Shown here: positions 1 to 64,000 of the stretch, piece by piece
Position numbering within the stretch: the first letter of the stretch is position 1
Layout of the letters: every line of letters begins with the position of its first letter
Assembly: GCA_018669975.1 (NCBI GenBank)
Contig: JABHSK010000009.1
Span: 51,127 to 115,126, forward strand
DNA length: 64,000 nt
Source: Candidatus Parcubacteria bacterium
Lineage (GTDB): Bacteria; Patescibacteriota; Patescibacteriia; UBA1558; GWA2-36-10
Reading direction: 5' to 3'
Translations under genes and position numbers: made by a program
The notes under the pieces: model-generated
Databases searched by the model: none
What the model saw: only the letters and a program-made list of their open reading frames with translations
Told to the model about the DNA's origin: nothing

Positions 1-745
1 AATCAAAAGTCAACTTCAAGAATTAGGTTTCAATGATAATGAAATCAAGGTTTATTTAGCTTTGACAGAATTAGGTGAAGCCAAGGCAGCCGCTATTGCT
101 AAACAAGCCGATCTCCCCCGTACTACTGTAATTAGTATCTTAGAAAAACTAAAAGAAGAAAATTACCTAACTGCTCATAAATATCGTGGGGCAATCTATT
201 ATTGGGTAGAGTCTCCCAAGACAATTAAAGAATCATTACTTTATAAGGTAGACATTGCTACTAATTTAGAAACTAGTCTTAATAATTTATATCGCTCTGA
301 ATCACACTTCCCTTTTGGTCAGGTCTATGACACTAAAACTAGTATCAAAAAATTTATAGAAAAGATAATATCTAACTTAAAGAAAAAAGATATCCTCTAT
401 ACTATAGACTCTCCTTTGGTAGGAAATTATGCTAAAATATTTTCCGAGGATTTTAATAAAATATTTCTTAAAGAAAAAAAGAAAAAAGAAGTGCTAACGC
501 ACACCTTGGTACCATATGGGTCTTTCGAAAAAATTGATCCCTATAAAATAAAAAGTCAAAATATACGCATTAGGGAACTACCTGCTGAAATTAAATTTTC
601 TTCTTCATTGTGGTTTATCAAAGACAATATGATACACTTTTCTGGTAAACCACCTTTTGTAACTTTAATCAAACACGAAGTAATAGTAAACAGCATGAAG
701 AGTATCTATGACTTCCTATGGAATACCTCCGAACCAAAAAACTAA
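1..745 (+). CDS. TrmB-family transcriptional regulator (5' end runs off the window; ORF track start at 62 is an in-frame TTG)
   Basis: In-frame upstream translation IKSQLQELGFNDNEIKVYLALTELG gives the N-terminal winged-HTH typical of TrmB sugar regulators; no stop between position 2 and 62. Confidence 0.55.
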   Translation, partial: IKSQLQELGFNDNEIKVYLALTELGEAKAAAIAKQADLPRTTVISILEKLKEENYLTAHKYRGAIYYWVESPKTIKESLLYKVDIATNLETSLNNLYRSESHFPFGQVYDTKTSIKKFIEKIISNLKKKDILYTIDSPLVGNYAKIFSEDFNKIFLKEKKKKEVLTHTLVPYGSFEKIDPYKIKSQNIRIRELPAEIKFSSSLWFIKDNMIHFSGKPPFVTLIKHEVIVNSMKSIYDFLWNTSEPKN

Positions 746-766
746 AACCAACACCTACTTAAAGAC

Positions 767-795
767 TTGACTTTAATCATGTTTCTTGCTATTAT
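767..795 (+). promoter_or_regulatory. sigma70-like promoter for tRNA-Glu (TTGACT, 17 nt spacer, TATTAT)
   Basis: -35 at 767-772, -10 at 790-795, about 18 nt upstream of the tRNA 5' end. Confidence 0.4.
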
Positions 796-813
796 ATTGA
801 CGTTTTCCTACTA

Positions 814-888
814 GGCCCCATCGTCTAGTGGTTAGGACACTAGGTTTTCATCCTAGCAACCGGAGTTCGATTCTCCGTGGGGTCACCA
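814..888 (+). tRNA. tRNA-Glu (anticodon TTC), CCA encoded
   Basis: Cloverleaf readable: acceptor GGCCCCA/TGGGGTC, D-loop GTCTAGTGGTTAGGAC, anticodon loop TTTTCAT, T-loop GGAGTTCGATTCTCC. Confidence 0.85.
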
Positions 889-930
889 AAAGATACTCAT
901 CTCTATGATGGGTGTTTTTTATTTATATAA

Positions 931-958
931 TTGACAAAACGTCAGATGATGTAATAAT
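931..958 (+). promoter_or_regulatory. candidate promoter (TTGACA, 16 nt spacer, AATAAT) for the HAD hydrolase gene
   Basis: Consensus -35 at 931-936; -10-like hexamer at 953-958. Confidence 0.3.
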
Positions 959-983
959 TAATCTAATTATTTATTCTAAAAAA

Positions 984-1580
984 ATGATTAAAGCTATAGC
1001 CTTTGACCTCAATGGGGTCATCATAACAGAGTCAGGTTACTTTACCCATAGACTCGAACAAAAATATAATATCCCTAACGAAGATTTTTTTAATATTTTT
1101 AGCAAAGTAATCAAGGTAGCCAGACAACCGGGCTGTGAAGATTTCTTTAAACTGTGGCAGCAAGGACTAAAAGATTTAGGATTATCAATATCTAAAGAAG
1201 ATTTTTTTGACCTATGGTTTTCTGGGGAAAGCTTAGTGCCTGCATTTTTAGAATATATAAAAACTTTACGAAAATCTGGACTAAAAATTTTTATTCTATC
1301 CAACAACTTCAAAGAGCGAACGACTTATTATAGACAAAACTTTACAGAGATTTTCGACAGCGTAGATCAGGCTTATTTTTCTTGGGAAACAGGTTTTGTA
1401 AAACCAGATCCACAGGCTTATCAAAATATATTGACAAAAAACAACCTACAAGGAAATGAATTAGTTTATTTTGATGATGTTGAAGAAAATATAAACTCTG
1501 CTAGCAACCTAGGAATAGTAGCACGAAAATTTGAGGATTTAGATAAAACAAAACAGACAATTGAAGCATTGATAAAATAA
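984..1580 (+). CDS. HAD-superfamily hydrolase (start chosen at MIKAIAFDLNGV; ORF track start 912 is less likely)
   Basis: Motif I AFDLNGVII at the N-terminus; later ILSNN and FDDV motifs typical of haloacid-dehalogenase-like phosphatases. Confidence 0.7.
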   Translation: MIKAIAFDLNGVIITESGYFTHRLEQKYNIPNEDFFNIFSKVIKVARQPGCEDFFKLWQQGLKDLGLSISKEDFFDLWFSGESLVPAFLEYIKTLRKSGLKIFILSNNFKERTTYYRQNFTEIFDSVDQAYFSWETGFVKPDPQAYQNILTKNNLQGNELVYFDDVEENINSASNLGIVARKFEDLDKTKQTIEALIK

Positions 1581-1586
1581 TAAATT

Positions 1587-1626
1587 TAAAAACACCCCAT
1601 AAATTTTACTAGGGTGTTTTTTTATT
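1587..1626. terminator. bidirectional intrinsic terminator (stem ACACCC/GGGTGT flanked by A-run and T-run)
   Basis: aaaaacaccccataaattttactagggtgttttttt lies between convergent genes. Confidence 0.5.
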
Positions 1627-1642
1627 TACTTCAAAATTTTAT

Positions 1643-2263
1643 TTAGGTTCTATTTTTGATAATAAATACCGCCAACATTATCACCAAAAGACCAAATACA
1701 ACATACACCACTATTCCCTGTGGTAATTTGGAATCACCAGCCGCATCAACAGATTGTTGTTGGATTAAATCTTCTGACTGTTCTAGAGAGCCAAATAATT
1801 CTGGCTGCGCTTCCTCGTTTGCACCTCGCTTAACTGGAGTTGGTGTGGGTACTGATGATTTAGACGCTGGTATTTTATCTAAACTAGTAGCTGGACAAGC
1901 ATAAACACTTAAACTCCCTACAGCTTCCTCCAGACCTCTTTTAATAGGTGTATCGCCGATAATATAAGTATCTCCAACAAAAACTATTGGCACTCCACCT
2001 CTGGTGATGGCATGCTTAGCAAACATTTGATTTAATAAATCCGCATTATTTTGATCCTCATAAACTTCATACCAATTAATCTGCCAGGTGGGATTATCAT
2101 TGGCAAGTTGAGTTATAAATGGTTTTACTGCTTCACAATGTGAACAACCGATACCATAGAAAAAATCAACACAAGGCCCACCAGCTGCTTGAGTTTTGTT
2201 AATATTTAACAAAAGACTACTAGCAAAAAATAATATTGATAAAATAAAAATAATTTTCTTCAT
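1643..2263 (-). CDS. secreted thioredoxin-fold thiol-disulfide oxidoreductase, membrane-anchored by a C-terminal TM helix
   Basis: N-terminal signal peptide, CSHC (CxxC) motif, Pro/Thr-rich linker (VPTPTPV), hydrophobic C-terminal helix IVVYVVFGLLVIMLAVFII. Confidence 0.55.
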   Translation of the reverse strand: MKKIIFILSILFFASSLLLNINKTQAAGGPCVDFFYGIGCSHCEAVKPFITQLANDNPTWQINWYEVYEDQNNADLLNQMFAKHAITRGGVPIVFVGDTYIIGDTPIKRGLEEAVGSLSVYACPATSLDKIPASKSSVPTPTPVKRGANEEAQPELFGSLEQSEDLIQQQSVDAAGDSKLPQGIVVYVVFGLLVIMLAVFIIKNRT

Positions 2264-2265
2264 AT

Positions 2266-4065
2266 CTACTCTACGGTTACTGATTTAGCTAAATTTCTAG
2301 GCTTATCCACGTCTAAACCTTTGAGGTCTGCTATATAATAGGCTAATAATTGTAGTGGAATAGCATTGATAATTGGTGAGAGCTCATCAATCACCTCTGG
2401 CACCTTAATAATACTATCAGCTAACTTGGAAATTTCTTTATCATCCTGACTAACAATAGCAATAATGTTTCCGTCACGAGCCTTAACTTCTTGCATATTG
2501 CTAATTATCTTTTGTGATAAATTATTCTTTGTGGCCACAAAAACTACTGGCATATCCTCATCAATTAAAGCAATAGGGCCGTGCTTAATTTCAGCAGCCG
2601 GATAACCCTCGGCATGAATATATGATATCTCTTTGAGTTTTAGAGCGCCTTCTAGAGCTACTGGAAAATTGAGACCTCGCCCTAAATACAAAAAGTTTTT
2701 ACTATCAACAAATTTAGCAGCTACTTCTTTGATATTATCCGCTTGTTTAAGCGCCTGATTAATCTGATATGGTATCTTGTCTAGTTGCTTGAGTAAATCT
2801 TTATCAATCTCATGACCCTGTTGTTGCCTAATATATAAAGCTAACAATAAAAGCGCTACTACCTGTGAAGTAAAAGCCTTGGTGCTAGCCACACCAATCT
2901 CGGGACCAACATGTAAATAAATCCCAGAATCAACTTCTCGAGTAATAGTTGAACCAACTACGTTAACTATACCTAGGGTCTTAGCTTGTTTAACTTTAGC
3001 CTCTCTGAGAGCTGCTAGAGTATCTGCTGTTTCGCCTGATTGAGAAATCACTACCATTACATCCTCTGAGCTAACTATGGGGCTGCGGTATCTAAACTCT
3101 GAAGCATAATCAACCTCAGCAGGAATTTGAGCAATTGATTCCAAAAAATGTTTACCTATCAATGCTGAGTGCCAACTAGTACCACAGGCAGTAATGATAA
3201 TTCTGTTTATTTTCTGAATATCAAAATCAACCGTTAACTTAACTTTCCCATCTTTAATGCGACCTCGTAAAGTATTAGCTATAGCTTCGGGCTGCTCCAT
3301 GATTTCTTTAAGCATAAAATGCTTAAAACCCTTTTTCTCCATTTGCTCAACATTCCATTTTATTTCATCAACCTCCTTATTAATCTGTTCACCCTCGAGG
3401 TTGGTAATAATATATTTACCTTGGGTAATAACAGCAATTTCATTATCGTTAAGATAAATTACTCTCTTAGTATGTTCTAATATGGCAGGAATATCTGAAG
3501 CAATAAACATTTCATTTTCTCCCACACCAATAATCAGTGGCGAGCCTTTACGAGCCACCACTATTTTATTCTCATCCTTATGAATTACAGCTAAACCAAA
3601 GGCTCCTTCTATTAATTTAAGTGCTTGACGTACGGCTGCCTCTAAATCATTCTTATAAAATTTTTCCACCAAATGGGCAATAATCTCTGAATCTGTTTGC
3701 GACTTTATTTTGTGCCCCTCCTTTTTTAATAATTCTGTTAGAGCTTGATGGTTTTCAATAATACCATTATGTACAATGGCTAGTTCCTGCTTACAATCTA
3801 GATGAGGGTGGGCATTAGCCTCATTAGGCTCTCCGTGGGTAGCCCAACGAGTATGAGCAATGCCGATAGCACCATTTAGGGTTTTTGATTTTACTTTTTT
3901 AGCCAGCTCTGAAATCTTACCCTTAGCCTTAACGGTCTTGAGTTGCTGCTTATCTGATACACAAATACCAGCGCTATCATAACCCCGATATTCCAACTTT
4001 TGTAAACCATCTAACAAAAGTGGTGTTATGTCTTTATTGCCAATGTAGCCAATGATTCCACACAT
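2266..4065 (-). CDS. glmS: glutamine--fructose-6-phosphate aminotransferase
   Basis: MCGIIGYIG N-terminal nucleophile, two SIS domains, C-terminal ...KSVTVE; 599 aa. Confidence 0.95.
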   Translation of the reverse strand: MCGIIGYIGNKDITPLLLDGLQKLEYRGYDSAGICVSDKQQLKTVKAKGKISELAKKVKSKTLNGAIGIAHTRWATHGEPNEANAHPHLDCKQELAIVHNGIIENHQALTELLKKEGHKIKSQTDSEIIAHLVEKFYKNDLEAAVRQALKLIEGAFGLAVIHKDENKIVVARKGSPLIIGVGENEMFIASDIPAILEHTKRVIYLNDNEIAVITQGKYIITNLEGEQINKEVDEIKWNVEQMEKKGFKHFMLKEIMEQPEAIANTLRGRIKDGKVKLTVDFDIQKINRIIITACGTSWHSALIGKHFLESIAQIPAEVDYASEFRYRSPIVSSEDVMVVISQSGETADTLAALREAKVKQAKTLGIVNVVGSTITREVDSGIYLHVGPEIGVASTKAFTSQVVALLLLALYIRQQQGHEIDKDLLKQLDKIPYQINQALKQADNIKEVAAKFVDSKNFLYLGRGLNFPVALEGALKLKEISYIHAEGYPAAEIKHGPIALIDEDMPVVFVATKNNLSQKIISNMQEVKARDGNIIAIVSQDDKEISKLADSIIKVPEVIDELSPIINAIPLQLLAYYIADLKGLDVDKPRNLAKSVTVE

Positions 4066-4071
4066 AGATTT

Positions 4072-4716
4072 TTAAATACCTCTTACTTTTCTATATATAC
4101 TTAATATAATTGGTGGGGCATACATTCTAATAAGTTCTTTCCGGCCACTTCTGAATGGACTGCTCCATTGATTTTGCCAAATCTTAAATTTAGTTTTAAA
4201 TCTTTTCATTTCCTCATCAGAAATTTCACCTTTAAAACCAGCACCTACAACAGTATGGGGAAACGTCCTGTCTCCGGCAGAGCCTACAAATGATGAGCTA
4301 AAAGGTTTAAGGAGGCTCTTAAATGCTTCAGGCGTATATCGCCAATAGTCATGCGGATGGTCATGGATGGGGAAATTCATAACAGAACTAATTATCAATA
4401 CACCGTTAGGCTTAAGTATCCTATAAGCTTCTTCAACAGCTTTATGTGGATATTCAACATGTTCTAAGGTGTCCATAATAATAACCGTACCCACTGACTC
4501 TGATGGTATATCTATTTTATGAAGATTTAAAACCACATCAACACCAATGCCCTGCCTCATATCAGCACCAACAAATTTTTTACCTTTGAAAAATGGCCTT
4601 AGGTCAGCTATCTTCTCTTGACCCTCTACCCTTAAAGATCCAAATTCATAAATCACTTCTTTCATCGGTAATGTCTGTGAGCATATTCCAACAAATTGTT
4701 TAACTAGCTTCCTCAT
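4072..4716 (-). CDS. class I SAM-dependent methyltransferase
   Basis: Methyltransf_11-like motifs (GADMRQGIGVD ... LKPNGVLIIS). Confidence 0.65.
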   Translation of the reverse strand: MRKLVKQFVGICSQTLPMKEVIYEFGSLRVEGQEKIADLRPFFKGKKFVGADMRQGIGVDVVLNLHKIDIPSESVGTVIIMDTLEHVEYPHKAVEEAYRILKPNGVLIISSVMNFPIHDHPHDYWRYTPEAFKSLLKPFSSSFVGSAGDRTFPHTVVGAGFKGEISDEEMKRFKTKFKIWQNQWSSPFRSGRKELIRMYAPPIILSIYRKVRGI

Positions 4717-4733
4717 AGATGTTTTATTAGTTT

Positions 4734-6581
4734 TTAATTCTTTCTAACTATAACTAAATAGGCTGGACTTAAATCAAAATTAACAAATAATTTTTGTAAT
4801 ACATAGAATGGAAGGACAAAAAATCCCTTGAAGAAAAAACTAAACCTTCCAGCCACACTTCTATCTATGCCACTTCTAGTAGTATTAACTTCCTTTGAAG
4901 CCATGACATCCTCTTTTTTTATGAGCTTTTTTCTAATAAACCATAACATGTTTGATAAAGGAAAGCCATAATTATAGAATTTAATAATTCTAAAGCCAGC
5001 ATCACCCAACAACTTACTTAATTCCTTTTTTTCATAACGACGATAATGCCCTGCCCACTCATCTAGAATGCTCCATTGTTTTTGATGTGCTGGCACTGAC
5101 ATTATAAATGTTCCATCTTTAGTTAATAGCTTGTTTATTTTATCTAAAGCAAATCTATCATCTTCTATATGCTCTAATACCTCTAGAGCGACTATCATTT
5201 GATACTTATCCTTTTCTGTACTTTTCAAAAAGTCAGCTAATTCAAATTTTATTTTTGGATGACCAACATTGTGCTTAGCAGTAGTAATGGCTTCCTGACC
5301 AATATCAACACCTGTACCTGAACTAAAATATGGGCTAAGACTAGCTATCATATCACCACTGCCAATGCCTATCTCTAAAAATTTATCTACTTTAATTTTA
5401 TTATTTTGTATATATTCTAAGATCGTCCTCTTCCTCATCATATAGGCCGGCGTGGGAAGCCAAGTAGACTTTTGTTTATATTGCAGAACATCTTTAAATG
5501 CTCTGCCTGTTTTAGAAATAACAAAATTATTATTAAATAAGTCAAAAGCTTTGATGGCTATCTTTTCAGCTAAAGCAGGCTCGTTCTTTATCATTAATAT
5601 CTTTTCAGCTAGAACACTTGCATCTTTTGGTGGACAAAACAAACAATTCTCCTGATCTATAAAACCAGCCGATAGAGAAGCCTGACAGTCAGCAATAATC
5701 ACTGGCTTTTTCATAGCTATCATTTGAAAAACTTTATTAGCCACCACTCGTCTACCCTTTTGGCTACCACCAAAATGACCTCCAATACAAACATCTGCCT
5801 GTGCTATCTTGGCTGGCAATCTATCAAAATCAACCCAGTCCATAAACTTAATATTTTTTACTCCTAAATCATTGGACATTTTCAGCATCTTACCATGTAG
5901 CTGACCAGTGCCAATTATTTCTAATTCTATAGATTTATCTGTGGTCAAAATTTTAGCCGCCTTAATTATGGTATCAATCCCATGAATTGGAGAAAACTTT
6001 CCATAAAATAAAACCTTAAACTTGTTAGATTCCTGTTTCTCTAAAGGAAAAAAAATATTCTCATCTGCGCCAATGTATACGTGAGATAATTTCTGTCGTG
6101 GTATCTTAAACTTCTTAGCAAAGTAATCGGCATGTTCAGGCGTGTCTAATATTACTTTATTTGCTAAACGACAACTGATCTTGTCCAAAAAATATAAAGC
6201 TTTTTTTATCAAAAAATTATTACTAGTTTTTCTATCATCAATCATAGTATCATAAATAGATAACATGGGATTAAAGATGATCTTTTTTCTCAAAAATAAA
6301 ACCCTAGCCAATAACATATCCAACTGACCAGGATAACCAACGATAACACAATCAATTTTACCTAGACCAAATCTTTTGATAATTAATTTCAAATATAATA
6401 AAATTGCCAAAAATATCAACAATATTTTCTTCCCCAGGCTAAGATTAATTTTATTTTCAAATTTAGCATATAGATCAACTCGGTATTCCACCACCTCCAC
6501 ACCATTGGCAATTAAACCATTGATAATATTCCTATTACGTGGATAATCTTTTTCATATGTACCAAAATAACAAACTCTCAT
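4734..6581 (-). CDS. bifunctional protein: N-terminal GT-B (GT1/GT4-like) glycosyltransferase fused to a C-terminal class I SAM methyltransferase
   Basis: N-terminal 370 aa glycosyltransferase-like; C-terminal LEIGIGSGDMIASL ... VALEVLEHIEDD ... KDGTFIMSV methyltransferase motifs. Confidence 0.55.
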   Translation of the reverse strand: MRVCYFGTYEKDYPRNRNIINGLIANGVEVVEYRVDLYAKFENKINLSLGKKILLIFLAILLYLKLIIKRFGLGKIDCVIVGYPGQLDMLLARVLFLRKKIIFNPMLSIYDTMIDDRKTSNNFLIKKALYFLDKISCRLANKVILDTPEHADYFAKKFKIPRQKLSHVYIGADENIFFPLEKQESNKFKVLFYGKFSPIHGIDTIIKAAKILTTDKSIELEIIGTGQLHGKMLKMSNDLGVKNIKFMDWVDFDRLPAKIAQADVCIGGHFGGSQKGRRVVANKVFQMIAMKKPVIIADCQASLSAGFIDQENCLFCPPKDASVLAEKILMIKNEPALAEKIAIKAFDLFNNNFVISKTGRAFKDVLQYKQKSTWLPTPAYMMRKRTILEYIQNNKIKVDKFLEIGIGSGDMIASLSPYFSSGTGVDIGQEAITTAKHNVGHPKIKFELADFLKSTEKDKYQMIVALEVLEHIEDDRFALDKINKLLTKDGTFIMSVPAHQKQWSILDEWAGHYRRYEKKELSKLLGDAGFRIIKFYNYGFPLSNMLWFIRKKLIKKEDVMASKEVNTTRSGIDRSVAGRFSFFFKGFFVLPFYVLQKLFVNFDLSPAYLVIVRKN

Positions 6582-6585
6582 ATGA

Positions 6586-7350
6586 TTATTTTTTCTTAGC
6601 TATATAAATAATTTCACTTTGCATCAGATTACTTTTCGTTACAGTGGCTTCATTTAATTGTTCGCAATACCTTTTTGCCTGAACATTAAAGCCAGCGGAT
6701 GCTAACCTGTCTATATAATCACGACCATACAACCTTAAATGATCATACTGCCCAAATAACCTCTCTCTGTCTATTGGCTCAACTATGTTTTTGTCTTCAA
6801 GTGTCCTGTCCCTCTTAGTATCTATCGGCACTTGCAATATTGCCCAGCCACCTGGTTTAAGTACTCGATAAACTTCCTTCATGGCTTTGACATCATCTTC
6901 TACGTGCTCCAAAACATGATTGGCAAACACAACATCAAAAAGATTGTCAGTGAACGGCATTTTGTGAATATCTAATTTTACCTCAGCTAATGGAGAATTA
7001 AGATCGCCGGTTACATACTCAAGGTTAGACATCTTTTTAAATTTTCTATAAAAACATTGTTCTGGGGCCAAATGTAAAACTTTCAATTTATCTCTAAAAA
7101 AATTAGTTTCATTTTTTAAATAAAACCATAATAATCTATGACGCTCCAAAGACAAACAGCCCGGACATAAAGAATTATTTCTATTTTTAGAACCATAAGA
7201 AAAAAACCGACTAAAGCCAGTTTCACATATTGGACAATAGTGTTTATTGCCTTTTAAAAAAATACTAAAAATATTAGAAAAAATAAAACTAAACCTAATT
7301 AGTTGATGCCTTGGTAATTTTTGTATTAAAAATAATTTGGCTCGTCTCAT
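6586..7350 (-). CDS. SAM-dependent methyltransferase with N-terminal zinc-ribbon
   Basis: CPICETGF...CPGC zinc ribbon, then VLHLAPEQ / VVFANHVLEHVEDD / LKPGGWAIL methyltransferase motifs. Confidence 0.65.
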   Translation of the reverse strand: MRRAKLFLIQKLPRHQLIRFSFIFSNIFSIFLKGNKHYCPICETGFSRFFSYGSKNRNNSLCPGCLSLERHRLLWFYLKNETNFFRDKLKVLHLAPEQCFYRKFKKMSNLEYVTGDLNSPLAEVKLDIHKMPFTDNLFDVVFANHVLEHVEDDVKAMKEVYRVLKPGGWAILQVPIDTKRDRTLEDKNIVEPIDRERLFGQYDHLRLYGRDYIDRLASAGFNVQAKRYCEQLNEATVTKSNLMQSEIIYIAKKK

Positions 7351-7366
7351 ATCTCAAGTTTAAAAA

Positions 7367-8671
7367 CTACTCAAACAAAACCATAATACTTACTAATAAT
7401 GGGAAATCTATTTTAACAATTTGCCCATTGGATAATAATATATCAGCAAGTGTTCTTCCCCAGGGATTCAAAAATCCAATCAAAGCAACTACAATTGAAA
7501 TAGCTGTTGTTGTGGTAAATAATAACAAAAAGTTATATGATCTTTTCTTGGTAAACAATAAAAGAAGGAAAAAATAAAGTAGCGGCGTAATAGCAATAAG
7601 CCAACGATAACCAAAGGATGCTCCAGTGTAAACCCTAACCTTTAAAGAATAATATAAAATTATAATTAAAAAACCCACGAAAATTATAAGTGCCTCTAAC
7701 CTAAAATGTGCTTTTCTGTTTCTTAAAATTTTATAAATTGAATAAATTGAAAATAAGAGAATTGGGGTATATAAAAATAATCCATGTGTGCCAAACAATA
7801 TATTTATCAAATAAACCAATGGTCTACTCCTTATTGCTGTGCCGTAGGCAACGCTTACTGGATCCCAGAATTCTGGATGAAATTGAGGTAGCAGAAAATC
7901 ACCAGTAACCTGGTAATTAAGTACCACCTGTAGAATCAACATAGGTAGGGCTGCCAAAATATAGTAAATTATATATTTTTTAGGAAATGTTACTAAACAG
8001 TAAATAAAAAATAAAAATAAAAATGTTAAACCAGTCGGAATATCAATTACCGCTGCCAAAGAAATAAAAAATCCTGATAAACTCAAATATTTTTTATAGT
8101 TATTGGATTTCTTTAATTTTAATTTTAACAAAAAATAAAACCCTATAAACAACAAACTACCCGCGATAGTGTGATTGTTTAAAGAAATAAAAAAAGAAAA
8201 AAATAATGTTCCTAAACCAAAACCTAGTAATAGCCATGTCCTATATTCTTTTCTAATATCTAATAATTTAATAGTTTTGTGGAGGATAAATAATAAGGCG
8301 AAAAAACTACCTCCCACCAAAATTAAATTAATAAAATAAATAGCCCAGCTTTGATCTAACATTCGAATATCAAGATTGAAAACATTGTATAGAACAAAAT
8401 ATACCCCCGCTCCAGCTACTGACAAAACTGGCGGTTTAGAAGAATAATAATTACCATCCCGAAGTATTTTATCATCAGTATTAATCTGATAATCATTGAT
8501 CACTAGTGTGCCTTGCTCAACTATGGCTTGCATAGTCATAAAGCGTGATGAGTTATTGGTACTATCTGAATGGGGTCGTGTAAAAGCTAAGGCAAAGATA
8601 GCAAAAAACATAATCACCAGCAAAAGCTGGGATTTTATAAAATATTGTGCAATGTGTTTTTTGAAACCCAT
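7367..8671 (-). CDS. polytopic integral membrane protein, possible GT-C-fold glycosyltransferase
   Basis: At least 10 hydrophobic helices; sits inside a glycosyltransferase/methyltransferase locus; no recognisable catalytic motif. Confidence 0.35.
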   Translation of the reverse strand: MGFKKHIAQYFIKSQLLLVIMFFAIFALAFTRPHSDSTNNSSRFMTMQAIVEQGTLVINDYQINTDDKILRDGNYYSSKPPVLSVAGAGVYFVLYNVFNLDIRMLDQSWAIYFINLILVGGSFFALLFILHKTIKLLDIRKEYRTWLLLGFGLGTLFFSFFISLNNHTIAGSLLFIGFYFLLKLKLKKSNNYKKYLSLSGFFISLAAVIDIPTGLTFLFLFFIYCLVTFPKKYIIYYILAALPMLILQVVLNYQVTGDFLLPQFHPEFWDPVSVAYGTAIRSRPLVYLINILFGTHGLFLYTPILLFSIYSIYKILRNRKAHFRLEALIIFVGFLIIILYYSLKVRVYTGASFGYRWLIAITPLLYFFLLLLFTKKRSYNFLLLFTTTTAISIVVALIGFLNPWGRTLADILLSNGQIVKIDFPLLVSIMVLFE

Positions 8672-8672
8672 T

Positions 8673-9623
8673 TTAAATGATTTTTTTTATGTAGTGCCTA
8701 GTTTCTTTTTTGTCTGCCTGTCGAACAATAATCTCTCCCAAAAACCCCATTGATATCAACTGGATGCCAATTATGATAAATAATACCCCTAAAAATAACA
8801 ACGGCCTACTACCAATAGCTTGCCCCTGAAACCAAACAATAGTTAAATATAAACACAGACCAGAACCGAGGAGAAAAAACATTAGACCCAAATTACCAAA
8901 GAAATGCGCTGGCTTACGAGCATACTTAGTCAATAAAATAACATTAATTGGATCTAATAAATAATTAGTAAATCTACCTAGTCCAAGATTGCCATATTTT
9001 GATTCGTCAAACTTGCGAGCATGGTGCTTAACTACGACCTCTGTCACCTTAAAGCCTTGTTGGTGAGCTAAAGCTGGCAGGAATCTATGCAGCTCTCCGT
9101 AAACGTTTATATTTTTTACTACCTCTTTTTTATAAATCTTAAAACCACAATTAAAATCATGCAGCTTTATTCCTGTCATTGATGCTACGGTAATATTAAA
9201 TATTTTAGAAGATATTAATTTTACCAAAGGATCCTTGCGATCTTTTTTCCAACCAGAAACCAGATCATAACCCTTATTTATTTTAGCTATTAGATTTGGT
9301 ATCTCATTGGGATCATCTTGCAAGTCAGCATCCATGGTAACAACTAAATCTCCCTGACATTCCTGAAACCCAATAGCTAGGGCTGCGGACTTGCCAAAAT
9401 TACGTCTTAGACTAATTACCTTAATTTGTTGATTGCTTACTTTGAGCTGCTTGAGAATATCTAGAGATCCATCATCAGAACCATCATCTATATAGACTAT
9501 CTCGTATGTTAAATTTAACCCAGTCAAAACATCAACTAATTTATCATTTAATTCCTGCAAAGAACCCTTTTCATTAAAAAGAGGAATTACTATTGATATT
9601 TCTTGATTAATTTTTTCAGACAT
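8673..9623 (-). CDS. GT2 polyprenol-phosphate glycosyltransferase (DPM1/ArnC/GtrB-like) with C-terminal TM helices
   Basis: ISIVIPLFNE, YIDDGSDDGS, TMDADLQDDP (DxD) motifs; two C-terminal TM helices. Confidence 0.85.
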   Translation of the reverse strand: MSEKINQEISIVIPLFNEKGSLQELNDKLVDVLTGLNLTYEIVYIDDGSDDGSLDILKQLKVSNQQIKVISLRRNFGKSAALAIGFQECQGDLVVTMDADLQDDPNEIPNLIAKINKGYDLVSGWKKDRKDPLVKLISSKIFNITVASMTGIKLHDFNCGFKIYKKEVVKNINVYGELHRFLPALAHQQGFKVTEVVVKHHARKFDESKYGNLGLGRFTNYLLDPINVILLTKYARKPAHFFGNLGLMFFLLGSGLCLYLTIVWFQGQAIGSRPLLFLGVLFIIIGIQLISMGFLGEIIVRQADKKETRHYIKKII

Positions 9624-9625
9624 GA

Positions 9626-10162
9626 TTAAAACTTATTTTTTTTGATTTTAAATATATACCCCAAATAATTAAAGAATGGATGAAAAAACAGAGCCATAGC
9701 CACGGCTGATAATAACATATGCCAAGGCAAGTATACATAAAACGACATAAATATGATAGTGCCTATAATCCAATCTATTTGATCAAATGGAAACCAATAT
9801 ACCCCTGGTTTAATTTGGCGGCGGCGTTTAAAAAAACTCCTAATTGCATCCCCAAACAAAGCACCGAATCCCATAAGAAAGCCTAGCAAAAAAACATTGG
9901 TCTGACTATAATCGATTATCAACCAATCTGTCATACTGCCGGTTATCGTAGTCTGCCAATATAAAAAAACCATACACGCCAAAATACCAAAAAAGAAGCC
10001 ACGAATTGTCTTGTGTGGTCCAAAGATAGGCTGATCTTTATATCTTTTATTAAAATCTATCGGATAATTAAGCCACGGCACCCATTTAAATAAAACCGGC
10101 GCCATGTTGGCTACTCCGGCTGGTAGAAAAAACCAAAATATTTTTACTAAATAAATAAACAT
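9626..10162 (-). CDS. small CTP-transferase-1 family membrane protein (CdsA/CarS-like, DUF46-sized, 178 aa)
   Basis: GPHKTIRGF resembles the SPxKTxEGF motif; C-terminal SFFKRRRQIKPG...FDQID resembles a degenerate CdsA/CarS signature; 5 TM helices. Confidence 0.4.
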   Translation of the reverse strand: MFIYLVKIFWFFLPAGVANMAPVLFKWVPWLNYPIDFNKRYKDQPIFGPHKTIRGFFFGILACMVFLYWQTTITGSMTDWLIIDYSQTNVFLLGFLMGFGALFGDAIRSFFKRRRQIKPGVYWFPFDQIDWIIGTIIFMSFYVYLPWHMLLSAVAMALFFHPFFNYLGYIFKIKKNKF

Positions 10163-10175
10163 TCAAATCAAGCTA

Positions 10176-10823
10176 TTAAAAATCTTTAAGGCTTTTCTTC
10201 TTACCCTTTAACTCCTTTTTTATTTTTGCAAAACTAACTACGGTTAATATTATAATCAGAACAGAGAATGCTAATAAAGCAATATTTAAATAATTTGCTC
10301 CTGTGAATGCCCACCATATATATAACGCATAAACCAAACCTTTACTTCTAACCACTAAACGAACGGGGATCTTGAGCCAATATCTAACAATAATAAAGAA
10401 TAGCCAAACCGTATAGAAATAAATATAAAGCAAACCAATATTAGGATCTATCAACCTAAATATACCCAGAGTTAAGACAACAATAAAAATACCTGTGTGA
10501 TCACAAACAGTATCAACTAAATCTCCCTCGGTATCATCCTGTTTAAGTAAACGGGCTAGCCCACCATCTATACCATCAATAAAAACATGTACTACTAAAA
10601 AAATACTAGCTATTTTTGGAGCATCTAAAACAAAATACACAAAACCACCCAAAATAAATATTCCAAAATAACTCAAGTGATTAGCACTAACGTTTATTTT
10701 TTTGAAAAATAAAGCTAGTGGTGAAAAAAATAAATCCCTCCAGCACCTAACTCTTTTATATAGAGTTTGCTCGGTTTCACAATAGTCATCTAAATACTTG
10801 TCTATTTTATGTATTTCGGACAT
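10176..10823 (-). CDS. CDP-alcohol phosphatidyltransferase family protein
   Basis: DGIDGGLARLLKQDDTEGDLVDTVCD matches D-G-x2-A-R-x8-G-x3-D-x3-D; multi-pass membrane protein. Confidence 0.8.
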   Translation of the reverse strand: MSEIHKIDKYLDDYCETEQTLYKRVRCWRDLFFSPLALFFKKINVSANHLSYFGIFILGGFVYFVLDAPKIASIFLVVHVFIDGIDGGLARLLKQDDTEGDLVDTVCDHTGIFIVVLTLGIFRLIDPNIGLLYIYFYTVWLFFIIVRYWLKIPVRLVVRSKGLVYALYIWWAFTGANYLNIALLAFSVLIIILTVVSFAKIKKELKGKKKSLKDF

Positions 10824-10962
10824 AACGCAAAATATTAATATGTATTTATAATACTATTTTTTCTATTTTTATTCAACAAAATATATTAGTATAAAAAAAT
10901 AACTATATAGCACATTAGACTTGTTTCTGTTATAATAATAAATAGATAATTAAAGTTTTAAT

Positions 10963-11733
10963 ATGGATGAGCAAAACAATACCCCTTTAAACAACGTGGC
11001 TACACCAACTGACGCATCAATGCCTGCTAGTGACGCCCCGGTCAACCCCACTTCCATGACTAATAATCAATTAGCCAATCAAGGCGTACCAGCTGAAATA
11101 TCTAATGAAACAGCTACTACACCTTTAGCAGCAGAACCAGCGCCAGTTACCCCCGAAGCAGTTACTCCTGCAAAAACTCAAGAGCAAACCTTTGGTAAGA
11201 GTGAACTTTTAAATGCCAAAGATATATTACTGGACATGCTAGGAATGGATATAGGGAATATGGTTGCCGATTTAGGAGCTGGCGGAGGGTTGTTTACTTT
11301 AACAGCGGCTAGAATAGTTGGGGATCAAGGACAGGTTTATGCCGTTGATATTATAAAAAATAGTTTATCTGAAATAGAATCAAAGGCTAGGATGGCCGGA
11401 CTGTATAATATCAAAACTATATGGAGTAATATAGAAATGGTTGGGGCCACAAAAATTCCCGATGCTTCCCTAGATTATGCTATGTTAGTTAATGTCTTGT
11501 TTCAATCAAAAAAACACTTTGAAATGATGAGCGAAGCTACTCGCCTATTAAAACCAAATGGAAAATTACTAATCGTAGATTGGAGTAATACTAACCCTGG
11601 TTTTGCACCAAATAATGACATGAAAGTTGATAAAGATAGCTTGATAAATAATTCTGCTCAAATAAATTTACTATTAGACAAAGAGTTCAAAGCTGGCGAA
11701 TACCATTTTGGCTTAATTTTCATAAAACAATAA
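10963..11733 (+). CDS. class I SAM-dependent methyltransferase with low-complexity Pro/Thr/Ala-rich N-terminal region
   Basis: VADLGAGGGLFT motif I, LLKPNGKLLIVDW; TGn-TATAAT extended -10 at about 10930-10940. Confidence 0.65.
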   Translation: MDEQNNTPLNNVATPTDASMPASDAPVNPTSMTNNQLANQGVPAEISNETATTPLAAEPAPVTPEAVTPAKTQEQTFGKSELLNAKDILLDMLGMDIGNMVADLGAGGGLFTLTAARIVGDQGQVYAVDIIKNSLSEIESKARMAGLYNIKTIWSNIEMVGATKIPDASLDYAMLVNVLFQSKKHFEMMSEATRLLKPNGKLLIVDWSNTNPGFAPNNDMKVDKDSLINNSAQINLLLDKEFKAGEYHFGLIFIKQ

Positions 11734-11772
11734 AATTTATACTAATGATTACCAACCTCGCTCTCAGCGGGG

Positions 11773-12237
11773 TTGACTTTATTTTACGAATTATTTAACA
11801 TAGAAATACTTATAAAATATAATTTTATGGATTTATCAAAACTTTTGAATTTCGAATACTTATTTGCACGTTTTCCTGAAGCAGGATTTTCTTGGCCTGT
11901 CAGAATCGGTCTATTGATTATTTTTGTTGGCGCCATTATAGTAGCCCTGTATACACATAAAAAACTTAAACAAAATTTGGGTGTGGCTGGAAAAGCTTGG
12001 AAAAGATTACAAGTTTGGAGCTGGTCAGTTGGACTCGTTGGTATTATGCTCGTTTATTTCAGAGAAGTAAGGGCTCTATATCTTAGTTCCAGGTTCTGGT
12101 TAATCCTCTGGTTACTAGTATCTGTAGTGTGGTTAATCTATATCATCGCAAAATGGAAAAAAGATGTCCCTAATAAAGAGACCCAAGAAAAGCATAAACA
12201 AGAATATTCTAAATGGTTACCTAAACAAAATAAATAA
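11773..12237 (+). CDS. small membrane protein, function unknown (alternative start ATG at 11827)
   Basis: Three predicted TM helices and a Lys-rich C-terminus. Confidence 0.35.
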   Translation: MTLFYELFNIEILIKYNFMDLSKLLNFEYLFARFPEAGFSWPVRIGLLIIFVGAIIVALYTHKKLKQNLGVAGKAWKRLQVWSWSVGLVGIMLVYFREVRALYLSSRFWLILWLLVSVVWLIYIIAKWKKDVPNKETQEKHKQEYSKWLPKQNK

Positions 12238-12276
12238 TTTTTACAATATAAACAGGCGAAATTTTTAGCCTGTTTT

Positions 12277-12618
12277 ATGTTTAGAAAAAAATTAGGAAAT
12301 GAAGGTGAGGAAATTGCCGCACAATACTATAAAAGCCTAGGTTGGCAGGTCATAGCCCAAAATTTTTGGACTCGTTATGGTGAGTTGGATTTGATATTGA
12401 AAAAAAATAAACAAATCTTGTTGGTAGAAGTTAAGACTAGGAGTAATTATAATTTTGGCTGGGCAGAAGAAAGCATAAATGAACAAAAAATACTAAGAAT
12501 GCAAGAGTCTTTCTACATTTTTAGTGAAGAATTTTCCTTTGGGGACACCTATTCAATTGAAATATGCTTGATTTATAAACGTGAAAATAAATTTTCCATA
12601 AAAAGATTAACCATATAA
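12277..12618 (+). CDS. YraN/UPF0102-family endonuclease-like protein
   Basis: GEEIAAQYYKSLGWQVIAQNFWTRYGELDLI...LVEVKTRS matches UPF0102. Confidence 0.7.
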   Translation: MFRKKLGNEGEEIAAQYYKSLGWQVIAQNFWTRYGELDLILKKNKQILLVEVKTRSNYNFGWAEESINEQKILRMQESFYIFSEEFSFGDTYSIEICLIYKRENKFSIKRLTI

Positions 12619-12623
12619 ATAGG

Positions 12624-12652
12624 TTGACTAATTGTACAAAAAACTGTATAGT
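12624..12652 (+). promoter_or_regulatory. sigma70-like promoter (TTGACT, 17 nt spacer, TATAGT) upstream of nusA
   Basis: -35 at 12624-12629, -10 at 12647-12652. Confidence 0.4.
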
Positions 12653-12712
12653 GTAAGAAGTTAAGCTAGTTACTCTGTAAACTAGCTTATTTTTATAAAT
12701 TAATATTGATTT

Positions 12713-14122
12713 ATGGCTACTGACAAAACCTTGGCCACTGCTATCAAACAGATTTGTGATGAAAAAAATCTGTCTATGGAAGCAGTAATCGGCGCTATAG
12801 AAGCAGCCCTAGCTGCTGCCTATAGAAAAGAATTCGGCGAAAAAGATCAAAACATCAAAGTATTATTTAATGCGGACAATGGCCAAACCGCTGTTTTTGA
12901 TGTTAAGACTGTCGTAGAAGACGTTGATCTTGAAGAGCAAGAAAAAATGCTAGAAGAATTAAGAGAAAGAAAAGAAGCAGGTGAAGAAATAGACGAGGAA
13001 GAGCTAATAAAGAAATTTAATCCTCGTACTGAACTTATGTTTTCTGAAGCTGAAGAAATCAGCAAAACCTACAAGGTTGGTGATATTATCGAGACCAAAC
13101 TTGAGGTGCCAGAAGAATATGGACGCATGGCTGCTCAAACTGCTAAGCAGGTAATTATTCAAAGGTTGCGTGAGGCCGAAAGAGATCACATCTTTAATGA
13201 ATACAAAGATAGAGAGGGTGAGCTAATACTAGGAACCATTCAACGTCGTGAGGGTCGTAGATATATTGTTGACCTGGGTCAAGCCAATGGCATTCTACCG
13301 CCAGAAGAACAAATTCGTAATGAAGGATATAATATCGGTACTCGACTAAATTTCTTTATTTATGAAGTAAAGGTTGGTAATAAGGGTCCTGAAATAATTT
13401 TATCGCGTACTCATCCAGAAATTGTCAAAGAGTTATTCGCCACTGAAGTGCCTGAAATTGCTGCTGGTTCAGTAGAGATCAAGGCTATTTCTAGAGAAGC
13501 TGGCGCACGCTCTAAAATTGCTGTGACAGCCAATGAAGAAAATATTGATCCAGTTGGATCATGTGTTGGCCAAAAAGGTGCTAGAGTACAAACCGTTATT
13601 AATGAACTAGGTGGTGAAAAAATAGACATTATTGAATGGGATGAAGATGAAAAGGCTTTTATCTCTAATGCTCTAAGCCCAGCCGAAATAGCTGACATAG
13701 ATCTTGATGAAGAGGAAAAAACTGCCTCTGTTAAGGTTAATGAAGATCAGCTTTCACTAGCCATTGGTAGGGGTGGGCAAAATGCTCGTTTAGCTGCTAA
13801 ACTAACTGGTTGGAAAATAGACATTGTATCCAATGAAACTGGTGATAAAATTAACGACAAAGGAGAAAACATACCAGAAAAAGATGAGGATGTAAAAGAA
13901 GATAAAGAGGAGAAAAAACCAGCTAAGAAAAAAGCTACTTCTAAAAAAACAGCTGATAAAGATGAAGACATAAAAGAAGACAAGGAAGAAAAGAAAAAAG
14001 AGAAAGAAGCTGTAAAAGAAGATAAAGAGGAGAAAAAACCAGCTAAGAAAAAAGCTACTTCTAAAAAAACAGCTGATAAAGATGTTAAAAAAACGAGTAA
14101 AAAGAAAACTACTAAAAAATAA
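12713..14122 (+). CDS. nusA: transcription termination/antitermination factor NusA with a lysine-rich repetitive C-terminal tail
   Basis: N-terminal domain, S1 domain (GELILGTIQRREGRRYIVDLG), two KH domains (VGSCVGQKGARVQTVINELGGEKIDII); last 95 aa are KEDKEEKKPAKKKATSKKTADKD repeats. Confidence 0.9.
   Translation: MATDKTLATAIKQICDEKNLSMEAVIGAIEAALAAAYRKEFGEKDQNIKVLFNADNGQTAVFDVKTVVEDVDLEEQEKMLEELRERKEAGEEIDEEELIKKFNPRTELMFSEAEEISKTYKVGDIIETKLEVPEEYGRMAAQTAKQVIIQRLREAERDHIFNEYKDREGELILGTIQRREGRRYIVDLGQANGILPPEEQIRNEGYNIGTRLNFFIYEVKVGNKGPEIILSRTHPEIVKELFATEVPEIAAGSVEIKAISREAGARSKIAVTANEENIDPVGSCVGQKGARVQTVINELGGEKIDIIEWDEDEKAFISNALSPAEIADIDLDEEEKTASVKVNEDQLSLAIGRGGQNARLAAKLTGWKIDIVSNETGDKINDKGENIPEKDEDVKEDKEEKKPAKKKATSKKTADKDEDIKEDKEEKKKEKEAVKEDKEEKKPAKKKATSKKTADKDVKKTSKKKTTKK
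13891..14084 (+). repeat. tandem direct repeat: identical 74-nt unit at 13891-13964 and 14011-14084 (period 120 nt) inside the nusA 3' end
   Basis: tgtaaaagaagataaagaggagaaaaaaccagctaagaaaaaagctacttctaaaaaaacagctgataaagatg occurs twice. Confidence 0.9.
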
Positions 14123-14149
14123 CTTAATATTTATTAATAATTCAACATT

Positions 14150-16207
14150 ATGCTAGATGTAAAACTATTAGCTATCTTAGCTGCCATTATCTCTATCGTT
14201 TTTGGTGTTGTATTGATCAAAAAAATACTTAAAGCACCAAGCGGTAATGACAAAATGAAAGAAATAGCCAATGCTATTCAGGAAGGCGCTAAAGCTTATT
14301 TAACTAGACAATATAAAACTATTGCTTATTTAGCAGTGGTTATATTTATTATCTTGGGATTTGCCACTCAAGATTGGATTACTGCCGTAGCCTTTTTGAT
14401 AGGTGCTATTCTATCTGCTGCTGCTGGCATCATTGGCATGAACGTTTCTGTTAGAGCTAATGTACGTACAGCTGAAGCAGCCCGAAAAGGCATTCAACCA
14501 GCCATGAACCTAGCTGTATTAGGTGGCTCTGTCACTGGCATGCTAGTAGTCGGCTTGGCACTCCTTGGAGTAGCTGGTATGTATGCCCTGCCTTTTGTTG
14601 AGGTGCATCATTTAATAGGCCTGGGTTTTGGTGGCTCTCTAATCTCTGTTTTTGCTAGATTAGGTGGTGGTATCTTCACCAAAGCAGCTGACGTTGGCGC
14701 CGATTTAGTCGGAAAAGTGGAGGCAGGTATTCCTGAAGATGACCCTAGAAACCCGGCTGTTATTGCTGACAATGTAGGTGACAATGTAGGTGACTGTGCT
14801 GGTATGGCCGCTGACCTATTTGAAACATATGCTGTTACGCTAGTAGCTGCTATGCTATTGGGTGGTCTAACCTATAAAACTATAGACGGTATGCCTATGG
14901 AAAATGCTGTACTTTATCCCTTGGCTCTAGGAGCTGTGGCTATTATCACCTCACTAATCGGTTTATTGTTTATCAAACTTGATAAGAAAAAAAGTGTCGA
15001 GGAAATAGAAAAAAATGACAGCATCATGAAGGCTTTATACAAAGGTTTAATTGCTGCTGGATTATTAACCGTAATTGGATTCTATTTTGTCACTAAAAAT
15101 ATGATGGACAGTCTAGTTATTACTAAATATATGGATATTTATTATGCTAGTTTAGTTGGGCTAGGTGTAACTGGATTCATCGTTTGGTTAACTGAATACT
15201 ATACTTCTACAAAGTATAAACCTGTACAGTCAATTGCCAAGGCCTCTGAAACAGGACATGGCACAAATATCATACAAGGATTGGCTATTAGTATGAAAGC
15301 TACCGTTTGGCCAGTATTAGTTATTGTAGCTGGTATTATTGCTGCTTATTATTTTGCTGACTTATATGGTATTGCTGTAGCTGCTATGAGTATGCTTTCC
15401 CTAGCTGGTATTATTGTCACTATTGATGCCTATGGACCAATTACTGATAACGCTGGCGGTATTGCTGAAATGGCTGAAATGCCAGAAGAGGTTAGAAAAA
15501 TCACTGACCCCCTAGATGCGGTTGGCAACACTACCAAGGCTGTTACCAAGGGCTACGCCATTGCTTCTGCTGCTTTAGCTGCGCTAGTATTATTTGCGGC
15601 TTACACTGAAGAGTTAGCTGCCGTAGGAAGAAACGCAGTCTTTGCCCTAGACAATCCTTACGTATTAGCTGGATTGTTTATTGGTGGACTATTGCCGTAC
15701 ATTTTCGGTGCTCTATCCATGGAGGCTGTCGGAAAAACTGCTGGGTACATTGTTAAAGAAGTAAGGAGACAATTTAAAGAAAAGCCTGGTATTATGGATG
15801 GTACAGAAAAACCAGATTATACAGCTGCTGTAGATATCGTCACCAAAGGCGCCCTTAAACAAATGATTGTGCCTGCATTGATACCCGTGGTGGTTCCTAT
15901 CTTGATTATTGTAGTATTCGGCAAAGATAATGGACTAGTTGCGTTAGGTGGTGCTCTAGTAGGAAGTATTGTCACTGGTATTTTTATGGCCTTATCAATG
16001 ACTTCTGGTGGTGGTGCTTGGGATAATGCTAAGAAATACATTGAAAGTGGTAATCATGGTGGCAAGGGATCTGAGGCTCACAAGGCTGCTATCACTGGAG
16101 ATACTGTTGGTGATCCTTATAAAGATACCGCTGGCCCAGCCATTAATCCAATGATTAAAATTCTTAATGTTGTAGCCTTACTATTAATAGCAATATTGTT
16201 TAAATAA
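14150..16207 (+). CDS. hppA: membrane-bound proton/sodium-translocating pyrophosphatase
   Basis: [42 protein letters not shown] and other signature motifs; 16 TM helices. Confidence 0.95.
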
Positions 16208-16212
16208 AAAAT

Positions 16213-17493
16213 ATGCAAATAACTAAAAAAGATCTAGGAAAAGGAGAGGTAGAACTAACTATTGAAGTATCACTAGAAGAATTGAAACCTCATTTGGAAA
16301 ATGCCGCTATTTCTCTTTCTAAAAAACATAAGGTTCCTGGTTTTCGACCAGGCAAGGCACCATTGGATTTGATCAAAAACAAATTCGGCGACATGGCGCT
16401 ATATCAAGAAGCTCTTGATGCTGCTATTTCAGATAGTTTTTATAAAGCAGTTACTAGAGAAAAATTACAAACCGTTGGGCAACCAAAAATCAATGTTGAT
16501 AAAATGGCTCCTGACAATCCTTTAATTTATAAAGCTGTAGTAGCCTTACTGCCCAAAGTAACTCTTGGTGAGTGGCAGAAAATCTCTGTCACCAAAAAAG
16601 AAGTTAAAGCAGAAGATAGCGACATCAACAAAACCCTCGAACAACTACAGACCATGAATGTCAAAGAAACTGTAGCGGAACGAGTTGCCAAAAAAGGCGA
16701 TAAAGTTGAACTTGATTTCGAAGTTTATTTAGACAAAGTAATTATTGAGGGAGGTAAAAATCCTAAATATCCAATCGTGATTGGTGAAAGTAAAATGATA
16801 CCTGGCTTTGAAGAACACATTATTGGTCTTAAGACTGGAGACAAAAAAGAATTTGAATTAAAATTTCCTGCTAAATACTTTCAAAATAATCTAGCTGGTA
16901 AACTAGCCACCTTCAAAATAAAAGTTTTACAAGTTTTTGATCGTGAATTACCAAAAATAGACGATGGATTTGCTAAAGGTGTAGGCTTTGAAGATTTAGC
17001 TAAACTAAAAAAACAACTAGTAGACAACATCACTCAAGATAAACAATCCAGAGAAAAACAAAGGGTGGAGAGTGAGTCTATTCAAGAAATAGTTAAGACG
17101 TCTGAATTTAGCGATCTGCCAGAATTACTCATAGATAATGAAATTCACAAAATGATTCATGAGCTGGAGCACAATATCACCAGCCAGGGCATGGACATGG
17201 CCGGATACCTAAAATCAATCAACAAGACTCATGATGATCTACATAAGGATTTTAGAGTGCAAGCCACTGAAAGGGTTAAGGCGGCACTAGTGTTACGCCA
17301 ACTAGCTACTGAAGAAAAAATCACTGCCGATGACAAAGAAGTGGAGGCTGAAATTGCTAAACAAAAAGAAACCTATAAAGACAACAAGCAGGCCTTGCAA
17401 AACATCGAAAATACCGGCCACAAACAACATATGGCCAATATGATAACCAACCAAAAAATCATTGAACTGATTGCTAAAACTGTTATAAAATAA
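16213..17493 (+). CDS. tig: trigger factor
   Basis: N-terminal ribosome-binding region with GFRPGKAP, central PPIase-like domain, C-terminal arm; 426 aa. Confidence 0.9.
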   Translation: MQITKKDLGKGEVELTIEVSLEELKPHLENAAISLSKKHKVPGFRPGKAPLDLIKNKFGDMALYQEALDAAISDSFYKAVTREKLQTVGQPKINVDKMAPDNPLIYKAVVALLPKVTLGEWQKISVTKKEVKAEDSDINKTLEQLQTMNVKETVAERVAKKGDKVELDFEVYLDKVIIEGGKNPKYPIVIGESKMIPGFEEHIIGLKTGDKKEFELKFPAKYFQNNLAGKLATFKIKVLQVFDRELPKIDDGFAKGVGFEDLAKLKKQLVDNITQDKQSREKQRVESESIQEIVKTSEFSDLPELLIDNEIHKMIHELEHNITSQGMDMAGYLKSINKTHDDLHKDFRVQATERVKAALVLRQLATEEKITADDKEVEAEIAKQKETYKDNKQALQNIENTGHKQHMANMITNQKIIELIAKTVIK

Positions 17494-17509
17494 ATCTATC
17501 ATATCCTTG

Positions 17510-17541
17510 AAAACCACCTGAATAGGTGGTTTTCTTTTTGA
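17510..17541 (+). terminator. intrinsic terminator after tig
   Basis: aaaaccacctgaataggtggttttctttttg. Confidence 0.6.
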
Positions 17542-17585
17542 ATCTTTTTCTGCTAAGATGAAAGAATCAATAAAAAAATAATCTT

Positions 17586-18803
17586 ATGCAAAAAGTAACT
17601 CCTCTGGCAGACAAACTAAGGCCTGATGAATTCAAAAAATTCTTTGGGCAGGAACACCTTTTGAATGAGGGTAAGATTCTTGATCAAATGATTAAGAGTC
17701 AAAGCCTGAGCTCCATTATTTTTTGGGGTCCTCCAGGCGTAGGTAAAACTACCCTAGCTCATGTGATGAGTCAGCAGCTCAAGGCTAAATTTATTTCTAG
17801 TAGCGCTGTGTTGATTGGTGTACCCGAAATAAAAAAAATTGCGGACAATGCTCGACAAGATGCTAATTTTCTTAAACAGAAGACAATTTTGTTTTTAGAT
17901 GAAATCCATCGTTTCAATAAAGCTCAACAGGATGTATTGCTACCCTATGTAGAGCAAGGCATTTTAACCTTAATTGGTGCTACCACAGAGAACCCTTCTT
18001 TTTCTATCAACTCTGCCCTCTTGTCACGCTGCAGGGTTTTGATTTTAAATTCTTTAGAAGAATCAGATCTTAAAAAAATTCTAAAATACGCTCTAAGTGA
18101 TAAAAAAAACGGTCTCGGCAATAAAAAATTAAACTTAAATAAAACAGCTGAAAAATTATTACTAAGTTTTGCTGAAGGAGATGCGCGTAGACTTTTAACT
18201 GCTATAGAAATTGCCAGCTACGGAAAAGAAAGAGTTACTCTAAATGAAAAAAATATCCGCGAGGCAATTCAAAGTTCAGTACTATATTACGATAAACACG
18301 GTGAAGAACATTACAACGTCATTTCAGCCCTACATAAATGTCTACGTGACTCAGATGCTGACGCTGCCCTCTACTGGCTAGCTAGAATGCTAGAAGCTGG
18401 CGAAGATCCTCTCTATGTGGCTAGACGTTTAATACGCTTTGCCTCAGAAGATGTGGGTATGGCAGATTTTCGGGCTTTATTAATAACCATGGCTGCTAAA
18501 GACACCGTTCATTTCGTGGGTATGCCAGAAGCTAAATTAGCTTTGGCGCAAGCTGTTGTATACCTAGCCCAGGCCAAAAAATCAAATAAGCTCTACACCG
18601 CTTATTCTCAAGCTGCCAAAGATGCTCAATCCACTAGTCATTTAGGTGTACCTCTAGTATTACGAAATGCTCCCACTAAATTAATGAAAGAACTAGCCTA
18701 TGGTAAGGGTTATAAATATGCTCCTAATAGTACTGAAAAGGAGATTTCTAAACAACAACATTGGCCTGATAAAATGGAACCTAAAAAATATTACTCTGAT
18801 TGA
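17586..18803 (+). CDS. rarA: replication-associated recombination protein A (AAA+ ATPase)
   Basis: Walker A GPPGVGKTT, Walker B LFLDEIHRFNK, MgsA C-terminal domain. Confidence 0.9.
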   Translation: MQKVTPLADKLRPDEFKKFFGQEHLLNEGKILDQMIKSQSLSSIIFWGPPGVGKTTLAHVMSQQLKAKFISSSAVLIGVPEIKKIADNARQDANFLKQKTILFLDEIHRFNKAQQDVLLPYVEQGILTLIGATTENPSFSINSALLSRCRVLILNSLEESDLKKILKYALSDKKNGLGNKKLNLNKTAEKLLLSFAEGDARRLLTAIEIASYGKERVTLNEKNIREAIQSSVLYYDKHGEEHYNVISALHKCLRDSDADAALYWLARMLEAGEDPLYVARRLIRFASEDVGMADFRALLITMAAKDTVHFVGMPEAKLALAQAVVYLAQAKKSNKLYTAYSQAAKDAQSTSHLGVPLVLRNAPTKLMKELAYGKGYKYAPNSTEKEISKQQHWPDKMEPKKYYSD

Positions 18804-19630
18804 TAAAATGTGATATAATGAAGCTAATATTATGGAAATTTATGTATAATAAAGAATTAAAAATCACAAAGCAGGTTGCTAAGGAAGCCGGGGAATTCTT
18901 GCGCAAAGAATTTTTACTATGGAAAAGAGGAAATGCCAGATATAAAAAACATATGGAACTGGTGACGTGGGTAGATGAAAAAGCTAATAAAATTATTTTA
19001 TCAAAATTAAAGAAGCATTTTCCAAAATACGCAATACTGTCTGAGGAAAGTGGCTTACAAGATAAGCCAAGTGATTATTCTTGGGTAGTTGATCCATTAG
19101 ACGGTACTACAAACTTTACTATCCATCACCCCTTGTTTGCTACATCTATTAGTTTATTTTACAAAAATGAAGTAGTGATGGCTGTCAGTTATCTACCAGT
19201 ATTAAAAGAAATGTATTGGGCCAGTAAAGATGGTGGCGTTTATAAAAACAATGAGAAAATCCATGTATCCTCTAAGTCTGCGTTGAGGGAGTCTATTATT
19301 TCTTATAATCATGGTCAGGGACGAATAAATACTAAAAAATCTTTTAGAATTTTTGAACACTTCCAACAAAAGGCTCTCAAGTGTCGTAATTTTCACTGCA
19401 CTAGCATGCAAACTGCTATGGTTGCAGCTGGACACATTGATGGCTACGCTGTCTCTGGGGCCAAGCTATGGGATGTAGCTGCGGGAATGTTATTTATTAA
19501 AGAGGCCGGTGGAGTTGTAACTGACTGGAAAAACAAACCATGGAGTAGAAAATCAAAAACTGTGTTAGCTGCAAATCCAAAACTACACAAAATATACTTA
19601 CGGGAGTTAAAAAAGATTGGACTTGCCTAA
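18800..19630 (+). CDS. inositol monophosphatase family protein (SuhB-like)
   Basis: WVVDPLDGTTNF motif; ATGA overlap with the rarA stop. Confidence 0.8.
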   Translation: MIKCDIMKLILWKFMYNKELKITKQVAKEAGEFLRKEFLLWKRGNARYKKHMELVTWVDEKANKIILSKLKKHFPKYAILSEESGLQDKPSDYSWVVDPLDGTTNFTIHHPLFATSISLFYKNEVVMAVSYLPVLKEMYWASKDGGVYKNNEKIHVSSKSALRESIISYNHGQGRINTKKSFRIFEHFQQKALKCRNFHCTSMQTAMVAAGHIDGYAVSGAKLWDVAAGMLFIKEAGGVVTDWKNKPWSRKSKTVLAANPKLHKIYLRELKKIGLA

Positions 19631-19661
19631 AATATGAATGTTTGCTAAATTGTTTATCCGT

Positions 19662-19736
<75 letters not shown>

Positions 19737-19743
19737 AATAAAA

Positions 19744-19771
19744 ACGAGCTAAAAAACAGCTCGATTTTTTT
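19744..19771 (+). terminator. intrinsic terminator after tRNA-Cys
   Basis: cgagctaaaaaacagctcg hairpin followed by a T7 run. Confidence 0.5.
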
Positions 19772-19807
19772 ATATAAAAAAACAGCCCAAAAGCTGTTAA
19801 AAAATCT

Positions 19808-19893
19808 GGTACCGGCGATCGGACTTGAACCGATACGGCCTTACGGCCACAGGATTTTAAGTCCTGCGTGTCTACCAATTCCACCACGCCGGC
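19808..19893 (-). tRNA. tRNA-Leu (anticodon TAA), long variable arm
   Basis: Reverse complement GCCGGCGTGGTGGAATTGGTAGACACGCAGGACTTAAAATCCTG...GGTTCAAGTCCGATCGCCGGTACCA; hairpin plus T-run terminator at 19773-19806 on the minus strand. Confidence 0.85.
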
Positions 19894-19897
19894 ATAC

Positions 19898-19974
19898 TGG
19901 AGCGAGTGACCGGGCTCGAACCGGCGACCTTTTCCTTGGCAAGGAAATGTTCTAGCCAACTGAACTACACTCGC
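19898..19974 (-). tRNA. tRNA-Gly (anticodon GCC)
   Basis: Reverse complement GCGAGTGTAGTTCAGTTGGCTAGAACATTTCCTTGCCAAGGAAAAGGTCGCCGGTTCGAGCCCGGTCACTCGCTCCA. Confidence 0.85.
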
Positions 19975-20083
19975 TTGATAAAACATAACTATTATACAAC
20001 AAAATAATAAAAAGTCAACCACTGATACTCTTGGTTTTGAACCTTAAAAATGCTATTATAAAGGAAGATTAAATTACTCAAAT

Positions 20084-22810
20084 ATGCCCAAAAAACAAAA
20101 GAAATTGGTGGTTATAGACAGTAATGCCCTACTACATAGAGCCTGGCACGCTATACCTCCTCTGAAGACTAAAGATGGCACTGTGGTTAACGCTGTTTTT
20201 GGCTATACCTCACTATTATTGAGTATTATCAGAGAGTTGAAACCCGAATACATCATCGCCTCATTTGATCTACCTGGTAAGACTTTTCGACACGAACAAT
20301 ATAAAGAGTATAAAGCTCAGCGGGTTAAGCAGGCAGATGAATTTTATGAACAATTTGATCTAGCCAAAGATGTTCTAAAAGCTTTTAATATACCAATACT
20401 AACTAAGGCTGGCTTTGAGGCTGACGACGTCATTGGCACCATTAGTCAGGAGGCCTATAACCAATATCCAGACATTCAAACTATTATCATCACTGGAGAT
20501 CTTGATGCTTTACAACTGGTCAATGATCGTGTAAAAGTCTTAACTCTTAAAAGAGGTTTTAATGACACCATCACTTATGATATTGCAGCTGTCAAAGAAA
20601 GGTACGGCCTTGATCCAGAACAACTTATAGACCTCAAAGCTATACAAGGAGACGCCTCAGATAATATCAAGGGTGTCAGAGGCATCGGTGCCAAAGGAGC
20701 CACTAATTTAATAAAAGAATTTGGTAGTTTAGAAAATCTTTATAAAAAAATAAGTGAAGCTGACATCAAAGAAAGAACAAAAAATCTTTTACTAGAGCAA
20801 AAAGATGAAGCTTTTGAAAGCAAGGAGTTGGTAACCATTGTTACTGATGTACCCTTAACATGGAAATTGGAAAATGCTACCTTTTCTGAATTTGATGCGG
20901 AAAAAGTTTATAAAATCTTTCAAGAATTAGAGTTTAGTTCATTGCTTAATAAAATACCACATAAAGAATCTAATTTAAATAATAATGCCTTTGCAGATAA
21001 AAAGGCCGCCTATCAAACTATAAGCAATACCAAAGACTTCGAAATATTCTATGGGGAGCTAAGTAAACAAAAAATATTTGCTCTAGACACAGAAACATCT
21101 GGCTTAGATGTTTTTAATGATAAAATATTAGGCATGTCATTTTCCTGGCAAGCTAAAACCGGTTTTTATATCGACCTATCAGATAATAAATTTCAAAAAT
21201 TAGTTGTCGAACAGCTCAAGCCAATCCTAGAGGATGACAAAATATCTAAGGTGGGTCATCACTTAAAGTTTGATTATAAGGTTTTTAAACAACTAGACAT
21301 AGAACTAAAGGGTATAATTTTTGACACGCTAATAGCTGCCTATCTAATTAACGCTAACCGCGGTTTACGCCTAGAAGAACTGGCTTTTAGTTATCTGGGT
21401 TATAAAAAACTAAAATTAGTAGACCTGCTAGATGAACCACCAAAAAAGAAAAAAGAAATAGATATTAAACAAATTCCAGCTGAAAAATTAGCCTGGTATG
21501 CTGCTGAAGATGCCGATATTACCTTTAGACTATATGAAAAACTGTTATCCATCATCAAAACCAATAAAAACTTTGATCTGCTAGAAAAAATGGAATTGCC
21601 ACTAATACCAGTGTTGGCAGAAATGGAATTAGCTGGTATTTCACTCGACAGTGCTTTTCTTAAAAAAATGGAACAACAGTTTAGTAAGGAAATAAATAAG
21701 ATTACCAAACAAGTATATAAATTGGCTGGCAGGGAATTCAATATCGCCTCACCCCTGCAACTTAAGGAAATATTATTTGAAGAACTAGAAATAAGTGCTG
21801 TCGGAATAAAAAAAACAAAAACCGGCCTATCAACCGCTGCTTCTGAGCTGGCCAAACTACAAAGTGCTCATCCAATAATTCCACTAATCACTGAGTATAG
21901 AGAGCTGGCCAAACTACAATCTACTTATATCATTGCTTTGCCAGAATTAGTAAACAAAAAGAGCAAGAGATTGCATACTAATTTTAATCAGGCCATCACT
22001 GCCACTGGCAGATTATCTTCATCAAATCCAAATTTACAAAACATACCCACCCGTACGACTCTGGGTAGAAAAATACGTCAGGCTTTCGTAACACCAAAAA
22101 ACTATGTTTTGCTATCAGCTGATTATTCACAAATAGAACTACGTTTAGTGGCCTCCTTGTCTAAGGATCCAAAAATGTTAGCTAGTTTTAAAAAGGGTGA
22201 AGATATTCATGCGCGTACAGCTGCTGAGATACACAAAATCTCTCTAGACAAAGTAACCAAGGAAATACGCCGCACAGCTAAAGAGGTAAATTTTGGCATA
22301 CTCTATGGACTTGGTTCTCTAGGATTATCTCAACGTACCGACCTTAACCGCAATGAAGCTAAAGAATTTATAGATAGTTACTTTGATATTTACAAAAAAA
22401 TAAAAACCTACATAGAATACACCAAAGATTTTGCTCATCAAAAAGGCTATTCGCAAACCTTATTTGGCAGAAGGCGCTATCTGCCAGACATTAACTCTTC
22501 CATGCCTATGTTGAGGGCTGCCGCTGAGCGCATGGCTATTAATATGCCCGTACAGGGCACTTCCGCCGATCTTATGAAATTGGCCATGATCAGGATACAC
22601 CGAGACTTGCCAAAAATAAGCAAGGACACTAAAATGGTTCTACAGGTTCATGATGAATTGGTTCTAGAGGTCCCCAAAACAGAACTGAAAAAAGTAGCCA
22701 AGTTTGTTAAGCAAGCTATGGAAACAATCCACAAGCTACCTATACCATTAACTGTGGATTTAGAAGTAGGTAATAATTGGGGAAAATTAGAAACTTACCC
22801 AGTTAAATAA
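20084..22810 (+). CDS. polA: DNA polymerase I (5'-3' exonuclease, 3'-5' exonuclease-like and polymerase domains)
   Basis: 908 aa; N-terminal FEN domain (LVVIDSNALLHRAWHA), C-terminal pol A motifs (DYSQIELR, KEVNFGILYG, QVHDEL). Confidence 0.95.
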   Translation: MPKKQKKLVVIDSNALLHRAWHAIPPLKTKDGTVVNAVFGYTSLLLSIIRELKPEYIIASFDLPGKTFRHEQYKEYKAQRVKQADEFYEQFDLAKDVLKAFNIPILTKAGFEADDVIGTISQEAYNQYPDIQTIIITGDLDALQLVNDRVKVLTLKRGFNDTITYDIAAVKERYGLDPEQLIDLKAIQGDASDNIKGVRGIGAKGATNLIKEFGSLENLYKKISEADIKERTKNLLLEQKDEAFESKELVTIVTDVPLTWKLENATFSEFDAEKVYKIFQELEFSSLLNKIPHKESNLNNNAFADKKAAYQTISNTKDFEIFYGELSKQKIFALDTETSGLDVFNDKILGMSFSWQAKTGFYIDLSDNKFQKLVVEQLKPILEDDKISKVGHHLKFDYKVFKQLDIELKGIIFDTLIAAYLINANRGLRLEELAFSYLGYKKLKLVDLLDEPPKKKKEIDIKQIPAEKLAWYAAEDADITFRLYEKLLSIIKTNKNFDLLEKMELPLIPVLAEMELAGISLDSAFLKKMEQQFSKEINKITKQVYKLAGREFNIASPLQLKEILFEELEISAVGIKKTKTGLSTAASELAKLQSAHPIIPLITEYRELAKLQSTYIIALPELVNKKSKRLHTNFNQAITATGRLSSSNPNLQNIPTRTTLGRKIRQAFVTPKNYVLLSADYSQIELRLVASLSKDPKMLASFKKGEDIHARTAAEIHKISLDKVTKEIRRTAKEVNFGILYGLGSLGLSQRTDLNRNEAKEFIDSYFDIYKKIKTYIEYTKDFAHQKGYSQTLFGRRRYLPDINSSMPMLRAAAERMAINMPVQGTSADLMKLAMIRIHRDLPKISKDTKMVLQVHDELVLEVPKTELKKVAKFVKQAMETIHKLPIPLTVDLEVGNNWGKLETYPVK

Positions 22811-23761
22811 ATGCTATTTTTCTATTATGGTGAAGACTCATTTCGAGCTCATCAAAAAATTCAAGCGATTGTCAAAAAATTCAAAGACAAGATAGATCCG
22901 TCTGGACAAAATATCCAGCACCTTGACGGTGAAACCATCACTGCTGATGATTTCTTTAAAGCTGTATCAGTGATGGGTTTTTTAGCTGACAAAAAACTAA
23001 TTATTATAAAAAATATTTTTGATAATAAAAAACTAACCACTTGGCAAGATATATTAATAAAATTTCTAGATAAACAAAATGATACTCCCGATGAAAATTA
23101 TTTAGTTTTCTGGCAAGGTGGTAAGGCAGACTCTAGAAAAAAAATATTCAAAAGATTGAATAAGTTAAAATTTAGTGAAGAGTTTAGCAAGCAAAATCCA
23201 AGGCAACTCTCCCAATGGATAACTAGACATGCACAAGCGCAAAAAAAACATATCACCCCAGCAGCCGTAGAATTATTAATTAGTTATGTAGGTAATGATC
23301 TCTGGCAACTACATCAAGAGATATCTAAACTGGCTCATTTTAGTGAAGAAGATATAAACGATAAAGATGTCCGTGAAATAGTACAAGCTAAGATAGATGA
23401 CAATATTTTTAATATGATAGATGCCTTGGGCAACAAAGATAAAGCCTTAACTCTTAAGCTAATAGAAGAAAAATTAAATCATGGTGTCAATCATCAATAC
23501 ATTCTAACCATGATTATCCGCCAATTCAGAATACTAATCAAAGCAAAGGCCTTATCTAAAGACACCAAATACGCAAGTGCCCTAGCACAAGCCCTAAAAA
23601 TACCACCAAGGATTGCCGAAAAAACTTTGGCTCAAAGCAAAGAATATAGTGCAGATGAGTTAAAAAAAATATACAGCCATTTATTGCTACTAGATGAAAA
23701 ATTTAAAACTACTCAAAATCAAGAAAAAATACTATTTACCCAGATGATTCATAATTTATAA
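22811..23761 (+). CDS. holA: DNA polymerase III delta subunit
   Basis: MLFFYYGEDSFRAHQKIQAIVKKF N-terminus and overall delta-subunit architecture; start codon abuts the polA stop. Confidence 0.65.
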   Translation: MLFFYYGEDSFRAHQKIQAIVKKFKDKIDPSGQNIQHLDGETITADDFFKAVSVMGFLADKKLIIIKNIFDNKKLTTWQDILIKFLDKQNDTPDENYLVFWQGGKADSRKKIFKRLNKLKFSEEFSKQNPRQLSQWITRHAQAQKKHITPAAVELLISYVGNDLWQLHQEISKLAHFSEEDINDKDVREIVQAKIDDNIFNMIDALGNKDKALTLKLIEEKLNHGVNHQYILTMIIRQFRILIKAKALSKDTKYASALAQALKIPPRIAEKTLAQSKEYSADELKKIYSHLLLLDEKFKTTQNQEKILFTQMIHNL

Positions 23762-23792
23762 AACTCCCAATATCTAACGACGAAAACATAAT

Positions 23793-23824
23793 AATAACGG
23801 CTTCGCTGATGCGAAGCCGTTATT
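23793..23824. terminator. bidirectional intrinsic terminator between convergent holA and the alkylation-repair gene
   Basis: aataacggcttcgctgatgcgaagccgttatt, perfect 12-bp stem flanked by A/T runs. Confidence 0.55.
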
Positions 23825-23827
23825 ATT

Positions 23828-24550
23828 TTAAAAATTACCTTGTAAAAATCTCTTTCTTTTGGTCTCTACCATTCTTTCGATGGCATATCGTAAAGTGGTT
23901 CTTGGTAAATATGAATAATTTTTCTTTAAAAATTCTTCTGCTCTAGCTGCATCTTTTTTCCAAGCCTCTCGAAGCATCCATCCTACTGCCTTATGCATCA
24001 AATCTTCTTTGTCTTTAAGAAGTAGTTTAGACAACTTAAAGCAATCATCTAATTGCCCCTCTCTAATAAATATCCAAGTAGTAATTATAGATATACGTCT
24101 TTCCCAAAGTTTATTGCTCTTGGCATATTTATATAATATTTGCCTTGACTCTAGTTTGTCTAAAATAGCTTGCCCTAAAATATAATGCGCTGAAAGGTCC
24201 ACTAGATCCCAATTATTTACCCCCGCTCTGTTCCTCAAATAAAAATTAAGGATTTGTTTTTGTAATTTTATATCTTTATTCTTCCGTGCTAACTTATTTT
24301 TCTCTACCAAAATTAAAATACCTGCCAAACGAATTTCATGAATATCTGAATTCAAACAATTTTTAAGTTCTGAAAAATCTAGCTCTAAAAACTTTCTAGC
24401 CACTTGCCTAATATTTGGCACACGCACACCAATAAATTTATCTCCCTCTCCATACTCTCCCGGTCCAGTTTTAAAAAACCATTCATTGGATTTTTTTCTA
24501 GCTGACGAGGCATGTTTCTTTAATTCTTTTATCAAATCTTGTGACTTCAT
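23828..24550 (-). CDS. DNA alkylation repair protein (AlkD/AlkC-like HEAT-repeat glycosylase family)
   Basis: 240 aa all-helical; N-terminal LIKELKKHASSARKKSNEWFFKTGPGEYGEGDKFIGVRVPNIRQVARKF resembles AlkD family. Confidence 0.55.
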   Translation of the reverse strand: MKSQDLIKELKKHASSARKKSNEWFFKTGPGEYGEGDKFIGVRVPNIRQVARKFLELDFSELKNCLNSDIHEIRLAGILILVEKNKLARKNKDIKLQKQILNFYLRNRAGVNNWDLVDLSAHYILGQAILDKLESRQILYKYAKSNKLWERRISIITTWIFIREGQLDDCFKLSKLLLKDKEDLMHKAVGWMLREAWKKDAARAEEFLKKNYSYLPRTTLRYAIERMVETKRKRFLQGNF

Positions 24551-24603
24551 AATTTTATTATATAAAACAAAAACAACCCCGTAAAGGATTGTTTTTTATA
24601 ATT

Positions 24604-24924
24604 TTATTTTTTATCAGCTGACTTTTCCTCTGCCTTTGGCTTGGTGGCCACTGGCTTAGCGCCTGCCTGCTTAATCATAGCCGCGAAACGTTGTTTTTTA
24701 CGATTTCCAGTGTTAACTTTAATGATGTTTGACTTTACAGCTTTATCTACTGCTTTTTGTAAAGTATGTATCAATTCACCAGATTTCTTATCAATATTAC
24801 CGGCTGATATAGCTTTTTTACCAGACTTGATGATCTCTCTGATATTTCTTTTAACTAAAGCATTACGCTTTGTAAGCTTTTCGGTCTGCCTCAAGTGCTT
24901 GATGGCTGATTTCTTATTTGGCAT
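24604..24924 (-). CDS. rpsT: 30S ribosomal protein S20 with extended basic C-terminal tail
   Basis: MPNKKSAIKHLRQTEKLTKRNALVKRNIREIIK. Confidence 0.85.
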   Translation of the reverse strand: MPNKKSAIKHLRQTEKLTKRNALVKRNIREIIKSGKKAISAGNIDKKSGELIHTLQKAVDKAVKSNIIKVNTGNRKKQRFAAMIKQAGAKPVATKPKAEEKSADKK

Positions 24925-25002
24925 AAATTCAAATTTCTATTAAAATGATAATATAAAGACTTTTAAGATGATAACATAAACTAACTATTAAGTCAATAAT
25001 AT

Positions 25003-25242
25003 ATGATATCTAGAGAACAACAGCGACTGGTTATAGAAAAACTGTATAGGTCTTCAGATTCTATTACTAGCACTAAGAAATTTAATGAAAAATATGGCAG
25101 TAGCGTTGGTCATATGGGTGAAGAAAGTATGAGAATGACTGATTTTGGTCGTAAAATGAAGAAAACAGACTTTATGAGCAGTAGAGTAGAACAGGCCATG
25201 CGAGAGGTTACAGGCCGAAGTGTTGATTTAGAGAGCTTATAA
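25003..25242 (+). CDS. hypothetical 79-aa protein (may be non-coding; lies in the rpsT upstream region and overlaps the truB 3' end)
   Basis: ORF only; no SD; no recognisable motif. Confidence 0.15.
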   Translation: MISREQQRLVIEKLYRSSDSITSTKKFNEKYGSSVGHMGEESMRMTDFGRKMKKTDFMSSRVEQAMREVTGRSVDLESL

Positions 25243-25993
25243 TTTGCTCAGCACTTATAGCATTTTTTGCTAAAACTTCTTGATCTACCTTGTCCAAATG
25301 AATAGCTTGGTCAATATAAAACTCTCCAATAGCTACTCGGCGTAAATCTGACAACAATGCGCCCTGTTTTGTAGCTTGCCCTAAATCGTGAGCTAGGCTA
25401 CGTATATAGGTGCCAGCTGAACAGCTCACCTTTATTTTTAACTTGGGGAAATTAAAATCTAACATCTCAATCTCATATATCTCCACCTCTTTACTAGGCG
25501 GAGTTACTACCTTACCTTGTCTGGCTAAGACGTGCAGTTTTTTGCCAGCTACTTTCTTAGCTGAATACATTGGTGCCTGTTGATTCTGTTTTCCAGTAAA
25601 CTTTTTTAACTGCTGTTTTAGAAATATTTTATCAAACTCTTCTGCATCTGTATTGTTGACTACCTGACCCTCTAAATCATAGGTATCTGATATTTGACCA
25701 AAAATAATATCTGCCTGATAAATCTTAGGCAAAAAATGAAACAAGTCTAATAGGCGAGTAGCTCGTCCAGTGGCCATGATCAACAAGCCTGAGGCTAGCG
25801 GATCTAATGTGCCAGCAAAACCAACTTTCTTTATATCCAATACTTTACGCAAAACAGACACTGCTCTAAAAGAGTGTATATTTTTAGGCTTATCTATCAA
25901 ATAAATGTTTGCCTGGGGGTCAGAAATAATAGATTGTTTTTTAGTCTCAGTTAGAAACTTTTGAGTAAATTCTTGCGCTGTTTTTATCTGCAT
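25208..25993 (-). CDS. truB: tRNA pseudouridine(55) synthase
   Basis: GFAGTLDPLASGLLIMATGRATRL catalytic-Asp motif, PUA-less short form, 261 aa. Confidence 0.9.
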   Translation of the reverse strand: MQIKTAQEFTQKFLTETKKQSIISDPQANIYLIDKPKNIHSFRAVSVLRKVLDIKKVGFAGTLDPLASGLLIMATGRATRLLDLFHFLPKIYQADIIFGQISDTYDLEGQVVNNTDAEEFDKIFLKQQLKKFTGKQNQQAPMYSAKKVAGKKLHVLARQGKVVTPPSKEVEIYEIEMLDFNFPKLKIKVSCSAGTYIRSLAHDLGQATKQGALLSDLRRVAIGEFYIDQAIHLDKVDQEVLAKNAISAEQIISSLNQHFGL

Positions 25994-26043
25994 TATCTAT
26001 TCATTATCTTATATATCTTACACTATAGTACTAATTACAAAAA

Positions 26044-26073
26044 TTGACAAAATTTTATAAAGTTGGCTACAAT
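26044..26073 (+). promoter_or_regulatory. sigma70-like promoter (TTGACA, 18 nt spacer, TACAAT)
   Basis: -35 at 26044-26049, -10 at 26068-26073; followed by AGGAGGTG SD at 26111-26118. Confidence 0.45.
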
Positions 26074-26124
26074 ATAGACATGAAAGTTCCCTCTTCAACT
26101 TTATAAAGAAAGGAGGTGAAAAAT

Positions 26125-26367
26125 ATGGGTCAGCGTTGCTATTGCCCAGTTTCCTTAAATGTTACTGTTGGACTATTCCTTATTTTTTTGTCCATATTAT
26201 CTTTTTTTGAAATCTGGGATGTATATATGCCATTTTGGCTATCGGTGTTAAGTTTGTTTCTTGGCATTATGGCTATTATCATGAATTCTATAAATCGTAT
26301 ACATGATAAGGTGAATGATCTGAGTGTCGAGAAGGCTGATGAATTACATGCCAATGAAGGTTACTAA
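26125..26367 (+). CDS. small two-helix membrane protein (80 aa), unknown function; start set at ATG 26125 (ORF track GTG 26116)
   Basis: Strong SD 6 nt upstream, own promoter and terminator; two hydrophobic helices, CYCP motif. Confidence 0.45.
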   Translation: MGQRCYCPVSLNVTVGLFLIFLSILSFFEIWDVYMPFWLSVLSLFLGIMAIIMNSINRIHDKVNDLSVEKADELHANEGY

Positions 26368-26384
26368 AAAGAATAAACTAAAAT

Positions 26385-26419
26385 AAAAACACCCGTAATA
26401 AACAAATAGGGTGTTTTTA
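26385..26419. terminator. bidirectional intrinsic terminator (shared by the small gene and PBP1A)
   Basis: aaaaacacccgtaataaacaaatagggtgttttt. Confidence 0.55.
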
Positions 26420-26421
26420 TT

Positions 26422-29349
26422 TTATTCAATATTTACAATTATCGACGGAGTAGTCATTAGATTGTCAGACACATCTTTAACAAGCATATATATCTTATAA
26501 ACCCCTGACTCCAAATCATCCCCCCAACTAACAGACACATTATTATCGGCTGGCGATGAAACATAATCAAACCAATGAGACTTATCATCTGGAGATAGGT
26601 AGTAAAAATCAATTTTCTTAATTTGTTCTGGCTTATCTATACTCAACCGCAAATCAATAGGTAGCCCCGATTGATTGATAGTGTCCCCATTGGACGGGTC
26701 AAGCCAAACAATATTAAAGGCTCGCTCTGAGCTGTCTATATCTAAATTAATATTAATAGTCTTAGACTGAAAATTATCCTGATCATCAAAAGCAATAGCT
26801 TTGAGCTGATGCCGACCATTACCAAGAAAAGGGTTGACCTGATAACTATAATTAAATGGACTATTATAGCTAGTACCGACTAAGTTATCATCCATAAAAT
26901 ACTCAACTCTACGTACTTCCCTAGGAGCATCAGTGTTTACCCGCATAGAAAAACTAACGTCACGAACAGTATCATTGTTGTTTGGAAATTGCCAAGATAT
27001 ATCTGGTTTAAGCTCTGGCAGATGTATATCATCATATTCAGTCGGCGCGGCCTCAGCCTCATATCCTTTGTCCTTAGCCCAAACCATGATTGGCTCTTCC
27101 CAAAGACTATATTGCGGCTCATGATTTGGATCTGATAACGGATCTCCTAGAGGGTCGTTTATGTTTACATAATGTAAAATATTATGAGCTTCTAAAAACT
27201 TCTTTTCTTGAATTTGAGTGTACGGGGTATATTCAGTGGCCAATTTACCAGACATTTTATCTATTCTAACTGGCTCTGCGCCAGAAAGCTCCCCACAAAC
27301 CATAGGCTTATCACAACCATCAAGATTGTGTTCTTTAAAATCCTCTATCGGCATATCCTTGGTAACCTCACGCATAAATGCATTCCAAATTGGCGCAGCT
27401 ACAACTGAACCACTGGACCCTTCTTTCATTTCTGTATTATCATTATTACCAACCCAAACACCTGTAGCAATCTGTGGTGTAAAGCCCATTAACCAAGCAT
27501 CTCGATAATTATTGGTGGTGCCAGTCTTAGCTACCACTGGCCTATCACCTAGGGTTAGATAATTATTTTCCCCAAAAACATAGGCCCTAGCTGAATTATC
27601 AGACAGTATATCATTAATTAAACGAACATACTCCTTATCGATGGCTCGACGTCCTTTATTTTTATCATTTTCTTCTATAACCTTTCCTTCGTGATCTTTA
27701 ATTTCTACTATAGCCACTGTGTCTTGATACACACCCTCTCTAGCTAATGTGGCATAACCATTAACATGCTCTAACAACTTTACTTCTGCACCTCCTAATA
27801 CCAATGATAATCCATAACGATCTGGGTCTCCTAGGGTAGTATAGCCAAATTTACCTGCTAACTCTGTCACATTACGCACACCCGCTAAATATATAGCTTT
27901 TACAGCTGGGATATTGAGTGAGCCCGCCAGAGCTTGTTTCATACTGACTGGTCCACGCTCTTCTAGGTCATAATTATGTGGAATATAGTCATCACCAGCT
28001 GAGGCAAAATTAGTCACCACATCAAAAAGTATAGTATCTGGACGGAAACCTTTCTCAAAAGCTTTAAGATAAACAAAGGGCTTCATGGAGCTGCCTGGTT
28101 GTCTGTTAGAAATTGAAACATTAACCTGCCCATCTATCTCATCATCAAAATAATCCTTGGAACCAACCATAGCAATTATTTGCCCAGTCTCTACATCTAA
28201 AGATACTAAAGAGGCGTTGCTGGCCTGATGATTTTCAGCATTACCCTTGGCCTTTTCTGTTATAATCTCCTCTGCTTTTTGTTGAATCTCCCAATCTAAA
28301 GATGTTCTTATTTCCCAACCGCTTTGCTCAACTAGAGACGCGCCATATTTCTGTTCCAATAATTCTCTAACATACATCACAAAATGAGGGGCTTTAATTT
28401 GCTCAGCGCGTTTTTTAAAGGTTAACTCCTGAGCCTCAGCACTCTCTGCCTCTTCTTCTGTAATATAACCCTGATCAACCATGAGACCCAAAATAGTCTG
28501 CTGACGAGCAATTAACAAATCCTTATTATTACCATAGGGCGAATACAATGTCGGCGCCTGTGGTAAAGCAGCTAATATAGCAGCCTCTGCCAATGTCACA
28601 TCCTGAATTGATTTATCAAAATAATATCTAGCTGCTGCCTCAGTTCCATAGACGGCTCCACCATAGGGAATTTCATTGAAATAAAATTCCAAAACTTGAT
28701 CTTTACTATATTTTTGTTCTATTCGATAAGATAAAATCCATTCCTTAATTTTTCTAGAAAGCTTTCTCTCATTGGTTAAAATAGCATTTTTGACAAATTG
28801 CTGTGTTAAAGTAGATCCGCCCTGGGCTCGTTTACCTTGTAATCTAGGTACAATTTGTCCGCGCAAAATACCCCACAAAGATACCCCTTTGTGGCTATAA
28901 AAATCTTTATCTTCAATAGCAATGGTCGCATACTTTACGTGGTCTGGAATATCTTCTATATGCACCATGGTTCTATTCTCATCACCATGCACTTCATAAA
29001 GCAAAACCTCGCCAGTGCGATCATATATCTTAGTGCTCATAGCTACTGATCTGTCCAATAACTTACCCTCTTCTGGTAAGTCCTTGGAATACCAGGCAAA
29101 TAAGCCAACCATAGAAATACCAAATAAAAGAGTTCCCCCTAATAAAAACGGCCACAATTTTCTGAGTAATCGTCTAAACCAACCTCCACCTTTGGATCGT
29201 CTTGGTTTTTTGTGAAAAGAAACACGCTGAGTGCGCTTGTTTTTACTTTTGACGTCACTCATTATTCGTCGAGAAGAAAAGCCCGCTGATTGGGCTCCGC
29301 TAATTTTACGACGACGAAAACCTGATTTTTCTAGTTGTGGTATAGGCAT
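26422..29349 (-). CDS. mrcA: class A penicillin-binding protein (transglycosylase/transpeptidase) with a 270-aa C-terminal extension of two Ig-like repeats
   Basis: N-terminal TM, GT51 motifs (EDKDFYSHKGV, GGSTLTQQ), transpeptidase SxxK (SSMKP), SxN, KTGT; 975 aa. Confidence 0.9.
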   Translation of the reverse strand: MPIPQLEKSGFRRRKISGAQSAGFSSRRIMSDVKSKNKRTQRVSFHKKPRRSKGGGWFRRLLRKLWPFLLGGTLLFGISMVGLFAWYSKDLPEEGKLLDRSVAMSTKIYDRTGEVLLYEVHGDENRTMVHIEDIPDHVKYATIAIEDKDFYSHKGVSLWGILRGQIVPRLQGKRAQGGSTLTQQFVKNAILTNERKLSRKIKEWILSYRIEQKYSKDQVLEFYFNEIPYGGAVYGTEAAARYYFDKSIQDVTLAEAAILAALPQAPTLYSPYGNNKDLLIARQQTILGLMVDQGYITEEEAESAEAQELTFKKRAEQIKAPHFVMYVRELLEQKYGASLVEQSGWEIRTSLDWEIQQKAEEIITEKAKGNAENHQASNASLVSLDVETGQIIAMVGSKDYFDDEIDGQVNVSISNRQPGSSMKPFVYLKAFEKGFRPDTILFDVVTNFASAGDDYIPHNYDLEERGPVSMKQALAGSLNIPAVKAIYLAGVRNVTELAGKFGYTTLGDPDRYGLSLVLGGAEVKLLEHVNGYATLAREGVYQDTVAIVEIKDHEGKVIEENDKNKGRRAIDKEYVRLINDILSDNSARAYVFGENNYLTLGDRPVVAKTGTTNNYRDAWLMGFTPQIATGVWVGNNDNTEMKEGSSGSVVAAPIWNAFMREVTKDMPIEDFKEHNLDGCDKPMVCGELSGAEPVRIDKMSGKLATEYTPYTQIQEKKFLEAHNILHYVNINDPLGDPLSDPNHEPQYSLWEEPIMVWAKDKGYEAEAAPTEYDDIHLPELKPDISWQFPNNNDTVRDVSFSMRVNTDAPREVRRVEYFMDDNLVGTSYNSPFNYSYQVNPFLGNGRHQLKAIAFDDQDNFQSKTININLDIDSSERAFNIVWLDPSNGDTINQSGLPIDLRLSIDKPEQIKKIDFYYLSPDDKSHWFDYVSSPADNNVSVSWGDDLESGVYKIYMLVKDVSDNLMTTPSIIVNIE

Positions 29350-29469
29350 TAGGAATCAATAGGAAATATTAATCTAGTACCTAAATTATAGCAAAAATAA
29401 GCTATAATTTAAACACCAAACAAAGTATGCATAAGCTTAATATAAATAGAGTAAAAACTCAAGTACTAT

Positions 29470-29494
29470 AAAACCCCAAATTGGTTGGGGTTTT
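29470..29494 (-). terminator. intrinsic terminator downstream of the GalT-like gene
   Basis: aaaaccccaaattggttggggtttt. Confidence 0.5.
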
Positions 29495-29527
29495 ATATAA
29501 TCAATATCATTAAAGTATTTTGGCTTC

Positions 29528-30466
29528 TTACAGTCCTTGTCTATAAAAATCAGCAGCATCAGCTGGATCAATTGGATTAATAATCAAACCAGAACCAATT
29601 TCTACTCCAGCCCAAACCGAACCACGCGGAACTACCTTCATATACAAATGCTGATCATTATCATTTATAACTTGGTGGAAATAAAAATTGTAAGGTAAAT
29701 TCAGTTGCCCTATTTTTGTTAGGAGGTGTTTTAAGGACTTAGCAAAAGACTTCCTCTCTAGGTCATTCAACTCTGTAATATTATCTCTATGCTTAATAGG
29801 CATAATCCATGCCTCATAATTAAACATGGATGCATATGGAGTAAAGACAATTATATGTTTATCTTTATAAATCAATCTAGGACTTTTTGACTCTTTGGCT
29901 ATTACATCACAATAAACACAGTGCCCATGCTTCAACTTATAAGCTTGCTGACGTTGTGATTTGTCGAATAAATGTGGTGGTAAAAATTTTGTAGCAAAAA
30001 TTTGTGAGTGTGCGTGTTGCAAGCTAGCTCCGGCCACACCACCATTATTCTTAAATATTAATATATATTCAATTTTATTATTCTTGGAGATCTCTTTAGT
30101 GCGCTCTGAATAAGCCACTAATAAATCAGATATATGCTCAGTTGATAAGTCCTCAAGCTCTTGTGTATGGTCTGGTGTTTCTACTACTACCTCCTGTTGA
30201 CCATAGGCCTCTTTATTATCCAAAGAAACGGCTGGGTATTTATTGGCAATTATTTTTATCTGCCAATCATTATTTTTTCCTTTTTTATAAAGCGCTGGCA
30301 CACCCTTTAAACTGTCTGGGCAAAAAATACAAGAAGATACCATTTCTTTACGATGATTCTTAGGCACAATTGTGTCGTGTGGCCTCTTGCCACGTTTAGG
30401 GGCAATAATAACGTACTTTTCCTGAATATAATCTTTTCTTATTTCTGGACCTTTCATTTTACTCAT
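29528..30466 (-). CDS. galT: galactose-1-phosphate uridylyltransferase-family (GalT, HIT-like) nucleotidyltransferase
   Basis: IIAPKRGKRPHD and CIFCPD zinc motifs, HGHCVYCD, active-site HAHSQIF (HxHxQ). Confidence 0.65.
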   Translation of the reverse strand: MSKMKGPEIRKDYIQEKYVIIAPKRGKRPHDTIVPKNHRKEMVSSCIFCPDSLKGVPALYKKGKNNDWQIKIIANKYPAVSLDNKEAYGQQEVVVETPDHTQELEDLSTEHISDLLVAYSERTKEISKNNKIEYILIFKNNGGVAGASLQHAHSQIFATKFLPPHLFDKSQRQQAYKLKHGHCVYCDVIAKESKSPRLIYKDKHIIVFTPYASMFNYEAWIMPIKHRDNITELNDLERKSFAKSLKHLLTKIGQLNLPYNFYFHQVINDNDQHLYMKVVPRGSVWAGVEIGSGLIINPIDPADAADFYRQGL

Positions 30467-30470
30467 ATAA

Positions 30471-31970
30471 TTATTTTAATTTTTTATAAAGTTTTATATA
30501 ATCTTTAGCTGATCTATTCCAAGAAAAATCTTCACGCATACCAGCTGCTCTAATTTTCTTAAATTTGGTTTTGTTGTTATATATACGAATAGATCGCTCT
30601 AGTGCTTTCCTCATCTCAATCTGAGTATATTTTTTGAAAACAACCCCTGTTTTGTTGTTATTAACCGTATCCTTAAGTCCTCCTGTTTGTCTAACTATTG
30701 GTATAGTACCATAGCGCATAGCTATCATCTGACCCAAGCCACATGGTTCAAAACGAGAAGGCATTAAAAAGAAATCTGAGCCAGCATATATTTGTTGTGC
30801 CAATTTTAAACTAAAAGTAATATCAGCTCTAACTTTTTCAGGATATTTTTTAGCTAGCTCTTTAAAACCATCTTCATACTTATCATAACCTGTCCCCAAA
30901 ATAACCACTTGAATATCATGTTTCTTAACAATGCTCTCTAAAGCTGGTAGTAGTATATCTAAACCTTTTTGCTTGACTAAACGAGTGACTAACCCAAACA
31001 CTGGCTTGTCTTCAACTGGCAATTTAGAGGTTTTCTGTAAATATTCTTTATTACTCTGTTTGCCTTGAACGATAGTTTTAAGGGTATATCTTTTTTTAAT
31101 TAACTTATCCTTGGCTGGATCAAATAATTTAAGATCCAAACCATTTACTATGCCGGCTAAATGATTCTTTCTACGCAGTAAATATTTCTCTAGACCTGCT
31201 CCATACTCTTTGGTTAAAATCTCTTTAGCATAATTAGGACTAACTGTGTTAATGTAGTCGGCTGATAAGATTCCAACTTTCATAGAATCTATCTTGTGTC
31301 CATCCTTGTCATAATAATCTTCCATGAGAGCCGGCGTCAGCCTATGGTCCATGCTGCCATAATCTACTATGTCCAATCCAGTCACCCCTTGATTTGCTAA
31401 ATTATGAATAGTAAATAATGTTCTAATATTATCAAAGTGTGTATCCTCTAAATTATATTCATCTACAAATGTGGGTAACAATGCTGTATGCCAATCATGA
31501 CAATGAATCACATCGGGCCTCCACTTAAACTCCTTGACCATCTCAACTACAGCTTTAGAAAAAAATGTGAATCTCTCTACATCTCCAACACCTTTAATAC
31601 GTTTTTTCTTACTAGCACGCCTAACATTCTTTACATAATTACCACGACCCAAATAAACATTAGGACCATCAAATATTTTATGTTTAATAAAATAAATCTT
31701 TACTTGACTACCTGGCAATTTTCCTTGATAGATATCAAATTTAGCCTGCCTGTCTTCTATGAGCATGCTTAAATTTTTTTTAAAAAGTTTTATCTTATAT
31801 TTTCTTTTATTAATGCTGCCATATAATGGTAATGCTACCTTTATGTTAGTATTTAACTTTGCTAGAGCTATTGGCAAAGAACCCATTACATCACCCAGTC
31901 CACCAACCTTGGCAAATGGCGCTAATTCTCCTCCTACTAATAATACTTCAAGTTTATTTTTGTTTGGCAT
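30471..31970 (-). CDS. glgA: glycogen/starch synthase (GT5)
   Basis: N-terminal KVGGLGDV variant of the KTGGLADV motif; GT-B C-terminal domain; 499 aa. Confidence 0.85.
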   Translation of the reverse strand: MPNKNKLEVLLVGGELAPFAKVGGLGDVMGSLPIALAKLNTNIKVALPLYGSINKRKYKIKLFKKNLSMLIEDRQAKFDIYQGKLPGSQVKIYFIKHKIFDGPNVYLGRGNYVKNVRRASKKKRIKGVGDVERFTFFSKAVVEMVKEFKWRPDVIHCHDWHTALLPTFVDEYNLEDTHFDNIRTLFTIHNLANQGVTGLDIVDYGSMDHRLTPALMEDYYDKDGHKIDSMKVGILSADYINTVSPNYAKEILTKEYGAGLEKYLLRRKNHLAGIVNGLDLKLFDPAKDKLIKKRYTLKTIVQGKQSNKEYLQKTSKLPVEDKPVFGLVTRLVKQKGLDILLPALESIVKKHDIQVVILGTGYDKYEDGFKELAKKYPEKVRADITFSLKLAQQIYAGSDFFLMPSRFEPCGLGQMIAMRYGTIPIVRQTGGLKDTVNNNKTGVVFKKYTQIEMRKALERSIRIYNNKTKFKKIRAAGMREDFSWNRSAKDYIKLYKKLK

Positions 31971-32047
31971 ATTATATTTAACAAATATTAATTAACATTC
32001 TTATTATATCAAAAAACACCCTTTATCAAAAGGATGTTTCTGTACAA

Positions 32048-32626
32048 TTATGTTTCCTTTAAAAAACCTAGAATATCCTCTACCAATGCCGGGTTTGGTA
32101 ATACAGAGGCGTTGACTATCAAATATTCTAATTGGCTTGATTTTATTAAATCAATATACATTCGTTGTTGCTTAAGGTACTCCTTTGGCTGCTGAGCAAT
32201 ACGATCATAATGCGGATAAAGATTAAGCCTGTCCTCTAGACGTTTAGCTATTAATGACTCGTCTTCATCAAAAATAACCAAAATAATCTTAGCCTTAATT
32301 AATTTCAACCTTGCTTCTATGTCACTAAAATCAAAGGTTTTATTATTATATAGTTTTTGATAAACAGTTTCAGTTAAATGAAATTTTTCTACCATTACAT
32401 TAGTATCATTTATCTCTTCCATCAACTCTAGATACTTAAGTAGTGCTGTTTGTCCAAACTTAGTACCAAAAATACCTACATCACAGTTAAACCAATGACA
32501 ACCATCCATAATTTTTCCGCCACTATAATATTTTTGCTCCAAATGATTAAATATTTGGCTCATTAAATAACTTTTTCCTCCCAATTCTGGTCCTTCAAAT
32601 ATTATATTATGCTTAGGATTCTTCAT
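32048..32626 (-). CDS. P-loop kinase, thymidylate/deoxynucleoside-kinase-like fold
   Basis: IIFEGPELGGKSY Walker A resembling the TMK/dNK xEGxxGxGKS/T motif; 192 aa. Confidence 0.35.
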   Translation of the reverse strand: MKNPKHNIIFEGPELGGKSYLMSQIFNHLEQKYYSGGKIMDGCHWFNCDVGIFGTKFGQTALLKYLELMEEINDTNVMVEKFHLTETVYQKLYNNKTFDFSDIEARLKLIKAKIILVIFDEDESLIAKRLEDRLNLYPHYDRIAQQPKEYLKQQRMYIDLIKSSQLEYLIVNASVLPNPALVEDILGFLKET

Positions 32627-32627
32627 C

Positions 32628-33704
32628 TTAATGAAGGTTAATTATTTTTTCTTCTTTTTTGACTACTGCTAGATAACCCTGGGAATCTTGTAATAAATCA
32701 TCAATAGGGTTTTCTGCATCATTCATATAAAACAAAAATATGGCCGTTCTCAATGCTGTCCAGGCTTGATATAGGTTGATCCTAGATATATATTCAATGT
32801 CAATTTTGTCAAAATCTTTTTTAAAATAAGCTGAAATAAAAAATGTCTTATAATTGTTTATCTGCTCCCGAGAAATAAAATTGTGCCCCATGAAATCTAA
32901 TTGTTGTAGAAATGTTCCTAAATCCATCATTGGGTCACCATAGGCCAAATCTGTAAAATCTATCATCTCTAGGTCTTTAGAGTTAAGATCAAAAACAATT
33001 ATGTTCTCTGGATGATAATCACCATAAATAACTATATTACCCATCTTTGCTCTAAATTTATTTTCTAGAGCATTCATTTCCTCAGTTAACTCTTTAACTA
33101 GCTTTCCCTGCGTTTCGTCCTGATCCATAAAGTCTGCAATAAACTTACTAGGCTTAGGAGTCATGCCACTAATCTTAAAGGTGGGCCAATCAAACTTAAA
33201 TTTATTAGTATCAAAACAATGTAGTTTTTTTATCCAACCAGCTGCTAGAGTCAAACTTGGACCTAAATCAGCCTTGGGATCTTGAGTAAAAAAATGAAAT
33301 AAACTACGTCCAATAGAGGCCTCATAGAAGAAAGCCATTTGTTCCTTGCTAAAAAACAACGGCTTGGTCACTCGATATTTTCCTTTCCCAAAACCATGCT
33401 CATATAAGAACTTTGTTTTTCTATAGGCCTCCTCTTTGGTGCCATCTGAGTGCGCACCCGCAAAAATATCAATACTCTGTTGTTCATTTTGCTTGTCAAT
33501 ATATTTGACTCTGTATTCAACAACAAAGACTGCACTGGTAGCTCCCAAATGTTTTTTGTGAGCCTCTAACTCTACACTCTCTAACTCCTGAAAACCATCA
33601 AGGTGCTCTGGTAGATGCTTTCGCAATATTTCCTCCGCAAAACTTTTGTCTAGCAATTTAGCTATCCTATTTTTAGTTTGCTCTGTCGGTGTTTTTTTGT
33701 CCAT
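32628..33704 (-). CDS. aminoglycoside-phosphotransferase-fold small-molecule kinase (APH/maltokinase/fructosamine-kinase-like)
   Basis: Catalytic loop IYGDYHPENIIVF and DFTDLAYGDPMMDLG (DFG/GDP motifs); start 2 nt after the stop of the P-loop kinase gene. Confidence 0.6.
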   Translation of the reverse strand: MDKKTPTEQTKNRIAKLLDKSFAEEILRKHLPEHLDGFQELESVELEAHKKHLGATSAVFVVEYRVKYIDKQNEQQSIDIFAGAHSDGTKEEAYRKTKFLYEHGFGKGKYRVTKPLFFSKEQMAFFYEASIGRSLFHFFTQDPKADLGPSLTLAAGWIKKLHCFDTNKFKFDWPTFKISGMTPKPSKFIADFMDQDETQGKLVKELTEEMNALENKFRAKMGNIVIYGDYHPENIIVFDLNSKDLEMIDFTDLAYGDPMMDLGTFLQQLDFMGHNFISREQINNYKTFFISAYFKKDFDKIDIEYISRINLYQAWTALRTAIFLFYMNDAENPIDDLLQDSQGYLAVVKKEEKIINLH

Positions 33705-33718
33705 ACCACAAATTTTAT

Positions 33719-34936
33719 CTATTTATTATACTTGCGCCAATGTGTTAGCCAGGTATTTTTCTTAATATCTATATAAAGTTTCTCTGCTTTTATTTTTTCT
33801 TTACTAGTAGCCTTTTTCAATGATCTAACAGCTCGTATCAACTCTTCTGAGCCATTATCAATCATATCTGGATTCCATGTTAAAGGAGAAAATTCTGATG
33901 GCTTCTTAGCTGATGACCACCAAAAAGTACATGACGATACTCCACGGTCTAAGTGTTGCCTAGCCCACTGCCAATTACTATCACGCCTATATTTATAAAC
34001 TAAGTCACTAGCTAAATCCACCATCTGCCATAGCAGTTGATGAATTTTATTACTAGGATGATTCCATAAGGCATAGGGAATGTTTTTTCTAAGCTCTGCT
34101 TCGGTACTCTCCCAAGAAGCATCGCGTAAACCTATTATTTTTTTACTCCTTATTCCTGACAAATATTCTCCAACAGTCAAAACATCTAACTGTTTATTTT
34201 GTAAAATCTTTTCCAAATGACCTTGCCAATCCTCGTGCTGATGGCCATATATCTCTCCGTCTGTAGCAGTGATGATTGTTTCTGACTTTTTAAGTTGTTT
34301 TCTGAATTTCAAATAAATAACTTCTGCTGGGTATGCTTTAGATATTTTTCTGTTTCTAAAAATGACTTTTAATCCTATGTTTTTTATTTGATATAGAACA
34401 TCATCTTCTATTTTATCTTGAAAGTTGATAGCATCTAATATTATCCATTTGAAGCCTAATTTCTTCACTACCTTAGCAGCCTTAAAACTATAAGACATTT
34501 CTGGAAAATAAAATCCTTTAGTTTGACGTATGTCAAAATACTGTGCCAAAACTTCTTGATTAAGCTCAATCTGACGTTTAATTTCCCGCTCATTCAGTAG
34601 TGGTAGTAAAGCATGATATTTAGAAGATCCAGTTATCTCTATTTGTCCACGATCAACTAATTTTTTTAGCTTAACTAATAAATCTGGGCGTACATTGGCT
34701 AGTTGCTCTACCAAACTACCTGTAACGTTCAGCGTACAGCTAAAATTTCTATATTTATTCAACAGGGTAAACAAATACTCATAGCTCTCACTAGCTATTT
34801 GTTCAATCACGCCCCTGTGTTGCCAGGGTGGTTGGTAAATATGTAAAAAATTAACCCAGGTTATTTTATTTTTCATCTTGTTTTTTAAATTTAATCGCTT
34901 TTTTATAAAGTTCAATGTATTCCTTACCTGGTACAT
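33719..34936 (-). CDS. glycoside hydrolase family 57 alpha-glucan-active enzyme (alternative start at 34876)
   Basis: FLHIYQPPWQ (H-x-Y/H-Q-P) and EITGSSKYHALLPLL motifs characteristic of GH57. Confidence 0.55.
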   Translation of the reverse strand: MYQVRNTLNFIKKRLNLKNKMKNKITWVNFLHIYQPPWQHRGVIEQIASESYEYLFTLLNKYRNFSCTLNVTGSLVEQLANVRPDLLVKLKKLVDRGQIEITGSSKYHALLPLLNEREIKRQIELNQEVLAQYFDIRQTKGFYFPEMSYSFKAAKVVKKLGFKWIILDAINFQDKIEDDVLYQIKNIGLKVIFRNRKISKAYPAEVIYLKFRKQLKKSETIITATDGEIYGHQHEDWQGHLEKILQNKQLDVLTVGEYLSGIRSKKIIGLRDASWESTEAELRKNIPYALWNHPSNKIHQLLWQMVDLASDLVYKYRRDSNWQWARQHLDRGVSSCTFWWSSAKKPSEFSPLTWNPDMIDNGSEELIRAVRSLKKATSKEKIKAEKLYIDIKKNTWLTHWRKYNK

Positions 34937-36344
34937 CCCATGAAAATGAAGGTTTCATGCCTCTACAAACCAAGTCACGCCAAACCTTATGATATTTATA
35001 TGTCTCTAATGCTCGTGTAATAGCTACTAGTAGTTCCTGGGAGCTATAATTTTTAAATTTGAAACCATTTCCTTCATTTCCAGGTTCAAAATTTATTACA
35101 GTATCATTTAAACCACCTGTACTTCTAACGACTGGCACACATCCATAACGAAAAGCTTTCATTTGATTGATACCACAGGGCTCATGGTGTGAAGGCAAAA
35201 GTATTATGTCAGACCCCGCGTAAAGCTGATTCTCGTATTTAAGAGTTTTTTCATGTGACGGTATAACTGCTAATTTATCAGGAAATTTTTTGGCAACTTT
35301 TTTTAGTTTGCTAATAAAGTTCTTATCCCCACTACCTGCAATAATCAATTGAATATCAAAGTGCATCAAACGATTAACGATTTCTAATATTAACTCAAAG
35401 CCTTTTTGATAGGTCACCCTAGAGGTGGTACACAAAATTGGCACATCCTGATCAACTTTAAGTTTAAAAAGCTTCTGAATATATTTTTTGTTGAGCTTTT
35501 TGCGTTGAATCTTCTTATGATCATAATTTCGGTAGATAGTCTTATCATTCTTTGGATTAAGATCTTTATAATCAATGCCATTTACCACACCAAATAGTTT
35601 GTGTTCTCTATTTATTAAAACACGATGTAGATCCTGCCCAAAACTTCTCTTTAAAATTTCTTGGGCATAGGTTTCTGAAACTGTATTAATAGCATCAGCG
35701 CTAAGAATGGCTCGTTTAGCAAAGTTAATATATTCAATTTTTGGATCATTAAAAAGTGGTAGTGCTTTTTTACCCTTATCTTTATATTTGGGTGGTATTT
35801 CCCACCAATTAGAGCCGAGTTGAAAAACCAAATTATGAATAGTAAAAACAGTAGCTGCATTAGCCAATGTCCTGCTCTTTTTAAAACGAGTATTTTTCAA
35901 ATATGGCACTAGCCCTGTCTGCCAATCATGACAATGAAGAACATCAGCTTTAAATTTTAATAAAGAAACCAATTTTAATGCGGCCACATTAAATAAATAA
36001 AACCTAGCCCCTTCATGACCAGAGCCATATAACTCTTTCCGTCTAGAGAAATGTTTATCGTTGCGTATAAAATAAACCTTGAGGCCTGGTAATAACTCGG
36101 CCCTGTAATAACTGACTTTAACCTCGTTTTTTTTATCTATATATAACTTAACATCACTATATATTTTTTCTAGTTTGTGTTTTTTCCTATCAATTACCTT
36201 AGCATAAAATGGCGTAATAATTATTACGTCATTGCCAGCCCTATGCAAAGCCTTAGCCAATGATCTAGACACATCAGCTAGACCACCAGTCTTGGAATAA
36301 GGGTGTACTTCTGAGGTAATTGATACTATTTTTAACTTTTTCAT
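34866..36344 (-). CDS. second glycogen-synthase-family GT5 paralog (GlgA/GlgM-like)
   Basis: Canonical KTGGLADV motif at residues 18-25; 492 aa. Confidence 0.85.
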   Translation of the reverse strand: MKKLKIVSITSEVHPYSKTGGLADVSRSLAKALHRAGNDVIIITPFYAKVIDRKKHKLEKIYSDVKLYIDKKNEVKVSYYRAELLPGLKVYFIRNDKHFSRRKELYGSGHEGARFYLFNVAALKLVSLLKFKADVLHCHDWQTGLVPYLKNTRFKKSRTLANAATVFTIHNLVFQLGSNWWEIPPKYKDKGKKALPLFNDPKIEYINFAKRAILSADAINTVSETYAQEILKRSFGQDLHRVLINREHKLFGVVNGIDYKDLNPKNDKTIYRNYDHKKIQRKKLNKKYIQKLFKLKVDQDVPILCTTSRVTYQKGFELILEIVNRLMHFDIQLIIAGSGDKNFISKLKKVAKKFPDKLAVIPSHEKTLKYENQLYAGSDIILLPSHHEPCGINQMKAFRYGCVPVVRSTGGLNDTVINFEPGNEGNGFKFKNYSSQELLVAITRALETYKYHKVWRDLVCRGMKPSFSWDVPGKEYIELYKKAIKFKKQDEK

Positions 36345-36347
36345 ATT

Positions 36348-36842
36348 CTAAACTAATTTCTTATTAAAGAAAGATGCTGTTATAGCTATCGCCAAAGCAT
36401 CTGCTGCATCATCTGGCTTAGGCACTGATTCTAACTTCAGAATCGTCTTAACCATTAGACCCACTTGTCGTTTAGCAGACTGCCCGTTACCAGTAACAGC
36501 CTGTTTTATTTGCGGAGGAGTAAATTCTAACAATTCTTTCTTGTTCTGCTGAATTGCTAGTATAACCACACCCCTAGCCTGTCCTACATCCAAGGCAGTT
36601 TTTACATTTTTCCCAAAATACAATTTTTCCACGGCTACCAAATCTGGATTGTATTTTTTTATAAGTTCGTCAACGCTATTATATATCTCCTGTAATCTAA
36701 CACTAAGATTTTTATTTTTTGAAGTCTGAATGCTACCTGTATCAATAAACTCTAATTTATTACCCTCTTTAGCAATAACACCAAAGCCAGTGTCTGCTAT
36801 GCCTGGATCGATGCCTAAAATATTTGTTTTTGTAGATGTCAT
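36348..36842 (-). CDS. ruvC: Holliday junction resolvase
   Basis: ILGIDPGIADTGFGVI N-terminus with catalytic Asp; 164 aa. Confidence 0.9.
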   Translation of the reverse strand: MTSTKTNILGIDPGIADTGFGVIAKEGNKLEFIDTGSIQTSKNKNLSVRLQEIYNSVDELIKKYNPDLVAVEKLYFGKNVKTALDVGQARGVVILAIQQNKKELLEFTPPQIKQAVTGNGQSAKRQVGLMVKTILKLESVPKPDDAADALAIAITASFFNKKLV

Positions 36843-37558
36843 TAAATGTCAGCGTTAGTATAAATGTTGTTGACGTCATCATCATCGTCTAATGCATCCA
36901 TTAAATTCAAAACTTTCTCAGAATCTTTTAATCCTACCTTATCTTTGGCCAAATAAATCATCTCTGAAGACTCAACATCAAAATTTGCAGTCTGTAAAGA
37001 ATTCTTTATTTTTTCTAAATCATCAATATTGGTGATAATCCTAATTTTATCTTCCACTAAAATATCCTCCGCTCCAGCTTCAATTAGCTTCATTTCTTCC
37101 TCTTCGGTCAACTCGCTCTTATCTAGAATAACCTCGCCCTTCATTTCAAACATCCACAAAACACTACCATTGCCGCCTAAACTACCATTATGTTTACTCA
37201 AAATATGTTTAACATTAGACACTGTTCTGTTTTTGTTGTCTGTTAAAATCTCAATTATCAATGCTGCTCCGTCTGGACCATAGGCTTCGTACAAGAGACT
37301 TTCTATCTGCCCCTCATCACCGGTACCACTGCCCTTTTTAACAGCTCTGTCAATATTATCTTTGGGCATAGACATTGCTTTAGCCTTGTCTATGGCCATT
37401 CTTAATTTAAAATTTGAATCTGGATCAGCCCCACCACGAGCTGCTACAGCAATATTCTTTGATAACTTGGTAAATAAATTGCTTCTTTTGGCGTCCTTGG
37501 CTTCTTTGGCTCTTTTGATTGTTGACCACTTGGAATGTCCGCTCATAAAAATTGACAA
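36842..37558 (-). CDS. yebC: YebC/PmpR-family transcriptional regulator
   Basis: MSGHSKWSTIKRAKEAKDAKRSNLFTKLSKNIAVAARGGADP. Confidence 0.9.
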   Translation of the reverse strand: MSIFMSGHSKWSTIKRAKEAKDAKRSNLFTKLSKNIAVAARGGADPDSNFKLRMAIDKAKAMSMPKDNIDRAVKKGSGTGDEGQIESLLYEAYGPDGAALIIEILTDNKNRTVSNVKHILSKHNGSLGGNGSVLWMFEMKGEVILDKSELTEEEEMKLIEAGAEDILVEDKIRIITNIDDLEKIKNSLQTANFDVESSEMIYLAKDKVGLKDSEKVLNLMDALDDDDDVNNIYTNADI

Positions 37559-37728
37559 TTAATCTATTTTTTATATGTTTTGTATAGATATCTTAGCAAT
37601 TATGCCTTAAAAAATCAACCAAAAAAAGCTATCCACTTGACTAGTTAATAAATAAATAATAAACTACAAATATCATTCGTTCTGTATTAAAAACTTTTGC
37701 TCCTTGTATAATAAACCTAACTTTTTAT

Positions 37729-37765
37729 CCCCGCACCCATGCCTGACGGGGATTTTATTTTTATC
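37729..37765 (+). terminator. orphan GC-rich hairpin plus T-run (terminator or attenuator-like) in a divergent intergenic region
   Basis: atccccgcacccatgcctgacggggattttatttttat; no upstream plus-strand gene. Confidence 0.3.
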
Positions 37766-37800
37766 TTTATTCTTATAGTTTTTTTTGCTAAAATGTAAGC

Positions 37801-39426
37801 ATGCCTGAAAAATCTCAAAATAAACATAATAAACTATTCACTTGGATTAAACAACACAAATTATTGCTACTAATAATAGTCGTGTTTTTGATTCTAAACA
37901 ACCTTTCTTATATCATAGGTTTTTGGCAAAGCAGTCAAAGCTCTGAACTAATATACAGAGTTACTCCACTTATGAACAGAGCCGATCATTTTGTCTACCT
38001 ATCACACATAGAACAAGGTAAAGAGGGTCATCTAATGACTAAGTTGCTCTATAATCACCTGGCTGAAAACAATGTTATGTTCTCACCACACTGGTATATA
38101 ATTGGGCAGTTTAGCAATATAACAAATATCAGTGTAGTCACTAGTTATTTTATTTGGCGAATATTATTATTAATTCCGTTTCTATTTTTACTATGGTGGT
38201 TTATCAAAAAAATATTCTCTAGTTATAAAAAATCAATTTTGGCCATGCTGACGATATTGTTTGGCAATGGTATAGGAACCATCTTTATAAATATATTTCC
38301 AGAAAGCACTCTAAAACCGACCAATTTGTGGATGCCTGAAAGTATTACATTCTTATCACTCAATCAGACGCCGTTATTTGTCTTGGCGCTGATATTGATC
38401 CTGTTGGTGTTTATATCATTTATAGAAAGTGTAAAAAGTAAAAAAAATTATTTAATACTAATCTGCTGTTCACTAAACCTGCTACTAACTCTAATACACA
38501 CCTATGATATGGTGATCACCCTAGCTGTTTTAACTGGTTGGTCAGCTTTTAAATTTTATCAAACTAGGCATAAAAAAATAATCCTCTACTTAGCTTATTT
38601 ATACTTTGTATCTGGAACGGGTGCGCTCTACTATGCCTGGCTATTAAGGCGTGACTTAGCGATGATTCAATGGAACGCTCAAAACCTGTGCATCTCTGGT
38701 CCATTAACTGAATATCTATGGGGAATGGGACTTTTATTCGTATTCTCAATAGCTGGTATAGTGTACATTATCAAAAAAAGATTATTCCAAAACGATTACC
38801 TAAATCTAATCACTGTCTGGGCCGCTATTGGTTGGGTGTTAATTTATCTACCAGTACATTTTAATCGTCGCTTATCTAATGGTTGGCACATGGCCCTGGC
38901 TATTACTTCTTTGTATTTTTTCCTTTGGCTACACAAAAAATTTCCTGTGGTGCTGCGGGGCGCATTAATTACTGTAGTGGGCTTCCTGGTGTTCTTTGAT
39001 ACTATGATATTTTTATCCGTAGACTCATCAGTAACACGCAGTAATGAGTCACATTATTTTTTTCATAGCCAGACTAAGCAAGAAATATATCAACAAATAC
39101 AAGCCACCACCGATGAACACGATGTTATACTGACCCGTGGCATAGATGGTAATCACTTGCCTGGTTTTACTGCTAGAAAAGTATACACTGGGCACCTAAT
39201 GGGCACCTGGGAAGCCGTTCTAAAAAATAGAGAAGTTGAAAAATTATGGTCAAACCCTAATGATATATCAGAATGGTTAGTAGACAAAAATATTGCCTAT
39301 ATTTTTGCTAGTCGTTTTTATATCCCTGAATTTGATAAAATAAAATGGCTCGCTAAAGAAAAATATATCGAGCCAATCATAGATAATGATGAATTTATAC
39401 TTTATAAAATATTGTTAGAAGAATAA
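37801..39426 (+). CDS. large polytopic membrane protein, unknown function (possible GT-C-like)
   Basis: 541 aa, at least 11 TM helices, C-terminal soluble domain; TGn-TAAAAT extended -10 at about 37783-37794. Confidence 0.35.
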   Translation: MPEKSQNKHNKLFTWIKQHKLLLLIIVVFLILNNLSYIIGFWQSSQSSELIYRVTPLMNRADHFVYLSHIEQGKEGHLMTKLLYNHLAENNVMFSPHWYIIGQFSNITNISVVTSYFIWRILLLIPFLFLLWWFIKKIFSSYKKSILAMLTILFGNGIGTIFINIFPESTLKPTNLWMPESITFLSLNQTPLFVLALILILLVFISFIESVKSKKNYLILICCSLNLLLTLIHTYDMVITLAVLTGWSAFKFYQTRHKKIILYLAYLYFVSGTGALYYAWLLRRDLAMIQWNAQNLCISGPLTEYLWGMGLLFVFSIAGIVYIIKKRLFQNDYLNLITVWAAIGWVLIYLPVHFNRRLSNGWHMALAITSLYFFLWLHKKFPVVLRGALITVVGFLVFFDTMIFLSVDSSVTRSNESHYFFHSQTKQEIYQQIQATTDEHDVILTRGIDGNHLPGFTARKVYTGHLMGTWEAVLKNREVEKLWSNPNDISEWLVDKNIAYIFASRFYIPEFDKIKWLAKEKYIEPIIDNDEFILYKILLEE

Positions 39427-40050
39427 TTATTTTTTAAATTTAACCAAACAACCTAGCGACATAAAAAAAGGAAAGCTGAAAGGCAGTCCTCTTTTTTTTA
39501 ATACTTGCAAATCAACCTCTCTGGACATTCGTCTTGGTGTAAAAAAATTTATATGATCAACAACACGGATAGGTCGACGCCCTAAAAGAAATCTAGATAT
39601 TGTCCATAAAACTTCATTGGGAAATGTAACTACCAGCAAGCCCCCTGGTTTTAATACTCTTTTAAATTCCGCTAATACTGCCTGATATTCGTCAACATGC
39701 TCTAAGGTCTCGGTACAGGTGATGAAGTCAAAAAAATTATCCTCAAAATCAAGCTTACTCAAGTCTGCTTTAATAAAATGCGTGTCCGGGCATCTTCTGG
39801 TAGCCATATCCAAAGCTTCCTGTGTTAAATCAATACCATAATATCTATTACTTTTATTTCTATTGTATAGTTTCTCCAATAAATGCCCCTCCCCACAACC
39901 AGCGTCCAAAACCTTCATCCCATCTTGGCTAGGCATGGTTTTAACAATATTGTCTAGTCTATTTAGATGCACGTATCTAACAAAAAAATTATCAGCACTA
40001 TATAATTTCTCCATATGATTTTCAGGCATATATAAAGGTGTCTTCTGCAT
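39427..40050 (-). CDS. class I SAM-dependent methyltransferase
   Basis: VLDAGCGEGHLLEKL motif I, LKPGGLLVVTFPN. Confidence 0.7.
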   Translation of the reverse strand: MQKTPLYMPENHMEKLYSADNFFVRYVHLNRLDNIVKTMPSQDGMKVLDAGCGEGHLLEKLYNRNKSNRYYGIDLTQEALDMATRRCPDTHFIKADLSKLDFEDNFFDFITCTETLEHVDEYQAVLAEFKRVLKPGGLLVVTFPNEVLWTISRFLLGRRPIRVVDHINFFTPRRMSREVDLQVLKKRGLPFSFPFFMSLGCLVKFKK

Positions 40051-40150
40051 ATTCAGATAAATAGTAAATTAAAACAATAAACTAATGATAGCCTAAATAC
40101 CACCTTCTTTCAAGCTTTATTATTGTTCGTTTTTTTGATAAAATAAGACT

Positions 40151-41755
40151 ATGCCAAGAAAAAAACGTACCACTTTATTAAACAAAATAACTGCTCTCAA
40201 ATTAGACTATGTGTTGCTTTTTGTTTTAATGTCACTATACTATGGACGATTACAGTGGAATAATTTCATCGGTGATCCAGATGGCTTTTACCATGCTAAA
40301 ATAACCACCTTTCTAGGCCAGGGCACTTTACTTAAAAGCTTACCCTGGATGCAGTTTACCACCCTAAAAGAACACTATACTGATCATCATCTACTATATC
40401 ATTTGTTACTTTTGCCTTTTACCTATATAACCGACAATGCTCTATTGGCTGTAAAGATAGCTACAGTTTTGTTTGCTGTAATAATGATTTTAGTCTTTTA
40501 TTGGCTACTCAAACAATTCAAGATTGTTTGGCCATTTGTCTTTGCTTTGTTATTTATAAGCCTGGAGGCGGTCAGCTTTAGATTGGCGCTAGTTAAGGCT
40601 AATTCTTTATCATTATTAGTCATTTGGTTATTGATATATGCCATGTTCCGTCAAAAAACATGGCTAATGGCTTTGCTGGGTTTTGTTTTTGTATGGCTTT
40701 ATGGTGGTTGGGCACTATCCATTATTATTTTCTTTATTTATTTCTTTAGTGAAAAAATATATGAACGCCTTAATACAAATAAATTAAAATTATTTTGGTC
40801 CAAAGTAGTCCATACTTTTAATTTTAAAAAGGGAAGCGCTAAAAACCATCGTATATTTCTAGGATTAATTCTGGGACTATTAGCTGGACTAGTTATTAAT
40901 CCCTATTGGCCACATAATTTATATTTTTATTATCAACAAATAATACAAATTGGCGTTATCAACCTTGGTGGTCAACTACAAGTAGGCGGTGAATGGTATG
41001 GCACATCTTTTATGCATATTATTTCTTCCTTGCCGCATATTTTTGTTCTAGCTAGTCTTTTGATTTTAATGTTATTTATAAACTACCAAAAAATTAGTAA
41101 AAAAACTTGGTTTAGTTTTTTGTTAAGTTTTGTCTTCTTGTTATTGACTGTAAAATCACGTCGTTATATAGAATACTTCTCTCCTTTCTTACTATTATTC
41201 ACGGCCTGTGCTTTCACTGATGTTAAATCTATGGTTAATTGGAAAAAAATAAAAAAATTCTGGAGTAATAATCCAACTTATTTAAAGGTGTACTTAGGTT
41301 TGGCCGGCACACTGTTTACCATATTGATACTACCGGTTATTTTCACTAAAACCTGGGATGTGGCTATCCCACAGAATTGGACCCTAGAAAAATTTCGCCC
41401 TGGCTTACTCTGGCTAAAACAAAACACACCAGCGGACACACTAATTTTCCATGGAGATTGGGATGAATGGCCAATACTCTTTTATCATAATGATCACAAC
41501 CGCTACATAGTTGGCTTAGACCCTACTTTTATGTACAACTTTGATGCTAATCTACAGCAAGAGCACACTGATATCACTGCTGGAAAAATAAAAGGGATAG
41601 TTTCAGAAAAAATAAAAAAAGACTTTGGTGCTGACTATGTTTTTATAGAAAAAAAAGAACATGCCGCGTTTGGAAACAACTTAGACATGGACTCCTTTGC
41701 TACGCTTGTTTATGAAGACGAAGAAGTGGCTATTTATCACTTGATAAGTCCCTAA
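40151..41755 (+). CDS. large polytopic membrane protein, unknown function
   Basis: 534 aa, about 12 TM helices, C-terminal soluble domain. Confidence 0.35.
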   Translation: MPRKKRTTLLNKITALKLDYVLLFVLMSLYYGRLQWNNFIGDPDGFYHAKITTFLGQGTLLKSLPWMQFTTLKEHYTDHHLLYHLLLLPFTYITDNALLAVKIATVLFAVIMILVFYWLLKQFKIVWPFVFALLFISLEAVSFRLALVKANSLSLLVIWLLIYAMFRQKTWLMALLGFVFVWLYGGWALSIIIFFIYFFSEKIYERLNTNKLKLFWSKVVHTFNFKKGSAKNHRIFLGLILGLLAGLVINPYWPHNLYFYYQQIIQIGVINLGGQLQVGGEWYGTSFMHIISSLPHIFVLASLLILMLFINYQKISKKTWFSFLLSFVFLLLTVKSRRYIEYFSPFLLLFTACAFTDVKSMVNWKKIKKFWSNNPTYLKVYLGLAGTLFTILILPVIFTKTWDVAIPQNWTLEKFRPGLLWLKQNTPADTLIFHGDWDEWPILFYHNDHNRYIVGLDPTFMYNFDANLQQEHTDITAGKIKGIVSEKIKKDFGADYVFIEKKEHAAFGNNLDMDSFATLVYEDEEVAIYHLISP

Positions 41756-43631
41756 GCTCTGTTTCTTCAGTCAATTCTAATTTAGGTACAACGTCCTTGA
41801 TTAGGCTAATTGCATTAATTCCCTGATAAGAAAAAATTTGATAAGAGTTTATATCTGAACTGAGATAGTAATAAAAATGTACTAACTCATTCTCTGGCCA
41901 ATCTTTTTCTGAAAATACACCATAGTCTAGGGGCATATCAAAATCATAATTTCGCCCATAAAAACGCACCAGATAACTATTGTCCTCGGTGTGATTTTTT
42001 TGTAAAGTAAGCTCCAGTACCCCATCAGTAAAATTTGCCCCTATTAAAAAATCATCTTCCGCAAACCCTATTGGTTTCTCGTCGGTGCGATATAATTCTA
42101 TATTATCCTGAGTGGCATGTTGCTTGTTTTGCCAAAGTAATAAATTATTCCAAGCCTTAATTAAAGAATAATCGTTTAATACCTGTTGCCAATTATTTGG
42201 AATATCATCTCTCTTGTATTCTAAAAAAGAAGCTATATTTTTTTCTACAATAGTGGCTAAAAATTGAGAATTGTCCACCAGTATATAATCTACTGGCGGT
42301 AACTCAAACTCAAAACCACAAAACTGCCCACAACCAAAGTATGAGCCAGCCAAAGTGTAAACCTCTTGTCTGGTGCTAGCTGGCGCAATAAAGGTTGACT
42401 CCGCCACCAAGCTAGCCTCTGGTGGTATCTGAGCAAAAAATTCTTGCTTAGCTTGAACTAATTCCCTTGGATACTTTTTAAATAATATATCTTTAGCTGG
42501 CGATAAAAAGATTGAAAAATAAACTATTGTGACTACAAAAATTAATGTAACAAAACCAAAATTTTTATAAATATGTTTACTGCCCGAAAATCTTTCCTGT
42601 AGAAGAACCCTTTTAAAAGCAAAAATTAGGGCTATAAAAATCCCCGGCATAAATAATAGAGTATAGTGCGTACTATAAGCCATGAAATTAAAACCGCTAC
42701 CACTTAAAAGAATCTGTAAAAAAGGTAAAAAGGCCAAAGAGAGGTATCTAGATTTCAAAAATGGCAGAAATAAGACTGGCAACATAATTACTGCAATGCT
42801 GAGAAAATTATTTATATTTATTAAATGCCAAATAAACTGTATTGGATGAGTTAACCAACTAATAATGATACCTAAAATACTTTCTCCCCCCAGCCAACCA
42901 TAATAAGCAAAAAACTTATAGCTACCCGCTATAGAAAAATAACTAATAATCTTAAGTGCAGATAAAAAATAAACAACTGGTAATAACAAACTAAACAGTT
43001 TCCATTTTAAACTACGTTTATGCAGTATTGCCAACCAAGTGAATGCTAACAGTATTAAGCTAATATCTTCTCTGACAAGTAGTGCTAAAATAAAAAATAA
43101 CACAAATAATTTAAAACTTCTCTGCTGATAAAAATAAAATACCCAGAAAATAAAAAATACAGCTATCGGCAACAGGTGAAATTCAAAGACATTGGCGCTG
43201 TGCACAAAAGGATTAAGTAGCCACATTAAAGCAACAATCAATGACACTACTTTGTTTTTAACGATATTTCTACTAATTAAATATATAGGCCAAGCGCTCA
43301 ATCCCAAAATAACGCTCTGTAATATTAGTAATGTTTCTGGCGTCTGCCAAAACCAATAAAAAGGCAGTAATAAAAAAATGATTGGTGTAAAATGGTCAGC
43401 TAAATAAATGTTGAAATTAACCGTTCCGGCGAACCAATCACCGTGCAGGGTATTAAAAAAGACTTGATTAAAGATTGCTAAATCATAGGCGTTGTAGCTA
43501 AAATTATAGTACTTCTTAAGGCTTAAAAAGGCCATTAGGAGCACGTATAGCACTGTGGCAATACCCAACACCAAAGCACTGTGTTTATTAGCAAAATTGC
43601 TTATTTTTGAGCTAAAATGTGACATATCCAT
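41730..43631 (-). CDS. large polytopic membrane protein, DUF2079-like (putative GT-C-fold glycosyltransferase)
   Basis: 633 aa; N-terminal YDLAIFNQ ... LADHFTPIIFLLLPFYWFW resembles DUF2079 conserved block; C-terminal extracytoplasmic domain. Confidence 0.4.
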   Translation of the reverse strand: MDMSHFSSKISNFANKHSALVLGIATVLYVLLMAFLSLKKYYNFSYNAYDLAIFNQVFFNTLHGDWFAGTVNFNIYLADHFTPIIFLLLPFYWFWQTPETLLILQSVILGLSAWPIYLISRNIVKNKVVSLIVALMWLLNPFVHSANVFEFHLLPIAVFFIFWVFYFYQQRSFKLFVLFFILALLVREDISLILLAFTWLAILHKRSLKWKLFSLLLPVVYFLSALKIISYFSIAGSYKFFAYYGWLGGESILGIIISWLTHPIQFIWHLININNFLSIAVIMLPVLFLPFLKSRYLSLAFLPFLQILLSGSGFNFMAYSTHYTLLFMPGIFIALIFAFKRVLLQERFSGSKHIYKNFGFVTLIFVVTIVYFSIFLSPAKDILFKKYPRELVQAKQEFFAQIPPEASLVAESTFIAPASTRQEVYTLAGSYFGCGQFCGFEFELPPVDYILVDNSQFLATIVEKNIASFLEYKRDDIPNNWQQVLNDYSLIKAWNNLLLWQNKQHATQDNIELYRTDEKPIGFAEDDFLIGANFTDGVLELTLQKNHTEDNSYLVRFYGRNYDFDMPLDYGVFSEKDWPENELVHFYYYLSSDINSYQIFSYQGINAISLIKDVVPKLELTEETELRDLSSDK

Positions 43632-43669
43632 ATTATATCACATTAAAAATGCCGGGGGTATGCTAAATA

Positions 43670-43698
43670 TTGACAAAATAGATGAAATATGATATAAT
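43670..43698 (+). promoter_or_regulatory. perfect sigma70 consensus promoter (TTGACA, 17 nt spacer, TATAAT)
   Basis: TTGACA at 43670-43675, TATAAT at 43693-43698; drives the GC-rich lipoprotein gene. Confidence 0.6.
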
Positions 43699-43780
43699 TA
43701 TAAGATTCTTAATGTGGCCTTTGTATAAGGTCCGACTGTTCATTTCTTCGCTAGGAAACTCTAAATAGGAGGTCGTCATC

Positions 43781-44503
43781 ATGAAGACGTCACAATTGTT
43801 AATCTCGTTACTCTTGGTAGCAGTTATGAGCGCTATCCTGAGTGGCTGTGGTGCCACAAAACAATGGTATGGTTCATCACCTAATGGAACCTACGATCAT
43901 CGAGGCCCGCGCCTCGATACCAACAACTCACCCAAGGTCGAAAATATCATCGACAACCAAAGCAAAGAAATGCTTTTTGTCGACATCGAAGGACATGACC
44001 TGAGTTTCAGTGAGCATTTGGTTCAGGTCAACCCTGGTACCAAGCTGACTCGCAAGGGTCGTAGCTATCGTCGCCTCAAGGTGACTGTTCGCTGGATGGG
44101 CACTGGCTTCCGCAACACCATCGGTCACACCGAAGAGGAGATGAAATTCCTGATGCCCGGCCTATACTCCGGTGACCCTATTGTCATCACCGATGCCATG
44201 CTTCGAGGTCAGATGCCTATGCGTGGCATCATCATCTGCCAGGGTGACCCCACCCTATATCAAGATGATCGAGGTCATCGCTTCAAGATGAACAACGGTG
44301 ACAAAATTGAAGTCAACATGTCTTCTGGTCCAATTGAGTTCAAATTCAGATCACTGCGAGATCCCTCTCGCTTTGGCAGCAGGACTTATCCTGATTGCAT
44401 TGATCTCGAAACTGAACAATATGAAGTCGTTGGACCCGATGGCAAAAAGAAGCGTTATGACTTCACTGTCATTGTCGATGAATCCTGGCGTCATCGCTGG
44501 TAG
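43781..44503 (+). CDS. lipoprotein of unknown function, compositionally foreign (GC about 50%)
   Basis: AGGAGG SD; signal peptide plus lipobox ILSGCG; codon usage rich in CGC/CGT/CTG/GGC/ATC unlike neighbours; no family recognised. Confidence 0.6.
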   Translation: MKTSQLLISLLLVAVMSAILSGCGATKQWYGSSPNGTYDHRGPRLDTNNSPKVENIIDNQSKEMLFVDIEGHDLSFSEHLVQVNPGTKLTRKGRSYRRLKVTVRWMGTGFRNTIGHTEEEMKFLMPGLYSGDPIVITDAMLRGQMPMRGIIICQGDPTLYQDDRGHRFKMNNGDKIEVNMSSGPIEFKFRSLRDPSRFGSRTYPDCIDLETEQYEVVGPDGKKKRYDFTVIVDESWRHRW

Positions 44504-44525
44504 TCAAAAACTACCGAAATACAAA

Positions 44526-44559
44526 GCGCCGCAGCTCGAAAGCTGCGGCGCGTTTTTTT
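44526..44559. terminator. strong GC-rich intrinsic terminator (11-bp stem, T8), shared with the convergent pilin-like operon
   Basis: gcgccgcagctcgaaagctgcggcgcgttttttt. Confidence 0.7.
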
Positions 44560-44572
44560 AATAAAAATATAT

Positions 44573-44956
44573 TTATGGATTAAGCGGAGTATTACCAGTT
44601 GAAGCTTTTAGTAGGCTATCAAAAACAAATCTAACAATAGCATACGAAGTAACAACTATAACTAAACCTATGGTTGCATTCTTAATTGATTCCTTGGCTT
44701 CTTTTATTCTATCTGCATTACCTTGAGAAGTCATCCATTTGAAACCACCTAAAATAATCAAAACAACAAAGAGTGTCCCTAAGACAGCGAGCAAACCTCT
44801 AACGATAGATGCAATTACATCTGTAATTGGTCTTTCAATTAATCCCGTTTGACCAGCTATTTGATCTAGTCCTCCAGCAGACTCTAAAGGACCCGCTGAA
44901 GCAACCAACGGAGCTAAAGCAAACAATAAAATAAACTTGTATTTTAAATTTTTCAT
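44573..44956 (-). CDS. small secreted two-helix protein, paralog 1 of 4 (pilin-like, VirB2/TrbC-type architecture)
   Basis: Signal peptide, hydrophobic helix, conserved GGFKWMTSQGNADRIKEAK core, second hydrophobic helix. Confidence 0.45.
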   Translation of the reverse strand: MKNLKYKFILLFALAPLVASAGPLESAGGLDQIAGQTGLIERPITDVIASIVRGLLAVLGTLFVVLIILGGFKWMTSQGNADRIKEAKESIKNATIGLVIVVTSYAIVRFVFDSLLKASTGNTPLNP

Positions 44957-45043
44957 TATATTTAGAAAGTAAAGCCTAGTGGAGGCTAAGCTCTAGTAGG
45001 TCATAATTCAATGACCTACTATAGTCTAGACTACATAGGTCTA

Positions 45044-45388
45044 TTAGATAGTTTCGTTTTGTAAAGATGTTAGTACGAAACGTGATATTGCGTAAGCAGT
45101 CAAGATGATGACCAAACCAACTATACCTGCTCCAATAAGCTTTTTAGCTTCATCAACTTTATCAGTGTTGCCTTGAGAAGTCATCCATTTGAAACCACCC
45201 ATAAGGATGATCAAAGTAGCTAAAATTCCCAAGAAACCCAAGACGATGTTTACAACAGAAGATGCAGTGTCACCTAGTTCTTTAGTACCCAGGTTTGAAT
45301 TCTTCATTGAATTAACACCGTATACGTCAAGCTGAGCTGATGCTGCCATCGGCATGAAAAGTAATGCGCTAGTGATAAGTTTGTTCAT
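45044..45388 (-). CDS. small secreted two-helix protein, paralog 2 of 4 (pilin-like); has its own promoter and strong SD
   Basis: GGFKWMTSQGNTDKVDEAK core; GGGGGTG SD 7 nt upstream. Confidence 0.45.
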   Translation of the reverse strand: MNKLITSALLFMPMAASAQLDVYGVNSMKNSNLGTKELGDTASSVVNIVLGFLGILATLIILMGGFKWMTSQGNTDKVDEAKKLIGAGIVGLVIILTAYAISRFVLTSLQNETI

Positions 45389-45427
45389 TGTTTCACCCCC
45401 TTTCTAAAAAATAAAAGTATTGTTTAA

Positions 45428-45456
45428 ATTATAAAACAAAATTGACTTTTTTACAA
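45428..45456 (-). promoter_or_regulatory. sigma70-like promoter on the minus strand (TTGTAA, 17 nt spacer, TATAAT) internal to the paralog array, driving paralog 2
   Basis: Reverse complement reads ttgtaaaaaagtcaattttgttttataat; -35 at 45451-45456, -10 at 45428-45433. Confidence 0.5.
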
Positions 45457-45460
45457 TAGA

Positions 45461-45793
45461 TTAGCTAGTGCCAGCCAAAGTACTGAAAAAGTATCTTATT
45501 ATAGCATAGCTCATGAAAATAGCCACTAGTCCGAAAATAGCCCAAACTATAGTGTCTTTTCCTCTTTTTACTTTGTCAGTATTACCAGCTGAGGTCATCC
45601 AAGTGACGCCTCCCCAAACCAACATTAGTAAAGCCACAGCACCAACTATGCCTAATATACCTTTGACAGCAAAACCTATAACCGTAGGTATATCTTCCGC
45701 TGGCAATGGATTGGGCAACTCGGCCGCCTTAACCAACAAAGGCGCAAAGAATAATAATGTAGCCAAAAATGTTTTATGTTTGTTTTTAATCAT
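45461..45793 (-). CDS. small secreted two-helix protein, paralog 3 of 4 (pilin-like)
   Basis: GGVTWMTSAGNTDKVKRGK core; 25-nt gap to paralog 4. Confidence 0.45.
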   Translation of the reverse strand: MIKNKHKTFLATLLFFAPLLVKAAELPNPLPAEDIPTVIGFAVKGILGIVGAVALLMLVWGGVTWMTSAGNTDKVKRGKDTIVWAIFGLVAIFMSYAIIRYFFSTLAGTS

Positions 45794-45818
45794 ATCTATA
45801 TATTAATTTAATATTACC

Positions 45819-46472
45819 TTAAAGTGACGCAGCATTTAATGTGCAAAGATTAGTGTTGCTTCCTGGACACAAGCCAGCTTCAGTTACAGGACCTACTGGA
45901 ATAGCGCCCATTTCACTAAAATCAAAACAAGACCAATTTCCTGAATCATCCAAAAGATTCTTTAATTGACATTTTGTTACGCAGGTTTCGTTGTGGCTAG
46001 ACTTATCACCACTAAAGGTGTCCGTGCCAGTACAAACATAGTTTGTTTCTGTTTCATTACAACGACTATCTTTTGCTTTCTCAGTACAAGAAGCTGCTAT
46101 TTTATATCTTGAATTTGTAACACCCAAAATATCATTAACAAAAAATGATGTTAATAAATAACTACTAAAAGCTATAAACAAAGCAATGAGGGTATTAATC
46201 ATAATCTGCTGACCACGCTTTACTCTGTCAGCATTACCACCAGAAACCAACCATTGAATACCTCCCCAAATAAAATATAGTAGCGCTATTGCTCCCATGC
46301 CACCGAGCAACATTTGAATTAAATAGGTAAAACCTAAAGTGATATCTTCTAGGCTACAATTTCCATCTTTAATACAGGTCTCTGGAAGTTTATCTAAAAA
46401 TCCTTGAGCAAAGCCAACATTTGGCGCCAAGATGACAATTAATAAAATTGAAAAAAATAAAATTTTATTCAT
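45819..46472 (-). CDS. paralog 4 of 4: pilin-like N-terminal module fused to a 110-aa Cys-rich C-terminal domain
   Basis: GGIQWLVSGGNADRVKRGQ core; C-terminal region with 12 Cys (CTEKAKDSRCNETETNYVCTG...CVTKCQ...CFDF...CPGSNTNLC). Confidence 0.45.
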   Translation of the reverse strand: MNKILFFSILLIVILAPNVGFAQGFLDKLPETCIKDGNCSLEDITLGFTYLIQMLLGGMGAIALLYFIWGGIQWLVSGGNADRVKRGQQIMINTLIALFIAFSSYLLTSFFVNDILGVTNSRYKIAASCTEKAKDSRCNETETNYVCTGTDTFSGDKSSHNETCVTKCQLKNLLDDSGNWSCFDFSEMGAIPVGPVTEAGLCPGSNTNLCTLNAASL

Positions 46473-47838
46473 TTGTTTTTGTGTATGTTTTATTAATACG
46501 TTCTACAAATAGTTTGAGCGGTGTGCCCGCTAAATCAAAGGTATATTCTCCAGATACAAGCCCATCTATAATTTCAGCTGTATATTGTTCGGCTAAATCT
46601 ATATTATAACCCTCATACCAGTTATCAGCTGTTAAAACCTGAGAGGCAAAAACCTTTAAATCGGTGTCTTCCATCTGCTCTGCTATCAGAGATCTTAACG
46701 CAGTTGGTTTTTTATTAGCATTTAAATAAACCCTGACAATTTCCTTACCAGAAGCATTCTGAATAAAATCCCAGGCTGAAGGAGCATTGATAGATTTCTT
46801 AGCTACTACTGTTATCCAATAATCTGTATAATATTTTGTCCCTTCGGCTCCTCTAGTTTGAGGAAAGTTAGTAATACCCCAATCAAATACCACACCCCTA
46901 TCTCTTAGCTCATCCGCGTGGTAACTATAGCCGAAAAAATAGGCCAGCCTACCATTGGCAAACATCTCAAAAGCATTTGGCAAATCATCGCTCCAGCTAT
47001 AACTCAGCCTACCAGGTCTAGCAAAATCAGTATAAAAATTAAGCACTTGTGTCAGCCTATCTCTTGATCCGCCATCTTTAATTGGACTAAACCATTCTCC
47101 TTTCATGTTAACATCGCTCTGCAATAATAAACTAGATAAAATATCAAAAAAACGAGGTATGTTATCAGTTCCGCCTAGGGAAACAGCTGAGTACAGCACC
47201 CTATTATCCTCTGTAACCCTGGTTATCTTTGGTACCTGCTCAATTAAATCATGAAAATCTCTCATTGGCTCTGGAATACTAGATTTGTCCAATAGGCTAG
47301 AATTATAAAAAGTCACTAGGGTTTCCAGAGAAAATGGTAAACCGTATATTTTATCATCCAATACTACATCATCATATACTACTGGCACATACCTTGTTTT
47401 AACATCCTGGGGAGATAGACTTTTAAAAGATTTGAGCGTCAGTGTTCGCTCTGGCTTAATAGAGCCCTTCATTTCCCAAATTGGCACGTTAATACTTGGT
47501 GGTATTGGCACTAAACGATGCTGATATTCTTTAAGCCAGGTAACTGGAATAGCGAAAAGGTCTGGACCACGATCATCTGCCCAGGCTTCTAATAATTTTT
47601 GCTCGTACTCCTCGTACCTAAAATTACGATAAGTTATCTTAATTGTTGGATGCTTAGCTTGATATGTATTGATTAAGGGTGCTACTTGAGCAGCTGTATC
47701 CCAAACACCCCAGTATTCTAAATATACTGGTCTATATTCTACTCCTTTTTTACAAGTCATTCCCTGACAACCAAATCCAGCAGAAACAACAAAAACTGCT
47801 AATATTAGAAGTGTGAAAAGTTTTAAATGTCTTTTCAT
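46465..47838 (-). CDS. extracellular solute-binding lipoprotein (ABC-transporter family 1 SBP-like)
   Basis: Signal peptide with Cys (AGFGCQG), 457 aa periplasmic-binding-protein-like; overlaps the paralog 4 start by 8 nt. Confidence 0.55.
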   Translation of the reverse strand: MKRHLKLFTLLILAVFVVSAGFGCQGMTCKKGVEYRPVYLEYWGVWDTAAQVAPLINTYQAKHPTIKITYRNFRYEEYEQKLLEAWADDRGPDLFAIPVTWLKEYQHRLVPIPPSINVPIWEMKGSIKPERTLTLKSFKSLSPQDVKTRYVPVVYDDVVLDDKIYGLPFSLETLVTFYNSSLLDKSSIPEPMRDFHDLIEQVPKITRVTEDNRVLYSAVSLGGTDNIPRFFDILSSLLLQSDVNMKGEWFSPIKDGGSRDRLTQVLNFYTDFARPGRLSYSWSDDLPNAFEMFANGRLAYFFGYSYHADELRDRGVVFDWGITNFPQTRGAEGTKYYTDYWITVVAKKSINAPSAWDFIQNASGKEIVRVYLNANKKPTALRSLIAEQMEDTDLKVFASQVLTADNWYEGYNIDLAEQYTAEIIDGLVSGEYTFDLAGTPLKLFVERINKTYTKTNE

Positions 47839-47846
47839 ATTTTAAA

Positions 47847-48707
47847 CTAAATATTTTTTAAATACTTTTTTAAATAAGCCTTTAACTCTTTCCTTTCGCT
47901 AGCATATTCTAGGGTGGCCTTTAATAAATTCAGTGGATCACCCGTAGTAAGCCATTCTCCGTCTTTAACTTCTTTAGCATAAAATTCTCCGCCAGACTTA
48001 ATATAATCACGAATAGCGTCTACTATCCAAAGTTCCTTGCCTTTGCCTAGTTTGGTTTTCTTCAAAACATCAACAATCTCTTGATTCAAAATCATTCGAC
48101 CAAAGTCAGCTAAACGAGAAGGTGCTTGATCTATCTGTGGTTTTTCCACTATGCCGTCGAGTTGCATTGTTTTTTTATCTTTTAGGCTAACTATACCGTA
48201 TCTATCTACTTGATTACGCGGAACTTCCTGCACACCAATCATCAGATGACCAGTTTTATTATAATCATCTATCATTTGCTTAGCAAAGGGAATTTTAGAT
48301 TTGACCAAGTCGTCTCCCCAGACATACATAAATGGCTCATCCTGGACCAGACTAGATGCTGATAAAACTGGCGTTCCGTTTCCATAGGGACCTTTTTGTC
48401 TAACATAAATAAAATTAGCCATCTCGGAAATCTTTTTAATTTCAGCTAATTTTTCTTTTTTACCTGCTTTAGCTAATTCGTTTTCTAAAGCCCAAGAATG
48501 ATCAAAATGATCTTCTAGTGGTTTCTTATCCCACTTAGTAACTAAAATTATATCTTCGATGCCACCAGCTACTAATTCCTCAACTACCAATTGAATAATT
48601 GGCTTGTCAACAATTGGCAACATCTCTTTGGGCATAGATTTAGTAGCTGGTAATAACCTTGTTCCTGAACCTGCTACCGCTACTATGGCCTTTTTAACTC
48701 TTTTCAT
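47847..48707 (-). CDS. galU: UTP--glucose-1-phosphate uridylyltransferase
   Basis: AIVAVAGSGTRLLPATKSMPKEMLPIVDKPIIQ N-terminal nucleotidyltransferase motif; 286 aa. Confidence 0.85.
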   Translation of the reverse strand: MKRVKKAIVAVAGSGTRLLPATKSMPKEMLPIVDKPIIQLVVEELVAGGIEDIILVTKWDKKPLEDHFDHSWALENELAKAGKKEKLAEIKKISEMANFIYVRQKGPYGNGTPVLSASSLVQDEPFMYVWGDDLVKSKIPFAKQMIDDYNKTGHLMIGVQEVPRNQVDRYGIVSLKDKKTMQLDGIVEKPQIDQAPSRLADFGRMILNQEIVDVLKKTKLGKGKELWIVDAIRDYIKSGGEFYAKEVKDGEWLTTGDPLNLLKATLEYASERKELKAYLKKYLKNI

Positions 48708-48742
48708 GTATATATTATACTAAAATTTAAGCTTTATGTAAA

Positions 48743-49414
48743 TCAATGTCTCTTGAAGATTAATCTGTGATGTTCTACAACGTGAATCAATGCATCAAAA
48801 ATGATTTTAATTAAAACCAATAATATTATAGCTGCAACGTTTAAATCTAAATTGGTCCATACTATAAAATATCCTAATAAAAATAAAGTTATGTGCATCA
48901 CTAATATTCTTTGGTATGGAACAAGCATCTGTTGTCGTAAGCTAATTTTCTTATATTCTTTTTTCCATAAAAAATTATATAAAAATGATGCGCCGTGGCT
49001 AACAAACAGAAAAAATAATGATAATAGAATTCCACCAATATATTCCGTGACCAATAAGAAGGCATTGTAGCCAGAGCTAACAACTTCTAGGTTTGGTTTA
49101 AATATAATCAACACCAATGATAAATGCACAAACATAAATAGTGCATAATGAACTATAAACATTGGAATTAACGAGGAATTCATTGATTTGTTTATTTTTA
49201 TCATTCGCAGCACGTTCAAAAAACCAACCACCCCACTCTCCAACCAATACAAAAGCATTATGGAAAAAATATCCCATTTAAAAAATAAAACACCGATCAG
49301 AGGAACTAAATTTGCACCGATCAATAAAAGCACTGACGGATGTTTTAAACTTTTTACCAATAATTCCTTTCGGCTTGGTTTTTTGAAAGTCGCGCTAAAA
49401 TCAAAAGCTAACAT
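48743..49414 (-). CDS. polytopic membrane protein, unknown function
   Basis: 223 aa, about 6 TM helices. Confidence 0.3.
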   Translation of the reverse strand: MLAFDFSATFKKPSRKELLVKSLKHPSVLLLIGANLVPLIGVLFFKWDIFSIMLLYWLESGVVGFLNVLRMIKINKSMNSSLIPMFIVHYALFMFVHLSLVLIIFKPNLEVVSSGYNAFLLVTEYIGGILLSLFFLFVSHGASFLYNFLWKKEYKKISLRQQMLVPYQRILVMHITLFLLGYFIVWTNLDLNVAAIILLVLIKIIFDALIHVVEHHRLIFKRH

Positions 49415-49417
49415 AAA

Positions 49418-50701
49418 CTATTTTATTTTTTTATCTTGTTGCACCACCAAGGTTAAACCAAGCATAATAAAAAATAGAACACTTAGATCATTCTTAAAAT
49501 ATGGAACATCTACTAAACCATGGATAAACCAAGTTAACCACATCATACTAAGTGGCCAAGCCCAAACACTTCGATTAGCAAATAATCTCTTGAGCAAATA
49601 GATGATCGATATTAGTATAAGCAAAAATACAATGAGTCCAGCTAAGCCGAGCTCTGTCCAAAAATTCAAAAATATATTATGCGGGTATAAATAAATTTCC
49701 AACCATTGATACTGATGATAAGCCAATAAACCGTCCTGATAACCATCAATACCTAATCCAAAGATAAGGTTATCCTGAAGCATATCGGTTGTTTCTTGCC
49801 ATTGATTCAGACGGATATCTACCGAACTAGATTGTAGGTCTAGTTTTGGATTTATATTTGTTGTCAAAGCTGACTCTATTTTTTCTGTTGGTAAAATTAC
49901 AATTGCAATTAAGGTCATTATTACTAGGGGAATGCCGATTTTCCGAATCTTTTTAGCTAAAATTAGCCAAAGTAAAATCGACAAACCTAGAGCTAAAATC
50001 GCTCCATCACTCCTAGACAATAAAGCCAAAATTAGACCCGCTATAAAGGCTATTAAGTAGATAATTTCTTTCAGCTTATTTTTACTGTAGGCCCACAGCC
50101 CAAAAAACAAAGCTGTTATTGGCGCTACTAATAAAGCCAAGGCATTGGGGTAAGAAAATACTCCTGTTAATCTTTTTATATTAGGTGGATTATAAGCAGC
50201 AATAAAATTCCAATCACTAAAATTTTGATACATGGTTGTTATCAATAACCAAATCACCAACACACCTAGAGCCTTAATAATATTTATAATATCCTGTCGA
50301 CTTTTTACTGAGTATATAAAAACTAAAAAAAACATAATTGGTTCCAGCCAATAGGCTCGCCATAAACCCAAAGAAGTATAGGTGAAATTGATAACAAGGG
50401 CTAAAATGCTAACTAATAACCAAGTCACTAATAAATATCGCCACTTAACCGGCAAAACATTGTACGCTTTTTTACTTAGTGAAAAATTTATCTTAGTTAT
50501 CCTCTTACCCTTAAGTAACCAAATAACAAACAACGAAATTATCATCAACTCTAAAAACGTTGACGGTAAATTGAACAACGTAACACGCCATAAATATGTA
50601 GGTAGCAAGGCTACGATAATAGCCACACCCCAGATTGTACGTTTATAGCTTGATATAACAAAGGCTATTAACGCTATCAGCATAAATATCTCGCTAATCA
50701 T
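49418..50701 (-). CDS. O-antigen ligase/polymerase-like (Wzy/WaaL family) polytopic membrane protein
   Basis: 427 aa, about 12 TM helices with a large loop; operon context with the Wzx-like flippase. Confidence 0.4.
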   Translation of the reverse strand: MISEIFMLIALIAFVISSYKRTIWGVAIIVALLPTYLWRVTLFNLPSTFLELMIISLFVIWLLKGKRITKINFSLSKKAYNVLPVKWRYLLVTWLLVSILALVINFTYTSLGLWRAYWLEPIMFFLVFIYSVKSRQDIINIIKALGVLVIWLLITTMYQNFSDWNFIAAYNPPNIKRLTGVFSYPNALALLVAPITALFFGLWAYSKNKLKEIIYLIAFIAGLILALLSRSDGAILALGLSILLWLILAKKIRKIGIPLVIMTLIAIVILPTEKIESALTTNINPKLDLQSSSVDIRLNQWQETTDMLQDNLIFGLGIDGYQDGLLAYHQYQWLEIYLYPHNIFLNFWTELGLAGLIVFLLILISIIYLLKRLFANRSVWAWPLSMMWLTWFIHGLVDVPYFKNDLSVLFFIMLGLTLVVQQDKKIK

Positions 50702-52125
50702 GTTTGTTTATTAAATAATTCTTTAACTAATTTTTTATCCACTGCTTTGGTCCAATATAAGACAGTCAAATAAACAAGGCCGGTTATCAGTATAGCAAAA
50801 ATTAAATTAAATTCTTTTATTGCCCAACCTGAAAGTAACGCTACTGTACCAGCTAATAAACTTTTATTAAAAACTTTAAAATTTAAAGATATCTTTAGTT
50901 GTTGTCTAGCAACTAGATAAGCAAACACCACTATCAGCGCTTCTATAAATAGCGTCATATAGGCTGCCCCCCAATATGAATATCTAGGAATAAAAATAAA
51001 ATAACCTATGGCGCCAATAATAGCTGCAAACAAAAAATATTTTATCATTTTCTTTTGTGCACCCAATGCAACTATCATATAAGTAAATAAGGTGCCGAAA
51101 AAAATGATAGCTGTAGCCACTACCAGCACATTCAAAATTGCCCCTGAAGCAGCAAATTCTTTTCCTGCCAACAAAATCATCAACGGTCGATTAACAATCC
51201 ATATACCCACTATCATTCCTATGGTTAATATACTAAAAAAATCAAAACTATGTTGCCAAAGCATTTTCAACTTTGACAGATTCTTACTAATCCAAGCAGC
51301 TGTAAATAAAGGCAGAATTAAACTCATAAACATATGAGGGAAAGTGGCTAATACTTCCAAAACTTTGTAGGGAGCACCATAAAGACCAACGTCCTCCGGA
51401 GAATGAAAGGCTGAGAGAATTAATGTGTCAGCCTTAAAATAGACCAAATTTAAAACTACTGTTATGGCTAAAGGCCAGGTACGGAAAAAAACTTTTTTCC
51501 AGTATCTAAAATCCCAGGCAAAACGTAATGTGACGTATTTCTTTAATAGAAAATAAAAAATAATAAAACTAATAACAAAAACAATTGAGTGTAGCAGTAA
51601 AACCACATTTAAACTTCCACCTGCTTTGAAAAGATAAACTAAAGATCCTAAATATAACACTCTGTTTACTAGGTCAACTGAAGCTGCCTTGGGCATATCT
51701 AGTTTCTTTGAAAAAACTGCAGTCAGGGTAGACATTAGGCTTTGAAAGAAAAATACAAAAACAAAAAATACGACGCCATCTTTTACTATTTGATCATAGG
51801 GAAAGAACTTTATAACTACTGGTACTAATAACAAAATAAGTAAAGAGGAAAAAAATCTAATAGTAAAAATGTTGTTTACTACCCGGCTTTCTTCTGAACG
51901 TGTCTCAACTGCGGAAATTTCCCTAAGTAAAGTAAGAAATAATCCTAGGTCAGCTAATATCATGAACATCTGCACAAAAGCAAAAACAGTAGTATAAAAA
52001 CCAAAGCCAGTTTGACCTAAAATTCTAGTAATTAAAGCTAAATTAAAAACACCTATTACTACGGTAATCACACGAATAACAACTTGCCACAGAGTGTTAG
52101 TAAATATTTTATTGGCTACAGACAT
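50698..52125 (-). CDS. polysaccharide biosynthesis protein / oligosaccharide flippase (Wzx-like, MOP superfamily)
   Basis: 475 aa, 12-14 TM helices, N-terminal region typical of Polysacc_synt family. Confidence 0.6.
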   Translation of the reverse strand: MSVANKIFTNTLWQVVIRVITVVIGVFNLALITRILGQTGFGFYTTVFAFVQMFMILADLGLFLTLLREISAVETRSEESRVVNNIFTIRFFSSLLILLLVPVVIKFFPYDQIVKDGVVFFVFVFFFQSLMSTLTAVFSKKLDMPKAASVDLVNRVLYLGSLVYLFKAGGSLNVVLLLHSIVFVISFIIFYFLLKKYVTLRFAWDFRYWKKVFFRTWPLAITVVLNLVYFKADTLILSAFHSPEDVGLYGAPYKVLEVLATFPHMFMSLILPLFTAAWISKNLSKLKMLWQHSFDFFSILTIGMIVGIWIVNRPLMILLAGKEFAASGAILNVLVVATAIIFFGTLFTYMIVALGAQKKMIKYFLFAAIIGAIGYFIFIPRYSYWGAAYMTLFIEALIVVFAYLVARQQLKISLNFKVFNKSLLAGTVALLSGWAIKEFNLIFAILITGLVYLTVLYWTKAVDKKLVKELFNKQT

Positions 52126-52160
52126 ACTAAGATTATACTAATTTAAGGTAAATAAAACAA

Positions 52161-52184
52161 CCCGCCCGGCAAATGCCGGGCGGG
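52161..52184 (-). terminator. GC-rich intrinsic terminator downstream of recA
   Basis: cccgcccggcaaatgccgggcggg followed on the minus strand by a T-rich run. Confidence 0.6.
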
Positions 52185-52198
52185 CATAAAATATAAAT

Positions 52199-53221
52199 TT
52201 AAGCTTCTGCAGTTTTGTATTCTTTCCAGATTTTTTTTCTTAGTTCGGCGATTAGTTTTTTATCACCCTTTAAAAAACTTTTAGCGTTTTCTCTGCCGAC
52301 ACCTATTTTGGTATCACCATAAGAATATGAATTACCAGCCTTACTAATAATACCAAAGGCTAGTCCAGTATCTAAAATGTCTCCGGCTACAGAAATACCT
52401 TCGTTGTACATGATATCAAAAACAGTATTCTTAAATGGAGCCGCTACTTTATTCTTAACTACCTTAGCTTTAACTTGGTTACCTATAATCTTTTCACCTT
52501 GTTTAATCTGAGCAGAACGTCTAACCTCTATTCTAACTGATGAATAAAATTTAAGCGCATTACCACCCGTAGTTGTTTCAGGGTTTCCAAAGAAAACACC
52601 TATCTTCATCCTAATCTGATTAATAAAGACAACAGTAGTCTTACTTTTGTGTACTATGCCGGCCAACTTTCTAAGTGCTTGACTCATTAACCTAGCCTGT
52701 AAGCCCATATGAGAATCTCCCATATCACCCTCTATCTCTGCCTTTGGTACCAAAGCAGCTACAGAGTCAACCACTATTACATCAACCCCACCTGAACGTA
52801 CTAGAGTCTCTACTATTTCTAAGGCTTGCTCACCTGTATCTGGCTGTGATATCAATAAATTATTAACATCAACTCCAATTTTTTTAGCATATTCAGGGTC
52901 CAGAGCATGCTCAGCATCTACAAAAGCGGCTATACCACCTTCTTTTTGTACTTCAGCCACTATATGTTGTGCCAGAGTGGTCTTACCTGAAGATTCTGGT
53001 CCGTAAATTTCTACAATACGACCCTTCGGCACTCCGCCAATACCCAAAGCTATATCTAAAGATAAACAACCAGTACTAACTGCGTCTACATTCATTGCTT
53101 TGGCTTCACCAAGGCTCATTATAGAGCCCGCACCAAAACGAGTTCTAATTTGCTCAATAGCTGTCTTTGTCGCCTGATCAAATTTATCCTTTTTTTCTTT
53201 TGGTTTCTTTTCTGTTGCCAT
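52199..53221 (-). CDS. recA: recombinase A
   Basis: [10 protein letters not shown] Walker [11 protein letters not shown]1/L2 loops; 340 aa. Confidence 0.95.
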
Positions 53222-53277
53222 ATGTTTGTCCTTCTTTTGAGCAAACTAGCCTGTATTGCTTGCTTATTACTTATTAT

Positions 53278-53955
53278 TTATTCTATTACCTCTCTTAAAA
53301 TATCTAATTCTAAAACATTGGTTTTACTATGTTTCTTTTTAGCACTTATTTGTAAATTATTCAAGCCAACAATCAAATTAATGACCTGACTAAAATTTCC
53401 ATCATGGTCCAGTAAAACAGTTTCGTTGTTTATTGTTAACTGAACCTCTGCCTGTGTCTGCCCTTTAACCAAAACACTGCTTTCGGTAGTACGAAAATTA
53501 TCACCTGGTTCCAAAATAACAACTTTTGGAGGGGCTACAATATTATACAGCTCCCAGCCCAAATATCCAAGTAGCACCCCTACCACTAAAGCAATCACGA
53601 CCACTTTAAGGGTCTTTGGACCTAAAAAATTGTGCTTAGAAACCTCTTTCACCTTAACTGGCTTATCAATACTACTAATTTTATCACTAATGTTCTTTTC
53701 TACCTTATAATCAAATAACAATTCTTGACTAGGAATTTCTAAAAACTCTGCATATAGTTTTATCCATGCTTTAGCATACATATTACCCGGCAATAGATGA
53801 TAATCACCGCTTTCTAATATTTCGAGATATTTTATTTGAATACTTGTGCCCCTATAAACATCTTCTAGGGATAATTCCTTATCAAGTCTAACCTGTTTTA
53901 ATTTATCTCCAAGTGTCTGTCCCTTACTGATTTGCTTTCTTTTGAATCTCTGCAT
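53278..53955 (-). CDS. HTH (XRE-like) domain membrane protein, RodZ-like
   Basis: N-terminal LGDKLKQVRLDKELSLEDV HTH, single TM helix (VVIALVVGVLLGYLGW), C-terminal beta-rich domain. Confidence 0.5.
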   Translation of the reverse strand: MQRFKRKQISKGQTLGDKLKQVRLDKELSLEDVYRGTSIQIKYLEILESGDYHLLPGNMYAKAWIKLYAEFLEIPSQELLFDYKVEKNISDKISSIDKPVKVKEVSKHNFLGPKTLKVVVIALVVGVLLGYLGWELYNIVAPPKVVILEPGDNFRTTESSVLVKGQTQAEVQLTINNETVLLDHDGNFSQVINLIVGLNNLQISAKKKHSKTNVLELDILREVIE

Positions 53956-53962
53956 AAATCAC

Positions 53963-56227
53963 TTATTTATCTTCGTCTTCCTCTTCATATTCATAATCCT
54001 CATCTTCTTCTGACTCATCACCATCCTCCTCATCTACGTCTTCTTCCTCAATCTCCTCCTCATCTAGTGGTGATGAAAAATTTTCTTCTAGCTCTTCTTG
54101 TGATATAAAAACTTCCCTTGGTTTTGCTCCATCAGCTGGACTAACCACTCCCATTTCTTCTAAAATGTCTAGCAATCTAGCTGCTCTAGCATAACCAACT
54201 CTTAAACGGCGCTGTAATAATGTAGCTGAAGCTTTACCAGCCTTAATAACTATTTCTTTAGCATCTAGTGTTAGTTCGTCTTCAAAGTCTTCGTTACCGC
54301 CAAAACCTGGCACCCCTTTACCAGCTTTTTCAGTTACCTTATCATTGTATTCTGGTTCCGCTTGATCTTTAATAAACTCCATAACATCTGTTATCTCTTC
54401 ATCGGAAACAAAAGCTCCTTGAATACGCCTTTGTTGTGAGCTGTCAGAAGTCATAAATAACATATCTCCTTTACCTAGCAATTTTTCTGCACCAGAAGTA
54501 TCAATAATTGTTCTGGAATCCATAGACGATGCTACCGCAAAAGCAATACGAGATGTAATATTAGCCTTAATCAATCCCGTAATAACATCGACAGACGGCC
54601 GCTGAGTAGCTAGAATCAAATGTATACCTGCAGCTCTGCCTAGTTGGGCCAAACTAACCACGGCCGCTTCTACCTCCTTGGCTGCCAAAGACATTAAAGC
54701 AGCAAATTCATCGACTATAACTACTATATAAGGCAGGCGATTAACTATTACTGCTTTATTATAACTGTCTATATTTTTTTTTCCAGCTGCTTGCAACAGT
54801 TTATACCTTTCTTGCATCTCTGAAACCACCCAACGAAGGGCGTTGATGGTTTTATCGGTCTCATTAATAACTGGTGTCAAAAGATGTGGACTGTTATTAA
54901 ATGAGGTTAATTCCACTCTCTTGGGATCAATTAAAATAAATTTTAAATCCTCTGGGGAATTCTGATAAATCAAACTAAGAATAATATTATTAATAGCAAC
55001 TGATTTACCAGATCCAGTTGAACCAGCAATCAATAGGTGCGGCATGGCTGCTAAGTTAGCCAGGATAGCCTTGCCGCTGACATCCTTACCTAAGGCTAAA
55101 TGAAGATTATTTTTTCTTTTTTTATATTCACTGCTCTCCAAAATATCCCTAAGTTTTACTATAGACACACTCTGGTTGGGAACCTCGATTCCTACTAATG
55201 ATTTACCAGGAATGGGTGCCTCCATACGCAAAGGGTGTGCAGCCAAAGCTAGAGACAAATCGTTCTGTAAAGTCAACATTTGTGAAAGCTTAACACCATC
55301 AGCTGGTCTTAAAGTATATTGCGTAACAGTAGGACCAACATTAACATCGCTCATAGTTACATCAATGCCAAAGTTTTCCAGAGTCTTCTTAATCTTGTTC
55401 ATGTTAGCATTAACGTCCCCTGAGTCTGGTTTACCACTAGATTTCTTGAGCAACTCAATAGGTACAACAATTTTTTTACGCGGCTTTTTCTTAGCTGGCT
55501 CTTCATCCTCCTCTGGATCTCCTTCGTCGTCTTCCTCTTCTTCTCCCTCATCCTCCTCTGGATCTCCTTCGTCGTCTTCCTCTTCTTCTTCATCGGGCTC
55601 AAACTCTGACCCCTCCTCGTCGTCTTCCTCTTCATCATCTTCTTCGTCATCTTCCTCCGTCAAAAACTTTTCCTTGAGTATACCCAAGGCCTTAGCTCTT
55701 TCAGTAATATCTTTAAATGATGTATTAAAAGCCAGAAATATTCCGATCAATAACATGGCTATTAAAACTACCAATGTGCCCCAAAATCCTAATAATTTTT
55801 CAAAGCCCACGCCAACACCAAATCCCAAGGCACCACCACCGGTTCCTGCTTTAGTAATTTCTTTAAATGTAAACTCATCTACAAAAAAGTGTAATATACC
55901 AGCAAAAGAAACAATAATTAAAAAAAGTCCAATATAGCTAATGAGCTTAACTTTGTATTGTCCGCTCTTTAATAAAATAAATCCTAAAAATATCAACACT
56001 AATATAAACAACCAATCACCCCAGCCAAATAAATAAGCTAAAGCAAAATTAAGACCCCTGCCCAGAGCCCCAGCCAAATCAAACATTGATAGAATACTTA
56101 AAAAAGCAATTACAAAAATCAGAATAGTGAAAATGGCTCCCTTGGTCTCGGGATTGAGATGAAAACCATCCTCTTCATACTCATCTCTATAAGATCTCCT
56201 TTTTTTAGGTTTTTTTCTTCCAAACAT
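53963..56227 (-). CDS. ftsK: DNA translocase FtsK/SpoIIIE with long acidic linker and acidic C-terminal tail
   Basis: 4-5 N-terminal TM helices, poly-Asp/Glu linker, motor domain Walker A GSTGSGKS, gamma domain LLQRRLRVGYARAARLLDILEEMGVV, then a 50-aa acidic tail. Confidence 0.9.
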   Translation of the reverse strand: MFGRKKPKKRRSYRDEYEEDGFHLNPETKGAIFTILIFVIAFLSILSMFDLAGALGRGLNFALAYLFGWGDWLFILVLIFLGFILLKSGQYKVKLISYIGLFLIIVSFAGILHFFVDEFTFKEITKAGTGGGALGFGVGVGFEKLLGFWGTLVVLIAMLLIGIFLAFNTSFKDITERAKALGILKEKFLTEEDDEEDDEEEDDEEGSEFEPDEEEEEDDEGDPEEDEGEEEEDDEGDPEEDEEPAKKKPRKKIVVPIELLKKSSGKPDSGDVNANMNKIKKTLENFGIDVTMSDVNVGPTVTQYTLRPADGVKLSQMLTLQNDLSLALAAHPLRMEAPIPGKSLVGIEVPNQSVSIVKLRDILESSEYKKRKNNLHLALGKDVSGKAILANLAAMPHLLIAGSTGSGKSVAINNIILSLIYQNSPEDLKFILIDPKRVELTSFNNSPHLLTPVINETDKTINALRWVVSEMQERYKLLQAAGKKNIDSYNKAVIVNRLPYIVVIVDEFAALMSLAAKEVEAAVVSLAQLGRAAGIHLILATQRPSVDVITGLIKANITSRIAFAVASSMDSRTIIDTSGAEKLLGKGDMLFMTSDSSQQRRIQGAFVSDEEITDVMEFIKDQAEPEYNDKVTEKAGKGVPGFGGNEDFEDELTLDAKEIVIKAGKASATLLQRRLRVGYARAARLLDILEEMGVVSPADGAKPREVFISQEELEENFSSPLDEEEIEEEDVDEEDGDESEEDEDYEYEEEDEDK

Positions 56228-56310
56228 ATTTAGTATATTTTATAATTTTTTACCTAAGTTGTATATATTTTAACATATAATTAGATAAAAATAAACTGCT
56301 CAAATATAAG

Positions 56311-56336
56311 AAAAACCCTTAATTTTAGGGGTTTTT
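56311..56336 (-). terminator. intrinsic terminator downstream of rpoC
   Basis: aaaaacccttaattttaggggttttt. Confidence 0.6.
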
Positions 56337-56364
56337 CTATGATAAGTTTTCTTTTATAATTCCT

Positions 56365-59300
56365 CTATCCTTTAAAGCCAGTGCCGGCTGGTATTTTACG
56401 ACCAATGATAACGTTTTCTTTAAGGCCTCGCAGATGATCTACTTTACCAGTGATGGCTGCATCAATTAATACTCTGGCTGTTTCCTGAAATGAAGCAGCG
56501 GATAAAAACGAGTCTGAGGTTAAAGATGCTTTGGTAATACCTAATAACAACACCTCACCTTTGGCCTTCTTACCTTTAGCTTTAACCTTGGCATTGGCTT
56601 CTCTAAATTGTGTAGAAGTAATAATCTCACCTGGTAATAAATCCGCATCACCAACATCTTTAACTAACAATCTAGAAAACATCTGCTTAACAATCAACTC
56701 AACGTGTTTATCATTTAAATTCTGACCTTGTGATGAGTAGATATTCTTAATCTCTTTGATAATATATTCCTGCACAGCTAGTTTGCCCTGCAAACTAAAC
56801 AGTTCGTGTAAATCAATACTACCCTCGGTTATCTGCTGACCCTCAATAACAATGTCTTTATTTTTAATCCATAAATTGTATCCGGCTGGGATAATAACTT
56901 CTTGTGTTTCAGTTTCTTGGCTAACAACCTTTATTTCCTTATCGGTCAATTTAACTAGGCCATTCAATTTAGTTCTAACTTCTTTACCATCTTCAACAAA
57001 TAAGACTTGATCGGCTTCTATTTCTTTACCATCCTTAACTTTAATTTCTATTTTTTTATTAAGATCATAGGTTTCTATACGGCTACCCTGAGGTTTAACC
57101 TTGATAATTCTTGGATCTTTGCTGACTAACTTATTATCATCATCAATACTAACTATTCCAGCTAATGGTGCTAAAATCGCTTTCTTCTTAGGTGGGCGAG
57201 CTTCAAACAACTCTTCAACTCGAGGTAAACCTTGAGTAATATCACCTCCAGCTACACCACCCATATGAAAAGTTCTCATGGTTAACTGCGTACCAGGCTC
57301 ACCAATACTTTGAGCAGCAACAACTCCAACAGCAGCACCCATTTCAACTAGTCTATTATGTCCTAAGTCGTATCCATAACACTTCTGACAAGTACCCCTG
57401 ATAGATTTACAGGTAAGCACAGCGCGAACTCTAATTTGCTCTGGATCAGCATCTTTTATTTGCTCAGATACCTCTTTAGTAATCAATGTGCCTTTTTTAA
57501 CAACTATTTTATCTTTCTTGTCTTTTATGCCTTCTGCTAAAACACGACCAACTACCCTACCAAATAAAGGTTCGTTAACCTTCTCACTTTCTTCTTTGGT
57601 CAAAATTAAACCTTCATCATCTTTACAGTCTGTTTCTAATACCACCATATCTTGTGATACATCAACTAGTCTCCTAGTTAAATATCCAGCACTAGCTGTA
57701 CGTAGAGCAGTATCAGACAAGCCTTTACGTGTACCATGAGTAGAAATGAAATATTCCAGCACATCTAAACCTTCTTGAAAATTAGCCTTCACCGGCAATT
57801 CAATAATTTCACCAGCCGGATTAATCACCAAGCCTTTCATGCCCATTATTTGAATCATCTGTGACATTGATCCTCTAGCACCAGAATTAATAATGGTAGA
57901 GATAGAATTGTCTGGGGCCATAATACCAGCACCATGCTCAGTAATACGATTTTTTATTTCTGTCCAAACCTCAATTACTTTAACGTATCTTTCTTTGTTG
58001 GTTAACAAACCATCGTTATATTGCTCTTTAATTGCTTCAATTTTCTTTTCTGCTTCTTTAATAAGGTCTTCTTTGATATTTAATTTAGGAATATCATCCA
58101 TACCCCATGACAAACCTGAAGCAGTGATGTATTTAAAGGTTATATTTTTTATGTTGTCCAAAAGTTTTACTGTTTCTTCGTGAGGAAATAGACGAAAAGA
58201 GTCAGCAATTATATCTTTTAGGCCTTTCTTGTCTAATAACTTATTTACGTAATCCATTTTGGCTGGCAAAATCTTATTTAATAGAATACGTCCAATGGAT
58301 GTTTCTATAACATTCTCCCCAGCCCTCTCTACTCTAACCTTAATTGGATCCTGTAAGCCAATAATACCTAAATTAAAAGCCTTTTCAGCTTCATCCTCAT
58401 CGGAAAAAGCCTTGCTAGCTTTAACGCCTTCTTTTATAAAGGTTAAATAATAACCACCCCAAACCATATCTTGACTAGGAATGGCTACTGGTTCACCAGT
58501 GGCTGGTTTAAGTAGATTTTTTGAAGACAACATAATTTCAGCCGCCTCCTTCTTACCATCTTCTGTTAGAGGCACATGGACAGCCATTTGGTCGCCATCA
58601 AAGTCAGCATTAAAAGCACTACACACCAAAGGGTGTAAATGAATGGCTTTACCTTCAATCAAAACTGGTTGAAAAGCTTGAATACCAAGTCTGTGCAAAG
58701 TAGGAGCACGATTAAGCATAACATGCGCACCTTTGACTACTTCTTCTAAAATAGCCCAAACTTCTTGGTGCCCTGCTTCAATATATCTATTAGCACTACG
58801 TACATTATGTACTAGCTCGTCTTTTATTAATCTAGAGATAACAAACGGCTTAAACAACTCTAAAGCCATTGTCTTTGGCAAGCCGCATTGATTTAATTTT
58901 AAGTGTGGCCCAATAACAATTACTGAACGACCTGAATAATCAACACGTTTACCTAATAAGTTCTGTCTAAAACGACCCTGCTTACCTTTTAACATGTCGG
59001 CAATACTCTTGAGGGTTCTTTTTTGACCAGTAGAAGCAGTGACCGTTTTACCATGACGAGCATTATTATCAATCAAGGCATCAACAGCTTCTTGAAGCAT
59101 GCGTTTTTCATTACGTTGAATAACTTCGGGAGCATTCAAATCTTTCAACCTCTTAAGACGATTGTTTCTATTAATAACTCTTCGATATAAGTCATTTAAG
59201 TCAGAAGACGCAAAACGTCCACCGTCCAATTGAACCATTGGTCTTAGGTCTGGAGGAATAACTGGAATAGCTGTCATGATCATCCACTCTGGTTTAATCT

Positions 59301-60249
59301 TGTTAACAACCAAGCTTTTAACTAGTCTTGATCGACGAACAAGTTTCTTTTGTTTGGAAAGGATAGCTGTTTCTATTTCTTCTTCTAAATTGTCGTACAA
59401 CTCTTTAAGATTGACCTTGCTCAATAAATCTCTAATCGCTTCTGCACCAATACCAGCTTCAAATACATGGCCATAACGCAAAGATAGTTCTTGATATTTT
59501 GTTTCCGAAATAATTTGTAGTTCTTTAAGTTCTTTAAGTTCTTTAAGAGCTATATCAGCAGCCTCTTCTAGAGTTTTAACCTTGTCTATCTTGGCTACAT
59601 TAAGAACCATTAACTCCTGTTCAATATCTTTTTCAACCTTTCCTTTTGGTTGACCATCTGCAATCATCTTATCACGACGATTATTTATCTCTTGTGTTCT
59701 TTGATTAAACTCATTATCAATTTGTTTACGTTTGCTCTTGAGCTCTGTCTTGATCTGCTCCATAGTTTCCTGACGAGCTGGATTGTCAACTTTGGTTACA
59801 ACAAAAGAAGCAAAGTAAATAACTTTTTCTAAATTCTGAATACTCAAATCTAAAACCAAACCAATCTTTGATGGAATACCACGCAAAAACCAAATATGTG
59901 ATACTGGAGCAGCTAAATCAATATGACCCATACGTTCACGACGCACAATGGCTCTGGTAACTTCTACACCACATTTATCACAAACAATACCCTTGTAACG
60001 GATGCGTTTATATTTACCGCAATAACATTCCCAATCTTTGGTCGGTCCAAAAATCTTTTCGCAAAACAAACCATCTTTTTCGGGTTTTTGTGTCCGATAA
60101 TTAATTGTTTCTGGTTTTACTACTTCGCCAAAAGACCAGTCATGTATGTCTTCTGGTGAGGCTAATCTTAACTTAATGGCATCAAATTCCAGCACAGTAG
60201 TTTTCTCTGCTGCCATGAAAGTTGTTTTTGTTGAAGAAGGAGTAGGCAT
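56365..60249 (-). CDS. rpoC: DNA-directed RNA polymerase subunit beta'
   Basis: 1294 aa; Zn-binding [33 protein letters not shown] catalytic motif, trigger loop, C-terminal ...PAGTGFKG. Confidence 0.97.
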
Positions 60250-60272
60250 ATATTTATAGTAATATTATTTAT

Positions 60273-63200
60273 TTACTCGTTGGACTCTTCAGCGTCCCCT
60301 TTGTCAGAATCGCTGGTTATAATTGGTGCTTCTTTCTTGAGAACGTCTTCTATTTTTTTATCAACGTGTTCAATTTTTCTTTCTCTTTCACCAATCAATT
60401 CAACTTCCAGGCCTAGACCTTTTAACTCTCTAACTAGGACGTTAAATGATTCTGGTATATTTAACCTATTAATTGACTCACCTTTAATAATGGCTTCGTA
60501 AGCCTTAGAACGACCTGGTACATCATCAGATTTAATAGTGATCATCTCTTGCAGAGTGCTAGCTGCGCCATAGGCTTCCAATGCCCAAACTTCCATCTCA
60601 CCAAATCTCTGTCCACCAAATTGAGCTTTACCACCCAAAGGTTGTTGAGTAACCAAGGAATAAGGACCAATAGAACGTTGATGTATTTTATCTTCAACCA
60701 AATGATTCAATTTCAACATATAGGCTACACCAACGGTAGTCTTGTTATCAAATGGTTTACCAGCACGACCATCATACAATTGTAGTTTTCCATCTTCTGG
60801 CCAGCCAGCTTTCTTGAGTTCCTTACGGATGGTTTCTTCTGACACACCATTTAGGGCTGGACTAGCAACTTTATAATCCAATGTTCTGGCAGCTAGACCT
60901 AAATGAGTTTCCAATAATTGCCCTAGGTTCATACGAGAAATAACACCTAGAGGATTCAAGATAATATCTACTGGTGTACCGTCGGCTAAGAATGGCATGT
61001 CAGCCTCTGGAACAACTCGGGAAATAACACCTTTATTTCCATGACGTCCGGCCATCTTATCGCCAACTTGTATTTTTCTCAATTGGGCTATAGTAATTTG
61101 AATTGTCTTAATGACACCGGCTGGTAGCTTATCACCCTTATCGCGAGAAAATACTTTAATATCAATAACCCTACCTCTTTCACCGTGTTTTAAATACAGG
61201 GAAGTGTCTCTAACATCTTTAGCTTTTTCACCAAAGATAGCTCTAAGCAGTTTTTCTTCAGCAGATAATTCAGTCTCACCCTTTGGTGTAATCTTACCGA
61301 CTAAAATGTCTCCAGAGGAAACATTAGCTCCAATTCTAACTACACCCTCTCTATCTAAATCTTTTAATTTTTCTTCACTGACATTTGGTATGTCTCTAGT
61401 GATTACTTCTGGCCCCAGTTTAGTATCACGAACATCAATAGAATAATCTTCGATACTAACTGAAGTATAATTATCATTCTTTACAACTCGCTCGGAAACC
61501 AAGATGGCATCTTCATAATTACCACCATCCCAAGTCATATAAGCTACCAACATGTTTTGACCAAGCGCTAGCTCTCCTTGATCGGTAGCAGCACCATCAG
61601 CCAATACATCACCCTTTTTTACTTTTTGTCCCTTATCAACTATTGGGTGCTGGTTCATACTAGTAGAGGTATTTGAACGAGCAAACTTATTTAAATTATA
61701 AGTTGTAGTAACTTTATCTTTGTTGGTTACCTCAATAACCCGACTGTCTACTCTAGTAATCTCGCCAGCCTCCTTAACTATTAAAGCTTGACCAGAGTCA
61801 ATGGCAGCCTTGGCTTCTACGCCAGTGCCCACAATAGGCGCCTGTGGCCTAATCAGAGAAACTGCTTGTCGTTGCATGTTTGTTCCCATCAACGCTCGAA
61901 CAGCATCATCGTGTTCCAAAAATGGAATAAGTGATGTGGCAATACTGATAATCTGATTTGGTGCGACGTCTAACAAATCAATATTTTCTACCTTTTCATA
62001 GGTAGGCTCACCCTTAATTCTAATTTCAGCATAACTATTTATGAAGTGACCATTTTCATCAATCTTAGTAGTAGCAGGAGAGGTATTATACCTTTCTTCT
62101 TCAAAGGCATCCATATAAACAATCTCATTGGTTACCACTGGTTTAATGGGCACTGTTTCTATTTTTTTATTCTTAGCAATCTCCTTGGCCAAGGTAGCAG
62201 TGATAGTGTCTCCGGCAACTACAATAATCTTGCCGCTGGCATCCTTGATATCCTCTCTAGCAATTTTATCAGTAGTTATTTTTACTTCGTTCTCTACATC
62301 GTGTAATACCTTTTTAAATGGAGTCTCAATAAAACCAAAATCGTTAACTTTGGCATAAGCGGCCAAGTGTCCAACTAGACCAATATTTGGACCCTCTGGA
62401 GTAGCAATCGGACAAATTCTACCGTAATGAGTACGATGTACATCACGAACCTCAAAACCAGCTCTTTCGCGAGATAGACCACCAGGACCCATGGCTGACA
62501 AACGACGTTTGTGTTCTAATTCAGCCAAAGGATTAACCTGGTCCATGAATTGTGATAATTGAGAACTCATGAAGAATTCTTTAATCACACCAATAACCGG
62601 CCTAGAATTAATCAACTGATTTGGATTTAAGGCATTAATATCCAATGTGCTCATCCTGTCCTTGATAATTCTTTCCATACGAGCCAAACCAATGCGGAAT
62701 CTATTTTGGACCAACTCACCAATAGCTCTAACTCTTCTGTTTCCTAGGTGATCAATATCGTCAGCGTTGTCCTGTGTTAGGTTGAGTTTAATAATTTCTT
62801 TAATAACTAAAATCAAATCCTCTTTTCTAAGGATTCTTGTTTTTTTGTTATTTGGCAGATCCAAACTAAAACGAGCGTTTATTTTATATCTACCAACTCT
62901 ACCAAAATCATATCGATCAAAATCGAAAAACATGGAGTGGATTAAACTACGAGCATTATCAGTGGTGGCCAAGTCTCCTGGTCTAATACGACGATAAACC
63001 TCTTTAAGTCCTTCTGCTTCATTTTTAGAAGTATCTTTCTCTAAGGTATTTTTTATAAAACTAACCTCAGGATGTGTATCTACATCCTTAAATAGTCCCA
63101 TTATTTCTTCATCTGTAAAATAACCAAAAGCTCTAAGTAAGGCTGTAATAGGTAGCTTTCTCTTTCGGTCTATTTTTACATATATAATATTATTGAGGTC

Positions 63201-63710
63201 TGTTTCTATTTCTAACCAAGCACCACGATTTGGAATAATCTTAGCACCATAGTGTTTTCTACCACGTAGAATTTCTGAAGTAAAAAATACACCAGCACTA
63301 CGAATCAACTGAGAAACAACCACTCTCTCTACTCCATTGATAATAAAAGTACCGCGATCAGTCATTAGTGGAAAATCCCCTAGGTACACCTCTTGCTCTT
63401 TTACCTCGTTACTCCTCTTGTTTACCAAGCGGACATTTACTCTGAGTGGAGCCTCATAGGTAACGTTTTTATTTTTGGCAGTAACCTCATCAAACTTTGG
63501 TTCATCCAAATAATAATCTAGAAAATAAAGTTCTAGATCACGACCAATAAAATCTTTAATTGGGGAGATTTCGTCAAAAAGTTCCTTTAGACCTTCGGAA
63601 AAAAACCAATCATTGGATTTTTTCTGCACTTCAATTAAGTCGGTCAAAGGAATAGCCTCTCGTAACGTGGTGAAATACTTACGAGATACGGAAGTTTTTA
63701 CTTGGGGCAT
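60273..63710 (-). CDS. rpoB: DNA-directed RNA polymerase subunit beta
   Basis: 1145 aa; Rif-cluster region FFGSSQLSQFMDQVNPL, GDKMAGRHGNKGVISR, C-terminal clamp. Confidence 0.97.
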   Translation of the reverse strand: MPQVKTSVSRKYFTTLREAIPLTDLIEVQKKSNDWFFSEGLKELFDEISPIKDFIGRDLELYFLDYYLDEPKFDEVTAKNKNVTYEAPLRVNVRLVNKRSNEVKEQEVYLGDFPLMTDRGTFIINGVERVVVSQLIRSAGVFFTSEILRGRKHYGAKIIPNRGAWLEIETDLNNIIYVKIDRKRKLPITALLRAFGYFTDEEIMGLFKDVDTHPEVSFIKNTLEKDTSKNEAEGLKEVYRRIRPGDLATTDNARSLIHSMFFDFDRYDFGRVGRYKINARFSLDLPNNKKTRILRKEDLILVIKEIIKLNLTQDNADDIDHLGNRRVRAIGELVQNRFRIGLARMERIIKDRMSTLDINALNPNQLINSRPVIGVIKEFFMSSQLSQFMDQVNPLAELEHKRRLSAMGPGGLSRERAGFEVRDVHRTHYGRICPIATPEGPNIGLVGHLAAYAKVNDFGFIETPFKKVLHDVENEVKITTDKIAREDIKDASGKIIVVAGDTITATLAKEIAKNKKIETVPIKPVVTNEIVYMDAFEEERYNTSPATTKIDENGHFINSYAEIRIKGEPTYEKVENIDLLDVAPNQIISIATSLIPFLEHDDAVRALMGTNMQRQAVSLIRPQAPIVGTGVEAKAAIDSGQALIVKEAGEITRVDSRVIEVTNKDKVTTTYNLNKFARSNTSTSMNQHPIVDKGQKVKKGDVLADGAATDQGELALGQNMLVAYMTWDGGNYEDAILVSERVVKNDNYTSVSIEDYSIDVRDTKLGPEVITRDIPNVSEEKLKDLDREGVVRIGANVSSGDILVGKITPKGETELSAEEKLLRAIFGEKAKDVRDTSLYLKHGERGRVIDIKVFSRDKGDKLPAGVIKTIQITIAQLRKIQVGDKMAGRHGNKGVISRVVPEADMPFLADGTPVDIILNPLGVISRMNLGQLLETHLGLAARTLDYKVASPALNGVSEETIRKELKKAGWPEDGKLQLYDGRAGKPFDNKTTVGVAYMLKLNHLVEDKIHQRSIGPYSLVTQQPLGGKAQFGGQRFGEMEVWALEAYGAASTLQEMITIKSDDVPGRSKAYEAIIKGESINRLNIPESFNVLVRELKGLGLEVELIGERERKIEHVDKKIEDVLKKEAPIITSDSDKGDAEESNE

Positions 63711-64000
63711 AGCAATTTTGCTAATTATTTAAATTAGCCGCTAAGTGCGGACTTGATTATATCAAACAAATATAAAATTAAAATAAGGGCGCAAAAAAAT
63801 AAACTCACCCAGTCTTAGGGTCAGTTCTCAGTTCTTTTTATAGGTTAAAATAGGTCGCTCGGCAAAATTTGCATGACTAAATGCTACCAAAATTTTAGTC
63901 CTTTGTCAAGGACTTTGACGCTTTTTAGAAAATTCTTGTTAAAAAATTACTATTTTTGTCTAATATTAGCCAAATTTATGCTATATACATTTTAAAAAAA

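What the first reader, a model, noticed from the sequence alone, without database searches (positions are those of the whole stretch)
44573..46472. Tandem array of four divergent paralogous small secreted two-helix proteins (pilin-like) sharing a GGxxWMTSxGNxD core
Seen directly: four consecutive minus-strand ORFs of 127, 114, 110 and 217 aa. Each has a signal peptide, a hydrophobic helix ending in (I/L/V)(L/M/W)GG(F/V/I)(K/T/Q)W(M/L)(T/V)S(Q/A/G)GN(A/T)D(R/K)(I/V)(K/D), a short charged loop, and a second hydrophobic helix (..SYAI.RF.). The mature N-terminal segments and C-termini are highly divergent, while the core is conserved. This is the pattern expected for diversified structural subunits. 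Established knowledge: this topology is that of type-IV-secretion / conjugative pilins of the VirB2/TrbC type. Inference: these may form a surface filament or contact structure, with paralog 2 as the major subunit and the others as minor or tip variants. No T4SS ATPase (VirB4/VirD4) is in the window, so the assembly machinery is not evident here.
Basis: partly seen in the sequence, partly recalled or inferred. Interest (0 to 1): 0.8.

Follow-up and report, generated by a model that had tools for sequence, protein, structure and literature searches.

The report
Patescibacterial VirB2-like pilin gene array
Four neighbouring genes in an ultra-small (Patescibacteria/CPR) bacterium encode diverged copies of a type-IV-secretion pilin-like protein; arrays like this are already described as widespread in this group and essential in one cultured member, so this is an ordinary example.

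Summary
Four consecutive minus-strand genes (127, 114, 110 and 217 aa) each encode a signal peptide plus a two-helix hairpin with the GGxxW(M/L)xSxGNxD core.

All four pass the Pfam gathering score for PF18895 (T4SS_pilin), and one also passes TrbC/VirB2. The source is a "Candidatus Parcubacteria" genome.

Quiñonero-Coronel et al. 2025 report 441 such VirB2 arrays of 2–11 genes in Patescibacteria. Wang et al. 2023 showed that a pilin array is essential in Southlakia epibionticum.

What I add:
- The locus is chromosomal and syntenic across many related species. Each paralog has a 1:1 positional orthologue, so the duplications are old.
- P2 is the most conserved copy and has its own promoter-like site and strong ribosome-binding site.
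- The first, long paralog carries a conserved Cys-rich outward-facing domain.
- A solute-binding-protein gene overlaps that first gene by 8 nt, and sits directly upstream of a pilin gene in 51 of 71 related loci. I found no published mention of this.
- A VirD4-type coupling ATPase and a fifth pilin lie elsewhere, apparently in the same genome.

VirB4 and actual filament formation remain untested.

The parts
45819..46472 (-). P4: first gene of the array. A long VirB2-like pilin (217 aa) made of signal peptide, helical hairpin and a Cys-rich C-terminal ectodomain (10 Cys: 2 in the mature N-terminus, 8 after residue 128).
   Evidence: PF18895 31.5 bits vs cut-off 26.6. Orthologues of 201-310 aa keep Cys columns C33, C39, C129, C138, C164, C168 and C182. 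The AF2 model has pLDDT 70.9, with hairpin helices 41-76 and 81-117 and a small alpha/beta domain at 130-217.
45461..45793 (-). P3: short VirB2-like pilin (110 aa, no Cys).
   Evidence: PF18895 47.4 bits and PF04956 TrbC 28.6 bits, both above their cut-offs. AF2 pLDDT 84.5 with helices 5-21, 35-66 and 72-106. NCBI names it hypothetical protein HOB10_05300, Candidatus Parcubacteria bacterium.
45044..45388 (-). P2: short VirB2-like pilin (114 aa, no Cys) and candidate major subunit.
   Evidence: PF18895 36.5 bits. It is the most conserved paralog across species, 63-74% identity at about full coverage. It is preceded by a promoter-like site and a GGGGGTG ribosome-binding site.
44573..44956 (-). 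P1: short VirB2-like pilin (127 aa, no Cys), last gene of the array.
   Evidence: PF18895 43 bits. Positional orthologues are 40-61% identical.
46465..47838 (-). Solute-binding-protein family gene (457 aa, lipobox-like N-terminus). Its stop overlaps the P4 start by 8 nt (ATGAATAA). It is an associated gene; a functional link is inferred only.
   Evidence: SBP_bac_8 71.2 bits and SBP_bac_1 69.5 bits. The junction was read. A homologue lies directly upstream of a pilin gene in 51 of 71 related loci. No ABC permease or ATPase is in the window.
45428..45456 (-). Promoter-like element (TTGTAA-17-TATAAT, 10 of 12 matches) in the P3-P2 spacer.
   Evidence: This is a consensus match only; the number of such sites in the region is no higher than in shuffled sequence.
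44957..45043 (-). P2-P1 intergenic region that folds into two stable RNA hairpins, a possible attenuator or partial terminator after P2.
   Evidence: MFE -28 kcal/mol, z = -4.19, 0 of 200 shuffles fold as well. A terminator-like hit lies at 44973-44987.
44526..44551 (.). G+C-rich 11-bp-stem hairpin with T-tracts on both strands. It is a bidirectional terminator that closes the array and the convergent gene.
   Evidence: 11 pairs, 9 of them G-C, on both strands.
43781..44503 (+). Convergent gene for a 240-aa lipoprotein-like protein (…AILSGC…) with no family match. Similar convergent lipoprotein-like genes follow the array in related loci. Whether it belongs to the system is uncertain.
   Evidence: No Pfam or NCBIfam hit. 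Sequence homologues occur in 5 loci, and positional analogues with lipobox-like N-termini appear in the loci inspected.

Best explanation
The four genes are a chromosomal, vertically inherited array of VirB2/TrbC-superfamily pilin-like proteins (Pfam PF18895). [quoted passage not shown]

Shown here:
- Each product is a Sec-signal-peptide protein whose mature part is a hairpin of two long hydrophobic helices. They are joined by the conserved S-x-G-N-x-D-K/R turn and a basic stretch.
- The duplications are ancient, because each paralog has its own positional orthologue in related species.
- The first paralog carries a conserved Cys-rich C-terminal domain.
- A VirD4-type coupling ATPase with a fifth pilin gene lies at another locus, apparently in the same genome.

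Inferred, by analogy with VirB2/TraA pilins and from the positive-inside rule:
- After signal-peptide cleavage the hairpin sits in the membrane with both termini outside and the basic loop inside. All 10 cysteines of P4 fall in the two outside segments, which fits this topology.
- T4SS machinery encoded elsewhere extracts the subunits and stacks them into a pilus-like tube or stalk at the contact with a host cell.
- P2 is the bulk subunit, P1 and P3 are minor subunits, and P4 is a specialised subunit that displays a disulfide-bonded ectodomain, for example for adhesion or at the tip.

The function of such arrays is unknown. In Southlakia the array is essential for epibiotic growth.
For: PF18895 is above its gathering score for all four proteins, and TrbC is above for P3. 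An in-register but weak HH-suite match aligns helix 1 with Agrobacterium VirB2 (prob 40%, E 3e-4). The AF2 model of P3 has pLDDT 84.5 and shows a signal helix plus hairpin 35-66/72-106. The source is a Candidatus Parcubacteria bacterium.

The same SBP - long pilin - short pilins - convergent gene - DUF2079 synteny occurs in L006, L008, L010 and many of the 80 species-representative loci. Twelve relatives show 1:1 positional orthologues. The Cys columns of P4 are conserved.

The T4CP-like ATPase P0210 lies on a contig of 844,504 bp and in samples ERZ4200950 and ERZ4200964. Those samples also carry the array at 100% identity, and a 111-aa PF18895 gene sits 2.5 kb downstream of the ATPase.

Literature: 441 VirB2 arrays of 2-11 genes with mean identity 25% (PMC12102498); an essential pilin series in the Southlakia T4SS cluster (PMC10633639); review in PMC12857230.
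Confidence: 0.75

Rival explanations
1. The hairpins are membrane anchors or channel components rather than a filament. The PF18895 hairpin stays in the cytoplasmic membrane, as part of the monoderm-type T4SS translocon or as a generic anchor. The long members simply display Cys-rich ectodomains on the cell surface as adhesins.
For: Many family members carry large C-terminal Cys-rich extensions of up to 647 aa and 38 Cys, with the hairpin at the N-terminus in 90 of 105 domains. Some proteins contain 2-17 hairpin repeats in one chain, which is hard to reconcile with a simple stackable pilin. Monoderm T4SSs normally have no pilus, and none has been observed in Patescibacteria (PMC12857230). The array is not next to any T4SS gene.
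Against: Short, Cys-free copies with nothing to display are the majority (357 of 485 ORFs) and are the best conserved (P2). The profile relationship is to pilins. The multi-repeat proteins may be gene-calling artefacts of arrays and were not examined.
Confidence: 0.15
2. The array is a variation cassette. The paralogs are interchangeable alternative major subunits, kept to vary the surface for evading phage or host defences or for switching host strains, as proposed for the VirB2 paralogs of Bartonella and Anaplasma.
For: The exposed N- and C-terminal segments diverge strongly while the core is conserved. Copy number varies from 1 to 16 between species. The idea is raised in PMC12102498.
Against: Each of the four paralogs has a 1:1 positional orthologue in the same order in 12 related species. 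Between-species identity for P2 (63-74%) is higher than between-paralog identity (26-50%). So the copies are old and individually maintained, not recently duplicated and exchanged. The four genes differ in expression signals and in architecture (P4 with an ectodomain; P2 with its own promoter-like site and ribosome-binding site). No repeats or recombination features were sought.
Confidence: 0.07
3. These are small membrane proteins unrelated to T4SS (holin-like, YidC-associated or similar), and the pilin profile match is convergent hydrophobic similarity.
For: Low-complexity hydrophobic hairpins can give spurious profile hits. The fold searches are non-specific.
Against: Four independent matches exceed the curated cut-off, with conserved polar motif positions (G-G-x-x-W, S-x-G-N-x-D) and not only hydrophobic ones. 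No holin or other small-membrane-protein family scores comparably, even at E up to 1. There is no phage context. Members of the same family sit inside the experimentally essential T4SS cluster in Southlakia (PMC10633639, PMC12102498).
Confidence: 0.03

Closest known systems
VirB2-like pilin arrays of Patescibacteria. Examples are the 441 arrays of Quiñonero-Coronel et al. 2025 (PMC12102498) and the essential pilin series in the Southlakia epibionticum ML1 T4SS cluster SEML1_0006-0019 (Wang et al. 2023, PMC10633639).
   Same: It is the same Pfam family (PF18895) in the same phylum. The genes are in tandem and structurally conserved but diverged in sequence (26-50% here; published mean 25%, maximum 54%). 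The location is chromosomal and there is no relaxase context.
   Different: Here the array is not in or near a T4SS cluster; the paper reports that pilins lie away from virB4 in about 40% of assemblies. It is translationally coupled to an SBP-family gene, and its first member carries a Cys-rich ectodomain. I found neither feature mentioned in those papers.
VirB2 / TrbC / TraA conjugative pilins of Gram-negative T4SSs (Pfam PF04956; for example Agrobacterium Ti VirB2).
   Same: A signal peptide is followed by a two-helix hydrophobic hairpin with a short basic loop. P3 passes the TrbC cut-off, and helix 1 aligns in register with Ti VirB2.
   Different: Sequence similarity is marginal. The host is a monoderm. 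There are no adjacent virB3 or virB4 genes, no evidence of cyclisation or a TraF-type peptidase, and no demonstrated pilus. Several diverged copies replace the single major pilin plus VirB5.
Mbov_0395 / ICE_MMCAP2_0565 pilin-like conjugal transfer proteins of Mycoplasma ICEs (NCBIfam NF045849).
   Same: Both are small hairpin proteins of a wall-less or monoderm T4SS. P1-P3 match across nearly the whole 80-position profile (E 3e-9 to 4e-8).
   Different: Scores of 32.7-36.5 bits are below the curated cut-off of 40, and P4 has no hit. The window's genes are not on an integrative conjugative element.
Tandem VirB2 paralogs in Bartonella and Anaplasma T4SS loci (cited in PMC12102498).
   Same: Both have multiple diverged virB2 copies in tandem, with variable exposed segments.
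   Different: Those copies belong to Gram-negative effector-translocating T4SSs and are thought to serve antigenic variation. Here the paralogs are old, ordered and individually conserved across species.

Membership tests
Pfam PF18895 T4SS_pilin | Whole-protein score at or above the curated gathering score (26.6 bits) | tested here: met
   43.0, 36.5, 47.4 and 31.5 bits for P1-P4. The precomputed labels on the source contig agree.
Pfam PF18895 T4SS_pilin | Signal peptide followed by a hairpin of two hydrophobic helices joined by a short polar or basic turn | tested here: met
   The AF2 model of P3 has helices 5-21, 35-66 and 72-106 at pLDDT 84.5. The P4 hairpin is 41-76 and 81-117.
Patescibacterial VirB2 arrays (PMC12102498) | Two or more pilin genes in tandem (or separated by one gene) in a patescibacterial genome | tested here: met
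   Four adjacent genes have spacers of 25-87 nt. The source is a Candidatus Parcubacteria bacterium.
Patescibacterial VirB2 arrays (PMC12102498) | Low identity between members of one array (published mean 25%, maximum 54%) | tested here: met
   26-50% over aligned cores, or 25-39% over the shorter protein.
Patescibacterial VirB2 arrays (PMC12102498) | The genome also encodes the patescibacterial VirB4 (plus TrsD, VirB3 and VirB6) | not tested
   No VirB4 probe could be obtained. The window and 80 related loci contain none. Only a VirD4-type T4CP was placed, apparently in the same genome.
TrbC/VirB2 conjugative pilins (Pfam PF04956) | Score at or above the gathering score (27.9 bits) | tested here: inconclusive
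   P3 scores 28.6 (passes). P1 scores 22.7, P2 20.4 and P4 12.4 (all below). hhalign of the family alignment against Ti VirB2 gives prob 40%, E 3e-4.
TrbC/VirB2 conjugative pilins (Pfam PF04956) | Fold matching solved conjugative pilins | tested here: inconclusive
TrbC/VirB2 conjugative pilins (Pfam PF04956) | Encoded within a T4SS operon next to virB3/virB4 | tested here: not met
   There is no T4SS gene in the 64-kb window or within 10 kb in syntenic relatives.
TrbC/VirB2 conjugative pilins (Pfam PF04956) | Polymerises into an extracellular pilus | not testable with these tools
   This needs microscopy or proteomics. It has not been shown for any patescibacterium (PMC12857230).
NCBIfam NF045849 Mbov_0395 pilin-like conjugal transfer protein | Score at or above the cut-off (40 bits) | tested here: not met
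   36.5, 35.8 and 32.7 bits for P1-P3, and no hit for P4.
Type IV pilus (T4P) pilins | Class III signal peptide cleaved by a prepilin peptidase (G|F/M-T-L-x-E) and a single N-terminal hydrophobic helix | tested here: not met
   The sequences show AxA-type Sec signal peptides and two hydrophobic helices, with no G-F-T-L-I-E motif. No T4P family appears among the Pfam hits at E up to 1.
Holins / phage small membrane proteins | A match to a holin family and a phage lysis-cassette context | tested here: not met
   No holin family appears at E up to 1. The neighbours are housekeeping genes.

The most novel reading that the evidence does not exclude
The SBP-family lipoprotein gene that overlaps the first pilin gene is a working partner of the array, not a passenger. 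In this reading the SBP docks on the Cys-rich ectodomain of the first pilin, or on the pilus or stalk. There it captures a host-derived sugar-like solute, making the T4SS-pilin apparatus an uptake device instead of an export device in these auxotrophic epibionts. This would be a new pairing of an ABC-type binding protein with a T4SS pilin module.
Probability: 0.12. Interest if true: 0.7.

Novelty: new member of a known kind. Interest (0 to 1): 0.27.

Why it matters
As a pilin array it adds little. The family is in Pfam, has about 90,000 cluster representatives, and its arrays are published.

It is useful as a clean example of the arrangement in which the array lies away from the T4SS genes. 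It shows that the paralogs are old and individually conserved, which argues for division of labour between subunits (major, minor, ectodomain-bearing) and against simple antigenic variation.

The conserved coupling of an orphan solute-binding-protein gene to a Cys-rich first pilin is a testable lead. It bears on the open question of what the essential patescibacterial T4SS actually does. Reviewers have speculated that it takes up molecules from the host.

Tried and rejected

2. A profile search of PDB sequences found no relative.

3. tblastn of P3 against 72,556 plasmids found no relative; the single hit had E 0.9.

4. The first locus scan with the 32-sequence alignment failed because no stretch was conserved enough. 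It was repeated with P1+P2.

5. The hunt for VirB4 in the 80 related loci failed. The only T4SS-type ATPase is a VirD4-like T4CP. The roughly 980-aa ORF next to dnaA-proximal arrays is a class A PBP.

A member on an 844,504-bp contig was found instead.

7. The holin, T4P pilin and Mycoplasma-ICE pilin assignments were considered and rejected (see the membership tests).

8. The promoter scan as a whole is not enriched over shuffles (11 sites vs 12.4 expected). The P2 promoter-like site is therefore only suggestive.
Full report
**1. The observation**

One search lists four consecutive minus-strand ORFs at exactly the stated coordinates:
- P1, 44573-44956, 127 aa
- P2, 45044-45388, 114 aa
- P3, 45461-45793, 110 aa
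- P4, 45819-46472, 217 aa

Their sequences each begin with a Sec-type signal peptide ending in an AxA-like site. Two long hydrophobic stretches follow. The alignment confirms the shared core (I/L/V)(L/M/W)GG(F/V/I)(K/T/Q)W(M/L)(T/V)S(Q/A/G)GN(A/T)D(R/K)(I/V) and the second-helix SYAI-like motif, with 12 invariant columns. Pairwise identity is 26-50% over the aligned cores. A local HMM built from the family finds only these four copies in the window.

**2. What the proteins are**

All four pass the curated gathering score of Pfam PF18895 "T4SS_pilin": 43.0, 36.5, 47.4 and 31.5 bits against 26.6. P3 also passes PF04956 TrbC/VirB2 (28.6 against 27.9), and the other three score below that cut-off. 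NCBIfam gives sub-threshold matches to the Mycoplasma ICE pilin-like family NF045849.

An AlphaFold2 model of P3, built on 32 homologues, is confident (pLDDT 84.5). It shows a signal helix (5-21) and a hairpin of two long helices (35-66 and 72-106), with the conserved T-S-x-G-N at the turn. An HH-suite comparison of the family alignment with Agrobacterium Ti VirB2 aligns helix 1 in register, but weakly (prob 40%, E 3e-4).

Several tests gave nothing useful:
- A PDB sequence-profile search finds nothing.
- A tblastn search of plasmids finds nothing.

So fold alone cannot decide, and membership rests on the profile matches.

**3. Source and context**

P3 is identical to [quoted passage not shown] and lies on an 844,504-bp JGI contig. 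I scanned every ORF of 100 aa or more in the window against Pfam. The neighbours are housekeeping genes:
- rpoB, rpoC, ftsK and recA
- polysaccharide and glycogen enzymes
- polA, nusA and a class A PBP
- a proton-pumping (H+) pyrophosphatase

There is no VirB4, VirB6 or VirD4, no relaxase, no ABC permease and no phage or plasmid gene. The array is therefore chromosomal and not on an obvious mobile element.

**4. Relatives**

Homologues on long contigs show the same local order: NTP-transferase, SBP-family gene, long pilin, 3-4 short pilins, a convergent unknown gene, then DUF2079. These are L006 (a Nomurabacteria MAG with an 842-kb contig), L008 and L010.

A scan of one genome per species found 331 relatives, and the best 80 loci were fetched. 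All are patescibacterial by content, though many carry wrong titles such as "uncultured Gammaproteobacteria". A local HMM finds 1-16 pilin ORFs per locus, most often 4-7.

Each window paralog has its best match at the same ordinal position in 12 related loci:
- P4-like first, 39-47% identity
- P3-like second, 46-70%
- P2-like third, 63-74%
- P1-like fourth, 40-61%

For P2, identity between species exceeds identity between paralogs. The duplications therefore predate these species, and each copy is individually maintained. One caveat applies: most loci were retrieved by similarity to P1/P2, which favours P2. In L006 and L008, which were retrieved through P3, P2 scores 63-67% and P3 52-70%.

**5. 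Anatomy and expression signals**

P4's start overlaps the stop of the upstream SBP-family gene by 8 nt (ATGAATAA). The P4-P3 spacer is 25 nt. The P3-P2 spacer (72 nt) holds the best promoter-like match in the region (TTGTAA-17-TATAAT) and the only strong Shine-Dalgarno sequence (AAGGGGGTGA).

The P2-P1 spacer (87 nt) folds into two stable hairpins (-28 kcal/mol, z -4.19). A G+C-rich bidirectional terminator at 44526-44551 closes the array. These signals, together with its conservation, fit P2 as the most abundant subunit. That is an inference from consensus matches, and promoter-like sites overall are not enriched over shuffled sequence.

**6. The long first paralog**

P4 has 10 cysteines and P1-P3 have none. 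Two lie in the mature N-terminal segment and eight lie beyond residue 128. Orthologues of 201-310 aa keep these Cys columns.

With the basic loop inside (positive-inside rule, as in VirB2 and TraA), both termini face outward. All the cysteines would then be extracytoplasmic, as expected for disulfides. The AF2 model is moderate (pLDDT 70.9) and gives a small alpha/beta domain at 130-217. That domain has no recognisable structural match.

Across the 80 loci, 357 of 485 pilin ORFs have at most one Cys and 94 have four or more. Some reach 647 aa or 38 Cys. The hairpin is N-terminal in 90 of 105 domains, and most cysteines lie on the C-terminal side.

**7. The SBP coupling (not part of the original finding)**

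The 457-aa protein encoded at 46465-47838 matches SBP_bac_8 and SBP_bac_1 well above their cut-offs. It has only faint similarity to sugar-binding SBPs and a lipobox-like N-terminus.

A homologue lies directly upstream of a pilin gene, on the same strand, in 51 of the 71 loci that have enough upstream sequence. In 17 of these the genes overlap, and in 26 the gap is 30 nt or less. The pairing persists in Falkowbacteria-type loci, where about 4 kb of other genes split the array.

The pilin that follows the SBP is typically long and Cys-rich (median 214 aa, 8 Cys). SBP presence and long Cys-rich pilins co-occur: 39/12 against 4/16, Fisher p 2e-5. This is not corrected for shared ancestry, and the sample is biased towards one subfamily. 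The 2025 survey and the Southlakia paper contain no occurrence of "solute-binding", and the latter none of "substrate-binding". A function for this link is speculation.

**8. Assembly machinery**

An 820-aa ATPase near a second pilin pair in a relative (L022) carries TrwB_AAD_bind above its cut-off, plus DUF87. Its family (DUF8128 + T4SS-DNA_transf + TrwB_AAD_bind) is very widespread in Patescibacteria, with 6,943 hits. It corresponds to the VirD4-type coupling protein that the 2025 survey found in 2,918 of 3,035 genomes, usually far from virB4.

In the Nomurabacteria relative this gene lies about 430 kb from the array on the same contig. A member of the family, P0210 (819 aa), occurs on a contig of 844,504 bp. 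It also occurs in samples ERZ4200950 and ERZ4200964, which carry the window's array at 100% identity. A fifth, solitary PF18895 gene (111 aa, 40.2 bits) lies 2.5 kb downstream of it.

VirB4 itself could not be probed.

**9. Comparison with what is known**

Quiñonero-Coronel et al. 2025 (PMC12102498) searched 3,035 patescibacterial genomes with PF18895 and PF04956:
- They found VirB2-like pilins in 1,948 VirB4-containing assemblies.
- The pilin lay near virB4 in 1,135 of these assemblies.
- They found 441 arrays of 2-11 pilin genes, with mean identity 25% and maximum 54%.

Wang et al. 2023 (PMC10633639) found a series of predicted pilins inside the Southlakia T4SS cluster to be essential for epibiotic growth. 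The 2025 FEMS review (PMC12857230) calls these systems unique among monoderms for their potential to make pili, and speculates on uptake of molecules from the host.

The window's array meets the published description in family, phylum, tandem arrangement and divergence. It belongs to the roughly 40% of cases in which the pilin genes are away from virB4. The family has 89,520 representatives at 50% clustering with E <= 0.001.

**10. Verdict**

- Most likely mechanism (confidence about 0.75 for identity, lower for the filament): Sec-exported hairpin subunits with both termini outside are assembled by a T4SS encoded elsewhere into a host-contact pilus or stalk. P2 would be the bulk subunit and P4 would display a disulfide-bonded ectodomain.
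- Main rival: the hairpins are membrane anchors or channel parts and do not form a filament.
- Antigenic variation is disfavoured by the ordered 1:1 orthology.

The modestly new points are the old, ordered paralog set, the conserved Cys-rich first pilin, and its coupling to an orphan SBP gene.

Noticed in passing
window 46465-47838 (-); related loci L011-L090: An SBP_bac_1/8-family, lipobox-like protein gene overlaps the first pilin gene by 8 nt. A homologue lies directly upstream of a pilin gene in 51 of 71 related loci, and it co-occurs with long Cys-rich pilins (Fisher p 2e-5, not corrected for phylogeny). There is no ABC permease or ATPase in the window. The T4SS papers I read do not mention it.
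   Followed up: partly
window 43781-44503 (+): A convergent 240-aa lipoprotein-like gene (…SAILSGC…) has no family match. Convergent genes with lipobox-like N-termini occupy the same position after the array in most loci inspected, even where sequence similarity is lost.
   Followed up: partly
L096 10001-12460 and 14974-15309 (ENA ERZ4200950 NODE_216); also L097: At another locus, apparently in the same genome, the gene order is MurJ, LepA, two small unknown ORFs, an 819-aa VirD4-type coupling ATPase (DUF8128 + T4SS-DNA_transf + TrwB_AAD_bind), a 195-aa ORF, DnaX, and a fifth solitary PF18895 pilin (111 aa). The MurJ-to-DnaX part of this context is conserved in relatives (L091, L092). A PF18895 gene after DnaX is recorded only in L096 and L097.
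   Followed up: partly
window 37801-39426 (+) and 40151-41755 (+): Two paralogous-looking proteins of about 535 aa have no Pfam or NCBIfam match. Homologues of the second one occur near the pilin array in 25 of 80 related loci, often beside DUF2079 (window 41730-43631), which is weakly similar to a cell-surface glycopolymer formation family.
   Followed up: no
L033 8909-16440; L066 5194-16967: These arrays hold 15 and 16 PF18895-like ORFs, more than the 2-11 range reported in PMC12102498. The ORF calls were mechanical and were not curated.
   Followed up: no
proteins P0211-P0250: Many database proteins contain 2-17 pilin-hairpin repeats in one chain, for example P0213 with 1,775 aa and 17 stretches. 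They may be real poly-pilin fusions, or arrays merged by gene calling under the wrong genetic code.
   Followed up: no
L012, L014, L016, L019, L034, L039-L041, L071 and others: Many species-representative MAGs that carry this patescibacterial locus are titled 'uncultured Gammaproteobacteria bacterium' (TPA assemblies), and one is titled 'Vicinamibacterales'. The record titles are unreliable for taxonomy.
   Followed up: no
L038, L053, L061 (about 3800-9700): In Falkowbacteria-like relatives the pilin array lies next to dnaA, dnaN and a class A PBP gene, so it is origin-proximal. This fits the origin-proximal T4SS placement noted in PMC12102498. The window's array is not in such a context.
   Followed up: partly
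window 44957-45043 (-): The P2-P1 intergenic RNA folds into two stable hairpins (-28 kcal/mol, z -4.19). This may be an attenuator that sets the P2:P1 ratio.
   Followed up: partly
window 19662-19974 and 814-885: Four tRNA genes are present. Three form a cluster at 19662-19974 on both strands, and a mechanical 122-aa ORF (19654-20022) there is spurious.
   Followed up: no

What the first reader, a model, noticed from the sequence alone, without database searches (positions are those of the whole stretch)
45389..45460. Internal consensus promoter and strong SD single out paralog 2 as the highly expressed member of the array
Seen directly on the minus strand: ttgtaa-17nt-tataat (-35 at 45451-45456, -10 at 45428-45433), followed by a GGGGGTG Shine-Dalgarno 7 nt before the paralog 2 ATG at 45388. 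A 9-bp perfect hairpin (gtaggtcat-aattca-atgacctac, 45003-45026) lies between paralog 2 and paralog 1. It could attenuate read-through into paralog 1. In contrast, paralogs 4 and 3 are translationally close-packed behind the long upstream operon. Inference: stoichiometric control typical of major versus minor pilus subunits.
Basis: partly seen in the sequence, partly recalled or inferred. Interest (0 to 1): 0.5.

Follow-up and report, generated by a model that had tools for sequence, protein, structure and literature searches.

The report
Expression signals marking the main pilin gene
One of four tandem pilin-like genes in an uncultured ultrasmall marine bacterium has its own promoter, an unusually strong ribosome-binding site, optimised codons and a conserved RNA hairpin after it. 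All are kept in dozens of related genomes, so it is very probably the abundantly made subunit, which is sensible rather than surprising biology.

Summary
The hairpin sequence is also real, but it lies at 44996-45019, not 45003-45026.

The four paralogs are VirB2-like T4SS_pilin proteins (PF18895). They sit in a conserved cluster, GalU-SBP-p4-p3-p2-p1, of a marine Patescibacterium related to Komeilibacteria.

- Consensus promoters are enriched in this window's spacers: 14 observed against 2.4 expected.
- About 50 of 53 genes have no strong SD, and p2's is among the strongest.
- In about 72 related loci only the p2 orthologue keeps a promoter (49%) and a strong SD (71%). Neighbouring genes score 0-20% and 0-7%.
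- p2 has the most biased codon use of 52 genes (77% C-ending against 22%). A 70%-identical paralog elsewhere has neither the SD nor the bias.

The hairpin is the tip of a 58-nt structured RNA that is absent from Rfam. It has strong covariation and was found only between p2 and p1. It lacks a U-tract, so it is more likely an mRNA-stability or processing element than a classical terminator.

No expression data exist, so high expression remains inferred.

The parts
45451..45456 (-). -35 hexamer TTGTAA of the p2 promoter
   Evidence: The identical TTGTAA-17-TATAAT occurs upstream of p2 orthologues in L002, L009, L010, L016 and L021. Many other loci have TTGAAA, TTGATA or TTGAAT at the same 17-nt spacing.
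45428..45433 (-). -10 hexamer TATAAT. The predicted transcription start is about 45420-45422, giving a leader of about 33 nt.
   Evidence: An exact TATAAT occurs in 38 of 71 distinct orthologous upstream regions, ending a median of 41.5 nt before the ATG (34-52 nt in 34 of the 38). Here the distance is 39 nt. The start site is inferred, not mapped.
45393..45403 (-). Extended Shine-Dalgarno AAAGGGGGTGA, 5 nt before the ATG. It is complementary to a canonical 16S tail UCACCUCCUUU, with one central G-U pair.
   Evidence: -16.5 kcal/mol against a 13-nt anti-SD. It is the strongest of the 52 long genes and sits in an unstructured leader (-3.2 kcal/mol, z = -0.65). It is conserved in orthologues and invariant in 10 independent assemblies.
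45044..45388 (-). p2: a 114-aa VirB2-like pilin with a signal peptide and a hairpin of two hydrophobic helices. Proposed abundant (major) subunit.
   Evidence: PF18895 scores 36.5 bits against a cut-off of 26.6. The predicted structure has helices at 38-69 and 75-113. C-ending fraction of two-fold pyrimidine codons is 20/26 = 0.77 against 0.22 for the window. There are 1328 homologues, with orthologues 55-90% identical.
44979..45036 (-). Conserved 58-nt structured RNA element between p2 and p1.
   Evidence: Covariance model R1 scores 64.1 bits, E = 1.9e-12, and this is the only locus hit in the 64-kb window (the opposite-strand hit at the same coordinates scores 38 bits). In a 44-sequence alignment 96.7% of cells are paired and 10 of 20 pairs show compensatory changes, with 0 of 500 shuffles as good. 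G-U pairs indicate sense-strand RNA. There is no Rfam match. All 39 exact metagenome matches lie directly after a p2-type gene, and 33 are followed by a p1-type gene where the contig extends that far.
44971..44994 (-). Second, weaker hairpin (8-9 bp including G-U pairs) followed by the U-rich tail UUUACUUUCU (44962-44970). It is lineage-specific and terminator-like.
   Evidence: The terminator scan lists 44987-44973. Folding gives -9.4 kcal/mol, z = -2.0. A similar 3' sequence was seen only in the 90%-identical relative L106. It partly replaces the basal stem seen in other genomes.
44573..44956 (-). p1: a 127-aa T4SS_pilin paralog downstream of the RNA element. It has no SD and no promoter of its own.
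   Evidence: PF18895 43 bits. SD energy is only -2.4 kcal/mol. C-ending codon fraction is 0.115. Orthologues are 33-57% identical in the closest 23 loci, down to about 30% in more distant ones.
44526..44551 (.). Strong bidirectional intrinsic terminator that ends the pilin operon and the convergent lipoprotein-like gene.
   Evidence: 11-bp stem with 9 G-C pairs and U-tracts on both strands.
45461..45793 (-). p3: a 110-aa T4SS_pilin paralog. It starts 25 nt after p4 and has no SD.
   Evidence: PF18895 47.4 bits and TrbC 28.6 bits.
45819..46472 (-). p4: a 217-aa T4SS_pilin paralog with a Cys-rich C-terminal extension of about 105 aa. Its start overlaps the SBP stop by 8 nt.
   Evidence: PF18895 31.5 bits over residues 40-111 only. 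The overlap is seen.
46465..48707 (-). Upstream genes of the same transcription unit: a solute-binding protein (46465-47838) and a GalU-like nucleotidyl transferase (47847-48707).
   Evidence: Pfam hits SBP_bac_1, SBP_bac_8 and NTP_transferase. The gene order GalU-SBP-p4-p3-p2-p1 is conserved in dozens of loci.
48714..48742 (-). Promoter-like site TTTACA-17-TATAAT (11/12) in the 35-nt spacer upstream of the GalU gene. Probable start of the upstream transcription unit.
   Evidence: It is only weakly conserved in relatives: 16% reach 10/12 or better.

Best explanation
p2 (45044-45388, minus strand) is the abundantly produced member of a conserved four-paralog array of VirB2-like pilins. The array lies in the cluster GalU-SBP-p4-p3-p2-p1 of a marine Patescibacterium related to Komeilibacteria.

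Its output is raised above its neighbours at three levels:
1. **Transcription.** A sigma-70-type promoter in the 72-nt p3-p2 spacer adds to read-through from the promoter upstream of GalU.
2. **Translation initiation.** An 11-nt Shine-Dalgarno site sits in an unstructured A/U-rich leader, in a genome where about nine genes in ten have no SD.
3. **Elongation.** Codons are optimised (C-ending two-fold pyrimidine codons).

Directly after p2 lies a conserved imperfect hairpin RNA of about 22 bp. It has no U-tract. It most likely serves as a 3'-end barrier or processing site that keeps the p2 segment of the p2-p1 transcript more abundant than the p1 segment. In this genome a weak terminator-like second hairpin may add to the effect. 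p1, p3 and p4 have no SD and ordinary codons, and would be made at lower levels.

Shown: sequence features, their conservation, codon bias and RNA covariation. Inferred: promoter activity, expression ratios, the function of the RNA element, and pilus formation.
For: **The features are present and unlikely by chance.**

**SDs are rare in this genome.**
- Only p2, the convergent lipoprotein-like gene and a small membrane-protein gene at 26125 have strong SDs among about 53 genes.
- The S20 ribosomal protein gene has none.

**Comparative evidence.**
- The gene order is conserved in Komeilibacteria, Parcubacteria, Nomurabacteria and other genomes.
- In about 72 non-redundant loci the first p2 orthologue has a promoter of at least 10/12 in 49% and an SD of -8 kcal/mol or stronger in 71%. 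The other nine gene categories score 0-20% and 0-15% (0-7% apart from additional p2 copies).
- The -10 position is conserved.

**Codon bias.**
- p2 scores 0.77, rank 1 of 52, p = 5e-9. S20 scores 0.43 and trigger factor 0.36, so the measure tracks expected expression.
- Pooled orthologues: p2 0.42, against p1 0.25, p3 0.30, p4 0.22 and SBP 0.27. p2 ranks top in 24 of 39 loci.

**Paralog control.** P0072, 70% identical and listed on a contig of the same length (844,504 bp), has no SD, a codon fraction of 0.24 and a canonical terminator.

**Protein conservation.** p2 is the most conserved pilin of the array.

**RNA element.**
- Covariation is strong.
- It is specific to this spacer.
- Stability is -26 kcal/mol, z = -5 to -7, in relatives.
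- A different two-hairpin RNA occupies the same position in Falkowbacteria-type loci.

**Literature.**
- T4SS pilins are among the most highly expressed secreted genes in Paceibacteria metatranscriptomes (PMC10936435).
- VirB2 arrays are widespread in Patescibacteria (PMC12102498).
- Intercistronic protective hairpins set operon stoichiometry in E. coli, as in malE-malF and papBA (PMC5927463).
Against: - No RNA-seq, transcription-start or proteomic data for this organism were available, so every expression statement is a proxy.
- The -35 hexamer matches only 4 of 6 positions.
- The 16S rRNA 3' end of this lineage could not be retrieved, so SD complementarity rests on the canonical tail and on the consensus of the few SDs seen.
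- The central SD base is G in 44, A in 19 and T in 8 of 71 regions. This is not what selection for maximal pairing alone would give.
- S20 lacks an SD, so an SD is not a general mark of high expression in this genome.
- The invariant 5' arm of the RNA element, which includes the perfect palindrome TAGTCTAGACTA, is more conserved than a passive exonuclease barrier needs. This suggests sequence-specific recognition that the explanation does not identify.
- In L015 a second p2 copy without a complete promoter follows the element, so read-through must be substantial.
Confidence: 0.68

Rival explanations
1. The hairpin is a factor-independent transcription attenuator. Most transcripts from the p2 promoter would stop at 44970-45020, so p1 receives only residual read-through.
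For: - In this genome a second hairpin (44971-44994) is followed by UUUACUUUCU and is listed by the terminator scan.
- The two adjacent hairpins fold stably: -28 kcal/mol for the 90-nt spacer, z = -3.95.
Against: - In 40 or more related sequences the conserved element is followed by A-rich sequence, not U-rich.
- The same group uses canonical U-tract terminators after stand-alone paralogs and after p1.
- p1 has no promoter of its own in the 6-25 nt that follow the element, so it depends on read-through.
- In L015 a second p2 copy lacking a full promoter lies downstream of the element.
Confidence: 0.2
2. The 58-nt element is a sequence-specific binding site for a protein, either on the RNA or, through the palindrome TAGTCTAGACTA, on the DNA. 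Its role would be to regulate p1 translation or transcription, for example by coupling p1 to p2 or repressing it, rather than to stabilise p2 mRNA.
For: - The 5' arm UAGUCUAGACU is invariant in 44 sequences, while its pairing partner varies through G-U wobble.
- The base of the stem ends only 6-17 nt before the p1 start codon in most loci. This is within reach of an initiating ribosome in an SD-less gene.
- Each contig in the metagenome scan, including three of 0.55-0.86 Mb, appears only once in the hit list.
Against: - No candidate binding protein is encoded in the cluster.
- The same palindrome occurs nowhere else in the window.
- G-U pairs and compensatory changes argue for an RNA fold rather than a DNA operator.
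- Falkowbacteria-type loci have an unrelated structured RNA at the same place, which favours a generic structural role.
Confidence: 0.25
3. The internal promoter provides conditional, separately regulated expression of p2-p1, for example on host contact. It would not set a constitutive high level, and the p2:p1 ratio would be set mainly by translation.
For: - The -35 hexamer is imperfect (4/6).
- An imperfect inverted repeat brackets the core promoter (I6, 45418-45428 and 45448-45458, 82% complementary).
- p2 is also reached by read-through, because no terminator follows p3.
Against: - The bracketing repeat is not conserved in orthologues.
- Strong codon bias and slow protein evolution indicate sustained high expression over evolutionary time.
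Confidence: 0.15
4. The p2-type protein is not a pilus subunit at all. It would be an abundant small two-helix membrane protein working with the co-conserved solute-binding protein and cell-envelope genes, and the 'pilin' label would be a family name only.
For: - No VirB4, VirB6 or VirD4 gene lies in the 64-kb window.
- The array is always linked to an SBP and GalU and flanked by envelope glycosylation genes.
- The structure search finds only generic helical hairpins, such as ATP synthase subunit c, with no hit at E <= 0.001.
- The profile finds no solved VirB2 or TraA structure.
Against: - All four paralogs pass the PF18895 cut-off, and p3 also passes the TrbC/VirB2 cut-off.
- A VirD4/TraG-like coupling protein gene lies next to a p2-like paralog, apparently in the same genome.
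- VirB2-like arrays away from virB4 are common in Patescibacteria, and one such array is reported as essential in Southlakia epibionticum (PMC12102498).
Confidence: 0.2
5. The promoter and SD are chance matches in A/T-rich spacer DNA, or foreign signals carried in with a recently acquired gene.
For: Over the 5.3-kb region 43500-48800, promoter-like matches of at least 9/12 are no more frequent than in shuffles: 19 against 16.9.
Against: - Both signals are conserved in position across orthologous loci, from about 90% down to about 50% protein identity.
- Synteny is stable.
- Shuffles of the spacer give 1.2% and 1.9%.
- Promoter matches are enriched in spacers: 14 against 2.4.
- GC3 of p2 is only modestly raised (0.36) while NNC is 0.77. 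This is the pattern of translational selection, not of foreign composition.
Confidence: 0.02

Closest known systems
VirB2-like pilin arrays of Patescibacteria (PF18895 / PF04956), surveyed in PMC12102498
   Same: Tandem arrays of 2-11 highly divergent VirB2-like genes on the chromosome, often away from virB4. This window has four paralogs that pass the PF18895 cut-off.
   Different: That survey reports the arrays as most abundant in Microgenomatia and Saccharimonadia, and the passages read do not analyse expression signals. Here the array belongs to a Komeilibacteria-like group. It has a fixed gene order with GalU and a solute-binding protein. One member carries a conserved promoter, SD, codon bias and a downstream RNA element.
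Differential mRNA decay in operons through intercistronic protective hairpins (malE-malF, papBA), as reviewed in PMC5927463
   Same: A stable hairpin lies right after the cistron whose product is needed in excess, inside a polycistronic unit. For papBA the favoured product is the major pilin.
   Different: Neither processing nor stabilisation has been shown here. The element has an invariant sequence arm and is specific to one locus, unlike REP-type or terminator hairpins. The organism is a Patescibacterium whose RNases were not examined.
RNase III processing hairpins between cistrons of phage T7 early mRNAs (my own knowledge, not checked here)
   Same: About two helical turns of imperfect duplex with small internal loops at fixed positions, between cistrons. 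After cleavage the upstream mRNA keeps a 3' hairpin.
   Different: No RNase III gene lies in the window and no cleavage data exist. The resemblance is structural only.
Highly expressed T4SS pilins in Paceibacteria metatranscriptomes (PMC10936435)
   Same: Proteins annotated as type IV secretion system pilins were among the five most highly expressed unknown-function secreted genes per genome.
   Different: A different class of Patescibacteria, with archaeal hosts and no analysis of which paralog or why. It supports plausibility and is not evidence about this locus.
Selective use of strong SDs in SD-poor genomes, for example rpsU in Bacteroidia (my own knowledge, not checked here)
   Same: Most genes lack an SD and a handful carry a very strong one.
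   Different: Here the SD-bearing genes are envelope or secreted proteins (p2, a lipoprotein-like gene, a small membrane protein), not a ribosomal protein. Whether the anti-SD is freely available in this lineage is unknown.

Membership tests
T4SS_pilin (PF18895) / VirB2-TrbC pilins | Profile score above the curated cut-off | tested here: met
   PF18895 scores: p1 43.0, p2 36.5, p3 47.4, p4 31.5 bits, against a cut-off of 26.6. For TrbC (PF04956) only p3 passes (28.6 against 27.9); p2 scores 20.4.
T4SS_pilin (PF18895) / VirB2-TrbC pilins | Small protein with an N-terminal signal peptide followed by a hairpin of two hydrophobic helices | tested here: met
   The AlphaFold model of p2 has helices at 2-15, 38-69 and 75-113, with pLDDT 81-91 over the hairpin. 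An Ala-Ser-Ala motif precedes Gln20 (sequence). Cleavage itself is inferred.
T4SS_pilin (PF18895) / VirB2-TrbC pilins | Detectable similarity to solved VirB2, TraA or TrbC pilin structures | tested here: inconclusive
   The profile search of PDB sequences finds no pilin. Foldseek finds only generic helical hairpins, with no hit at E <= 0.001. The fold is too simple to discriminate.
T4SS_pilin (PF18895) / VirB2-TrbC pilins | Genetic linkage to T4SS machinery (VirB4, VirB6, VirD4) | tested here: not met
   None of the window's genes matches these families. A VirD4/TraG-like gene lies 2.5 kb from a second p2-like paralog elsewhere, apparently in the same genome.
T4SS_pilin (PF18895) / VirB2-TrbC pilins | Polymerises into an extracellular filament | not testable with these tools
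   Needs microscopy or biochemistry.
Sigma-70-type promoter | -35 and -10 hexamers close to TTGACA and TATAAT, 16-18 nt apart, in a spacer upstream of a gene | tested here: met
   TTGTAA-17-TATAAT, 10/12, lying wholly within the 72-nt p3-p2 spacer. This class of match is enriched in the window's spacers: 14 against 2.4.
Sigma-70-type promoter | Conserved in position in orthologous loci | tested here: met
   49% of p2 orthologues have a match of at least 10/12, against 0-20% for the other genes of the cluster. The -10 ends 34-52 nt before the ATG in 34 of 38 cases.
Sigma-70-type promoter | A transcript 5' end 6-8 nt downstream of the -10 | not testable with these tools
   No transcriptome data were accessible.
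Shine-Dalgarno ribosome-binding site | Purine-rich stretch complementary to the 16S 3' tail, 4-9 nt before the start codon | tested here: met
   AAAGGGGGTGA lies 5 nt before the ATG and gives -16.5 kcal/mol against a canonical 13-nt tail. Caveat: the 16S rRNA of this lineage was not found in any held sequence. The canonical tail is inferred from the consensus AAAGGAGGTGA of the other SDs seen.
Intrinsic (factor-independent) terminator | G+C-rich stem-loop immediately followed by a U-tract | tested here: not met
   The conserved element has an A/U-rich basal stem and an A-rich 3' flank in relatives. Only the lineage-specific second hairpin at 44971-44994 has a weak U-rich tail.
Any curated Rfam family | Covariance-model match to the p2-p1 spacer | tested here: not met
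   No overlapping match at E <= 10 in the window. In five related loci searched at E <= 1, the only overlapping matches were chance-level hairpin hits far below gathering score: mir-3923 in L065 (26.5 bits against 94) and rli38 in L056 (34.5 against 49).
RNase III-type intercistronic processing site | About 20 bp or more of imperfect duplex between cistrons | tested here: met
   20-22 pairs with small internal loops at fixed positions, 96.7% paired across 44 sequences.
RNase III-type intercistronic processing site | Cleavage by RNase III in vivo or in vitro | not testable with these tools
   No RNase III gene is in the window. The rest of the genome was not examined.

The most novel reading that the evidence does not exclude
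The 58-nt p2-p1 element, and its unrelated two-hairpin counterpart in Falkowbacteria-type genomes, would be a dedicated and previously undescribed cis-regulatory RNA. A specific nuclease or RNA-binding protein would recognise its invariant UAGUCUAGACU arm to fix the ratio of major to accessory subunits of a Patescibacteria surface filament. In parallel, the few very strong SDs in an otherwise SD-poor genome would define a small regulon of envelope proteins translated by a distinct initiation route.
Probability: 0.25. Interest if true: 0.6.

Novelty: new member of a known kind. Interest (0 to 1): 0.42.

Why it matters
Patescibacteria are mostly uncultured. Their VirB2-like pilin arrays are thought to matter for the host-dependent lifestyle, yet nothing is known about which paralog forms the bulk of any structure.

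The analysis nominates one paralog as the major subunit across a whole group of genomes, using signals that can be read from sequence alone. It gives a concrete target for antibodies, metaproteomics and cryo-ET.

It also supplies two unannotated, covariation-supported RNA motifs, and an example of selective SD use in an SD-poor genome. Both can be tested directly with existing Saanich Inlet / NE Pacific metatranscriptomes.

The regulatory logic itself is familiar from other pilus and multi-subunit operons: an internal promoter, a strong ribosome-binding site and an intercistronic hairpin.

Tried and rejected
- **Rfam.** Searches of the window spacer and of five related loci found no family for either RNA element.
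- **Solved structures.** The PDB sequence-profile search and Foldseek on the p2 model gave no specific pilin match, only generic helical hairpins.
- **16S rRNA.** A search for a 16S 3' end in the 119 loci held at that point found nothing, so the anti-SD could not be checked.
- **Phase variation.** Slippage of the G5 run in the SD is rejected: the leader is identical in 10 independent assemblies from different samples.
- **Regulon.** The palindrome TAGTCTAGACTA as an operator shared with other genes is rejected: there is no other copy in the window beyond chance.
- **Integron attC-like or other recombination site.** Rejected for three reasons. Synteny is fixed, the G-U pairs indicate RNA, and I saw no GTTRRRY core by eye.
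- **Promoter for p1.** No -35/-10 pair was found inside or after the element, and only 6-25 nt separate it from the p1 ATG.
- **Repeat bracketing the p2 promoter.** The inverted repeat (I6) is not conserved in orthologues.
- **Transcript-like contigs.** Looking for them among assemblies carrying p2 returned only contigs that appear to be metagenomic.
- **R1 traA mRNA.** A literature search for the stable processed traA mRNA of plasmid R1, which I recalled as an analogue, found nothing, so it is not used.
Full report
**1. Is the observation there?**

Yes. On the minus strand the 72-nt spacer between paralog 3 (stop at 45461) and paralog 2 (ATG at 45388) reads TCTA-TTGTAA-AAAAGTCAATTTTGTTT-TATAAT-...-AGAAAGGGGGTGAAACA-ATG.
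- The -35 is at 45456-45451, the spacer is 17 nt and the -10 is at 45433-45428. The scan scores it 10/12, with no TGn extension.
- The SD is an 11-nt match, AAAGGGGGTGA, at 45403-45393. It ends 5 nt before the ATG.
As RNA it forms an 11-bp stem (44994-45021, -15.9 kcal/mol, z = -5.75).
- p4 overlaps the end of the upstream gene by 8 nt, and p3 follows p4 after 25 nt.

**2. What are the genes?**

- All four paralogs pass the Pfam cut-off for T4SS_pilin (PF18895), the VirB2/TrbC-like pilins. p3 also passes TrbC. p4 has an extra Cys-rich C-terminal part of about 105 aa.
- A model of p2 shows a signal helix and a hairpin of two long hydrophobic helices. Searches against solved structures were non-specific.
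- The window is chromosomal. It carries rpoB, rpoC, ftsK, recA, nusA, tig, polA, rpsT and many envelope glycosylation genes, at about 35% G+C. It contains no VirB4, VirB6 or VirD4 gene.
- p2 is identical to a protein of an NCBI 'Candidatus Parcubacteria bacterium' assembly, on a contig of 844,504 bp. The closest named relatives are Komeilibacteria. The same sequence recurs in Saanich Inlet / NE Pacific metagenomes.

**3. Chance or function: evidence within the window.**

- Over the local 5.3 kb, loose promoter matches are as frequent as in shuffles. That count alone says nothing.
- Matches of at least 10/12 lying wholly inside the window's 28 spacers number 14, against 2.4 +/- 1.7 in dinucleotide shuffles of those spacers (0 of 300 shuffles reach 14). 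The consensus is therefore meaningful in this organism.
- Shuffling the p3-p2 spacer gives such a promoter in 1.2% of trials and an SD of -10 kcal/mol or stronger in 1.9%.
- The genome is poor in SDs. Of 52 long genes, only p2 (-11.9 kcal/mol) and the convergent neighbour at 43781-44503 (-10.9) have strong ones. Three more are at -5 to -7.1, one at -3.8, and the rest at -3.3 or weaker.
- A third strong SD belongs to a small unlisted gene at 26125.
- The ribosomal protein S20 gene has no SD.
- The p2 leader is unstructured.

**4. Comparative evidence.**

- p2 has 1328 homologues. A genome scan with an alignment of 35 orthologues returned 80 loci.
- The gene order DUF6498-GalU-SBP-p4-p3-p2(x1-2)-p1(x1-n)-DUF2079 recurs in dozens of them. 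A convergent lipoprotein-like gene is often present after p1.
- AAAGGGGGTGA or AAAGGAGGTGA sits 5 nt before the p2 orthologue's ATG in most loci.
- The closest 25 or so loci keep a TTGnnA-17-TATAAT promoter at the same place. It is identical to the window's in five of them.
- Quantified over about 72 non-redundant loci, the first p2 gene has a promoter of at least 10/12 in 49% and a strong SD in 71%. The other nine gene categories score 0-20% and 0-15%.
- The -10 ends 34-52 nt before the ATG in 34 of 38 cases. Here the distance is 39 nt.

**5. Independent evidence for high expression.**

- For the two-fold pyrimidine codons and Ile, p2 uses the C-ending codon 20 times in 26 (0.77). The window average is 0.22. 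This is rank 1 of 52, p = 5e-9.
- GC3 of p2 is only 0.36, so this is not a general compositional shift.
- S20 (0.43) and trigger factor (0.36) are also raised, as expected if C-ending codons are translationally preferred.
- In syntenic loci the pooled values are p2 0.42, p1 0.25, p3 0.30, p4 0.22 and SBP 0.27. p2 is highest in 24 of 39 loci.
- A 70%-identical paralog, listed on a contig of the same length (844,504 bp), serves as a control. It lies near a VirD4/TraG-like gene. It has no SD, a fraction of 0.24 and a canonical terminator.
- p2 is also the most conserved of the four pilins.
- Metatranscriptomes of another Patescibacteria class found T4SS pilins among the most highly expressed secreted genes (PMC10936435).

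**6. The hairpin is part of a conserved RNA.**

- Downstream of p2 orthologues the sequence UAGUCUAGACUAUAGUAGG-[variable stem-loop]-CCUACUAGAGCUURGAYUA recurs.
- In a 44-sequence alignment a 20-pair structure is 96.7% paired. Ten pairs show compensatory changes, no shuffle out of 500 is as good, and pairing collapses to 30-41% when partners are slid.
- Frequent G-U pairs place the structure on the sense-strand RNA.
- Relatives fold at about -26 kcal/mol, z = -5 to -7.
- An exact 19-mer scan of metagenome contigs gave 39 hits. Every one lies directly after a p2-type gene, and 33 are followed by a p1-type gene where the contig extends that far. Each contig appears once in the hit list, including three of 0.55-0.86 Mb.
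- A covariance model finds the element at a single locus in the window, and in none of 55 more distant loci except one truncated case.
- Rfam has nothing like it.
- The element is followed by A-rich sequence, not U-rich. The same group uses canonical terminators elsewhere.
- In this genome and its 90% relative, the basal stem is partly replaced by a second weak hairpin with a U-rich tail.
- Falkowbacteria-type loci carry a different two-hairpin RNA at the same position: 25 pairs, 18 with compensatory changes, from 10 sequences.

**7. How it most likely works.**

Shown: the sequence signals, their conservation, the codon bias and the RNA structure.

Inferred:
- The unit starting at the 11/12 promoter upstream of GalU (48742-48714) reads through SBP, p4 and p3. 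These genes are tightly packed and have no SD.
- The internal promoter adds transcripts that start near 45420.
- The very strong SD and the optimised codons give p2 a much higher translation rate.
- The hairpin RNA holds the 3' end of the p2 segment, as a barrier to 3' exonucleases after cleavage, as a double-strand-specific processing site or as a partial terminator. p1 would then be made at a lower level from the same transcripts.
- p4, with its extra Cys-rich domain, is a reasonable candidate for a low-copy accessory or tip subunit.

The invariant 5' arm of the RNA suggests recognition by a specific factor that I could not identify.

**8. Comparison with what is known.**

- Tandem VirB2-like arrays of 2-11 genes are already documented in 383 Patescibacteria assemblies (PMC12102498). 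The array as such is therefore known.
- Internal promoters, strong ribosome-binding sites and intercistronic protective hairpins are established ways to set subunit stoichiometry, as in malE-malF and papBA (PMC5927463).
- What is new here:
  - one paralog is identified as the high-output member across a whole group of genomes;
  - the array has a fixed association with a solute-binding protein and GalU;
  - two RNA motifs are unannotated;
  - SDs are used selectively in an SD-poor genome.
- Membership in the VirB2-like family rests on profile scores and topology. Linkage to T4SS machinery is not met in the window, and filament formation is untested.

**9. Limits.**

- No expression data were available.
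- The 16S tail was not available.
- The start codons of some distant orthologues were called automatically, so the 71% figure for SDs is a lower bound.
- The central SD base varies (G 44, A 19, T 8 of 71). This is unexplained.

**10. Verdict.**

The finding is a good, testable example of a familiar regulatory design in a poorly known group. It has moderate interest.

Noticed in passing
window 26044-26415 (+): An unlisted small gene (ATG 26125, stop 26367) encodes an 80-aa protein with two hydrophobic helices, beginning MGQRCYCPV. It has a promoter TTGACA-18-TACAAT (26044-26073), an SD GAAAGGAGGTGAAAAAT and a U-tract terminator. It is the third strong-SD gene in a window where about 50 genes have none.
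   Followed up: partly
window 43670-44503 (+): A convergent lipoprotein-like gene of 240 aa has no Pfam match. It has the only 12/12 promoter in the window (with a TG extension), an SD TAGGAGGT, G+C 0.49 against about 0.35, and a C-ending codon fraction of 0.54. It is a conserved neighbour of the pilin array in several relatives (for example L001, L002, L003, L006, L028), where its pooled fraction is also 0.54. It is probably also highly expressed.
   Followed up: partly
L034, L038, L043, L056, L057, L059, L063, L073, L077, L079, just after the p2-type gene (e.g. L056:4348-4418): A second, unrelated structured RNA occupies the same position in Falkowbacteria-type genomes: GUGGUUCUCA..UGGGAAUCAC, followed by a long hairpin closed by CACUGG/CCAGUG and then AAUAA. 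It has 25 predicted pairs, 18 of them with compensatory changes, from 10 sequences. One representative (L056) gave no significant Rfam match.
   Followed up: partly
L120:3795-4400: A second p2-like paralog (P0072, 70% identical) lies after a tRNA gene and 2.5 kb downstream of a VirD4/TraG-like coupling-protein gene. It has no SD, ordinary codons (0.24) and a canonical terminator. Two neighbouring genes there (peptidase M50 and a 132-aa protein) do carry strong SDs.
   Followed up: yes
window 45396-45400 and orthologous positions in L001-L119: The central base of the SD core is G in 44, A in 19 and T in 8 of 71 distinct upstream regions. Most orthologues therefore keep a G-U wobble rather than the perfectly pairing GGAGG. 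The G5 run does not vary in length among 10 assemblies of this species.
   Followed up: partly
window 45819-46140 (-): Paralog 4 carries a C-terminal extension of about 105 aa with about eight cysteines and no Pfam match, beyond the pilin domain. It could be an adhesin-like or tip domain.
   Followed up: no
window 44573-48742 and L001-L032, L081-L119: The pilin array is always preceded by a family-1 solute-binding protein and a GalU-like UTP-glucose-1-phosphate uridylyltransferase. It is flanked by DUF6498 and DUF2079 membrane proteins. No T4SS ATPase or channel gene is nearby. The meaning of this fixed association is unknown.
   Followed up: partly
window-wide, e.g. 24604-24924 (rpsT): About 50 of 53 genes in the window, including ribosomal protein S20, have no strong Shine-Dalgarno sequence. 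Translation initiation in this organism is therefore mostly SD-independent.
   Followed up: partly
L015:3555-4445; also L005, L006, L013: Some relatives have two tandem p2-type genes. In L015 each copy is followed by its own copy of the RNA element, and the second copy has an SD but no complete promoter. This implies read-through of the element.
   Followed up: partly

Follow-up and report, generated by a model that had tools for sequence, protein, structure and literature searches.

A VirB2-like pilin with an eight-cysteine C-terminal domain in Parcubacteria: a candidate partner-binding pilus subunit

The pilin array and its genomic context

The 64 kb window (the whole stretch of DNA that was analysed, from the 844 kb genome of a Parcubacteria bacterium) contains an array of four genes encoding VirB2-like T4SS pilins on the minus strand. 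The first of these, denoted here pilA(Cys) (45819..46472), encodes a 217 aa protein in which the pilin module is followed by a C-terminal cysteine-scaffold domain (hereafter D1); this protein is identical to the NCBI entry 'hypothetical protein HOB10_05305, Candidatus Parcubacteria bacterium'. The other three genes of the array encode short VirB2-like pilins that contain no cysteines, namely pilB (45461..45793; 110 aa), pilC (45044..45388; 114 aa) and pilD (44573..44956; 127 aa). All three match the T4SS_pilin profile PF18895 (E=2.1e-12, 5.3e-9 and 4.8e-11, respectively, with scores of 36.5-47.4 bits), and pilB also matches the TrbC profile PF04956 (28.6 bits vs the cutoff of 27.9). A bidirectional terminator-like hairpin with an 11 bp stem, of which 9 pairs are GC, was detected in a terminator scan downstream of pilD (44526..44551) and ends the array.

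Immediately upstream of pilA, on the same strand, is a gene for a solute-binding-protein-like probable lipoprotein (46465..47838; SBP_bac_1/8 according to Pfam), with an 8 nt overlap between its stop and the beginning of pilA. This position of the SBP gene is syntenic in all relatives, including those with distant arrays. The gene order galU, SBP lipoprotein, Cys-pilin and 3-4 short pilins is shared by at least 8 Parcubacteria species genomes, and pilA always comes first among the pilin genes; this chromosomal locus is conserved, not variable. The original prediction described pilA as the fourth pilin-like paralog, which is correct by plus-strand coordinate, whereas in the direction of transcription it is the first gene of the array. 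Orthologues of pilB are found one-to-one in related loci. The best-conserved short pilin is pilC, with 68% identity to its orthologue in locus L005, and it is duplicated in some relatives (two copies in L013 and in L014). The neighbourhood of the array is rich in surface glycan and envelope genes, including those for Wzx, Wzy_C, GalU, DUF2079 and GT-C-like membrane proteins.

Neither the larger ORFs of the window nor the syntenic 20 kb loci of the relatives include genes for VirB4, VirB6, VirB3, VirD4 or other T4SS machinery. In a published survey, virB4 is located near a pilin gene in 1135 of 1948 assemblies and hence not in the others (PMC12102498). A profile built from 20 short pilins and compared with PDB sequences gave no link to the solved TraA or VirB2 structures.

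Domain architecture of pilA(Cys)

The pilA protein begins with a Sec-type signal peptide read from the sequence (residues 1-22, MNKILFFSILLIVILAPNVGFA|Q; 46407..46472), which lies within an N-terminal hydrophobic segment spanning residues 1-27 in the hydropathy plot. The residue that precedes the predicted cleavage site, A22, is invariant in an alignment of 13 sequences and conserved to at least 90% in the 39-sequence alignment of the family. The mature N-terminal segment (46344..46406), with the pattern GFLDxLPxxCxxxGxCxLxD, carries the cysteine pair C33 and C39 just past the signal peptide; both cysteines are at least 90% conserved in the 39 family members and are missing in all three sister pilins. 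The pilin core follows (46125..46343) and, as delineated by hydropathy, AlphaFold and PF18895, consists of helix 1 (residues ~44-76), the loop SGGNADRVKRGQ (77-88) and helix 2 (89-116). In the full-length AlphaFold model this region is a helical hairpin with helices at 41-76 and 81-117. The connecting loop is basic (RVKRG), and the motif GGxxW(L/M)xSxGN is common to pilA and pilB-D. A flexible linker of ~12 aa (residues ~117-128, GVTNSRYKIAAS; 46089..46124), the length of which differs between homologues and which has pLDDT below 50 at residues 117-126 of the full-length model, connects the core to D1 (residues 129-217; 45822..46088). D1 is a domain of ~90 aa, with eight cysteines and a small alpha/beta fold, delimited from cysteine conservation and AlphaFold.

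The earlier description of the protein as pilin-like can be narrowed to a T4SS pilin of the VirB2/TrbC type: PF18895 matches residues 40-111 above the curated threshold (31.5 bits vs 26.6), and the signal peptide, two helices and basic loop characteristic of this class are all present. Small single-module pilins of this type have precursors of ~70-130 aa, whereas pilA consists of 217 aa and includes an additional folded domain of 90 aa, so its architecture is a variant one. The protein is not a type IV pilin or minor pilin, given that MNKILFFSILLIVILAPNVGFAQGFLD contains no prepilin-peptidase motif and that two helices with a loop are found instead of one helix. A sortase-assembled adhesin was rejected as well, the C-terminus ...CPGSNTNLCTLNAASL having neither LPXTG nor a hydrophobic segment, and pilA is not a separate tip protein with the VirB5/TraC fold. 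Because it combines a cleavable signal peptide, two hydrophobic helices and the basic RVKRG loop, pilA is predicted to have both termini outside the cell. Cysteine-rich extensions are attached to either the N- or the C-terminus of the pilin module among the relatives, which fits this topology.

The cysteine-scaffold domain, its homologues and its evolution

The region 45819-46150, which attracted attention in the first place as a Cys-rich module, corresponds to pilA residues ~108-217 plus the stop codon. The extension past the second helix comprises 105 aa after ...SFFV (residue 112) and reads CTEKAKDSRCNETETNYVCTGTDTFSGDKSSHNETCVTKCQ...CFDF...CPGSNTNLC as originally quoted. It is indeed rich in Thr, Ser and Asn (12, 11 and 10 residues, respectively) and free of hydrophobic segments (the highest Kyte-Doolittle mean over 11 residues is 0.94). 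The cysteine count had been overstated: instead of 12, there are eight, at residues 129, 138, 147, 164, 168, 182, 202 and 210, which together with C33 and C39 gives 10 in the whole protein. Even so, this is the densest cysteine stretch in the window. With cysteine accounting for 0.49% of the residues across the window's 52 proteins, the binomial probability of eight in 105 aa is ~6e-8, or ~1e-3 when corrected for all positions.

All eight D1 cysteines are invariant or at least 90% conserved across the 39 aligned sequences, and the number of cysteines past helix 2 is even in 38 of these (8, 10, 18, 20 or 22). In the shorter and possibly truncated homologue P0032 (192 aa), C202 and C210 are both missing, and in P0010, C147 is substituted and another cysteine is gained nearby, such that the total stays at eight. 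The AlphaFold model of D1 alone has a pLDDT of 80.1 (75.7-80.1 across five models) and a pTM of 0.71. Comparison of D1 with Pfam, NCBIfam, PDB and viral folds yielded no significant sequence-profile or fold match, and no similarity to an adhesin, a lectin or any known domain was found in the sequence and fold searches. The modelled fold is thus a confident orphan, unlike any solved structure. Cysteine conservation and parity, the signal peptide, the topology and the AlphaFold model support D1 as a genuine, folded, extracytoplasmic cysteine-scaffold domain. The original prediction of a disulfide-knotted extracellular domain therefore stands with respect to the scaffold and its location, and the disulfide bonds themselves are predicted from the pattern of conserved cysteines. 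A candidate oxidant of extracytoplasmic disulfides is encoded elsewhere in the window: an exported, putative thioredoxin-fold protein (1643..2263, minus strand), which has a CSHC motif as well as a signal peptide and is anchored in the membrane by a C-terminal TM segment. Its profile matches are all sub-threshold, to Pfam DSBA (E=0.016, 15.4 bits vs the cutoff of 25.6), the PDB DsbA structure 1bed (E=0.008), an NCBIfam glutaredoxin (E=0.006) and thioredoxin. MdbA-like oxidoreductases are reported to be enriched in CPR (bioRxiv 10.1101/335083).

An exhaustive search of 1.84 billion representative proteins with the D1 profile returned 34 matches. In nearly all of these, D1 occupies residues ~110-215 of proteins of 200-360 aa, just past the pilin module; in nearly all matches, then, D1 is restricted to pilin fusions. 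The pilin consensus is common to all 39 aligned sequences, and the pilA(Cys) architecture is kept in 38 homologues, down to ~40% identity. These comparative data rule out an artefact, to a residual chance that is negligible, whether a pilin gene joined to a separate downstream ORF by a frameshift, as anticipated in the original prediction, or by misassembly, or a cysteine-rich tail that arose by chance: the ORF is continuous in the 38 homologues and in 9 GTDB species genomes, the identical gene is present on 20 contigs from several sources, with the DNA unchanged between independent contigs, and the cysteine density is far from that expected by chance.

Relatives append further cysteine-rich modules C-terminal to D1. 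Thus, P0020 has the organization pilin+D1+D2 and P0043 the organization pilin+D2, suggesting that the C-terminus of the pilin serves as a modular display site. A D2-type pilin fusion also occurs on its own, with no pilin array nearby, where it fits a non-polymerised membrane-anchored protein equally well. The D2 motif CVHxRxSCHYGG...A(A/V)DL...H(V/I)H was considered as a possible signature of a LAS/M15 zinc peptidase; this assignment was rejected, with no support from Pfam or PDB sequences.

It is very improbable that the extension is a C-terminal propeptide that is cut off in pilin maturation and has no function in the mature structure. Terminal processing is known in VirB2/TrbC-family pilins, and the flexible linker 117-128 could be a cleavage site; nevertheless, 90 residues with eight invariant cysteines, a confidently modelled fold and appended modules in relatives far exceed a leader-like peptide, and the genes of the window were not found to include one for a TraF-like peptidase.

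The two parts of the protein evolve at different rates. Between orthologues, the pilin module is 66-68% identical vs 28-35% for D1. In a Nei-Gojobori comparison of the window gene with three 70%-identical orthologues, dN is 0.18-0.31 in D1 vs 0.05-0.12 in the pilin module, a 3-5-fold increase, with the cysteines fixed. The elevated dN/dS proposed for this domain was not borne out: only dN is raised, and the ratio, in which dS is saturated (1.1 to >2.6), is ~0.1-0.3. No positive or diversifying selection was detected at the level of the D1 domain in these four sequences, where dN/dS is well below 1. At the nucleotide level, the window gene does not differ between L001 and L002 and hence offers no population variation for analysis. 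The rapid change at non-cysteine positions combined with fixed cysteines suggests a surface-like mode of evolution.

Purifying selection of this strength, along with the conserved locus, would also fit a housekeeping structural role, in which D1 binds the cell's own wall or surface glycopolymer, or else caps or terminates the filament, so that the subunit serves not host recognition but assembly, anchoring or the control of length. The placement of pilA first in the operon and the surface glycan synthesis genes that adjoin it agree with such a role, as does a weak, partial match between the half of D1 with the pattern 'W.C...GLCPG.....C' and the cysteine-rich repeats located ahead of a GH25 muramidase domain in P0040 (9 repeats with a summed E of 5.7e-5). 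This similarity is at the motif level only, and kinship of D1 to the muramidase-associated repeats was rejected; furthermore, the fast divergence of the non-cysteine positions is less expected for a domain with a conserved self target. We consider a structural or anchoring subunit unlikely.

Possible functions and comparison with known systems

The reading that we favor, with a probability of roughly 40%, is that pilA(Cys) is a specialised, probably minor VirB2/TrbC-type pilin subunit of a monoderm Parcubacteria bacterium that displays D1 as a partner-binding module. The precursor would be exported by the Sec system, with the signal peptide cut after A22, and the hydrophobic helices would be inserted into the membrane as a hairpin with the basic loop in the cytoplasm and both termini outside the cell. 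D1, on its linker, would fold outside the membrane and be locked by four disulfides, and a C33-C39 disulfide could form a fifth, small loop at the N-terminus. The protein and the three plain pilins would then be drawn from the membrane into a common filament, with the basic loop now facing the lumen and D1 exposed on the outer face of the pilus. Because the gene is the first in the operon, pilA would most likely be present in low copy number or located at the first-assembled distal end. So displayed, D1 might act as a ligand-binding (adhesive or recognition) module directed towards the surface of a partner or host cell, and it is plausible, by analogy, that the pilus would make contact with that cell through D1. 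A binding role is disfavoured by the lack of any resemblance of D1 to known adhesins, lectins or other domains, by the dN/dS well below 1 and by the conserved, non-variable locus.

The filament assembly step is weakened in this lineage by the lack of T4SS machinery in the window and in the syntenic 20 kb loci, and the same observation raises the unlikely alternative of a membrane-anchored surface protein, with the hairpin merely holding D1 in the cytoplasmic membrane and no filament formed. Such a protein might be a receptor or partner of the SBP lipoprotein, capture host-derived molecules or take part in envelope organisation. The translational coupling of pilA to the SBP gene, which always precedes it, even in distant arrays, the surface glycan and envelope genes in the neighbourhood and the solitary pilin-D2 fusion in a different context are all compatible with an anchor. 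Conversely, pilA retains the shared loop motif and the helix features of its sister pilins and is always co-encoded with plain pilins, and its pilin module is among the best conserved of the four, which is unexpected for a mere anchor.

For host recognition and attachment by the ultra-small CPR/Patescibacteria, a pilin with its own exported, putatively disulfide-locked domain of a fold not seen before provides a concrete candidate, amenable to expression, for the surface through which the pilus apparatus makes contact. The conserved pairing with the SBP lipoprotein suggests that the array is connected with uptake from the partner cell. A broader scheme, possible rather than probable, is that VirB2-like pilins of monoderm Patescibacteria are modular scaffolds that display interchangeable disulfide-rich ectodomains (D1, D2 and longer modules with up to ~50 Cys) on either outward-facing terminus, given that monoderms have no outer-membrane channel to limit the width of the filament. 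Recognition of the host would in that case be the task of the conjugation-type pilus itself, not of VirB5 or a separate adhesin, and the pilus might be enzymatic or nutrient-capturing as well; in this lineage it would act together with a dedicated, co-translated SBP lipoprotein. On this scheme, D1 would represent a new fold and, for VirB2-type pili, the first receptor-binding domain to be described.

Classical conjugative pilins are ~70-120 aa proteins with no extra domain, some of which are cyclised head to tail; in RP4 TrbC, short C-terminal peptides are removed before cyclisation. Like F TraA, Ti VirB2 and RP4 TrbC, pilA has a signal peptide and two hydrophobic helices joined by a basic loop, but head-to-tail cyclisation is incompatible with a retained C-terminal domain. 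In the solved conjugative pili, the lumen is lined by the loop, with both termini exposed on the outside (PMC12857230), and a C-terminal appendage would therefore be surface-displayed. In addition, classical pili cross an outer-membrane channel, a structure that the monoderm Parcubacteria cell lacks. The closest parallels to the array are found within Patescibacteria, where such VirB2-like arrays are widespread, with 441 of them, each of 2-11 pilins, reported from 383 assemblies; in Ca. Southlakia epibionticum ML1, the only species examined by Tn-seq, the six-pilin array of a T4SS locus is essential (PMC12102498, PMC12857230, PMC10633639). These arrays and the one described here share the PF18895/PF04956 profiles, tandem divergent paralogs, a monoderm CPR host and a Sec signal peptide with a two-helix hairpin in each member. 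The present array differs in that one member bears a C-terminal globular domain of ~90 aa with eight cysteines; domain-bearing VirB2-like pilins are not mentioned in the three articles cited above. Nor is the present array adjacent to virB4 or other T4SS genes; it lies instead behind the SBP lipoprotein gene, at a chromosomal site that is conserved. According to reviews, no VirB2-type pilus of Patescibacteria has been visualised (PMC12857230).

Bartonella TrwL/TrwJ and the VirB2 paralogs of Anaplasma are likewise tandemly amplified, diverged T4SS pilus components, and their divergence is thought to broaden surface interactions (PMC12102498). Those paralogs vary in sequence only, with no added domains, whereas the array analysed here is one-to-one orthologous and stable across species. 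The analogy to pilus tip adhesins drawn in the original prediction has to be moved from type IV and sortase-assembled pili to a VirB2-type T4SS pilus. There, the role proposed for D1 resembles that of the VirB5/TraC tip adhesins, VirB5 being, in the current model, the host-contacting element that nucleates pilus assembly (PMC12857230), although D1 and this known tip protein are unrelated. The same design principle is seen in another monoderm, Streptococcus sanguinis, where modular type IV pilins, PilB with a vWA module and PilC with a lectin module (PMC8179133, PMC9934059), carry a C-terminal binding module and become adhesive minor subunits. The S. sanguinis filaments belong to an entirely different class, in which the pilins have one N-terminal helix and a class III signal peptide and rely on a PilD/PilB/PilC machinery; none of this applies to pilA(Cys). 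T4SS pilins, so far viewed as minimal single-module proteins, can thus be modular in monoderms, much like the type IV pilins of Streptococcus.

The pilin array and its genomic setting

The predicted Cys-rich module is encoded by the 3' half of a minus-strand ORF (45819-46472; 217 aa product), denoted pilA(Cys), which is followed on the same strand by three short sister pilin genes, namely pilB (45461-45793, 110 aa), pilC (45044-45388, 114 aa) and pilD (44573-44956, 127 aa). All four tandem ORFs match PF18895 (T4SS_pilin) above the Pfam gathering threshold and pilB additionally matches PF04956 (TrbC/VirB2) above threshold, so the array consists of conjugation-type (VirB2-like) pilins rather than type IV pilins. 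The protein described as the fourth paralog is indeed fourth in coordinate order but, as the array is transcribed, its gene comes first. The sub-threshold matches of pilB, pilC and pilD (33-36 bits, cutoff 40) to NCBIfam NF045849 ('Mbov_0395 family pilin-like conjugal transfer protein' of Mycoplasma ICEs) suggest a link between the CPR pilins and the pilin-like component of monoderm conjugative elements.

An 8-nt overlap joins the ATG of pilA(Cys) to the stop codon of an upstream gene (46465-47838, minus strand) for a solute-binding-protein-like probable lipoprotein (SBP; SBP_bac_1/8 in Pfam), which is preceded by galU, DUF6498, a Wzy_C protein, a Wzx-type flippase, recA and ftsK. On the other side, pilD is followed by a terminator, a convergent lipoprotein gene, DUF2079 and more multi-pass membrane proteins. 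The terminator, a strong, GC-rich bidirectional hairpin with a perfect 11-bp stem (44526-44551, between pilD and the convergent gene), and a near-consensus promoter-like site upstream of galU (48714-48742, minus strand, 11/12 matches) suggest a galU-SBP-pilABCD transcription unit. The 240 aa product of the convergent gene (43781-44503, plus strand) bears a lipoprotein-type signal (...LSGC) and matches nothing in Pfam or NCBIfam; its counterparts in relatives occupy the same place and are poorly conserved (28-31% identity).

Metagenomic contigs and at least eight genomes of GTDB species representatives (labeled Parcubacteria, Nomurabacteria or Patescibacteria) share the gene order FtsK-HTH-RecA-Wzx-WzyC-GalU-SBP-pilA(Cys)-pilB-pilC(-pilC')-pilD-DUF2079-orf534-YebC-RuvC. 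The array is thus a chromosomal locus that is stable and one-to-one orthologous rather than mobile or hypervariable. Genes for VirB4, VirB6, VirD4 or other T4SS components were not detected among the ORFs of the 64 kb window, beyond which the genome continues for ~780 kb, or in the syntenic flanks; in published surveys, 1948 Patescibacteria assemblies contain both virB4 and the pilin gene, and in 1135 of these the two are reported near each other (PMC12102498). The SBP gene is always directly upstream of the VirB2-like array (the window and loci L003, L005, L006, L008-L019 and L021-L023), including distant GC-rich arrays at 32-38% identity, and since the 64 kb window encodes neither a permease nor an ATPase of an ABC transporter, the SBP is an orphan tied to the pilin array. 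With this association in mind, pilA(Cys) could be a non-polymerised, membrane-anchored surface protein that works with the SBP, a reading that we consider not very likely for a member of a VirB2-like array.

The array is surrounded by GT-C-like proteins, DUF2079, Wzy_C, Wzx and GalU. The surface-glycan-type membrane genes nearby (7367-8671, minus; 37801-39426, plus; 40151-41755, plus; 41730-43631, minus; 49418-50701, minus) include three for large multi-pass proteins that have no Pfam match and the look of GT-C-type glycosyltransferases. The DUF2079 protein weakly matches a 'cell surface glycopolymer formation' family, and the Wzy_C protein has weak hits to RfaL, an O-antigen ligase, and TfpM, a pilin O-oligosaccharyltransferase. 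The pilin domain, rich in Ser, Thr and Asn, might conceivably be glycosylated.

The eight-cysteine domain of pilA(Cys)

The peptide quoted in the original prediction agrees with the pilA(Cys) translation, but the 12 Cys counted there are eight (129, 138, 147, 164, 168, 182, 202 and 210) in the 105 residues past helix 2, so that observation is only partly confirmed. Two more, C33 and C39, lie just past the signal peptide, for a total of 10. The sister pilins contain no Cys, the Cys content of the 52 proteins of the window is 0.49%, and the eight Cys in 105 residues (P ~6e-8) make up the densest Cys cluster in the window. Also as predicted, Thr, Ser and Asn are abundant in the extension (33 of 105 residues), and hydropathy analysis reveals no hydrophobic segment. 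In an alignment of 39 full-length sequences, each of the ten Cys shows complete invariance or conservation of at least 90%, and the number past helix 2 is even (8, 10, 18, 20 or 22) in 38 sequences. C202 and C210 are both missing from a shorter, possibly truncated homolog of 192 aa (P0032), and in another (P0010) a new Cys a few residues ahead of C164 makes up for the loss of C147. Such even parity, along with paired losses and replacement, is the pattern predicted by an all-disulfide scaffold.

The protein starts with a typical Sec signal peptide: MNK is followed by a hydrophobic core and by VGFA↓Q, where A22 is invariant across a 13-sequence alignment and conserved to at least 90% in the 39-sequence set. 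Positive charges reside in the basic loop SGGNADRVKRGQ between helix 1 (~44-76) and helix 2 (89-116). The positive-inside rule and the topology of VirB2/TraA pilins provide the basis for orienting this hairpin: the N-terminus left after cleavage would be outside, with helix 1 running inward and helix 2 back outward. Together with the signal peptide, this places the C-terminal extension, in all likelihood, outside the cytoplasm. Cys-rich extensions that in relatives are N-terminal of the pilin module, or on both of its sides, independently support extracytoplasmic termini.

AlphaFold2 run on the full-length alignment yields a helical hairpin joined by a linker of low confidence (117-126) to a separate domain (D1, residues 129-217) with pLDDT ~72-81; for D1 alone the mean pLDDT is 80.1 and pTM 0.71, with the five models spanning 75.7-80.1. 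D1 is predicted to be a small alpha/beta domain. No significant match was found with Foldseek in the PDB (best E 5.9) or among viral predicted structures (best E 4.0), nor with profile searches against PDB sequences, Pfam (at E<=5) or NCBIfam, and within that scope the fold is an orphan. Conserved Cys, even parity, extracytoplasmic topology and the AlphaFold2 fold support the original prediction of an exported disulfide domain, and we conclude that D1 is very probably an exported, disulfide-stabilised folded domain. That this separately folded and linked part of the protein is a cleaved propeptide is highly unlikely. An otherwise unrelated Asn/Lys-rich protein encoded outside the window (P0040, 756 aa) contains, ahead of a GH25 muramidase domain, nine repeats with six Cys each (C..GGQC...C......LCPGGNDNKCC); the repeats weakly and partially match the D1 profile in its C-terminal half (W.C...GLCPG.....C), a likeness that may be a shared motif only.

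Identity to two orthologues, ~47-50% overall, is 66-68% in the pilin module and 28-35% in D1; among four sequences ~70% identical, Nei-Gojobori dN is 0.18-0.31 for D1 vs 0.05-0.12 for the pilin module. D1 is thus the fast-evolving part of the protein on a fixed Cys frame, as expected of an exposed domain. The elevated dN/dS envisaged for the module is not seen at this resolution, the ratio for these four sequences being near 0.1-0.3 with saturated dS.

Domain-decorated pilins in relatives

In the NCBI database, the identical protein is a hypothetical protein of 'Candidatus Parcubacteria bacterium' recorded on 13 contigs, the longest of 844 kb; 20 contigs carrying it were read, and the gene is nucleotide-identical on two independent contigs. 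A word-indexed search retrieved 12 homologues at 39-71% identity, and exhaustive search of 1.84 billion cluster representatives with a D1-only HMM identified 34 proteins with E<=1e-3, nearly all of which have D1 at about residues 110-215 of 200-360 aa. The N-terminal half common to the 39 aligned sequences is the pilin module. The conserved architecture and the identical gene on independent contigs rule out a fusion artefact, and an artefact of any kind is extremely improbable.

Further modules are added to the Cys-pilin in relatives (the first pilin ORFs of L012, L013 and L014; proteins P0006, P0008, P0011, P0017 and P0020; L020 9977-10897). Several family members carry a second Cys-rich tail past D1, bringing the number of Cys to 20-22, or 20-24 in all. 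P0020 combines the pilin module with D1 and a distinct second module, D2, and P0043 has the pilin module and D2 without D1. D2 is confined to PF18895 pilin fusions of ~300 aa, and in the one context examined (L025) its gene is solitary, away from any array. Its motif, CVHxRxSCHYGG...A(A/V)DL...H(V/I)H, resembles LAS/M15 zinc peptidases, an identity for which Pfam and PDB searches give no support. Distant GC-rich arrays with the galU-SBP-pilin order encode pilins with long Cys-rich N- and/or C-terminal extensions (L021 4758-5450; L022 8377-9336 and 9338-10255; L023 9365-10795, 10849-12909 and 13412-14389), the largest being 686 aa with 53 Cys. Cys-rich ectodomains have therefore been grafted repeatedly in this phylum onto VirB2-like pilins, at either terminus, and domain-decorated T4SS pilins look like a general, apparently undescribed theme in Patescibacteria; three T4SS/Patescibacteria papers (PMC12102498, PMC12857230, PMC10633639) make no mention of them. 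The records of L012, L022, L023 and L024, typical Patescibacteria pilin loci titled 'uncultured Gammaproteobacteria bacterium', are probably mislabeled MAGs given their gene content and synteny with Parcubacteria.

Possible role and comparison with known systems

The function that we infer for pilA(Cys) and D1, in a lineage that is uncultivated, is adhesion or recognition as a subunit of a filament (probability of about 0.4). The protein would be a minor, ectodomain-bearing subunit of the VirB2-like set, exported by Sec, with the hairpin inserting into the membrane and D1 folding oxidatively outside. A candidate oxidant is an exported protein with a putative thioredoxin fold (1643-2263, minus strand, 206 aa), in which a signal peptide, a CSHC motif in thioredoxin-like surroundings and a linker rich in Pro and Ser precede a membrane anchor at the C-terminus; all its matches to DsbA, thioredoxin and glutaredoxin profiles are sub-threshold, and the window ORFs include no VKOR or DsbB partner. 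MdbA-like oxidoreductases are reported to be enriched in CPR (bioRxiv 10.1101/335083).

Extraction into the filament would display D1 on its outer face. The termini are at the outer face in solved conjugative pili. In a monoderm without an outer-membrane channel, a 10 kDa appendage would not be sterically excluded. At a stable chromosomal locus, pilA(Cys) could alternatively be a structural or anchoring subunit that binds the cell's own envelope, which we regard as unlikely for so rapidly changing a domain. Under the preferred reading as an adhesive filament subunit, pilA(Cys) may enter the filament first and occupy the tip, with D1 as a binding module; early incorporation is suggested by its first position in the operon and by analogy with VirB5, described as priming pilus assembly (PMC12857230), and with PilB/PilC of S. 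sanguinis, modular minor type IV pilins (PMC8179133, PMC9934059). By the same analogies, an adhesin or tip function of D1 is plausible. D1 is a tangible candidate for the domain through which an essential CPR apparatus makes contact.

The architecture of pilA(Cys) shows unexpected modularity among T4SS pilins. Its profile and topology are those of the VirB2/TrbC family, but it is not a single small module and, within the window, is not encoded with T4SS machinery. The protein lacks the features that define VirB5 tip adhesins, type IV pilins and sortase pilus adhesins, and is best described as a VirB2-like Patescibacteria pilin with an orphan eight-Cys ectodomain.
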